Source: a virus
Taxonomy: Duplodnaviria; Caudoviricetes
Direction: 5' to 3' (one strand)
Length of the DNA stretch: 25,785 bases
Virus record (IMG/VR): IMGVR_UViG_3300022181_000007
Span: 1 to 25,785 of that record
Part shown: in pieces, positions 1 to 25,785 of the stretch
Layout: the number at the start of each line of letters is the position of its first letter
Numbering within the stretch: position 1 is the first letter of the stretch
The notes under the pieces: generated by a model
The model's database searches: none
What the model was told of the DNA's origin: nothing
Seen by the model: only the letters and a program-made list of their open reading frames with translations
Made by a program: the position numbers and the translations under genes

Positions 1-126
1 GGAACTCGAGTATATCGAGCTCGGGAAAATATCACGCAAGGAGGAACTGGCCACTCGCTCAGCCTGAGTGAAAAGGGGACATTTTAATCGAGCTAAGAAT
101 GGGGACATTTTAATTGAGTCTTGACA
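1..126 (+). mobile_element. Right end of an insertion sequence (ISNCY/IS1202- or IS481-like)
   Basis: An ORF tail ELEYIELGKISRKEELATRSA* ends at 67. It is followed by two direct repeats GGGGACATTTTAATyGAG (75-92, 101-118) and a terminus ...TTGACA (reverse complement TGTCAA). TGT ends with reiterated subterminal repeats are typical of these families. Confidence 0.6.
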
Positions 127-142
127 CGATTATCGTGTCCTA

Positions 143-171
143 TTGACACAAAAGAAGGCTGCCGGTATATT
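143..171 (+). promoter_or_regulatory. Sigma70-type promoter of tRNA-Asp
   Basis: TTGACA (143-148), 17-nt spacer, TATATT (166-171), just upstream of the tRNA. Confidence 0.75.
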
Positions 172-193
172 AGCTTCTCGTCAACGATGACAC

Positions 194-267
194 GGGGGCG
201 TAGCGAAGCTGGTTATCGCGCTGGCCTGTCAAGCCGGAGATCGCGGGTTCAAGCCCCGTCGCTCCCG
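194..267 (+). tRNA. tRNA-Asp(GTC)
   Basis: Acceptor stem GGGGGCG/CGCTCCC, anticodon arm CTGGC-CT-GTC-AA-GCCGG, T-loop GTTCAAG, discriminator G. CCA is not encoded. Confidence 0.97.
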
Positions 268-332
268 ATCCAGCCCGCAGGGCATGTGCGCAGGCGCGTA
301 TCTGTGGGGTTCCGCTTACGAGCGGATCAAAA

Positions 333-361
333 CCCGTCCGCCGCGCGACGGGCTTTTTTTT
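333..361 (+). terminator. Intrinsic terminator after tRNA-Asp
   Basis: CCCGTC...GACGGG stem followed by a T8 run. Confidence 0.8.
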
Positions 362-502
362 AGTGCAAGAGCGTGGATGGCATTTATGCTGTTTTATAGC
401 AGGGACTGTCGGGCCGCTTAGACTGCTGGACTGCTAGTGCGCGGTGCTGATGTTTTTGCACGGGCGAATTTCGCGATTCGCCGTGTCGCTGTCGATCCAT
501 TT

Positions 503-575
503 CGGGCTGTAGCGCAGGGGCTAGCGCGCTTGGTTCGGGACCAAGATGTCGGAGGTTCAAATCCTCTCAGCCCGA
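503..575 (+). tRNA. tRNA-Pro(CGG), probable prophage attachment site
   Basis: Acceptor stem CGGGCTG/CAGCCCG, anticodon arm CTTGG-TT-CGG-GA-CCAAG, T-loop GTTCAAAT. It lies directly beside the integrase. Confidence 0.97.
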
Positions 576-611
576 GAAAATAAAGCCGTTCATTCGAGCG
601 GCTTTATTTTC
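576..611 (+). terminator. Terminator hairpin after tRNA-Pro
   Basis: Inverted repeat GAAAATAAAGCCG...CGGCTTTATTTTC. Confidence 0.75.
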
Positions 612-704
612 TTATATAGCAATGATATATAATACATTCAAACTCCAATCGCATAACTTATTCAAAGCCTTGAAAATTGACGAAATCCGCTTGCAAAACA
701 CAAA

Positions 705-726
705 AACTGTGCATAAACTGTGCATA
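705..726. repeat. Tandem 11-bp direct repeat, probable integrase arm-type binding sites
   Basis: AACTGTGCATA occurs twice, about 130 bp from the tRNA 3' end. Confidence 0.55.
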
Positions 727-744
727 AGAGGTTGGAAATATTTT

Positions 745-2034
745 ATGGGAAAAAAATACCATTTATTCCGCCGGAAACTCGTCAACTCGAGGGGCAAGGA
801 ATACTCTGTCTGGTATTACTGGTATAAGGAAAACGGCAAGCAGATCCGCAAACCGTGCGGCCGCGGCTGCCGGCTCAAGCGCGATGCGGAAGAATTCATT
901 GCAAAGCTCGAAGCCCAGGAATCTTCTCCACCAACCCCTGTCTTGAAAAGCAAGAATAGCAACCTCGCCGCGGCGACCTATCGAACCTTCCAGGATCTCG
1001 CAGCTGAAATGTTCTTGGCCGATTCGTTGCATCTCAAGCGGCAGACACTCGCTGATGGCATTGCAATCAAGGAGACAACACGGCTTGGCCATCGAGGGCG
1101 TCTGGAAAATTATCTTGTTCCAAAATTTGGCCGATTTGCTTTTGATCGTTTCGAAGACGAAGGCTTTATCTATGATTTCCAGGATTGGCTTGTTAGCCTG
1201 CGAAAAGCCGGGAAGGATGAGCCCATATCAAACAGCCTGCGAAACAACATAATCGAAACCATGTCGATTTGCCTGCGCGAAGCAAAACGCAAACGGCTCA
1301 TCAAGACTGTTCCCGATATGGGAACAATAAGATTCGTCCGGCATTCGCGGCGACAGAACACCCTTTCGCTCGAGGAAATTTACAGGCTTTTCCCTGAGGA
1401 TCCCGCCTCGCTCGATGCTGTCTGGCGCCGCAAAGATACTCGAGATTATCCGGGTACTGGAATCCTCTTCGGTGCCATGTTTTGCCTTGGGCTCTCGGCT
1501 GGGCTTCGATCTGGAGAGCTGAGAGCGGTGAGCCGCGATCAATTTGTGATCCATAGACTACAGGATGGAACATATCTTTATGGCCTTATCGTGGACCGAG
1601 CCTATGATTCGACCGGGAAGATCAGCAGCGCGCTGAAAAAGGGCAACGAAGAGAACATGCGGCATCGGGCAGTCATTCTCTCGGATAAGACGATGCGAAT
1701 TGTGAATTTGTATCTTGATGCATGCCCAGTCGTTGAAGGTCCGGTTTTTCTCTATCATGGGCATCCTGTGAGCAAGGATCTTCTGAACGCCAGATGGAAA
1801 GTCGGACTTGTCAATGCCAAGATTGACATGTCGGACAATCGCCGTATGACGGTTCACGCGTTGCGCTATACCTATAATACAAGGATGAAAGCCCTGGTTT
1901 CTGAACAGACACTGCATGAGTTTATCGGCCACAATAGCTCGGAAATGACCGATCACTATGACCGGCCTCACATGGAAGAGCGGCTTTTACAGCTTGCTGA
2001 CCAGCGGGGTGCGGTGGAGAGATTTTGGGGATAA
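745..2034 (+). CDS. int: Tyrosine recombinase / phage integrase
   Basis: Catalytic motifs GLRSGEL, HALRYTY (HxxR) and GHNSSEMTDHY, with an N-terminal arm-binding-like region. The ORF is open from 622, but ATG 745 (MGKKY, GAGG upstream) is the likelier start. Confidence 0.95.
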   Translation: MGKKYHLFRRKLVNSRGKEYSVWYYWYKENGKQIRKPCGRGCRLKRDAEEFIAKLEAQESSPPTPVLKSKNSNLAAATYRTFQDLAAEMFLADSLHLKRQTLADGIAIKETTRLGHRGRLENYLVPKFGRFAFDRFEDEGFIYDFQDWLVSLRKAGKDEPISNSLRNNIIETMSICLREAKRKRLIKTVPDMGTIRFVRHSRRQNTLSLEEIYRLFPEDPASLDAVWRRKDTRDYPGTGILFGAMFCLGLSAGLRSGELRAVSRDQFVIHRLQDGTYLYGLIVDRAYDSTGKISSALKKGNEENMRHRAVILSDKTMRIVNLYLDACPVVEGPVFLYHGHPVSKDLLNARWKVGLVNAKIDMSDNRRMTVHALRYTYNTRMKALVSEQTLHEFIGHNSSEMTDHYDRPHMEERLLQLADQRGAVERFWG

Positions 2035-2045
2035 AAATTTTGTGC

Positions 2046-2074
2046 TTGACAACTTGCAATTATATGCTTAGAAT
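2046..2074 (+). promoter_or_regulatory. Near-consensus sigma70 promoter with no + strand ORF downstream
   Basis: TTGACA (2046-2051), 17-nt spacer, TAGAAT (2069-2074). Confidence 0.75.
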
Positions 2075-2080
2075 CATAAT

Positions 2081-2146
2081 TGCTTATCTACCTGGAGTAG
2101 AAGGAGCATCAAGGGCCTTCCTTAGCAGGAAGTGCCCTTTGCTTTT
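2081..2146 (+). ncRNA. Putative small structured RNA convergent on the DUF3800 operon
   Basis: It has its own promoter. The 5' hairpin pairs 2081-85/2104-08 and 2087-91/2097-2101. The 3' hairpin AAGGGC-CTTCCT-tagc-AGGAAG-t-GCCCTT is followed by TGCTTTT. Confidence 0.6.
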
Positions 2147-2619
2147 ATATAATTATTATAATCTTTTATTAGATCATTTCTCAGATTGGGATACTCTATA
2201 GGATAAGCTGTCCATAATATGATATAATTATTGCGACGTTCTAATACAACCAAATAATCCTCATTTTTATACCAAAGTAATATTCTTTTTTTCTTTTTTA
2301 TATTTTTTTCAAAACATAAAATTTCATTATTATTGCTGTTTGCTATTATTGGAGATATCCATCGTATATATTTTATGCGGTTAGGATTAGGATCTTTGAA
2401 ATTGTTATTTTTTTTATCTGTTCCTGATATAATATGCCAAAATGTATTTTCTTTACCATCATTACCAATACCTTGAGCTAACTTGATTGGTGTCGCATGG
2501 AAATAAGGTTTATTATCAATAAAATCTTTTCTGAAAATACGATATGCCTCCATTATTAAACGATTTGGGTCATAATCAACATCTTCTAATGTCAATAATG
2601 GTGGAAGAAAATTAAGCAT
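2122..2619 (-). CDS. Hypothetical protein, possible BECR/RelE-like RNase fold; partner of the DUF3800 protein
   Basis: AT-rich. Contains FWHIIS, R..YIRWI.PII and a C-terminal YLVVLERR..YIILWTAY beta-meander. ATG 2619 overlaps the upstream stop codon (ORF track starts at 2631). Confidence 0.55.
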   Translation of the reverse strand: MLNFLPPLLTLEDVDYDPNRLIMEAYRIFRKDFIDNKPYFHATPIKLAQGIGNDGKENTFWHIISGTDKKNNNFKDPNPNRIKYIRWISPIIANSNNNEILCFEKNIKKKKRILLWYKNEDYLVVLERRNNYIILWTAYPIEYPNLRNDLIKDYNNYIKAKGTSC

Positions 2620-3343
2620 TATGATCCTCATTCTCAGGATCCCAAATAAAAATATTAAATTTACTTTCTCTATATAGAGTTGATCGCGTTAAAGAATATC
2701 CTGAGCGCTGTTTGATCCTTTCAATTATTTTATTCTTACCAGCATTTGTATTTAAATCTCTTGCATTATATGACAATGCCCCAACAATAATATCTGTTAA
2801 CTGTATTAATTCAACATGGTGTGATTTTACTAATTGAATTGATTCTATTATTGAATGATTGAAATCATACATATTATTGCAGAGTACATCATGTAGCTTT
2901 GTTATTCTTTCTGCTCCTTGTATATCTTTATAATCTAAAAAAATATTATATTTATAATTTGGATCAATGATTGGCGTCAGCAATCTAAAAAACATTTTAT
3001 AATACCATTCATCATGTGTTTGATTGAACTTTTGATGATTTAATATACTTTTATCTGGAATAATTAATCCACGAAAATGCAGATCATCATCATCAAAAAA
3101 ATAATCAATTATATCTAAATAGGGCTGGTAATGATTAGATGATATTTTGCTCCATTTTATTTCACTTTCATGGCGTAACCCATATTTACCTTTAAATTCT
3201 ATCAATCTTCTCGTAATTTCTTTTATTTTTTTCTTCTCACACCAAATCGCACCTAGAGTCATTGCTTTTTGATGATCATGTTCTAGATGGCAACTCTCAT
3301 CACAATAGATATTAATGTAATCATCCATATACAAAATTCTCAT
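2612..3343 (-). CDS. DUF3800 family protein (RNase H-like fold)
   Basis: N-terminal IYCDESCHL, an EIKWSK motif, a central IFLDYK and a C-terminal S...ELIQLTDIIVGA. Confidence 0.85.
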   Translation of the reverse strand: MRILYMDDYINIYCDESCHLEHDHQKAMTLGAIWCEKKKIKEITRRLIEFKGKYGLRHESEIKWSKISSNHYQPYLDIIDYFFDDDDLHFRGLIIPDKSILNHQKFNQTHDEWYYKMFFRLLTPIIDPNYKYNIFLDYKDIQGAERITKLHDVLCNNMYDFNHSIIESIQLVKSHHVELIQLTDIIVGALSYNARDLNTNAGKNKIIERIKQRSGYSLTRSTLYRESKFNIFIWDPENEDHNA

Positions 3344-3366
3344 TGATGGAATAATAGCATACTTAT

Positions 3367-3558
3367 TTATGCTTTTCCTGATTTATTTTTCGTTCCATCT
3401 ACCAGGTTGTACGTCGATCCAGGCTTATCGGTCGGCGGCAATGGCTCGCCTTTTACTGCCGTTACCTCTTTACCTTTTCCGCCTTTCGGCCCAACAGTTT
3501 GATATTGGCCAGATGCCGGCGCTTTCTGGCCAGGCTTTAACCCGCTTGTCTTTCCCAT
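3367..3558 (-). CDS. YjzC-like small protein
   Basis: Pattern KPGQKAPASGQY...GPKGG...EVT..KGEPLPPT, with a strong RBS AAGGAGG. Confidence 0.8.
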   Translation of the reverse strand: MGKTSGLKPGQKAPASGQYQTVGPKGGKGKEVTAVKGEPLPPTDKPGSTYNLVDGTKNKSGKA

Positions 3559-3584
3559 ACCTGCCTCCTTGTATTCTTCACATG

Positions 3585-4334
3585 CTAGATAATTTGCACC
3601 TTTACCTCTGCCCTATCCAACATTCGTTTCAAAATTTCCCCCGCGATCATGGCATCATAGAGAGCGCCATGCGCGTCATCTTCATTAAATGGCACCCCAT
3701 AGAACCGTGCAGTTTCCTCGAGCGATGGCCATTTCCAATCATTTTTGCTATCCATCCATTCAACACAGACAACATCTGCATTCGATTTCATGGTATCTAG
3801 TTTGCGGCGGTTTTTCAAAAATGGGACAAAGCCGACATCGAAGGAAACATTATGCCCCGCTATCAGACGAACACCTTCGCAAAACTCTTTGAATGCTAGA
3901 TAATCATCAAGGAAGTGTTCTGGATAGGTTGCATCGCCGCGGAGCTCAGCAATCTTTTCTTTGGTCAATCCATTCACCATGATCGCTCTTTCATTGAATG
4001 GTTCTTTTGGATAGTAGTAGCGTTCAAACCTGGCTTTCTCTTTCAGTTTTTCATAAGGATCCCAGGAATATCTGATTGCACCAATAGAAAGTAGACTTGA
4101 TTCATCTGGATAAAATCCGTTCGTTTCAGTATCAAAGACAATCACATCAGTTAATTCAATGCCTTCGAGCCATTCTTTGATTTCTCGTACAACCATATCC
4201 CGGTGAGGATGCACCTTTTGTGGTGGCATAGCCCGTGGATATATCGGCTCTCGTATGTCTTTTCGTGCCGGTTTTTTGGATCTTATAATCAAATAGATGA
4301 TCAAGCCTACGATTAGCAATGTAAAAATTATCAT
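3585..4334 (-). CDS. DEDDh 3'-5' exonuclease (DnaQ-like) with an N-terminal membrane anchor
   Basis: ExoI FDTETNG, ExoII GHNVSFD and ExoIII HGALYDA. The N-terminus MIIFTLLIVGLIIYLII is hydrophobic and followed by basic residues. Confidence 0.9.
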   Translation of the reverse strand: MIIFTLLIVGLIIYLIIRSKKPARKDIREPIYPRAMPPQKVHPHRDMVVREIKEWLEGIELTDVIVFDTETNGFYPDESSLLSIGAIRYSWDPYEKLKEKARFERYYYPKEPFNERAIMVNGLTKEKIAELRGDATYPEHFLDDYLAFKEFCEGVRLIAGHNVSFDVGFVPFLKNRRKLDTMKSNADVVCVEWMDSKNDWKWPSLEETARFYGVPFNEDDAHGALYDAMIAGEILKRMLDRAEVKVQII

Positions 4335-4355
4335 AGTGTCCCTAGCCTTTTTCTT

Positions 4356-4901
4356 TTATTGAATCCAGAAAAAGTCGGATCCAAGATTGTTGCTAATAAA
4401 TTCCTTTGAGGGGAAGGTTACAGAAAATGAATAATTGGCATATGGGCGGTCCTTTTCATAAATATATATTTTAATAGGAGCATTACCGCTGAACATTGTA
4501 TCGAAGTCAATGGATGAATCAAAAATGCTAGAAATTTCCAATCGGCCGCTATATTTATCTATTTTTGTTGTTTTTTCTATAATGTGACCATTTGGAAATT
4601 TCATTTTAATAACATAATCAGTATAATCACTGCCGGTAACTCGGTTTGAGCCATATTCATACAGCGCAAAGCTGATTTCGCTATCAGCAATGATTACTCC
4701 GACTTTCAATATTGAATCTTTTGTAGCAGAATTTGAAAATTTACCAGTCACTATTGTAAATAGATATTTATGCTCAGTTGGATCGCCAAAATCGTCAACA
4801 AAATAATTTACAATGTAATTTGAATCTGATTGGGCGATTGCATTTAATGTAAGCAATAAAAAGAAAAATAGTGAAAATATGCATATTTTTCTATTTATCA
4901 T
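4356..4901 (-). CDS. Secreted/periplasmic hypothetical protein
   Basis: Signal peptide ending AIA-Q, RBS AAGGAGG, AT-rich. Confidence 0.75.
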   Translation of the reverse strand: MINRKICIFSLFFFLLLTLNAIAQSDSNYIVNYFVDDFGDPTEHKYLFTIVTGKFSNSATKDSILKVGVIIADSEISFALYEYGSNRVTGSDYTDYVIKMKFPNGHIIEKTTKIDKYSGRLEISSIFDSSIDFDTMFSGNAPIKIYIYEKDRPYANYSFSVTFPSKEFISNNLGSDFFWIQ

Positions 4902-4992
4902 TCTATTGCCTCCTTGCTAAATTTTGCAATAATTCTAAAAGGCAGGATGTTTTCGCATGTCTTGCCCCTATGCGGACCTGCCCGCTGTGTGC

Positions 4993-5385
4993 TTATTGAT
5001 TCTCCGCATGGGGCGCTGTGCCCATTTCTTCTGAAGTATTTTTAACCTCCTTCGCCGCGGCGCGGATTGCAATGCAGAAACCATTTGCCACAGCAGGCGA
5101 TAAGATTTCGAGATCCTCTATGACAGGCCGCCACTTTAGCGCCTGTCGATAAAAGACGATCTCTCCAGCAGGCAAAAATTCTGGTTCCTCACCGGTTACT
5201 AAAAATTCCACTGTTGTGTTTAGTGCCGAAGCTATTCTTACAGCTTTTTCAGCATTTGGCAAAATCTTTCGAGAAGACCATCTTCGAAAAGAATCTGGCC
5301 TAATGTTTATTTGCCTCGCCACCCATTCCATAGTGGTATTTTCAGCTTGAATTTTAATTTTAACTCTTTCCCAAAACTCTGTCAT
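4993..5385 (-). CDS. XRE-family HTH repressor (cI-like)
   Basis: HTH pattern WVARQINIRPDSFRRW...P.AEKAVRIASALNTTVEFLVTG, divergent from the early operon. No peptidase domain. Confidence 0.85.
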   Translation of the reverse strand: MTEFWERVKIKIQAENTTMEWVARQINIRPDSFRRWSSRKILPNAEKAVRIASALNTTVEFLVTGEEPEFLPAGEIVFYRQALKWRPVIEDLEILSPAVANGFCIAIRAAAKEVKNTSEEMGTAPHAENQ

Positions 5386-5406
5386 ATATAAATTATCGTC
5401 AATTTA

Positions 5407-5486
5407 TGGCAATTTTGCCACTTTTTGCTATTGACAATGTGGCAAAGATGCCTTATATATGAGGTATGAGCGTGGCAAAATCGCAA
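5407..5486. promoter_or_regulatory. Lysis/lysogeny switch: three 14-bp operators and a rightward promoter
   Basis: TGGCAATTTTGCCA (5407), TGGCAAAGATGCCT (5440) and TGGCAAAATCGCAA (5473). Promoter TTGACA (5431-5436), 17-nt spacer, TATATA. Confidence 0.75.
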
Positions 5487-5645
5487 CAATACATTCAAAT
5501 GAGTTTAAGGGTTCGCTTATCGGCGGAAGAAATGGCTCAATTTCGCAGATTTTTAAGTGAATCTGGTAGAAAAGCGGGCCCTTGGATACGAACAGTGATT
5601 ATTAATGCAATCGAAGAGAAAGAAAAAGGGAATAATGAGTCATGA
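5466..5645 (+). CDS. Cro-position small regulator, ribbon-helix-helix-like (59 aa, not in the ORF track)
   Basis: MSVAKSQQYIQMSLRVRLSAEEMAQFRRFLSESGRKAGPWIRTVIINAIEEKEKGNNES*, with an ATGA overlap into the next gene. Confidence 0.75.
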   Translation: MSVAKSQQYIQMSLRVRLSAEEMAQFRRFLSESGRKAGPWIRTVIINAIEEKEKGNNES

Positions 5646-5926
5646 CTAAGATGCAATGGCGCTATCATTCTTGTCTGCAGTGGCTGCGAAGGAATCGCTG
5701 GGCTATATCAGAAATTTTTATAGTATCGATTCTGGCAATATTTTTAGGAATAGTAACTACATGCCATGCCAGGAAGATCGAAGCTTCGTTCGAAGGATAT
5801 CAGTTTAAAGGTATTTACGCCAGTAAAAATGGTTTTGAAGTTTTGTACCAAAAAGATGACCAGATCTTTTCGGCAATATTCCCTGATAAAAGCCATGCTG
5901 AGTGTTTTGCAGAGGCTATCAAATGA
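5642..5926 (+). CDS. Hypothetical membrane protein
   Basis: One hydrophobic segment; coupled by ATGA overlaps at both ends. Confidence 0.7.
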   Translation: MTKMQWRYHSCLQWLRRNRWAISEIFIVSILAIFLGIVTTCHARKIEASFEGYQFKGIYASKNGFEVLYQKDDQIFSAIFPDKSHAECFAEAIK

Positions 5927-6393
5927 TTCGGTTATTCATTCCAGGTGAACCTCGCGGCGAGCCGCGAACGAGAGCTACGCGAACCATGAGCGGCAAAGTG
6001 CTTGTTTATCACGACGCATCAGCTGATCGATGGAAACAGCAGGTCCAGCTTGCCTTTGCACTCAAGAGAACTGCAATGCTCACCGGTCCAGTCGCTGTAT
6101 CAATGGAATTCATTTCCAAGCCAAAAGACCCGCATGGCTACTATAGCACTAAGAAACCAGACGCCGACAATCTTGCGAAAGCGGCGCTGGATGCCCTCAC
6201 GAAGGCTCGAGCCTGGAAAGATGATGCACAAGTAGCTTGCCTTATTGTCACCAAGCGCTTTGCACAGCCCAAAACGGGTGAGCAGGCTGGAGCATTCATC
6301 GAAATTGAAGAATTGCCTCAAACCATGGATCCGGCATTTCCAGCCTCCTTGGCCGGATCCATGGGGAGAGGTTTTTTGAGGGTATGCCAATGA
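5923..6393 (+). CDS. rusA: RusA-family Holliday junction resolvase
   Basis: KPDADNLAKAALDAL...WKDDAQV motif and N-terminal IPGEP...PR. The start is placed at ATG 5923. Confidence 0.9.
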   Translation: MIRLFIPGEPRGEPRTRATRTMSGKVLVYHDASADRWKQQVQLAFALKRTAMLTGPVAVSMEFISKPKDPHGYYSTKKPDADNLAKAALDALTKARAWKDDAQVACLIVTKRFAQPKTGEQAGAFIEIEELPQTMDPAFPASLAGSMGRGFLRVCQ

Positions 6394-6617
6394 TCACTGA
6401 AGTAGTCGAATATTGGGTAGATGGCCGAAAAGTCACGACTCTCGATGCGCTTCTTCGCATTGTTGGTGCAAAATCAAATAAGGAAATTGACGATGTCCGT
6501 GCCTGTCTCGCACAAAGCAAACCATATAAAGTGCATCGTATCAAACAAGTATATGGTATTCCTGCAATAAGAACTGGCGCTCTCTTGCATGATCCTTGTA
6601 TTCACAGGCTCGGTTAG
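6384..6617 (+). CDS. Hypothetical phage protein
   Basis: Operon position and a GAGG RBS. Confidence 0.65.
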   Translation: MPMITEVVEYWVDGRKVTTLDALLRIVGAKSNKEIDDVRACLAQSKPYKVHRIKQVYGIPAIRTGALLHDPCIHRLG

Positions 6618-6629
6618 GAGGTAAGCGTT

Positions 6630-7037
6630 ATGGCAAATGGAAAGAACGAATACAAATCTGATAATGAGTCTGTGAAATTCGATAGAAGGAGCTTTGCCTC
6701 ATTCAAAATCTTCATAGAGAAGCTCTCAGGCGCGGCAATTAATCCAAAACACCATGCCGCCATGGCTATTTTACCAAAAGGCTGGAGAAACATACTTGCA
6801 TTCAGTCTATGGAAAAATCGCGAAGAATTTGAAGCCAATCTCGATGAGGCAGCAGCTCGGCTTGGAGCAAAAATACTTAACGATTGGTGGGCTTCTGCAG
6901 ATGGGATACTCATTTCTGTTTTTGTTCCAAGCTCAGCGTTTACTTTCGCCCAGAGTATAAAAGATTTTCATATGCTTGATGAACCTGCGGTGGATAAAGC
7001 TTCGCAAAAGCAGATTTTGAAGGGCACCAGAAAGTGA
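6630..7037 (+). CDS. Hypothetical phage protein
   Basis: Strong RBS AGGAGGT and operon position. Confidence 0.7.
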   Translation: MANGKNEYKSDNESVKFDRRSFASFKIFIEKLSGAAINPKHHAAMAILPKGWRNILAFSLWKNREEFEANLDEAAARLGAKILNDWWASADGILISVFVPSSAFTFAQSIKDFHMLDEPAVDKASQKQILKGTRK

Positions 7038-7249
7038 AATTGTTTGACTCAATCATGTTGTTGAGTTGGTCTAGCGTAAAGCCAACTTCCTGCAGACAAG
7101 CAGAACAAATGAATGTTGCAACAATTCGATCACCTGTGCCTGCCCATTTGTGCATATCCCTCTCCTTGCTCGTGAAAATTGGAGTCGCAATTCAATCGTA
7201 TCTTGCTTGGAGAGGGTTTTCAATTAATTAGAGCTGGTAGGAGGTAATT

Positions 7250-7705
7250 ATGGGATTGCTGGAAAGAATTACAACAAAGCTAAAAGATAGCAATGAGCAA
7301 GCTCACATTCGCGTTGGCCGCGAGTGGATGACAATGGCTGAATACCGGCAGCGCTATCTCAAAAAGCCAGAGACTGAACAGCTTGAATTGTTCCCAAATC
7401 TTCCAACAACTGCCATCAGCAGTTCCATCGATGAGCAATTCCTTCAGTTCCATGAGGCAAACCCACACGTATATCGCAATTTGATACGGCTTGCGAGGGA
7501 AGCAAAATCTCAGGGCTGTAATAAGATCGGCATGAAGTTCCTTTTTGAGCGCTTGCGTTGGGAATATATGGTGAAAACGAAACATTCTGCCAGCGAATAC
7601 GCGATCAACAATAATTTCACTAGCCGCTATGCGCGGATGATTATGGACGATTGTCCAGACTTGCAGGGATTTTTTGAAACGCGGCGGCTGAGGGAAAGGG
7701 TCTAA
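7250..7705 (+). CDS. Phage hypothetical protein, possibly DNA-binding
   Basis: RBS AGGAGGT. The pattern F..FH..NPHVY...ERLRWE...NNNF...YAR...FFETR is one I recall from phage proteins. Confidence 0.75.
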   Translation: MGLLERITTKLKDSNEQAHIRVGREWMTMAEYRQRYLKKPETEQLELFPNLPTTAISSSIDEQFLQFHEANPHVYRNLIRLAREAKSQGCNKIGMKFLFERLRWEYMVKTKHSASEYAINNNFTSRYARMIMDDCPDLQGFFETRRLRERV

Positions 7706-7706
7706 T

Positions 7707-8156
7707 ATGGAATACTTGCCGCTTGATGAGCAGACAAAGATGCCTGGACTTGTGCTGAAGCTACCCCAGCTCGAGGTCATCGAGCAGCTTCTGCATGCAG
7801 CTCTCGATGGACCCGGCCAGCGCTGGTACACCCTCGAGCAGGCGCACTACCGAAAGCATGGATCCTTGCCTGGCGGCGTATCACTGAAAACAATCCGCAA
7901 CACACTCGCCTTACAGCCTCGAGGAGGTATCCCTGATGGTTGGGTTTCAGGACGCAAAGCATGGCGGGCAGAAACTATCGAGGAATGGTGTCAGATCGAT
8001 GACAGCAATCTGGAAGCGTACCTCAAGATGTATGCGCCGCATTTACGCGTGCCAAAGAGAATCCAAGAGGCAAATGCGCGCCATGCAATCGAATATACCG
8101 CGTTTGCAGATAAGGAGACTGAGCATGAGGAAGAGGACCCGGCAGCTCGATCTTGA
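7707..8156 (+). CDS. Excisionase-like winged-HTH protein
   Basis: WYTLEQA...SLKTIRN...GRKAWRAETIEEW resembles an Xis/AlpA-type wHTH. Confidence 0.5.
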   Translation: MEYLPLDEQTKMPGLVLKLPQLEVIEQLLHAALDGPGQRWYTLEQAHYRKHGSLPGGVSLKTIRNTLALQPRGGIPDGWVSGRKAWRAETIEEWCQIDDSNLEAYLKMYAPHLRVPKRIQEANARHAIEYTAFADKETEHEEEDPAARS

Positions 8157-8352
8157 GTTTGAGAATACTTATCAAATCAATAGCCATGACGATGATGGCT
8201 GGTTGCGACGTGAAAAATCTCTGGAAGAATGCATGGCGGAATGGAGGAAGAAAAGAAAAATAAGACAAAGCGAAGGATGCGCCGTAGGCGCTGAAGATAT
8301 AAGAGGAAGGAGCGATAATGCGAATCGGATCATTCTGGGTGAAGAAAAATGA
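8125..8352 (+). CDS. Hypothetical protein (75 aa)
   Basis: ATG 8125 with an AAGGAG RBS, inside ORF 7936..8352. Confidence 0.5.
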   Translation: MRKRTRQLDLEFENTYQINSHDDDGWLRREKSLEECMAEWRKKRKIRQSEGCAVGAEDIRGRSDNANRIILGEEK

Positions 8353-8569
8353 TGATGGCAGCAAAACGATGTCAGGCGAAATTGGCAGCGATGTTGGGTT
8401 GAGCGTGCCAGCTGGCCAGCGACTCTATGCTAAGCTGGTACGGAATGACAAAAAGAAAGATGCAAAATCGCCGGATTACTTTCTCGAGGCATGGATGCCG
8501 CGAGAGAAAGAAAGAAAAGACTATAAAATGCAATTCGATCCACAACGAAATGATGACGCCGTTTTCTAA
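8318..8569 (+). CDS. DUF736-like (putative ssDNA-binding) protein
   Basis: IGSFW.K....G....SG.I...N..K....SPDY pattern and an acidic C-terminal tail ending in F. Confidence 0.6.
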   Translation: MRIGSFWVKKNDDGSKTMSGEIGSDVGLSVPAGQRLYAKLVRNDKKKDAKSPDYFLEAWMPREKERKDYKMQFDPQRNDDAVF

Positions 8570-8583
8570 TAAGGAGGCAAACG

Positions 8584-9642
8584 ATGTCAGCGCCATGGAG
8601 ACAGGTTCACAAGACTTTCTGGTCGGATCCAAAGGTTGTTGATTATTTTACACCGGAGGACAAGTTTTTCTATTTATACCTTATAACGAACGAGCATACG
8701 ACACAATGCGGCGTCTACAAGATATCCCTGAAGCAGATCGGTTTCGAAACCGGATACTCGATAGAAACTGTCAAGAATCTCGTCGAACGTTTTCAGAATG
8801 GGCTTAAGCGCATCAGATACAATCCGGAAACAAATGAGATCGCGATACTGAACTGGGCAAAGTACAATTATCCGACAACAATAAAAGACAATCGCTTTTT
8901 GTGTATCCAGGAAGAGATCACGGCGGTCAAGGATAAATCACTCATTGCTGATGTATTGCAGAATGCTGTACCAGAAATTCGAGATGCTCTACTGATGAAG
9001 GGAGATGTAAGCACCTCTGATGCACCTTATAAGGGACTTGGAAGCCCCTCCGAAGCCCCTTATAAGCCCCTAGGGGAAGAAAAAGAAGAAGAACAAGAAC
9101 AAAAACAAGAACAAAAAAAAGAAAAAGAGAGAGAGCCGCGCGCGCGCGAGGCAAGTTTTCCACAAGAGAAACCGGAAAACGAAAAACCGGCATCAGTACG
9201 CCTTGCTGAAGACTGGTTTCGTCGATTCAACTCAATGACCGGGGCAAAAACAAAACCGGACAGTAAATCTCTCGAGCTATCGCGGCGACTGCTTGAATTC
9301 CTTGGAAATGATCTTGATATGGCTCTGCTTGCAGTCGATTATTATTTCAGCCATTGGCGAGAGCTCTGGTTTGCATGCGAGCGATGGTCTCGGTCCGGAC
9401 CAGAAGATCTGCGCAAATGGGAATTCAGGTTTGCAAGCTTTGCGGATCCTGAGAATTGTCAGGAAATACTTTCCCGCATTGCACGCCAGCAAGAAACAAA
9501 AAGCCATGATTCCTTTAGTGCTGCACGACCTGGCGATGATGAGCCGCCAATAGATCCAGAGGAAAATGCAAAAGCCTGGCAGCGCATTAATGAATTTTTG
9601 CGGCAGAAAATTGCGGCGCATGAGGCGGCAATGACGGCATAA
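8584..9642 (+). CDS. Phage replication initiator / replisome organizer
   Basis: N-terminal FWSDPKV...TPEDKFFYLYLITN.HT..CG.Y domain, and an E/K/Q-rich linker carrying DNA iterons. Confidence 0.85.
   Translation: MSAPWRQVHKTFWSDPKVVDYFTPEDKFFYLYLITNEHTTQCGVYKISLKQIGFETGYSIETVKNLVERFQNGLKRIRYNPETNEIAILNWAKYNYPTTIKDNRFLCIQEEITAVKDKSLIADVLQNAVPEIRDALLMKGDVSTSDAPYKGLGSPSEAPYKPLGEEKEEEQEQKQEQKKEKEREPRAREASFPQEKPENEKPASVRLAEDWFRRFNSMTGAKTKPDSKSLELSRRLLEFLGNDLDMALLAVDYYFSHWRELWFACERWSRSGPEDLRKWEFRFASFADPENCQEILSRIARQQETKSHDSFSAARPGDDEPPIDPEENAKAWQRINEFLRQKIAAHEAAMTA
9009..9133. repeat. Probable replication origin: six 11-bp iterons plus an A-rich tract
   Basis: Units start at 9009, 9020, 9031, 9042, 9053 and 9064 (consensus AAGCCCCTnnn), followed by a purine/A-rich run. 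Confidence 0.7.
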
Positions 9643-9653
9643 GGATTCAGATA

Positions 9654-9863
9654 ATGACAAGGCTTGAGTGGGTAAAGGAATACAGGCCACACCACAATTT
9701 CGATAACCTTGTAGAAGATAGCTGTCCTGGCGTGTTTCGGAAAGATTGGCCGGTGGCATCATATGAGGAAAGGTATATAGATGACAAGGGCATTGTCGTT
9801 GGATGTCGCGGTAAGACCTGCAAGCAGTGCTGGGCTCATGAGGCGAATGATGACAAGGATTGA
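9654..9863 (+). CDS. Small Cys-rich (Zn-binding?) protein, paralog 1
   Basis: MTRLE...CPG...GIVVGCRGKTCKQCW. Confidence 0.7.
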   Translation: MTRLEWVKEYRPHHNFDNLVEDSCPGVFRKDWPVASYEERYIDDKGIVVGCRGKTCKQCWAHEANDDKD

Positions 9864-10044
9864 AAAAGCAGTAGAACTTACAGGCAAGGATAAAGATTTC
9901 ATCATTGGGAAATATTGTCCGCGGCAATTATTAGGCGGGAGACTATCAGTTTTTGATGAAAGTAGTGCAATATATGGCATAGGTGGAATAGTCATCGGTT
10001 GCAGGCGTACCACCTGTAATAAATGCTGGAGAAAAGATTTATGA
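9847..10044 (+). CDS. Small Cys-rich (Zn-binding?) protein, paralog 2
   Basis: MMTRIE...CPR...GIVIGCRRTTCNKCW, with a GAGG RBS before 9847. Confidence 0.7.
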   Translation: MMTRIEKAVELTGKDKDFIIGKYCPRQLLGGRLSVFDESSAIYGIGGIVIGCRRTTCNKCWRKDL

Positions 10045-10223
10045 GCCTATCAAAAATTTACGCCGATATAGAATTTGAAAGAGCGAATAATTTATCATGG
10101 TCCGAGAATGCATTATCAAAAGACAAAAGTAGTTTCTATACGCGCGGCGAGCTTATTCATCAGGCGGCAATAATCGTGCAAGCCATCAATGAACTAGATA
10201 ACTGCAATTTGGAGGGGAAATGA
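10041..10223 (+). CDS. Small protein resembling a truncated MazG-like helical NTP-pyrophosphatase
   Basis: I..ER...W...RGELIHQAAIIVQAINELD pattern, with ATGA overlaps at both ends. Confidence 0.45.
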   Translation: MSLSKIYADIEFERANNLSWSENALSKDKSSFYTRGELIHQAAIIVQAINELDNCNLEGK

Positions 10224-10396
10224 GTATCGGTAAAGACTTGGACGAGATCGCGGCGGAACTCATGCGTCTGGATTATGGCGAGCTGCATATTGTGGTGCGC
10301 GGCGGAGAGATTGTGAGCTATTCAATTATCAGATCCAAGCTGGTACTAAAAAGAAACGAAAAAGAGCATAAGCAATTACAAGAAAAACAATATTAG
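10220..10396 (+). CDS. DUF2292/YezD-like small protein (58 aa, not in the ORF track)
   Basis: MSIGKDLDEIAAELMRLDYGELHIVVRGGEIVSYSIIRSK...; helix then L.YG.L.IVV.GG.IV; GGAGG RBS. Confidence 0.6.
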   Translation: MSIGKDLDEIAAELMRLDYGELHIVVRGGEIVSYSIIRSKLVLKRNEKEHKQLQEKQY

Positions 10397-10405
10397 GAGG
10401 AGAAT

Positions 10406-11635
10406 ATGAAAGATATTTTATTGACAATCTTTGCAGTATTGAGATTTATTTATAATCATAGCAAAATTACTGGAAAACGAAACGGGTCAGAATTTTTTGC
10501 TGATCGTATTGTTCAAGCTGCCACAGAAAAAACATTGCTTGCTTTTGCTGAACGCCTATCAAAACTTGTTGATGCAGATATCGGTAGTATTTGGGAATCT
10601 CGAGGTGTTGAATTTTTGAGAATATCAGGTACTCAAGATGCGGCAAAAGTATACCAATGGATAAGGCTTTATCCCAGAATTGTTGCAATGATCTCTGCTC
10701 TTCCAAGAATGGAGCAAGTTGAAGAAGCAATAGAATCTATCGAAATAGAATCCGTCAAAGAAGATGGATGTGCCATACCTCAGGGCAAATATGAAATTCC
10801 TATCGAAATTACAACGCTTTCGCCGCTTGCTCATGGAGCAGATATAAAAGCTGGGAATGCGACATTATTTCGCAGAATGCAGGTTTTAAGCGATACTGGC
10901 GCAACGCTATCGCTGCCTTTCTATTCTGGGAATGCTTTGCGAGGCCAGATGCGCGATCTTCTTGCAGATGATTTTCTCCGAGCAATCGATATTAAGCCTA
11001 GCAGAACAAATCCGCCTATTGCTTTATGGTTTTTCCATACAATATATGCCGGTGGCGCCCTTGAAGAAAACAGCGATGCTGCTAAAGCATTCGGGAAATT
11101 GCTTGGTACTAATGGAGCAATCAAAGCAGAAGGAATCTATCAGTTTCGCGACACGCTTCCAATGATTTCCGCACTTGGGTGCTCCATTGGGAATCGCATT
11201 ATCGAAGGCAGAGCAAATTTTGGCGATTTTCGTCCATGTTGTTATGAGTGGTCCAATGGAAATATTAAGGTATCAGAATTAATGACATGGGAATTTTTAA
11301 CCAGGCGGGAAGATTTTGAAGGCCATGAAGATGGAGATAATAAATCCATGATCGCAACCATTGAATGCATAAAACCTGGTGTCGTTTTGCAGGGCGGAAT
11401 AGATATTCGAGGGCATGCTTCAGAACTCGAGCGATCTGTTATTGGGAAAGGGCTTTCACTGCTTGCAGATCGCGGATTCATAGGAGCTTATTCAAGGCAA
11501 GGTTTTGGTAAAGTAAGGATCGAGATCGAAAATGCTCCTGATGGCAAGCTGTATGAAAACTATCTTGCTGAAAATAAGAATAAGATCATTGACTATCTTG
11601 AATCGCTCGGTGCCATATGCATGCCATCAATTTAA
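10406..11635 (+). CDS. csf2: Type IV Cas7 (Csf2) with an N-terminal Cas11-like helical domain
   Basis: The RAMP core starts at residue ~129: ITTLSPLAHG, AGNATLFRR, PFYSGNALRGQMRD, GGAL, PMISALG, EFLTRRED and G-loop IGAYSRQGFGKV. Residues 1-~110 are helical. Confidence 0.88.
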   Translation: MKDILLTIFAVLRFIYNHSKITGKRNGSEFFADRIVQAATEKTLLAFAERLSKLVDADIGSIWESRGVEFLRISGTQDAAKVYQWIRLYPRIVAMISALPRMEQVEEAIESIEIESVKEDGCAIPQGKYEIPIEITTLSPLAHGADIKAGNATLFRRMQVLSDTGATLSLPFYSGNALRGQMRDLLADDFLRAIDIKPSRTNPPIALWFFHTIYAGGALEENSDAAKAFGKLLGTNGAIKAEGIYQFRDTLPMISALGCSIGNRIIEGRANFGDFRPCCYEWSNGNIKVSELMTWEFLTRREDFEGHEDGDNKSMIATIECIKPGVVLQGGIDIRGHASELERSVIGKGLSLLADRGFIGAYSRQGFGKVRIEIENAPDGKLYENYLAENKNKIIDYLESLGAICMPSI

Positions 11636-12363
11636 TTGCGCAATCGGTTAGGACTCTAGCGCCGGCATTGCCATGCGATCCTATAGAAGCGACATGCGCA
11701 GTAACCGGACAAGTTTGTCCTTGCCTCCCACGACGAGAAGTTCTCGGTGATAGTTTTACAAACATTGATTGTCTTCGCGCTCCGGAAAGCGAATTTGTTG
11801 GCGTCGATGTCTATATTGCTTGGTTCTTTGGATATAAGACAACTGAGGATAAAAAACGCCTGAAATGCCCGGAGCGCATGGCTAGCTGGATATGTGATGG
11901 CAATGAATTCCGCGAATTATCGCGTATTGAAATACGCGAGATGGTACTAAATGGGATTCCATATAAACAATGGGCTGCATACGTTACCACAAGCTATAAA
12001 AAACATGGGAGCTTATGGGCGAGAGTAAACATAGGTCCGAGAGGTATTTGGCGCTTTGAAATGATTGACGCCGATTGCCGAGATGAAAATAAGACGAGGG
12101 AATATTGGAATAGAATGAACGCTGCGGTTAACGCAGGAATCGGCAGGGGCATTATTGAAACGCTTGATATGCCACCCTATTTGACCATGAAGGTTGGAAT
12201 GAAAACATGGATTGAATATGAGAAATGGGCAAAACCAATATATCAGAGCGGATTATACCAGTTTCTTGCATATCTATTGCCGAGCGCAGAGGAGAGAATA
12301 AATGCGAAATCTGGAATTGGAAATGGAGGCATATCGAAAAGCAAACAGCTATCTTTATTCTAA
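11617..12363 (+). CDS. csf1: Type IV Cas8-like large subunit (Csf1)
   Basis: CAVTG...SFTNIDCLRAPES..V N-terminal pattern and a TTSYKKH motif, adjacent to csf2. Confidence 0.75.
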   Translation: MHAINLIAQSVRTLAPALPCDPIEATCAVTGQVCPCLPRREVLGDSFTNIDCLRAPESEFVGVDVYIAWFFGYKTTEDKKRLKCPERMASWICDGNEFRELSRIEIREMVLNGIPYKQWAAYVTTSYKKHGSLWARVNIGPRGIWRFEMIDADCRDENKTREYWNRMNAAVNAGIGRGIIETLDMPPYLTMKVGMKTWIEYEKWAKPIYQSGLYQFLAYLLPSAEERINAKSGIGNGGISKSKQLSLF

Positions 12364-13042
12364 ACATATTCGAAATGCAGAGGAAATCATTAGAGTTGCG
12401 TTATTGCAATGTAAAAATCCAGCGATAGCATTATCTGGAGGCAAGGATTCTGTTGCAATGGCAGGGTTGGTCTGCAAATTTTGCAGTCCTAAAATAATCT
12501 GGAATGATTCCGGGCTTGAATTACCAGAAAGTAAAAGCATCATCTATGAAATTGCAGATAGATTTGGGCTCGAGATAATTGTTGCGAAAGGATGTGCAAT
12601 AGAAGAAGCCGAAGCTATAGGCCGCGGAGAATTATCGCGATATGACAAAAAAGTAATTAATAGTATTGATACAATAATAAATCCAGTTAGGAAAGCACTT
12701 ATTGAGCATGGAATCGATCTTGAGTTTGTAGGGCTTAGGAAAAAAGAAAGCATAAAGCGGCGGATGTTATTATCTCAATATGGGCCTATCCACTATTCAA
12801 AAAAATGGGGCATAAAAATTGCCTGGCCAATGATGAATTGGGATGGCAGGGATTGCCTCGCATATATATGTGAAAATAATTTACCGATTCATCCAGCATA
12901 TTTAATGGCTTCAGATCCTGCGATGGCACGAGTTTCATGGGCGTTTGATACAGCTCGCGAGGCGCCTGCTGAAACTGAAGTAGTGAGAAGAAATTATCCC
13001 GAAATCTATAGAAAATTAAGAGAGGCAGGCTTATGTCAATAA
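12302..13042 (+). CDS. CysH-like (PAPS reductase family, PP-loop) protein of type IV-B loci
   Basis: SGGKDS, DSGLE.PE, GLRKKES..RR and PMMNW...D...YI..NNLPIHPAY. Confidence 0.9.
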   Translation: MRNLELEMEAYRKANSYLYSKHIRNAEEIIRVALLQCKNPAIALSGGKDSVAMAGLVCKFCSPKIIWNDSGLELPESKSIIYEIADRFGLEIIVAKGCAIEEAEAIGRGELSRYDKKVINSIDTIINPVRKALIEHGIDLEFVGLRKKESIKRRMLLSQYGPIHYSKKWGIKIAWPMMNWDGRDCLAYICENNLPIHPAYLMASDPAMARVSWAFDTAREAPAETEVVRRNYPEIYRKLREAGLCQ

Positions 13043-13728
13043 ACAATCTTAAGATAACATTTTTTCTCGATGGCACTGGCGTCTATTATGATCCATATGA
13101 GCCGATACATCTTGATGCTCTTATGGCGTGGGCCCTCATGCCATTTCATCGATCGAAGGGATCACAAGCTCCATCAAGAGATGAGGAACCAATTGATGTG
13201 CCTCTGCCGCTTGATAAATGGCAGCTTGCAGGAACATGGGGATGGAAAGCAAGCGCACTATTTCCAGAAGGAATTACTGCAGAAAGCATGCAATATTGGC
13301 GTAAAAGATTTCGCCAATCTCGTATTGAAATTACAAGCGGTAGCCCTAATCTGCAAAATGGTATATATAGAGAATACAATACTCCATTACCATTATTACT
13401 TTGCCATAGGATGGTTGCTTATGCAGTCGGAGATCGTGGGCGTGTTGAACAGGTATTGCGTAAGCATATCAAGTATCTTGGTAAGAAAAATGCCTATGGT
13501 AAAGGCCATGTCCTTGGAGTAACTGTTGAGATTGTAAATTACGATTGGTCGATGTATCGAGATGGCAAGCCTATGCGTTTTTTGCCCGACACAACCGGGA
13601 CCAGAATGGTAAGGCCACGGCCACCATATTGGAACAATTGCGGGCGTGTCTTATGTGGAGAGATCCCTATGAGGCAGATCTCATTTCTTCCAACCAATCA
13701 ACAAGAGCAAATTGCTGACCTGGTGTGA
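13033..13728 (+). CDS. csf3: Type IV Cas5 (Csf3)
   Basis: LKITF.L...PIHLDALMAWA, W.W.AS, G-rich loop LGKKNAYGKGHV and RPRPPYW. Confidence 0.85.
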   Translation: MSINNLKITFFLDGTGVYYDPYEPIHLDALMAWALMPFHRSKGSQAPSRDEEPIDVPLPLDKWQLAGTWGWKASALFPEGITAESMQYWRKRFRQSRIEITSGSPNLQNGIYREYNTPLPLLLCHRMVAYAVGDRGRVEQVLRKHIKYLGKKNAYGKGHVLGVTVEIVNYDWSMYRDGKPMRFLPDTTGTRMVRPRPPYWNNCGRVLCGEIPMRQISFLPTNQQEQIADLV

Positions 13729-14068
13729 GATTCCTCAATTTTTCAATAAGAGCGGCGCGGTCCACACCGAAAAACTCAAATTGACTTGGATCTTCATCCT
13801 CTGTATCGGCAAGCACAGCGCCAATAATTGTCTGATAACTATAGATAGTTGAAAGCGCATTATTAAGCAGAAGATTGATCTCATTTTCTTCAAATAGATC
13901 GCGTAGTCTGCGCCTTTCGGCGCGAACCAGTTCGTCATATCTGCCCAATATTTCAGTCAATGTCGCCGACTGGCCATATTCGCCCTCATCAGTATTAAGC
14001 CGCTCAGCATATTTCTTGAGAAGCGCCTCAAGATTTTTATTGAGATATACAGTTGTTCGTCTGCTCAT
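13667..14068 (-). CDS. Putative RHH-type transcriptional regulator
   Basis: N-terminal RTTVYL beta-strand plus helices (S.TL.EIL.RY); GGGAG RBS. Confidence 0.6.
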   Translation of the reverse strand: MSRRTTVYLNKNLEALLKKYAERLNTDEGEYGQSATLTEILGRYDELVRAERRRLRDLFEENEINLLLNNALSTIYSYQTIIGAVLADTEDEDPSQFEFFGVDRAALIEKLRNLTPGQQFALVDWLEEMRSAS

Positions 14069-14133
14069 TTAATTCTCCCTATGATTCTTAAATTTCATAA
14101 AGCAGCAGTTTCTTCCCATTTTAAACCTCCCAA

Positions 14134-14160
14134 CCCTTCGGCAACTTTATCGCCGAAGGG
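14134..14160 (-). other. Intercistronic hairpin
   Basis: Minus strand CCCTTCGGCGA-taaag-TTGCCGAAGGG, followed by GGGAGG rather than a U-tract. Confidence 0.6.
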
Positions 14161-14169
14161 CTATAATAT

Positions 14170-14697
14170 CTATAAATTAAAAGATTCTGGCAAATAGATT
14201 ATTGTTTTTGCCGGTCTATAGTTGCCGCTTTTCCACCATTTCGTTGTTCGAATGCCTGGGAAAAATTTGCCACTTTTTGTTTCAAAACCCCATGGCTCAT
14301 GCTTTATAACTGGCTCATCTATTTTATCATAATATGCTTCAGTGCATGATTTATATCCAGCCTTACGTGCAAGCGCATTAAGCTTCCGCAGGCTCTCATT
14401 AGAAAGTTTGGAAAGATCAATCTTGCTCTGATTGTCTGGGCAATAGACTTCAATACTATAGAGGGTAGGTATGCCATCGCCCCATCTGGTTGATCCAACT
14501 TGCACCGAGCAGCGGCATTTGGCAACTACGCCATTTCCAAGGTCATAATCAGCAGATTCATCTAGGCGATTCTTCAGCGCGATATCCATTCCATTACCAC
14601 TGCAATCGGAAGGAAGAACATGATAGGTTTTCCCTATCTCGATCTTTCCAGCAACATAAAGTTGCCGGAGATTTTCTGCCATTTGCTCTGTCTTCAT
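14170..14697 (-). CDS. Hypothetical protein
   Basis: 175-aa ORF with an AAGGAG RBS and its own promoter. Confidence 0.7.
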   Translation of the reverse strand: MKTEQMAENLRQLYVAGKIEIGKTYHVLPSDCSGNGMDIALKNRLDESADYDLGNGVVAKCRCSVQVGSTRWGDGIPTLYSIEVYCPDNQSKIDLSKLSNESLRKLNALARKAGYKSCTEAYYDKIDEPVIKHEPWGFETKSGKFFPGIRTTKWWKSGNYRPAKTIIYLPESFNL

Positions 14698-14771
14698 ATT
14701 TTGCTCCTTGCCGCCTCCCTTTCGGTAGCGGACTCAGTTTATTGAGAGAGTCTCTCGCTCTCTCTGAATAG

Positions 14772-14800
14772 AATATACAACTATATAGTCATACACGCAA
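14772..14800 (-). promoter_or_regulatory. Leftward promoter with a palindromic operator in the spacer
   Basis: TTGCGT, 17-nt spacer, TATATT on the minus strand; perfect palindrome ACTATATAGT at 14780-14789. Confidence 0.65.
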
Positions 14801-14853
14801 TAGCAAATGCGATAAAAATCAATACTACAAAGAAGAAATGCTTAAAATTCATC

Positions 14854-14888
14854 TTGACAAACGTTAAGTAATGAATTATATATATACT
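14854..14888 (+). promoter_or_regulatory. Probable late promoter
   Basis: TTGACA (14854-14859), 17-nt spacer, TATATA; an alternative -10 TATACT sits at 14883-14888. Confidence 0.6.
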
Positions 14889-14899
14889 TGAAAAGAGTT

Positions 14900-14979
14900 T
14901 GCGGATCTAACCGATAAACGGGCGACCGCATGCTGTGATTTTGAATTACCTTGCCTAACCGATAAACGGGCGGCGAGGT
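14900..14979 (+). repeat. Two identical 18-nt repeats in tandem hairpins (structured late leader or mini-array)
   Basis: CTAACCGATAAACGGGCG at 14907-14924 and 14955-14972, closed by different outer stems. Confidence 0.8.
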
Positions 14980-15061
14980 TCGTCTCGACAAAGCCAAGAA
15001 TAAGGCTGTTGGGATGGACGTCGCCGCCCGTCATGTTTATATGGCGGCGAAAGGGTTATGG

Positions 15062-15514
15062 ATGCCCACGAAGCCGGCCAGAATGTGCAAATACCCATAC
15101 TGCCCCAACCTCACCTATGATCCATCCGGCTATTGTGACATCCATGCGGCTATGCGCCAGGCTGGCAGGATGCCTGACAAGCGCCCATCTTCGCCGCGGC
15201 GAGGCTATGGACGCGACTGGCAGAAGGTCCGCGCTGAAGTGCTCACCAAGGCAGGAATCCCTCGCGATCTCTGGCCGCTCTATGATGTTGACCATAACCC
15301 GCCATACAATCCTGCAATCGAGCCTGATCATCGAAAATACACGCTGATTCCAAGGCTGCATGGCGAGCACTCGAGCAAAACGAACCGTGAAGATGGAGGT
15401 TTTGGCCACAGACGGGGGGAGTCGATATCTTTGCAATCTTTTGCCGTAAACCGGATGCGTTGCTCGATGTCCCACACTACGGATTCCCGGGGTAAGGGGG
15501 TGCGCCATGCCTAA
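15062..15514 (+). CDS. Terminase-associated HNH endonuclease-like protein
   Basis: MPTKPARMC.YP.CP.L...YC..H, RGYG..WQK.R, VDH, H..KT..EDGGFG; positioned before terS. Confidence 0.8.
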   Translation: MPTKPARMCKYPYCPNLTYDPSGYCDIHAAMRQAGRMPDKRPSSPRRGYGRDWQKVRAEVLTKAGIPRDLWPLYDVDHNPPYNPAIEPDHRKYTLIPRLHGEHSSKTNREDGGFGHRRGESISLQSFAVNRMRCSMSHTTDSRGKGVRHA

Positions 15515-16001
15515 GCCGCGCGTGCCGACCCAGATTAAGGTAATCCGCGGGACTTTCCGGCGGAACGAAGCGCCAGCCAATGAGCCTCAGCCCGACTTGC
15601 TTAAAGCAGCCCCCAAGCCTCCTGCGCACCTTAATAAATGGGCAAAGCGCATGTGGAAAGACATCGCAGGCAAGCTGCTGGCGCTCGGCATGCTCACGGA
15701 TATCGATCTCTATACCCTCGAAGTGCTCTGCGAGCAGTACGGCATTTACCGTGAGCTCAAAGATGCGATCACGCATCGAGAGACGCCTGCTGGGCGCGAG
15801 AAGATCAGCATCGCGCAATACCTGGCCGGCCAGAACTCCCAGACCATCCCGGAATATGCCGCCATGCGGGCGGCGTTCGAGCGCTACACTGCCCTCTTAA
15901 AAGAATTTGGACTTTCGCCTGCTTCGCGCAGTCGAATGGATATCCCTCGCGAGCCTCCAAAGGCTGTTGATCCGATGGAGGAATTGCTGAATGCGAAATA
16001 A
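15507..16001 (+). CDS. terS: Terminase small subunit, P27 family
   Basis: P.PT..K..RG, PP.HL...AK..W and EFGLSPASRSR. Confidence 0.92.
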   Translation: MPKPRVPTQIKVIRGTFRRNEAPANEPQPDLLKAAPKPPAHLNKWAKRMWKDIAGKLLALGMLTDIDLYTLEVLCEQYGIYRELKDAITHRETPAGREKISIAQYLAGQNSQTIPEYAAMRAAFERYTALLKEFGLSPASRSRMDIPREPPKAVDPMEELLNAK

Positions 16002-17778
16002 GTGGCTTTTTCTGGCGGTGGCAATTATGACGGCAAGTTTGCGACCTGAAATCCTCTATGCAGAAAAAGTCTTGAACGGTGAAATTGTCGCTTGCAAGCT
16101 GGTCAAGCTTGCTTGCCAGCGTCATCTGGATGATTTGAAGCGCCAGAACACGGAGAAATTCCCTTACACATTTGACGCTGCACGAGCTGATCATGCGATC
16201 GCTTTTATCGAACAGCTCCGGCATGTTGAAGGCCCGTCTGCCTCAACAATCGGTGGCCGCGACAATCGGATAAAGCTTGAGCTCTGGCAAAAATTCTTTG
16301 TTGGCAATTTGTTTGGCTGGCGAAGAGCTGATGGTACACGGCGATTCCGGCATGTCTATTTCGAGGTTGCCAGAAAGAATGCAAAAACAACTCTTGGTGC
16401 GGGCATTGCCAATTATATCTTCTGGGCGGACCGCCCCGCCGATCCTGGATGCCAGATATATTTTGCTGCGACCAAACAGGAACAGGCAGCTTTGGCATGG
16501 AGAATTGCCAGGCTGCAGATTGAGCGACATCCGGTATTGAAGAATCTCGGGAAAACATACGAGTCGAAGCAGTACATCGTTAAAACAATGAAGGATGCAA
16601 AAGGAAGGCCAATCTCCGATTGGTCAAGCCGTATGCGTCCGCTCGGACAGGATTCAAAGACAGAAGATGGCCTCAATCCATCGCTTGCAATCATCGATGA
16701 ATATCATGCTCATCCGACGAGCGAAATTCTGGATGTGCTCGAGTCTGGCATGATGGCTAGGCTCCAGCCGCTTACTCTGATTCTCACGACCGCGGGAAGC
16801 AATTTCGATGGGCCATGCTACCAGGTAGAGCGTCCGCTCGCAGTCGGTATCCTTGAAAAGACTCTGCAACCAATTCCGGAAGACGTCTTTGCACTTATCT
16901 ATACACTCGATGAAGGCGACGATTTCGCCGATCCGAAAGTATGGATAAAAGCAAACCCGAACCTCGGCGTATCAGTGATGCCGCAATTACTAGAATCGCG
17001 TGTCGCGATGGCTTTGGCGGCACCGGCGCGGGCCCGCGATGTAAAAACAAAAAATTTCAATATCTGGCAGCAAAGTATCAATCGCTGGATTACTGATGAT
17101 ATTTGGATGGCATGCGCTGAGCCGGTCGATGAAGAGACTTTGGCTGGGCGGCATTGCACGCTTGGTCTTGACTTATCAACAAATACGGACCTTACCGCAA
17201 TTTGCGCAGCGTTCCCTCCTGCAGAGCCAGGCGAAAAATGGAAAACAATCTGGCGGCTCTTTATGCCGATGGACAATCTCCTTGAACGCGAACGCCAAGA
17301 CAAAGTTCCATATACCGAGTGGGCGCGCCTGGGGCTCATCATCCCAACCGATGGCAACACTGTCGATTATGACTTTATCGAACAAGAAATACGCATCTTC
17401 GGCGATAAGTACCTGATAGATGAAATTGCTTATGACCCTTTCAAGGCTGGTGAAGTTGTTGCCCATCTCTCAAGCGAATTTACTATGGTTGCTGTACCGC
17501 AGCGGTACAACCCGATGGCCATTTACTCCGATATTTTCGAGCGGCTGGTCCGCAAAGGCGAACTCGCACATGGCGGGCACCCTATTTTGCGCTGGATGAT
17601 GTCCTGCACTGAAGTCAAAGCGGATCGCCAGGGCAATATCATGCCCATGAAACCGCGGCGCGAAACAAGCGGAAAGCGCATAGATGGAATCGTCGCTGCA
17701 ATTATGGCGATTGGCCGGGCATCGATTACCAATGGCGGTGAAACTGGATTTGCCAAAGCTGATGAGGTGGTAGGATGA
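15991..17778 (+). CDS. terL: Terminase large subunit
   Basis: Walker A ARKNAKTT, Walker B IIDEYH, TTAG, KANPNLG, nuclease GLDLS...DLTA and RIDGIVA. Confidence 0.97.
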   Translation: MRNKWLFLAVAIMTASLRPEILYAEKVLNGEIVACKLVKLACQRHLDDLKRQNTEKFPYTFDAARADHAIAFIEQLRHVEGPSASTIGGRDNRIKLELWQKFFVGNLFGWRRADGTRRFRHVYFEVARKNAKTTLGAGIANYIFWADRPADPGCQIYFAATKQEQAALAWRIARLQIERHPVLKNLGKTYESKQYIVKTMKDAKGRPISDWSSRMRPLGQDSKTEDGLNPSLAIIDEYHAHPTSEILDVLESGMMARLQPLTLILTTAGSNFDGPCYQVERPLAVGILEKTLQPIPEDVFALIYTLDEGDDFADPKVWIKANPNLGVSVMPQLLESRVAMALAAPARARDVKTKNFNIWQQSINRWITDDIWMACAEPVDEETLAGRHCTLGLDLSTNTDLTAICAAFPPAEPGEKWKTIWRLFMPMDNLLERERQDKVPYTEWARLGLIIPTDGNTVDYDFIEQEIRIFGDKYLIDEIAYDPFKAGEVVAHLSSEFTMVAVPQRYNPMAIYSDIFERLVRKGELAHGGHPILRWMMSCTEVKADRQGNIMPMKPRRETSGKRIDGIVAAIMAIGRASITNGGETGFAKADEVVG

Positions 17779-18980
17779 AATTTGGCGAAAGATTGAGACT
17801 TGCGGCACGCGCCCTGATATTTGGCAGCGATGATTGGGTCCGCGCGCTGAAAGGATACTATGAAACGGCCTCCGGACAGATAGTGACCGCCGATACCGCC
17901 ATGCGGATCGCAACAGTGAATGCCTGCGTGCGGATCCTTTCCGAGACAGTCGCATCACTGCCTTTGCATGTCTATCAGCGGCTTGATAATGGCGGCAAGG
18001 AGCGGGCATCAGATCATCCATTATATGAGCTTTTACATTCGCGGCCCAATCCCTGGCAAACAAGTTTCGAATTCCGCGAGCAGATGATGTCGCATTTGCT
18101 TCTGCGGGGCAACTTTTATGCAGTTAAACTCTATCATGGCGACTTGATCATTGATGATCTTATTCCTCTCAATCCTGACAATGTGACAGTGCTACAGTTG
18201 CCTGATTATTCATTGCAATATCAGATATTGACTGGTACTGGATCAGAATCGATTATTTTAGGGCAGAAAGACATCTTACATATCCGTGGGTTGTCAAAAA
18301 ATGGAATCCTTGGCGAATCTGTCATATCGCAAGCTCGCGATGTATTCGGATCGGCATTGGCGACCCAGGAATATGCCGGGAAATTCTGGCGCAACGATGC
18401 AACTCCAGCAGGAATTATCAAGGTAGCAAAAAAACTTGAAAAAGGCGAAGCAGACCGCATACGCGAAATCTGGAACGATGATCATGCTGGCTCAGGGAAT
18501 GCGCACAAATTGCATGTGCTTGGCGACGGGGCCAGCTTCGAAAAAATTGAAATGACAGCCGAGGATAGTCAGCTTATTGAGACCAGGCGTTTTCAGAGAT
18601 CTGAAATTGCATCCCTTTTCAAAGTCCCGCTCATGCTTCTGCAGGCTGATACTCAAACAACTACTTATGCAAGTTCCGAGCAATTCATGCTGGCATTTAC
18701 CATGCATAGCATTCGCCCCTGGCTTGTGCGCATCGAGCAGGCACTGCAAATGCAGCTCTTTACCGCGCCGCAGAAATATTTCCCAGAATTTAACCTTGAC
18801 GGACTGCTCCGCGGCGATCTCAAGAGCCGCTATGAAGCCTATAAGATCGCCCGTGATGCGGGCTGGATGTCAAAGAATGATATCCGCGAGAAGGAAAATA
18901 TGAACCCAATTGAAAACGGCGACGATTATCGTTCGCTTGCTGAACTGCAGAACGCAAAGAACCTCACAGGAGGCGCATGA
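17775..18980 (+). CDS. Portal protein, HK97 family
   Basis: V.ACV.ILSETVASLPL, PNPWQT, LLRGN.Y, ILHIRG, LLRGD..SR and N.IR..EN..P. Confidence 0.96.
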   Translation: MKFGERLRLAARALIFGSDDWVRALKGYYETASGQIVTADTAMRIATVNACVRILSETVASLPLHVYQRLDNGGKERASDHPLYELLHSRPNPWQTSFEFREQMMSHLLLRGNFYAVKLYHGDLIIDDLIPLNPDNVTVLQLPDYSLQYQILTGTGSESIILGQKDILHIRGLSKNGILGESVISQARDVFGSALATQEYAGKFWRNDATPAGIIKVAKKLEKGEADRIREIWNDDHAGSGNAHKLHVLGDGASFEKIEMTAEDSQLIETRRFQRSEIASLFKVPLMLLQADTQTTTYASSEQFMLAFTMHSIRPWLVRIEQALQMQLFTAPQKYFPEFNLDGLLRGDLKSRYEAYKIARDAGWMSKNDIREKENMNPIENGDDYRSLAELQNAKNLTGGA

Positions 18981-19792
18981 TGATACGGTCAAAATGGTAT
19001 GCAATCGACATAGCTCCCGATTATGCCGAAATCTCGGTTTTTGATGAAATTGGTGGATTCGGCGTTTCGGTAACCGATTTCAAAGAGCAGTTTGATTCGA
19101 TAAAAAATGCAAAACAGATTCGGCTTTTACTGAATAGCCCTGGCGGGGCTGTTACTGAAGGCATGGCGTTCTACAACCTGCTCGCCTCTGTCCGCGATAA
19201 ACTCACGGTCGAAGTAATCGGACTTGCGGCATCGATGGCATCAGTGGTGGCGCTTGCCGGATCGAAACTCGTTATGGATGAGGGCACCTACCTCATGATC
19301 CATAACCCATGGACCATTACCTGGGGTGATGCGGATCAGCTGCGGAAAGATGCTGATGTGCTCGACAAGATGCGGTCAGAATTGATTTCGATTTATGCCG
19401 CGCATTCCAAGCTCTCGCCAAAAGAGATTGGCCAGATGATGGATGATGAGACCTGGCTGACCGCGCAAGAGGCATTTGATTCCGGTTTTGCCGATGAAGT
19501 GCGCGAAACTGTGCAGGCAGCTGCGCTGTATGATGTATCAAAAATTGGATTCAAAAAGATTCCAATGGCGCTCAAGCATCTTGATTTTCGCTCAATAAAA
19601 ACAATTCGCGACTTCGAGGCGTTCCTGCGGGACGCAGGCGCGACTCGCGCGGAGGCTGCTGCTATCGCCTCCGGCGGATGGAAGGCGCTCCAGCGGGATG
19701 CGGAGCAACCGAAATCCGAAGATGATGGCGAAATAAAAGAGGCTCTTAGCGGGCTGATATCAATCCTAAAAGGAGAAAGCAATGGACTCTGA
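18977..19792 (+). CDS. Head maturation protease, ClpP-related
   Basis: NSPGG, GLAASMAS, MIHNPW and ETWLTA.EA...GFAD. Confidence 0.95.
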   Translation: MMIRSKWYAIDIAPDYAEISVFDEIGGFGVSVTDFKEQFDSIKNAKQIRLLLNSPGGAVTEGMAFYNLLASVRDKLTVEVIGLAASMASVVALAGSKLVMDEGTYLMIHNPWTITWGDADQLRKDADVLDKMRSELISIYAAHSKLSPKEIGQMMDDETWLTAQEAFDSGFADEVRETVQAAALYDVSKIGFKKIPMALKHLDFRSIKTIRDFEAFLRDAGATRAEAAAIASGGWKALQRDAEQPKSEDDGEIKEALSGLISILKGESNGL

Positions 19793-20963
19793 TGTAAAGG
19801 AAATGCTCGATAATCTTGGCAAGGAATGGAAGGCGTTTCGCGATGTGAACGACCAGCGCCTTGCGGCGATCGAAGCGAAGCAGGGGCATGCGGAGCTCGA
19901 CGCGAAGCTTGCTGCAATCGAAAAAGAGCTTACCGAAAGCAAAGCGCAGATCAACCGCGTCATGCTTGGCGCGCGACTGGGCGGCGCTGAGGAAAAGAGC
20001 GAGCTCTATCGCGCCTTCACCGATTGGATGCGCGATCCGGGCCGCTCCCAGCAATTCAAGGCAGCCGTGCAGGTGCAGACCGGCGGCGATGGCGGCTATC
20101 TTGTACTGCCCGAGCTCGAAAAAACCCTGCAGCGTGTGGTTAGCGACAGCGTGGCAATGCGTCAGCTTGCCAATGTGAAGACTATCGGCGGCAAATCCTA
20201 CCTCAAGAATGTCAACAAGGGCGGGATCACCGGCGGATGGGCTTCTGAGGGAGAGACTAGAAGCGGGAATAACACGACTCCTGGGCTCGCACAGATCGAA
20301 ATTATCCCGCGCGAGCTCTATACCCTGCCCTCAGCATCGCAGGAAGCGCTCGACGACCTCGATTTCGATGTGGCGGCATGGCTGGCTGAGGAAGCCGGAA
20401 TCGCATTCTCCAGCCTTGAGGATGCAGCGTTTATCGCTGGCGATGGCAACGGCAAGCCAAAGGGGTTCCTCGCTGAAACGATGGTGGCGAACAGTTCATG
20501 GGCCTGGGAGAAGATCGGCTACATCCTCTCTGGTGCAGCCGGAGCATTTCCCACAACCCATCCCGGTGATGTGCTGATCGATCTCATCTATGCGCTCAAG
20601 GCAGGCTACCGCAATGGTGCAGCATGGATCATGAATGATCTCACCCAGTCTGTAGTGCGCAAGTTCAAAGATGGTCAGGGAAACTACCTCTGGCAGCCTT
20701 CTTTCCAGCTTGGCAAGCCTGATACCCTATGCGGCTACCCGGTCATGATTTCCGACAGCATGCCCGATATAGCGGCCGATGCTTATTCGATAGCATTCGG
20801 CAATTTCAAACAGGGCTACCAGATTGTCGACCGCAAGGGTGTCCGCGTACTCGCAGATCCTTATACCACGAAAGGCGCAGTGACCTTCTATACCTACAAA
20901 CGCGTGGGCGGAGCGGTCGCTGACTATAATGCGATTAAGGTTATCAAATTCGCGGCGGCTTAG
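19782..20963 (+). CDS. Major capsid protein, HK97 fold
   Basis: Coiled-coil delta domain, DGGYLV.PE, GDG.GKPKG, KD..G.YLWQP, FGNF..GY.IVDR and RVGG. Confidence 0.97.
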   Translation: MDSDVKEMLDNLGKEWKAFRDVNDQRLAAIEAKQGHAELDAKLAAIEKELTESKAQINRVMLGARLGGAEEKSELYRAFTDWMRDPGRSQQFKAAVQVQTGGDGGYLVLPELEKTLQRVVSDSVAMRQLANVKTIGGKSYLKNVNKGGITGGWASEGETRSGNNTTPGLAQIEIIPRELYTLPSASQEALDDLDFDVAAWLAEEAGIAFSSLEDAAFIAGDGNGKPKGFLAETMVANSSWAWEKIGYILSGAAGAFPTTHPGDVLIDLIYALKAGYRNGAAWIMNDLTQSVVRKFKDGQGNYLWQPSFQLGKPDTLCGYPVMISDSMPDIAADAYSIAFGNFKQGYQIVDRKGVRVLADPYTTKGAVTFYTYKRVGGAVADYNAIKVIKFAAA

Positions 20964-20975
20964 GCTGAGGTTAAC

Positions 20976-21003
20976 AAGGCAGTAGCTATCTAGCTACTGC
21001 CTT
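20976..21003 (+). terminator. Hairpin after the capsid gene (terminator or mRNA stabiliser)
   Basis: Perfect 13-bp inverted repeat AAGGCAGTAGCTA-tc-TAGCTACTGCCTT with a weak U-tract. Confidence 0.6.
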
Positions 21004-21005
21004 CC

Positions 21006-21581
21006 ATGGAGGAGATGATGCTGAGCACTGATGCGCTGACAAGCTGGGAAACCGCAAAAACCATGCTGGGCTTTGCTGATGACCAACAATCGGTTGTCGA
21101 ATTCCTCATCAATGCTGTCTCGGCGACTGCAAATCGCATCTCGGGCCGTAGGCTGAAGGCAAGGGATTATGATCTGCGCCTAAATGGCACCGACAAAAAT
21201 TCGATAGTATTGCCCGAGTATCCCATCGTCTCTCTGTCAAAGGTATATATCGATGGCAATCGGGAATTTCCTCCGGAATCGGAAATTGATCCTGATATGG
21301 TTTCTATCGATCCGGATGGAGGGATAATTCGGCTACATGACATGATTTTCCCCGCCGGGATTGGAAATGTGCGGGTAATCGCCAAACTTGGCTATGATCC
21401 GGTGCCCCAGGACCTAGAACTCGCTGTACTCGAAGCAATCTCATACAACAGGCGGCGACTGGAATCCGGTACAACCGGCATGCGGCAAGTCAGTGTTGAT
21501 GGAACTGTCACCTCGCAATATGAACTCGGCCTGCCACTCTCCATTCGCGAAGTATTCGAAGGATATCGGAGCAACCTATGA
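21006..21581 (+). CDS. Head-tail connector (gp6/gp8-like)
   Basis: LI.A.S....., L..YPI, GY..VP.DL..A; follows the capsid gene. The real start is probably 21015 or 21018, after GGAGGAG. Confidence 0.8.
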   Translation: MEEMMLSTDALTSWETAKTMLGFADDQQSVVEFLINAVSATANRISGRRLKARDYDLRLNGTDKNSIVLPEYPIVSLSKVYIDGNREFPPESEIDPDMVSIDPDGGIIRLHDMIFPAGIGNVRVIAKLGYDPVPQDLELAVLEAISYNRRRLESGTTGMRQVSVDGTVTSQYELGLPLSIREVFEGYRSNL

Positions 21582-22024
21582 TCTCGATGACGGTCCAAAC
21601 AAAAAAATACGGAGATCTCGGAAAATTCGCGGATAACGAGCTCCTCAAAATGTCTGCCAGAATCACTTCTCTATGGGGAGAAAGCCTCGCGAATTATATC
21701 AGAGAAAACCAGCTGTCTGGTCAGGTCCTGCAAGTTGTAACAGGCGAAACACGAGCCTCAATGGGCTTCTACAAGCTCAAAAAAGACAAGAAAGCAACAA
21801 TGGTTGTAAGACCAGGCAAAGGTGTAAAGGGGCATCTCAATTACCTCGCAGGGATGCAACGCGGCATGCTTGCGGGGCGCGGGCGTAAAGTACTTATACG
21901 GCCAAAGCCATTCATGAAGCCTGGCTTTCGAGCATGGCGGGCAACCGGCGAGCCTCGGCGCATCAAAGAAGAGGTATTCCAGGCATATCTGAAGCATAGC
22001 TTTGCATCGGGAGGCAGCGCATGA
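21578..22024 (+). CDS. Neck/tail-completion protein (HK97 gp10-like)
   Basis: V.TG..R.S and C-terminal I.PKPFMKP motifs; gene position. Confidence 0.65.
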   Translation: MISMTVQTKKYGDLGKFADNELLKMSARITSLWGESLANYIRENQLSGQVLQVVTGETRASMGFYKLKKDKKATMVVRPGKGVKGHLNYLAGMQRGMLAGRGRKVLIRPKPFMKPGFRAWRATGEPRRIKEEVFQAYLKHSFASGGSA

Positions 22025-22467
22025 AGATCTGGAATATCTACCGCACTGTGAAAGGCTATCTTGAGCAAAATCTCAATTCAAAAATTGAGGCGCTCGCTAC
22101 TGATGCAAATATTGCCTGCGCAGCGGCTAAAGCATTCTGGGTTGGATGGAGAGATCCATTCAACCTCAAGGATTACAACTCGGTATTTGTGGTCCCTGAT
22201 ACCCTCAAGCGTAACGATGATGCAGTAACCGATGATGTCTCTATTGCGATTATCGCGGCATTAAAATCCCCGACTCCTGATTCTCTCTCTGACCAGATGG
22301 GTATCTATGCCGACGCAATCGCTACGGTTATCGAAGATGATCCTACATTAGGAGGTGTCGCATTTGAAGCAAATGTCATCGATTTCGATTTTTCACTGCC
22401 TGCACCAGGCTCTCCGCTGATTGGTGCACTCACCGCAATAATCATGGTCCGCATGGACCGAATCTAA
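22021..22467 (+). CDS. Tail terminator-like protein
   Basis: Acidic, DPTLGG motif, immediately before the tail tube gene. Confidence 0.6.
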   Translation: MKIWNIYRTVKGYLEQNLNSKIEALATDANIACAAAKAFWVGWRDPFNLKDYNSVFVVPDTLKRNDDAVTDDVSIAIIAALKSPTPDSLSDQMGIYADAIATVIEDDPTLGGVAFEANVIDFDFSLPAPGSPLIGALTAIIMVRMDRI

Positions 22468-22489
22468 GATCAATCTTGGGAGGATTGTA

Positions 22490-23134
22490 ATGGCAAATCG
22501 ATTTTCTGGTACGAAAAATTATCTGTATCTGGGCTCGCTCGGAACTGAGGTAACCACTGGGAGTCTCTCTGGCGAGAAATTCTTCAAGATCACCGCGAAA
22601 GGCGCCTCGAGCGCATTCCCGGCGGATTCGGTGGCCAATGATGTCGTCTACAACAAGCCGGCCATCACGCTCGCATCTGGCGACAAAGCGAAACCAATCG
22701 AGCTTACCAAGCTGGGCTTTGTGACGAATGTGCCGCAGAGCGCATCCAAGGAAAAATATGAAAATACCGTGCAGACGGATGTCGCTAAATCATATGAGGA
22801 AGGCGACAAGCCGGAAATTTCCGGCACCATCGACGGCTATTTTACCGATGATGCAAATGCGGATCTCATCCTCAAACGATTCTTCCGCCTTATCGATGAC
22901 AACGGCGCCGGGCAGAAAACATATCAGCCGATCGAAACCGGCGTTCTGCATTTCTTCCTTGGGCGCAGGGAAACAACCACCGTTGGTCAGGTTGAAGTCA
23001 TGGAATATATGCCGGCAATTATCGACAGCCTCACCGTTGATAAGCCGATGAACGGCCCGCAGACCTTCAACTTCGCCTACACCGTGATCGGCAATGAAAT
23101 GCCGTCGATCACCAGACGTACCATAACGGCATAG
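22490..23134 (+). CDS. Major tail (tube) protein
   Basis: Strong RBS, beta-rich T/G/S composition, size, and position before the chaperones. Confidence 0.7.
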   Translation: MANRFSGTKNYLYLGSLGTEVTTGSLSGEKFFKITAKGASSAFPADSVANDVVYNKPAITLASGDKAKPIELTKLGFVTNVPQSASKEKYENTVQTDVAKSYEEGDKPEISGTIDGYFTDDANADLILKRFFRLIDDNGAGQKTYQPIETGVLHFFLGRRETTTVGQVEVMEYMPAIIDSLTVDKPMNGPQTFNFAYTVIGNEMPSITRRTITA

Positions 23135-23138
23135 GGCT

Positions 23139-23396
23139 ATGGCGGTATTGAAAATTAGGGCCGGGGCGAACCCGGCCGACCCTGCCGACGTACAACTATG
23201 GTTTGGTGAGGAAGCCATAGAAAATGCAAAAGTGATCGAAGCATACAATGATCACGGGAAAAAGCGAGTGATCGCAGAGATTATCTGGGAGGAAAAACTT
23301 GGAAGAAAAGAAGTCGAAAAGAGTGACAAGCGCAAAGGTGACAACCTACGAGCCGGATCTGTCGTGGAACAAATGGAAGGAACAGCCCAAAAATAA
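23139..23396 (+). CDS. Hypothetical protein between tail tube and chaperone
   Basis: Fills the gap after the tube gene but overlaps the next ORF by 98 nt. Confidence 0.4.
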   Translation: MAVLKIRAGANPADPADVQLWFGEEAIENAKVIEAYNDHGKKRVIAEIIWEEKLGRKEVEKSDKRKGDNLRAGSVVEQMEGTAQK

Positions 23397-23697
23397 TGCT
23401 CCTGGCATTCCTATGCCTGATGACGAGAAGGTGAAGGTCGAGATCACCTGGCCGGATATCGAGACTTTCGAGCGATTGATCGGGAATGATTCAACCTTCG
23501 CAACATTCATAACCCTTACCAAGCACTGTGCGACGAAGATTACTGGCTTCAGCTTGCATGGCGAGCCAATCGAAACCGGCGCTGAGCTGGCAGCGGTCCG
23601 TGCCGGGCGCACGAGCAAGGCGCGAGAGTTGGCAATCAATATTGGGTCCTACATTTTCAAGGAAAGCCTCCTGGATGAGGAAGAGGAAAAAAACTGA
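23299..23697 (+). CDS. Tail assembly chaperone (gpG-like)
   Basis: GGAGG RBS with a TTG start; ends EEEKN* over a slippery sequence. Confidence 0.75.
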   Translation: MEEKKSKRVTSAKVTTYEPDLSWNKWKEQPKNNAPGIPMPDDEKVKVEITWPDIETFERLIGNDSTFATFITLTKHCATKITGFSLHGEPIETGAELAAVRAGRTSKARELAINIGSYIFKESLLDEEEEKN

Positions 23698-24023
23698 GAG
23701 CTGCGGCGCAATTGGCATTTGCTGATTGTGCCGCAGATGATCCGGATTGGGAAAATTTTGCGCCGGATGAATATGAAATTTTGCCATCATCGATTGATGA
23801 ATCAGGCAAAATGCTGGTTAAGCGGAGGGATGTGCCGAACTTATTAACTGATCCGCTTTTCCTGTCCGGCTGGAAGGAATGGACCAGATATCGAAGGTTC
23901 GGATTGCCGCATGGCGGCGGATGGCGGAATGAGAAACCTCTTGTAATTCGGGTCATTGAGGTATTCGAGCAGGAATTCGAAGCGAAGCAAGCTGCAGAGA
24001 TGGAGAAAATGCGCCATGGCTGA
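23688..24023 (+). CDS. -1 frameshift extension of the tail chaperone (gpGT-like)
   Basis: A AAA AAC at 23688-23694. The -1 frame reads KKLRAAAQLAFAD... with no stop into ORF 23712..24023. Confidence 0.8.
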   Translation, partial: KKLRAAAQLAFADCAADDPDWENFAPDEYEILPSSIDESGKMLVKRRDVPNLLTDPLFLSGWKEWTRYRRFGLPHGGGWRNEKPLVIRVIEVFEQEFEAKQAAEMEKMRHG

Positions 24024-25785
24024 TGTTGAAGATTTGAAAATAATCCTCCGTGCTGAAGTCGATAAGGCAATAGCTGATCTCAAAAGAGCCAGCCGAGAGG
24101 GGAAAAATGCGGAAAAGGACTGGCAATCCATCGCTGATACATTTCAGAAGAATATTCAGCATAGCCTCTCATTAAAGAATGCTTTTTCTCAACTTACAAT
24201 GCAGATTGCAGGAGGGTTGGCAATATATGACCTTGCAGCGAAGGGAATTCGAGCAATTGGACAATTTGCAGCTGATAGTATAAGGGAATATTCAGAAGCT
24301 GCTGAAGCTCATGCTCGTCTAGCAGCGCAAATCAAGGCTACCGGCGGAGCTGCTGGATTCACCGCAGCACAACTTGAAGATATGGCTTCGAGGCTACAGG
24401 GTTCTACCAGAATCGAAGCTGAAGAAATCAATAAAGCGCAAAGTGCTCTGTTGAAATTCACAAGCATTACCGGCGAACAATTTGCCAAAGCAACCGAGTT
24501 GTCGCTCGATCTCGCTGCGGTATTAGGTGGCGATGTATCCGGAGCAGCTCAAACGTTGGGGAAAGCGCTTGAAGATCCCATATCTGGCATGAGCTCATTG
24601 AGGCGCGCAGGTGTTGTACTGTCTGAAGGCCAAGAACAGCTTGCTCGATCTTTTGCTGAATCAGGCAATACCGCTAAAGCTCAAGAAATCATTTTAAAGG
24701 CATTGCAAGATAGAATTGGCGGCGTTGCTGCCGCAGTAGGTAAAGAAGATCCTGCTGGCATGAAAAGGCTTCAGCTGGCAATAAAGGATGTGAAAGAGGA
24801 AATTGGCGAGCTATTAGCCAAGAATATGAAGCCATTCCTTGATGCCCTGGCAACCGACATCGAAAATTTTAGAAAGCGTCTGGCAAATAGCAAGACAGAT
24901 GCAGCTGCAGTTGTACAGGCCGTCAAGTTTGGAGACTTAATTGATGTTGGCGATGTATCTGGTATTCGGCAAGCTGTCCAGAATCTCAGTGGCAAAGTTG
25001 ATAAAGAAATTGTAAAAGCCTGGATAGAAGAAGCAAAGAAAAGAAATCCTCTTGCAACGCAGGCTCAAGCTGCAGCGATCCGTGCTGCTGAAGAAGAACT
25101 TGCAAAAATGCCTGCGCTACAAGTGGCGGGAGCATCTGGATCAGCAAATAATGATGCCGATATAAAAGCGCAAGAGCATATTAAAAATGTAACAGAAGAA
25201 TTAAATAAAAATATTCAGGCTATTAAATTAAGAGCGTCTGCGCTTGGGCAGGAAGCATCATCGCAGGAACTGCTTACTCAATATCTTAATGCCTATGTGA
25301 AGCTCATTCAGAATTCAGATGGTCTGGTGACAGAGAATAATCCAGCAGCAAAACTGCTAAAAATCCAAATACAAGCGCTTGTAAATGGACAGAAAGAGTT
25401 GAGTCAAGCCGAAGCTCTTGCTACATACCAGATTGAGAAAGCCGGCGAGATCGAGGCTGCCCGGTACAACGCGGCATATGCCTACTGGAAAGCCAAACAA
25501 GACGCCACCAAAGCAGCTGCTGAGCAGCAGGAGAAGGAAGCGCAGGCACTGGCCGAATACCAGATGGAGAAAGCCGGCGAGATCGAGGCTGCCCGGTACA
25601 ATGCTGCATATGAGTACTGGAAAGCACAGCAGGACGCTGCAAAGGCAGCGGCCGAGCAGCAGGAGAAGGAAGCACAGGCACTGGCCGAATACCAGATTGA
25701 GAAAGCCGGCGAGATCGAGGCTGCCCGGTACAATGCTGCATATGAGTACTGGAAAGCACAGCAGGACGCTGCAAAGGCAGCGGCC
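24016..25785 (+). CDS. Tape measure protein (partial; not in the ORF track because no stop lies in the window)
   Basis: MADVEDLKIILRAEVDKA..., Ala-rich helical sequence, LGKALEDP..G...LRRAGV; follows the chaperones. Confidence 0.92.
   Translation, partial: MADVEDLKIILRAEVDKAIADLKRASREGKNAEKDWQSIADTFQKNIQHSLSLKNAFSQLTMQIAGGLAIYDLAAKGIRAIGQFAADSIREYSEAAEAHARLAAQIKATGGAAGFTAAQLEDMASRLQGSTRIEAEEINKAQSALLKFTSITGEQFAKATELSLDLAAVLGGDVSGAAQTLGKALEDPISGMSSLRRAGVVLSEGQEQLARSFAESGNTAKAQEIILKALQDRIGGVAAAVGKEDPAGMKRLQLAIKDVKEEIGELLAKNMKPFLDALATDIENFRKRLANSKTDAAAVVQAVKFGDLIDVGDVSGIRQAVQNLSGKVDKEIVKAWIEEAKKRNPLATQAQAAAIRAAEEELAKMPALQVAGASGSANNDADIKAQEHIKNVTEELNKNIQAIKLRASALGQEASSQELLTQYLNAYVKLIQNSDGLVTENNPAAKLLKIQIQALVNGQKELSQAEALATYQIEKAGEIEAARYNAAYAYWKAKQDATKAAAEQQEKEAQALAEYQMEKAGEIEAARYNAAYEYWKAQQDAAKAAAEQQEKEAQALAEYQIEKAGEIEAARYNAAYEYWKAQQDAAKAAA
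25426..25785 (+). repeat. 132-bp (44-aa) tandem repeat inside the tape measure gene
   Basis: Units begin at 25426, 25558 and 25690: YQIEKAGEIEAARYNAAYxYWKAxQDAxKAAAEQQEKEAQALAE. Confidence 0.95.

Follow-up and report, generated by a model that had tools for sequence, protein, structure and literature searches.

What type IV-B CRISPR-Cas does is a stated open question in the literature. In the subtype IV-B system of Mycobacterium sp. JS623 (solved as 7jhy), csf1, cas11, csf2 and csf3 stand together with a cysH-like gene on a mobile element, at a locus where array, cas6, adaptation genes and helicase are all missing, and the structural report describes heterogeneous RNA bound to the complex and few co-expressed crRNAs (PMC7937560). 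Virus-encoded IV-B loci with cysH have already been published from the Fuxiviridae (PMC10848311), a Methanoperedens virus (10.1101/2023.08.02.551345) and Skermania phage SPI1; in the Methanoperedens virus and SPI1 the cas11 position is taken by a small gene of its own, the Fuxivirus locus has a mini-array, and in the available sections of these sources neither a fusion nor an enzyme swap is described for any of the three. The locus analyzed here, within a window of 25,785 nucleotides (the whole stretch of DNA under study), shares with JS623 the Csf1, Csf2, Csf3 and Cas11 components, a cysteine-less PP-motif CysH and the same missing parts, but the N-terminus of Cas7 carries a fused Cas11, the gene order is cas11-7, csf1, enzyme, csf3, the CysH is replaceable by other enzymes, and the carriers form a clade of temperate phages, the host of the present one likely being a member of the Spirochaetota.

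The source stretch is a prophage next to the genes of tRNA-Asp and tRNA-Pro, and it encodes an integrase and cI besides replication, terminase and head functions; the window ends in tail genes, and statements on the locus cover that part of the prophage. Its features are as follows.

10342..14852 (ends approximate), no strand: accessory insertion as a whole, made up of the cas operon and a pair of reverse ORFs; missing in sister phages
10406..10735, plus strand: Cas11 domain (small subunit of type IV) at the N-terminus of the fusion protein, entirely helical, covering residues 1 to about 110; from profile and fold
10736..11635, plus strand: linker and Cas7 (Csf2) RAMP domain, residues about 129-401; from PADLOC, VIA, conservation and 7jhy alignments
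11617..12363, plus strand: Csf1 (Cas8-like), divergent, with one invariant Cys and a conserved TTSYKKHG motif; from PADLOC and conservation
12302..13042, plus strand: CasCysH, a PP-loop ATP pyrophosphatase in an exchangeable slot, with the PAPS reductase fold but no conserved cysteine; from Pfam PF01507
13033..13728, plus strand: Csf3 (Cas5); from PADLOC Csf3_0_IV
13667..14068, minus strand: 133-aa ORF in the insertion; judged by eye only, it may encode a ribbon-helix-helix regulator; weak PA0613 match, E 0.021
14170..14697, minus strand: 175-aa ORF in the insertion; from the ORF listing

The operon consists of four plus-strand ORFs (10406-11635, 11617-12363, 12302-13042 and 13033-13728) in the order Csf2/Cas7, Csf1, CysH-like and Csf3, which encode proteins of 409, 248, 246 and 231 aa and overlap their neighbors by 19, 62 and 10 nt. 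Nine nucleotides separate the stop of the preceding ORF (10220-10396) from the start of the first cas gene, and a GGAGGAG ribosome site lies ahead of this start. The gene order, the overlaps and the 9-nt gap, given in an initial annotation of the stretch, were confirmed from the ORF coordinates, and the four identities proposed there were borne out by PADLOC and Pfam profile searches, including RAMP-type matches at 10406..11635 and 13033..13728. The Cas11-Cas7 fusion, the exchangeable enzyme slot and a cassette that is not wired into the phage are features beyond that annotation. The GC3 of the insertion is 0.30-0.39 vs 0.50-0.66 in the late genes, and the three Cas genes are under purifying selection (pN 0.08-0.19 vs saturated pS). 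When the two reverse ORFs were searched by tblastn, neither the 133-aa nor the 175-aa product was found in other cas loci.

The first cas gene encodes a Cas11-Cas7 fusion, so that Cas11 is present as a domain and not as a gene of its own. The PADLOC Csf2_0_IV match (E 3e-47) is limited to residues 129-401, with the Csf2 score under the NCBIfam equivalog cut-off, and the best folds for the model of the 409-aa protein are type IV Cas7 proteins (VIA Z 16.0-16.3 for 8rc2, 8rc3 and 7jhy; Z 16.0, rmsd 2.8 and 208 aligned for 7jhy_e). Within the Cas7 domain G150 and N151 are invariant in 87/87 sequences, while Asp42, the putative catalytic residue of Mycobacterium Csf2, has no counterpart in alignments to 7jhy. 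For the N-terminal domain, the family profile gave Cas11c of 11fs as its sole significant match (E 4.9e-5), PADLOC Cas11_0_IV matched with E 1.4e-4, and the best of 48,161 chains for the model (pLDDT 92.7) was 7jhy_h of the type IV-B complex (VIA Z 7.1, rmsd 3.3, 99 aligned). Foldseek with this model returned nothing significant, and the Cas11 call rests on the profiles and VIA; the N-domains of three relatives, each searched singly, had no PADLOC match. Stand-alone short homologs of the domain were not found in a low-sensitivity search, and the full-length fusion is present in 89 of the 97 non-redundant relatives. Type III-E Cas7-11 also holds Cas7 and Cas11 in a single chain, as one large nuclease with several Cas7 domains, whereas here the unit is 409 aa long, combines a single Cas11 with a single Cas7 and is predicted to polymerize. 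The complex is down to three Cas chains, with a predicted fixed Cas7:Cas11 stoichiometry. In the literature as far as it was accessible, no paper describing such a fusion was found.

Csf3 matched its PADLOC profile with E 1.5e-34, and a profile of the protein matches the solved IV-A Csf3 (E 2e-15). Two PADLOC type IV Cas8 profiles matched Csf1 weakly (E 6e-6 and 7e-6), a profile search against the PDB found no solved relative, and the protein is too divergent for PAM-reading residues to be mapped. Csf2, Csf3, the weakly matched Csf1, the fused Cas11 and a cysteine-less PP-motif cysH thus occur at a locus free of array, cas6, adaptation genes and helicase, supporting the earlier description as type IV-B-like and array-less. 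The DinG, Cas6/Csf5 and array of subtype IV-A, which lacks Cas11, were found neither in the window nor among recurrent neighbors, and the present operon does encode a Cas11 domain. Subtype IV-C (Pyrococcus abyssi, 11fs) is likewise mostly array-less, and its subunits are the best PDB sequence matches for both fusion domains (Cas7 E 2e-12, Cas11 E 5e-5), but IV-C is chromosomal and its large subunit is Cas10-like and bears an HD nuclease, where the present operon has a 248-aa Csf1 and no nuclease.

No CRISPR array was found in the window, and cas6, cas1/2 and dinG were absent from the 25 window proteins scanned. The accompanying claim that the window contains no nuclease stands for Cas nucleases but not in general, as the ordinary phage genes for RusA, HNH and exonuclease are present. 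Beside the 97 loci (953 kb) no CRISPR-like arrays or repeats were detected, and the 71 upstream and 50 downstream flanks contained no conserved non-coding RNA except between three close relatives, so that a dedicated guide appears to be missing. The Rfam scan returned two tRNAs only. Another possible role is RNA-guided silencing of host or competitor DNA, in which crRNAs borrowed in trans would form IV-A-like R-loops, the enzyme would mark or lock the target and transcription would be blocked. Such a role would agree with the IV-C subunits being the closest PDB sequences to both fusion domains, with silencing by IV-A without cutting, and with the published account of array-less IV-C complexes, which bind dsDNA and are loaded with the crRNAs of distant arrays (PMC13676074). 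However, no helicase, array or mini-array was found in the 97 loci, and the cassette has a lytic position and does not lie in the lysogeny region, where the same phage keeps a PDC-M04 defense pair (PADLOC); we consider silencing decidedly unlikely. Separately, an 18-nt exact repeat at 14907 and 14955, a candidate repeat-spacer-repeat unit, was rejected as a mini-array because it lies outside the insertion, is also present in the cas-less sisters L163-L166 and L170, is absent from other cas loci at <=2 mismatches and folds as twin hairpins.

CasCysH matches Pfam PAPS_reduct PF01507 with E 2.6e-18. In its family S45, G47, K48, S50, G144 and E149 are invariant in 54/54 members, and the best Cys column reaches only 26/54. 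The closest solved relatives are PAPS reductase, CysD and FAD synthase, with weak PADLOC matches to BrxP (1.5e-10) and SspD (0.003). All four DNA phosphorothioation systems employ a PAPS-reductase family enzyme (PMC12914056), and DndC, SspD, BrxP and TdpC belong to the same fold family with pyrophosphatase activity. In contrast to these enzymes, and to the pairing of a PAPS-reductase enzyme with a P-loop NTPase in Dnd, Ssp and Brx, CasCysH lacks both a conserved cysteine and, within its operon, a partner P-loop ATPase, which makes sulfur transfer unlikely. AMPylation by CasCysH was proposed earlier (PMC8175902, section 7).

The CysH position is an exchangeable slot. Among 65 complete operons, which were gathered with motifs of the present clade and are no census of all IV-B, the slot contains a PAPS-reductase family enzyme in 52, a B12 radical SAM enzyme in 9, a DUF4417-like protein in 2 and a T4 beta-glucosyltransferase-like protein in 1, and is cut off in 1; an enzyme-sized gene lies in or beside the core in 64 of them, and the exception ends 23 nt past csf3. 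The location of cysH inside the effector genes, stressed in the initial annotation, is common (38/50 single-enzyme operons) but not fixed. Radical SAM and PAPS-family genes never share an operon (0/9), and on the Cas11-Cas7 tree, which covers the present clade alone and includes no reference type IV set, the radical SAM label changes 6 times, with at least 4 changes forced by well-supported branches. Cas genes adjoin the radical SAM enzyme family in 16/16 loci, 9 of these new to the query, and lie near 18/21 CasCysH-clade loci vs 0/59 generic viral PAPS reductases. The glucosyltransferase-like slot protein has a T4 beta-glucosyltransferase-like fold (TM 0.81-0.82) in predicted models from a single non-redundant locus; viral scans with this protein and the DUF4417-like proteins returned no loci, and their cas tie is known from three loci. 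In the accessible literature no paper describing an enzyme swap in IV-B was found.

The enzymes might be hitch-hikers from a phage modification hotspot, independent of the Cas complex, as could be suspected from the methyltransferase, GNAT and IbrAB-type genes that come and go within some operons and from the 3/21 CasCysH-clade loci with no cas gene within 5 kb. However, the two main enzyme families are nearly confined to cas loci and mutually exclusive, and almost every complete operon has an enzyme, so that the chance of mere hitch-hiking is slight. Another explanation is that the ribonucleoprotein senses RNA and its enzyme responds by producing or changing a small nucleotide signal, or by modifying a protein, with no DNA modification. 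A signaling role has been suggested before, and the solved relatives of CasCysH work on small molecules; yet replacement by a radical SAM enzyme or a glycosyltransferase would demand a new signal each time, and no recurrent sensor or effector gene was seen beside the operon, making a signaling function very unlikely.

The slot fillers are chemically unrelated and each has nucleic-acid-modifying relatives (the PAPS-reductase family, B12 radical SAM and T4 beta-glucosyltransferase-like enzymes). Such swaps of the partner enzyme indicate that the complex likely marks nucleic acid chemically and does not cut invaders, and they point away from a role in sulfur metabolism or as a mere sponge. Between crRNA sequestration and nucleic-acid modification, both put forward in the initial annotation, the latter is favored. 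We tentatively propose, as a reading that is possible but somewhat short of probable, that the complex is scaffolded on RNA and delivers a DNA-modifying enzyme while the phage grows lytically. The fused Cas11-Cas7 backbone, Csf1, Csf3 and the cysteine-less PP-loop enzyme would form a IV-B platform that brings the enzyme to DNA for chemical marking, probably shielding phage DNA from host nucleases. The fusion would polymerize on RNA into a one-to-one Cas7:Cas11 filament with Csf3 and Csf1 caps (compare the 6:5 filament of 7jhy), and the complex would bind without cutting, because the operon has no nuclease gene and Asp42 no counterpart. The enzyme would then adenylylate the bound or displaced DNA strand with ATP, with methylation or glycosylation in its place in other phages. 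No guide is encoded beside the operon; in this least certain step, its part would be taken by a transcript of the phage or by a crRNA borrowed from the host. Further points in favor of DNA marking are the ties of both main enzyme families to Cas genes, the methyltransferase, GNAT and IbrAB-type genes inserted within some operons, the purifying selection, and the position of 19/42 loci, which have terminase or portal on their own strand at a distance of up to about 5 kb. Against DNA marking, the targets of B12 radical SAM and PP-loop enzymes include RNA, proteins and small molecules, the glucosyltransferase case is one locus seen in predicted models, no conserved flanking RNA was found that could be a dedicated guide, the solved IV-B complex held heterogeneous RNA with few co-expressed crRNAs, and Csf1 is too divergent for its PAM-reading residues to be mapped. 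Phage modification genes also land generally in the replication-to-terminase region, and the 15/42 loci with a DNA methyltransferase gene nearby are a raw count within it. If RNA-guided, the complex would be a compact programmable DNA-marking tool. In a more specific version, which we regard as a long shot, the fused filament would load host anti-phage crRNAs and the enzyme would mark exactly the matching protospacers on phage DNA; this would be a natural RNA-guided DNA modification whose chemistry is interchangeable (adenylylation, radical methylation or glucosylation) and by which CRISPR memory comes to protect the phage.

The initial annotation had described the operon as wired into the lytic early transcript. 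Action during the lytic cycle is plausible, the genes being co-oriented with the rightward genes and no terminator being listed between the replication gene and the cas operon in a scan whose terminator counts were barely above shuffles; the promoter scan showed no excess (25 hits vs 21.1 in shuffles), and RNA runs X14, X17 and X8 yielded just short contigs of low depth, too little to bear on expression. A fixed design, however, is not supported by the relatives. Four sister phages (L163-L166) lack 10342-14852, with blastn stopping at 10341 and resuming at 14853, and one of these cassette-less sisters is 99% identical across the late genes; a contig joint from 10332 to 14853 was seen in run X5, and in a near-identical phage contig the cassette is internally deleted. 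The cas cassette is therefore dispensable. Fixed placement in the early transcript likewise did not hold, as the cassette is often elsewhere in relatives: in 8 of the 42 long-flank loci it is part of the late head operon and follows downstream of the terminase large subunit.

Patchy presence would suit a counter-defense gene, and an anti-CRISPR sponge has to be considered, in which the filament would capture small RNAs, among them host crRNAs, whose reloading would be blocked through modification or capping by the enzyme. A sponge role for IV-B has been proposed in print, RNA loading in 7jhy is non-specific, the operon has no guide of its own that could be found, and cas1 is present in 5/9 host assemblies. 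The other 4 had no cas1 match, two of them at 3.7 and 5.7 Mb, where assemblies may be incomplete; moreover, a negative correlation between IV-B and several host CRISPR subtypes has been published, Csf1 and a DNA-glucosyltransferase-like partner would both be superfluous in a sponge, and the late-operon positions of 8/42 loci would come too late against interference at entry. On balance a sponge is unlikely, and delivery of a DNA-modifying enzyme is the reading we retain. Near-isogenic natural phages have an intact, a deleted and an empty cassette site, and the present clade makes the question of IV-B function testable.

Four overlapping open reading frames had been read in the initial annotation as an array-less csf2, csf1, cysH-like and csf3 operon, and this was confirmed: the products matched Csf2 (E 3e-47), Csf1 (6e-6), PAPS_reduct (2.6e-18) and Csf3 (1.5e-34), and a CRISPR array was not found in the window.

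10406-11635 (+): Cas11-Cas7 fusion (Csf2)
11617-12363 (+): Csf1
12302-13042 (+): CysH-like
13033-13728 (+): Csf3

The operon is a real type IV-B variant of a phage clade with a fused backbone, a swappable enzyme and a dispensable cassette. The window, which spans its entire record, is a prophage adjoining tRNA-Asp and tRNA-Pro, with genes for integrase, cI, RusA, a replication initiator, terminase, portal and capsid; since the representative of the capsid's cluster bears the name Rectinema sp., the host is likely a spirochaete. Other features of the window were as follows.

2122-3343 (-): PDC-M04A (DUF3800) and PDC-M04B, a two-gene candidate defence system next to the integrase, 29% GC
9654-10044 (+): pair of overlapping paralogous small ORFs with a Cys motif at the C-terminus; in two cassette-less sister phages (L165, L166) a homolog lies upstream of the replication gene instead
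25406-25784: 132-nt repeat in three copies at the contig end, probably within the tape-measure gene

The Csf2 profile match was confined to residues 129-401 of the 10406-11635 product, and residues 1-110 form a helical domain. A profile of this N-domain (71 sequences) gave a single significant match in the PDB, Cas11c (E 4.9e-5) of 11fs, the IV-C complex of P. abyssi (PMC13676074, available text). PADLOC likewise matched Cas11 (E 1.4e-4), and when a model of the N-domain was compared with 48,161 chains, the top chain was 7jhy_h of the Mycobacterium IV-B complex (Z 7.1, rmsd 3.3, 99 aligned; a Z of 7 is by itself modest for a helical bundle), followed by a type I-B Cascade chain (Z 5.2); a Foldseek search with the model found nothing. 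Since profile, PADLOC and fold agree and a separate cas11 gene is absent, the N-domain was assigned to Cas11. The fusion protein was matched by 449 proteins, the best 120 of which aligned over nearly full length. Among the 97 non-redundant loci obtained from 132 relative loci and the window, the fusion was full in 89, truncated by contig ends in 7 and split between two ORFs in one (L037), and the linker-spanning spacing was 29-36 residues in 87/87 fusion sequences. The IV-B filament is described with six Csf2 and five Cas11, and Asp42 of Mycobacterium Csf2 is named as a putative catalytic residue (PMC7937560, available text). A one-to-one fusion is compatible with that geometry, and because Asp42 aligned with G150 of the window, or with the gap preceding N151, both invariant (87/87 fusion sequences), RNA cleavage by the fused Cas7 is unlikely. 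A 423-aa Cas7 (L216:1708-2979; order csf1-cas7), without a match to the Cas11 N-domain profile, is possibly a second, more distant fusion.

We tentatively favor a model in which an RNA-scaffolded, non-cutting Cas complex would recruit a putative modifying enzyme to DNA as the phage grows lytically; guided silencing by the complex appears improbable. As for the enzyme, 32 of the 97 loci were incomplete and set aside, and its slot was scored in the 65 with all three core genes.

Occupants of the enzyme slot in complete operons
Short CysH alone: 41/65
CysH with the longer PAPS-reductase/DUF3440 and ParB-like pair: 6/65
PAPS-reductase/DUF3440 and ParB-like pair without short CysH: 5/65
Radical SAM enzyme: 9/65
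None of these: 4/65

The PAPS-reductase/DUF3440 and ParB-like pair we take to be IbrAB, and the radical SAM enzyme carries a B12-binding domain. Two of the four remaining operons encode a DUF4417-like protein (one contig stops 47 nt past csf3), one encodes a glycosyltransferase whose model resembles T4 beta-glucosyltransferase clusters (TM 0.81-0.82), and the last is cut by the contig end after csf3. Radical SAM and PAPS-family genes shared none of the nine radical SAM operons (2e-8 under independent loci, but the loci are not independent), and on a quick, midpoint-rooted tree the radical SAM label changed 6 times, at least 4 of them forced. The window CysH retains the PP-motif and no cysteine is conserved across the CysH family, consistent with the AMPylation idea for CasCysH (PMC8175902, available text). 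Signal or protein chemistry by the enzyme is a more doubtful alternative than silencing. One locus (L029) has two csf3 copies (order cas11-7, csf3, cysH, csf1, csf3) with a tape-measure gene directly downstream, and a canonical IV-B locus (L136:4523-7233) has a tandem pair of B12 radical SAM genes behind csf3. Small helix-turn-helix genes, possible regulators, lie within the operons of L002, L029, L038, L054 and L086.

The slot enzymes are tied to Cas genes. Viral loci found from the radical SAM enzyme had adjoining type IV genes in 16/16 cases, 9 of them new and including the canonical csf1-cas11-csf2-csf3 arrangement. When the best 80 of 247 viral CysH matches were examined, cas genes lay within 5 kb of 18/21 matches at 100 bits or above vs 0/59 weaker ones. 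That the enzymes are mere hitch-hikers is the least probable of the readings considered. Prophage and viral IV-B loci that carry cysH and lack arrays are already published. Neither a type IV Cas11-Cas7 fusion nor the enzyme swap was described in the available text of PMC10848311, 10.1101/2023.08.02.551345, 10.1101/780106, 10.1101/270033, PMC12669027, PMC9723712, PMC4158269, PMC11519345, PMC12914056 and the papers cited above, and within that scope both are new here; supplements or subscription papers may list such loci.

The alignment of the cassette-less sisters L163-L166 to the window ended at 10341 and restarted at 14853 (L166 showed 99% identity to 14853-24441). None of the 44 loci collected via the replication gene gave a cas match. 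The claim that the cassette is wired into the early transcript was not borne out. In one sequencing run (X5), a contig joined 10332 to 14853, an empty-site relative, and another, elsewhere identical to the window, lacked most of the operon interior through two internal deletions (11237-13388). The cassette genes have low GC3, and comparison with 80%-identical relatives showed purifying selection on the three Cas genes, for which it was computed. Together these data indicate that the cassette is a mobile, optional module. In the 42 relatives whose flank reached 4 kb or more on one side, counted by hand with selected neighbours scanned, the operon immediately followed the terminase large subunit gene in 8 and immediately preceded terminase or portal in 11, so that of the proposed lytic early expression the lytic part is plausible from position and the early part does not hold generally. 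A DNA methyltransferase lay within about 5 kb in 15/42 (a raw count among selected neighbours). Sulfuriferula multivorans, a named strain for possible study of the fusion clade, has a Mu-like prophage (L125:7079-14051) in which the portal and gpF head genes flank the operon.

Across loci, the operon flanks showed no array, no mini-array and no conserved RNA. Array-less IV-C complexes load crRNAs that come from distant arrays (PMC13676074), the RNA bound by a IV-B complex in E. coli was mostly non-CRISPR (PMC7937560; both available text), and cas1 was present in 5/9 host assemblies. A crRNA sponge is unlikely but ranks above guided silencing. An 18-nt repeat at 14907/14955, considered as a mini-array, was rejected as part of the phage's late leader.

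14853-15031 (+): late-gene leader, conserved among sister phages; candidate regulatory RNA

The leader, without an Rfam match, contains a promoter-like site (TTGACA-17 nt-TATATA), followed by two hairpins with a common 18-nt core and a third inverted repeat; the outer hairpin stems covary, with double changes in 6/24 pairs (5 sequences). In the cas-less sisters, a small DUF2292 gene lies directly upstream of it.

Follow-up and report, generated by a model that had tools for sequence, protein, structure and literature searches.

A natural Cas11-Csf2 fusion in a mostly phage-borne variant of CRISPR-Cas type IV-B

The window analysed here is a stretch of 25,785 nucleotides of viral DNA (Caudoviricetes), and nearly all of it is taken up by a temperate phage (Table 1). 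The phage genes lie in the order integrase (beside two tRNA genes), cI-like repressor, RusA, replisome organiser and a type IV-B effector operon, followed by HNH, terminase, portal, protease, capsid and tape measure genes, the last of which is cut by the contig end. The two tRNA genes beside the integrase are the likely attachment site. Several further features of this phage have been recorded: a candidate two-gene defence system, PDC-M04A/B (2122-3343, minus strand; PADLOC E 4e-93 and 9e-42), which adjoins the integrase in a low-GC stretch; a membrane-anchored-looking DEDDh exonuclease in the immunity region (3585-4334, minus strand); two reverse ORFs that separate the operon from the packaging genes (13667-14697, minus strand), the first with a weak match to the PA0613 family; and 132-nt repeats within the tape measure gene (25406-25784).

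The operon consists of a Cas11-Csf2 fusion gene, csf1, a cysH-like gene, whose true start may be 12326, and csf3, the product of which also matches TIGR03116 (E 4e-24, below that family's cut-off). As originally noted, there is no separate cas11 gene: the neighbours of the fusion are these three genes on the 3' side and, directly 5', a 58-aa DUF2292-like ORF (10220-10396; Pfam E 0.007, below cut-off).

Table 1. Coordinates of the main features of the window
Feature	Position	Strand	Basis or remark
tRNA-Asp	193-268		ARAGORN and Rfam
tRNA-Pro	502-576		ARAGORN and Rfam
Temperate phage around the operon, cut by contig end	622..25785	.	Pfam/PHROGs
Cas11-Csf2 fusion gene	10406..11635	+	single 409-aa open frame without stop
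Cas11 (small subunit) domain, fusion residues 1-112	10406..10741	+	VIA-align, profile, PADLOC, hhalign
Fixed-length linker, residues about 111-128	10736..10789	+	length and G121/A123 conservation; block pLDDT 78-94
Csf2 (Cas7) RAMP backbone domain, residues 129-409	10790..11635	+	PADLOC Csf2_0_IV, VIA, Foldseek
Csf1 (Cas8-like large subunit), tail ends QLSLF	11617..12363	+	PADLOC typeIV_Cas8 E 6e-6; predicted sliding-clamp-binding motif
CysH-like PP-loop enzyme (SGGKDS), exchangeable slot	12302..13042	+	Pfam PAPS_reduct (PF01507) E 3e-18
Csf3 (Cas5)	13033..13728	+	PADLOC Csf3_0_IV E 1.5e-34

The fusion gene has an AGGAGG ribosome-binding site immediately 5' of its ATG, and its linker contains no in-frame start codon in the window. 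The PADLOC profile Csf2_0_IV matches residues 129-401 (E 3e-47), which bears out the predicted start of the RAMP core near residue 129, and the stretch preceding it was rightly described as helical, residues 2-110 being predicted all-helical. The AlphaFold model of the whole chain reaches a pLDDT of 90.7 and a pTM of 0.85, so that the two domains are predicted to stand in a fixed arrangement. A missed stop or an indel near 10700-10790 is ruled out at the level of assembled contigs, since those of runs X4 (spanning 10338-11915), X9 (10200-11237) and X5 (10675-11118) each cross this junction with 0 differences and 0 gaps; X4 and X9 belong to two studies apart from the possible source studies of the window, and X5 to the study of a possible source.

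The identity of the N-terminal domain, proposed to be a Cas11, was approached by several methods. The AlphaFold model of residues 1-112 (pLDDT 93.6) was compared by VIA-align with 48,161 PDB representatives; rank 1 was 7jhy_h of the IV-B complex (Z 7.1, rmsd 3.3, 100 residues aligned), a Z which for a helical bundle is within the range that the tool calls common and is not decisive alone, and rank 2 was 8fcj_J of a type I-B Cascade (Z 5.5), the following row having Z 4.7. We take both chains to be Cas11 subunits on the basis of their lengths (143 and 109), the scan giving entry titles only. Foldseek, run with the same domain against the PDB, listed no match at E <=0.001, 7JHY being absent from the list. 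Moreover, a profile of the family matches 11fs_N (Cas11c) with E 2.4e-4 and 3.6e-4, and PADLOC Cas11_0_IV, which matches the single sequence of the window weakly (residues 12-73, E 0.0018), recognizes 33 of 45 aligned N-domains at E <=0.05, the best at 2e-6. In hhalign, the N-domain profile matched, at 92.4%, that of the separate ORFs lying upstream of csf2 in 11 unfused loci. As controls, 26 families taken from these loci reached 0.54% at most; they are weak ones because many are antisense ORFs. A direct HMM search of the unfused loci with the fused N-domain gave E values of 0.1-5, with ORFs in the cas11 position as five of the top six.

Residues 1-110 of the fusion are, therefore, a Cas11. 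The opposite reading, that the fusion is an artefact of a missed stop or indel or that its N-terminal domain is unrelated to Cas11, could draw on the negative Foldseek result and on the weak single-sequence PADLOC match; it is already refuted by the independent contigs that bridge the junction, by more than 100 full-length homologues, and by the agreement of structure, profile and profile-profile methods on Cas11. The Cas11-Csf2 fusion of the window is natural and lies in one frame.

Regarding the Csf2 domain, VIA aligned it with 7jhy_a over 214 residues (Z 17.8, rmsd 3.0) and placed it as close to IV-A Cas7 (Z 17-18) as to IV-B, while its best PDB profile match is the IV-C Cas7c, and its match to TIGR03115 lies below the family cut-off. 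The only match of the whole model among viral structures in Foldseek was a RAMP protein. In the Csf2 motif G-N-A-T-x-F-R-R the Asn is invariant, and Asp146 is kept in 113 of 115 homologues. Asp42 of the Mycobacterium sp. JS623 Csf2 has been described as a putative catalytic residue (PMC7937560); the profile alignment contains no counterpart of it in the fused Csf2 and, given this absence together with the invariant Asn, RNase activity of the fused protein appears doubtful.

The fusion is a family trait, as had been anticipated. Among the 120 best of 449 homologues, 119 align over 92-100% of the query with 48-83% identity, the remaining one being a truncated copy of the fusion gene of the window. 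Both domains lie in a single ORF in 132 of 138 loci (the window's own, L060, left out), a count to be read with the manner of retrieval in mind, since the loci were found by peptide patterns lying inside the Csf2 domain only and derived from the fused clade, with the best 80 of 123 kept from the metagenome scan; the set is redundant and, at 95% identity, comes down to 98 fused rows, that of the window among them. The remainder comprises three loci cut by the contig start, one locus without Csf2, one with a frame change (L040) and one, L048, with an unrelated-looking N-terminal extension. A Csf3-based scan of viral contigs gained no new contig. The segment between the domains, described originally as an acidic linker, is indeed acidic in the window; across homologues it is no generic acidic spacer, as its length is 18-21 aa in each of the 115 proteins aligned and G121 and A123 are kept in 108 of 115 each. 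Furthermore, pN in the Cas11 domain is 0.08-0.17 against a pS of 0.70-0.90 (two close relatives); both domains of the fusion are under purifying selection.

Candidates for a split state were considered and for the most part dismissed. L040 is not a natural split, since its frame is broken at a C homopolymer and no new start is present. The short N-domain matches that were read (6 + 12) run into the linker or Csf2, have out-of-frame ends or stop at the domain end; they look like fragments, and two of the short matches, P0130 and P0135, are indistinguishable from contig-end cuts. A search for stand-alone Csf2, restricted to proteins of 122-389 residues, provided 39 short matches for reading, of which 17 carry N-domain sequence, 19 start in the last helix, in the linker or within Csf2, and three are stand-alone proteins (29-32% identity). 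One protein, P0167 (58% identity), begins at the Csf2 start and is a candidate true split. A conserved internal restart for Csf2 was likewise rejected, a Met being found in the linker stretch of 35 of 115 homologues and not in that of the window. In L048 (5659-7242) a distant Csf2 (25%) carries a long, helical-looking N-terminal extension, with a csf1-like ORF upstream; this is a candidate for a second, independent fusion, whose N-terminal part matches neither profile and whose tree position is uncertain.

The fused Csf2 domains form a single clade, with support of 100/98 in a careful tree of 50 rows (35 of the 98 fused rows) and of 99 in a quick tree of 110 rows, both trees containing fused and unfused IV-B-like rows only, without IV-A or IV-C. 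The unfused relatives were sampled thinly, as 11 of the 38 plasmid or phage records matching the Csf2 domain. In all 11 a separate ORF of 131-181 residues lies directly 5' of csf2, in accordance with the expectation that IV-B loci usually encode a stand-alone cas11 by csf2, and in nine the cas11 stop overlaps the csf2 start. The accessory set of these loci includes CysH in 9/11 and a DUF3440 protein with a ParB-type one in 2/11; a Cas6 is annotated right after csf2 in two unfused plasmid loci (L145:4366-5109 and L151:4653-5444). The simplest account of the fusion would be that the clade's ancestor once lost the stop separating its overlapping cas11 and csf2 genes, csf1 now lying downstream. 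With one clade, its own gene order and the fusion in most of the loci, the proposal of a distinct IV-B variant is upheld.

The functional consequence that had been drawn from the fusion, a fixed 1:1 ratio of Cas11 to Cas7, follows by construction, but hardly represents a change. In the unfused IV-B complex of solved structure, six copies of Csf2 accompany five of Cas11 (PMC7937560), so that the fusion shifts the stoichiometry by one subunit and, considering also the overlap of the unfused genes, hard-wires a near-equimolar arrangement already present. The step from n:n-1 to n:n that the fusion brings is probably of little consequence.

The usual order in the fused clade is fusion, csf1, slot and csf3, where the slot is a position occupied by exchangeable enzymes. 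In 69 non-redundant fused operons reaching csf3, it holds CysH alone (45/69), CysH with a PAPS-reductase/DUF3440 protein (8/69), a radical SAM enzyme without CysH (7/69) or PAPS-reductase/DUF3440 without CysH (5/69); nothing was recognized in 4/69, all four cut within 0-556 nt on one side. None of the seven radical SAM operons contains CysH, six of them having more than 5 kb of downstream DNA, and the radical SAM state requires at least six changes on the tree. The DUF3440 protein comes mostly with a ParB-domain partner, the pair being presumably IbrA/IbrB. Between the window and its relative L062, the fusion, Csf1 and Csf3 are 79%, 71% and 84% identical, and CysH 33%; more generally, CysH is at most 37% identical in 26 of 36 pairs, which are not independent, with fusions at least 62% identical. 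CysH is thus often replaced between close relatives, and its PP-loop S-x-G-K-x-S is invariant across an alignment of 38 proteins. In combining a conserved scaffold with rapidly exchanged enzymes of nucleotide chemistry, the operons recall phage DNA-modification cassettes, and the frequent swaps of the helper enzyme suggest a complex that may work with nucleic-acid-modifying enzymes. For CysH, AMPylation of RNP-bound nucleic acid has been proposed earlier (PMC8175902). Other arrangements recorded around the slot include a DNA methylase and a GNAT acetyltransferase within it (L007:10613-14081), genes for a ParB-domain protein and a TET-associated glycosyltransferase directly 3' of csf3 (L001:11528-13157), and two csf3 copies in the order fusion-csf3-cysH-csf1-csf3 (L028 and L034).

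A second conspicuous trait concerns Csf1, a protein of 248 aa in the window with no HD match. The C-terminal pentapeptide of this protein agrees with the consensus of bacterial clamp-binding motifs, QL[S/D]LF (PMC12309361), and is encoded inside the csf1/cysH overlap. A QxxLF-type C-terminal motif occurs in 12 of 83 non-redundant Csf1 and in 7 of 660 other ORFs (p 5e-8, uncorrected for kinship). Tails of at least 22 aa are present in 20 of 75 Csf1 and 17 of these 20 end in a clamp-type motif, against a mean of 0.5 and a maximum of 5 in 2000 shuffles. The other 55 lack a long tail, which indicates that clamp docking is not essential. Their distribution on the tree is a scattered one, with 17 changes for 19 rows; long tails are found in 0 of 14 loci with the ParB-type pair and in 20 of 61 others (p 0.015, a test chosen after seeing the data). 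There is no enrichment of the motif at the C-termini of the fusion, Csf3 or CysH. An internal QLELF pentapeptide in an early gene of the window (7250-7705) is a second possible clamp-binding motif. Three unfused systems have a stand-alone Cas11 with a clamp-type end (L144:3047-3442, L145:3088-3498 and L149:2953-3423), namely QLELF in Rhodovastum and, in two archaea, ends that we take to be PIP-box-like; with such peptides on unfused Cas11, the motif may move between subunits.

Searches for a guide were negative. In the window neither the repeat search nor Rfam revealed a CRISPR array, and Rfam found no family apart from the two tRNAs. Repeats were noted in 8 of 98 loci, tandem or coding-like in seven, and array-like repeats were absent from 97 of the 98. 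The remaining case, L105, has four degenerate repeats of ~35 nt at about 570-830, 300 nt upstream of the fusion, two of them separated by unique stretches of 38-39 nt; this is a possible mini-array. No non-coding element was shared beyond close relatives upstream (87 operons) or downstream (59) of the operon, and scans for promoters and terminators gave results at chance level.

Some data bear on the operon in nature. Two RNA runs touch only csf3 within the operon, and two others are merely presumed to be RNA, with no silent-stretch control. A 2047-nt contig of run X9 represents a near-identical prophage with deletions at window positions 11238-11746 and 11803-13387, which remove most of the operon, and the contig matches a chimeric protein of 340 aa (P0011). 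It reflects either natural decay or an assembly error; unless the latter applies, the operon is dispensable in that prophage. As for the genomic setting, a viral collection supplied 48 of the loci by design. Of 18 longer loci drawn from the two remaining collections, with 52 of 95 candidate neighbour proteins scanned, 12 have named phage-type neighbours, three only unnamed phage families and two no phage-type neighbours, while L057 looks chromosomal. Many loci have genes for phage replication, a DNA methylase or packaging in their vicinity. Records with a fused locus are assigned to Bacteroidota, Proteobacteria, Chloroflexi, Desulfobacterota and others, and are mostly bins, in which phage contigs are possibly misplaced.

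By homology to 7JHY, the fusion product is predicted to polymerise on RNA with backbone and belly in one chain, and an RNA filament of the fusion, capped by Csf3 and Csf1, is highly probable. For the role of this filament, the best explanation is a tentative one, held at somewhat below even chances: an array-less, RNA-bound scaffold may cooperate with the enzyme of the slot in modifying nucleic acid, probably phage DNA under replication. The enzyme, whether CysH-like adenylating, radical SAM or PAPS-reductase/ParB, would act on nucleic acid at or near the complex and, in about a quarter of the clade including the window, the Csf1 tail would tether the complex to the host sliding clamp at the fork. 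The exchange of slot enzymes for other nucleotide-chemistry enzymes, with a PP-loop preserved in CysH, the clamp-type endings of the long Csf1 tails and the phage replication, methylase and packaging genes in the neighbourhood all speak for such a modification. However, most Csf1 have no clamp tail and the motif of the window sits in the cysH overlap, and the rapid exchange of CysH speaks against a dedicated contact surface between this enzyme and the complex; the slot could be a hot spot of commonly regulated accessory genes. The near-absence of guides, arrays or conserved non-coding elements near the 98 operons (one degenerate repeat cluster excepted) and the loss of most of the operon in the X9 prophage, if genuine, count against it as well. 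A bolder picture, in which a widespread phage clade would use a three-gene RNA-protein machine (Cas11-Csf2, Csf1 and Csf3) to ride the host sliding clamp and deliver interchangeable base-modifying enzymes to new phage DNA for counter-defence, is speculative and on balance rather unlikely; if true, it would amount to a CRISPR-derived DNA-modification system serving counter-defence.

The absence of arrays and guides would be accommodated by an RNA sponge or anti-CRISPR, in which the filament would protect the phage by sequestering crRNAs of the host or other guide RNAs, and the slot enzymes would be unrelated cargo. The RNA on which the unfused IV-B complex assembles is heterogeneous, and a sponge has already been proposed in print (PMC7937560, PMC8175902); moreover, a backbone-plus-belly protein encoded by one gene would fit a high-copy sponge. 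This reading is nevertheless rather unlikely, given that an enzyme is retained within or next to the slot in 65 of 69 operons, where it is exchanged for others and not lost, and that a sponge has no need of a clamp motif. A guide supplied in trans, either a host crRNA or an unrecognized phage RNA, could instead direct DNA binding and an IV-A-like silencing of genes of the host or of rival elements, in which case the slot enzyme would be an effector or would generate a signal. All Cascade-like subunits, including Csf1 and Csf3, are present and conserved, the Csf2 fold is as near to IV-A Cas7 as to IV-B and the L105 repeats could be cited in its favour, but no helicase, nuclease or Cas6 was found among the window ORFs scanned and the flanks of the operons share no non-coding element; such RNA-guided binding is judged unlikely. 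Finally, the fusion could have a function of its own if the presence of a Cas11 on each Csf2 without exception, even on the terminal one, altered filament length, capping or partner binding. Its retention across the loci, the fixed-length linker with two conserved residues and the accompanying change of gene order agree with this. It is very unlikely, however, since the unfused complex is nearly equimolar already and its genes overlap in most loci, unfused systems carry the same accessory set, and a single origin explains the persistence of the fusion without any new function. Modification of nucleic acid together with the slot enzyme is hence retained as the preferred, if tentative, explanation.

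The function of type IV-B systems is a standing question in the field (PMC8175902; PMC12669027, supplement). As an architectural novelty the fusion by itself is modest; the clues to mechanism lie in the enzyme slot and the clamp motif. The fused clade offers a smaller IV-B test system, with three structural genes and no need to balance Cas11 against Csf2, and about 100 non-redundant natural examples in which helper enzymes are swapped on an almost unchanged core. It also explains a gap in annotation, as fused operons seem to be without cas11 and their Csf2 scores under the NCBI cut-off. The literature search returned no description of a Cas11-Csf2 fusion, an earlier mention being possible in the supplements of type IV surveys, which were outside its scope, nor of a clamp motif in type IV-B.

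Compared with known systems, the window contains the IV-B features Csf2, Cas11 (as a domain), Csf1, Csf3 and a cysH-like PP-loop gene, while the usual separate cas11 in the order csf1-cas11-csf2-csf3 is found neither in the window nor in the clade. With the Mycobacterium sp. JS623 complex (PDB 7JHY; PMC7937560) it shares four subunit types, a CysH-like PP-loop partner, the lack of an array, the location on a mobile element and, among the window ORFs scanned, the lack of adaptation genes; both fusion domains match 7JHY chains. It differs from JS623-type loci in that Cas11 and Csf2 are one polypeptide and in its order cas11-csf2/csf1/slot/csf3. With respect to plasmid IV-B systems, the fused Csf2 is 23-33% identical to theirs, the fused clade is mostly phage-borne and the Csf1 of the window bears a clamp-type tail. 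The systems of the Bathyarchaeia Fuxiviridae (PMC10848311) and of a Methanoperedens virus (10.1101/2023.08.02.551345) share with the window the viral location, a CysH-like gene and a full effector set, but their cas11 and csf2 are described as separate, the words "fusion" and "fused" being absent from both main texts, and the Fuxivirus system, unlike the window, has a mini-array.

Other subtypes are more distant. No Cas6, DinG or adaptation gene was found among 32 ORFs (Pfam) and 11 sequences (PADLOC) of the window, whose contig ends inside the prophage; the IV-A hallmarks DinG, Cas6 and array are thus missing in the window, and Cas11 is present. The IV-C system of Pyrococcus and Thermococcus (PDB 11FS, with Cas7c and Cas11c; PMC13676074) provides the top PDB sequence-profile matches for both domains; it is described as chromosomal, unfused and crRNA-using, with a Cas10-like large subunit bearing an HD nuclease, whereas the window has no such subunit, its large subunit being the short Csf1, and has CysH. 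In the III-E and III-I Cas7-11 proteins (PMC12669027), Cas7 and Cas11 are naturally joined, as in the window. These are, however, single-protein, crRNA-using and RNA-cleaving effectors with three or four Cas7 and one Cas11, an architecture absent here, where a 409-aa protein of type IV ancestry combines one Cas11 with one type IV RAMP domain as a predicted repeating unit. The Csf3-Csf1 fusion of IV-E (10.1101/780106) is a precedent for a subunit fusion that marks a type IV clade; it involves other subunits, and DinG and an array are present. In all the genes and domains compared, the system of the window belongs to IV-B, gene separation and order excepted, and it is the fusion and the reordering of its genes that make it a variant of that subtype.
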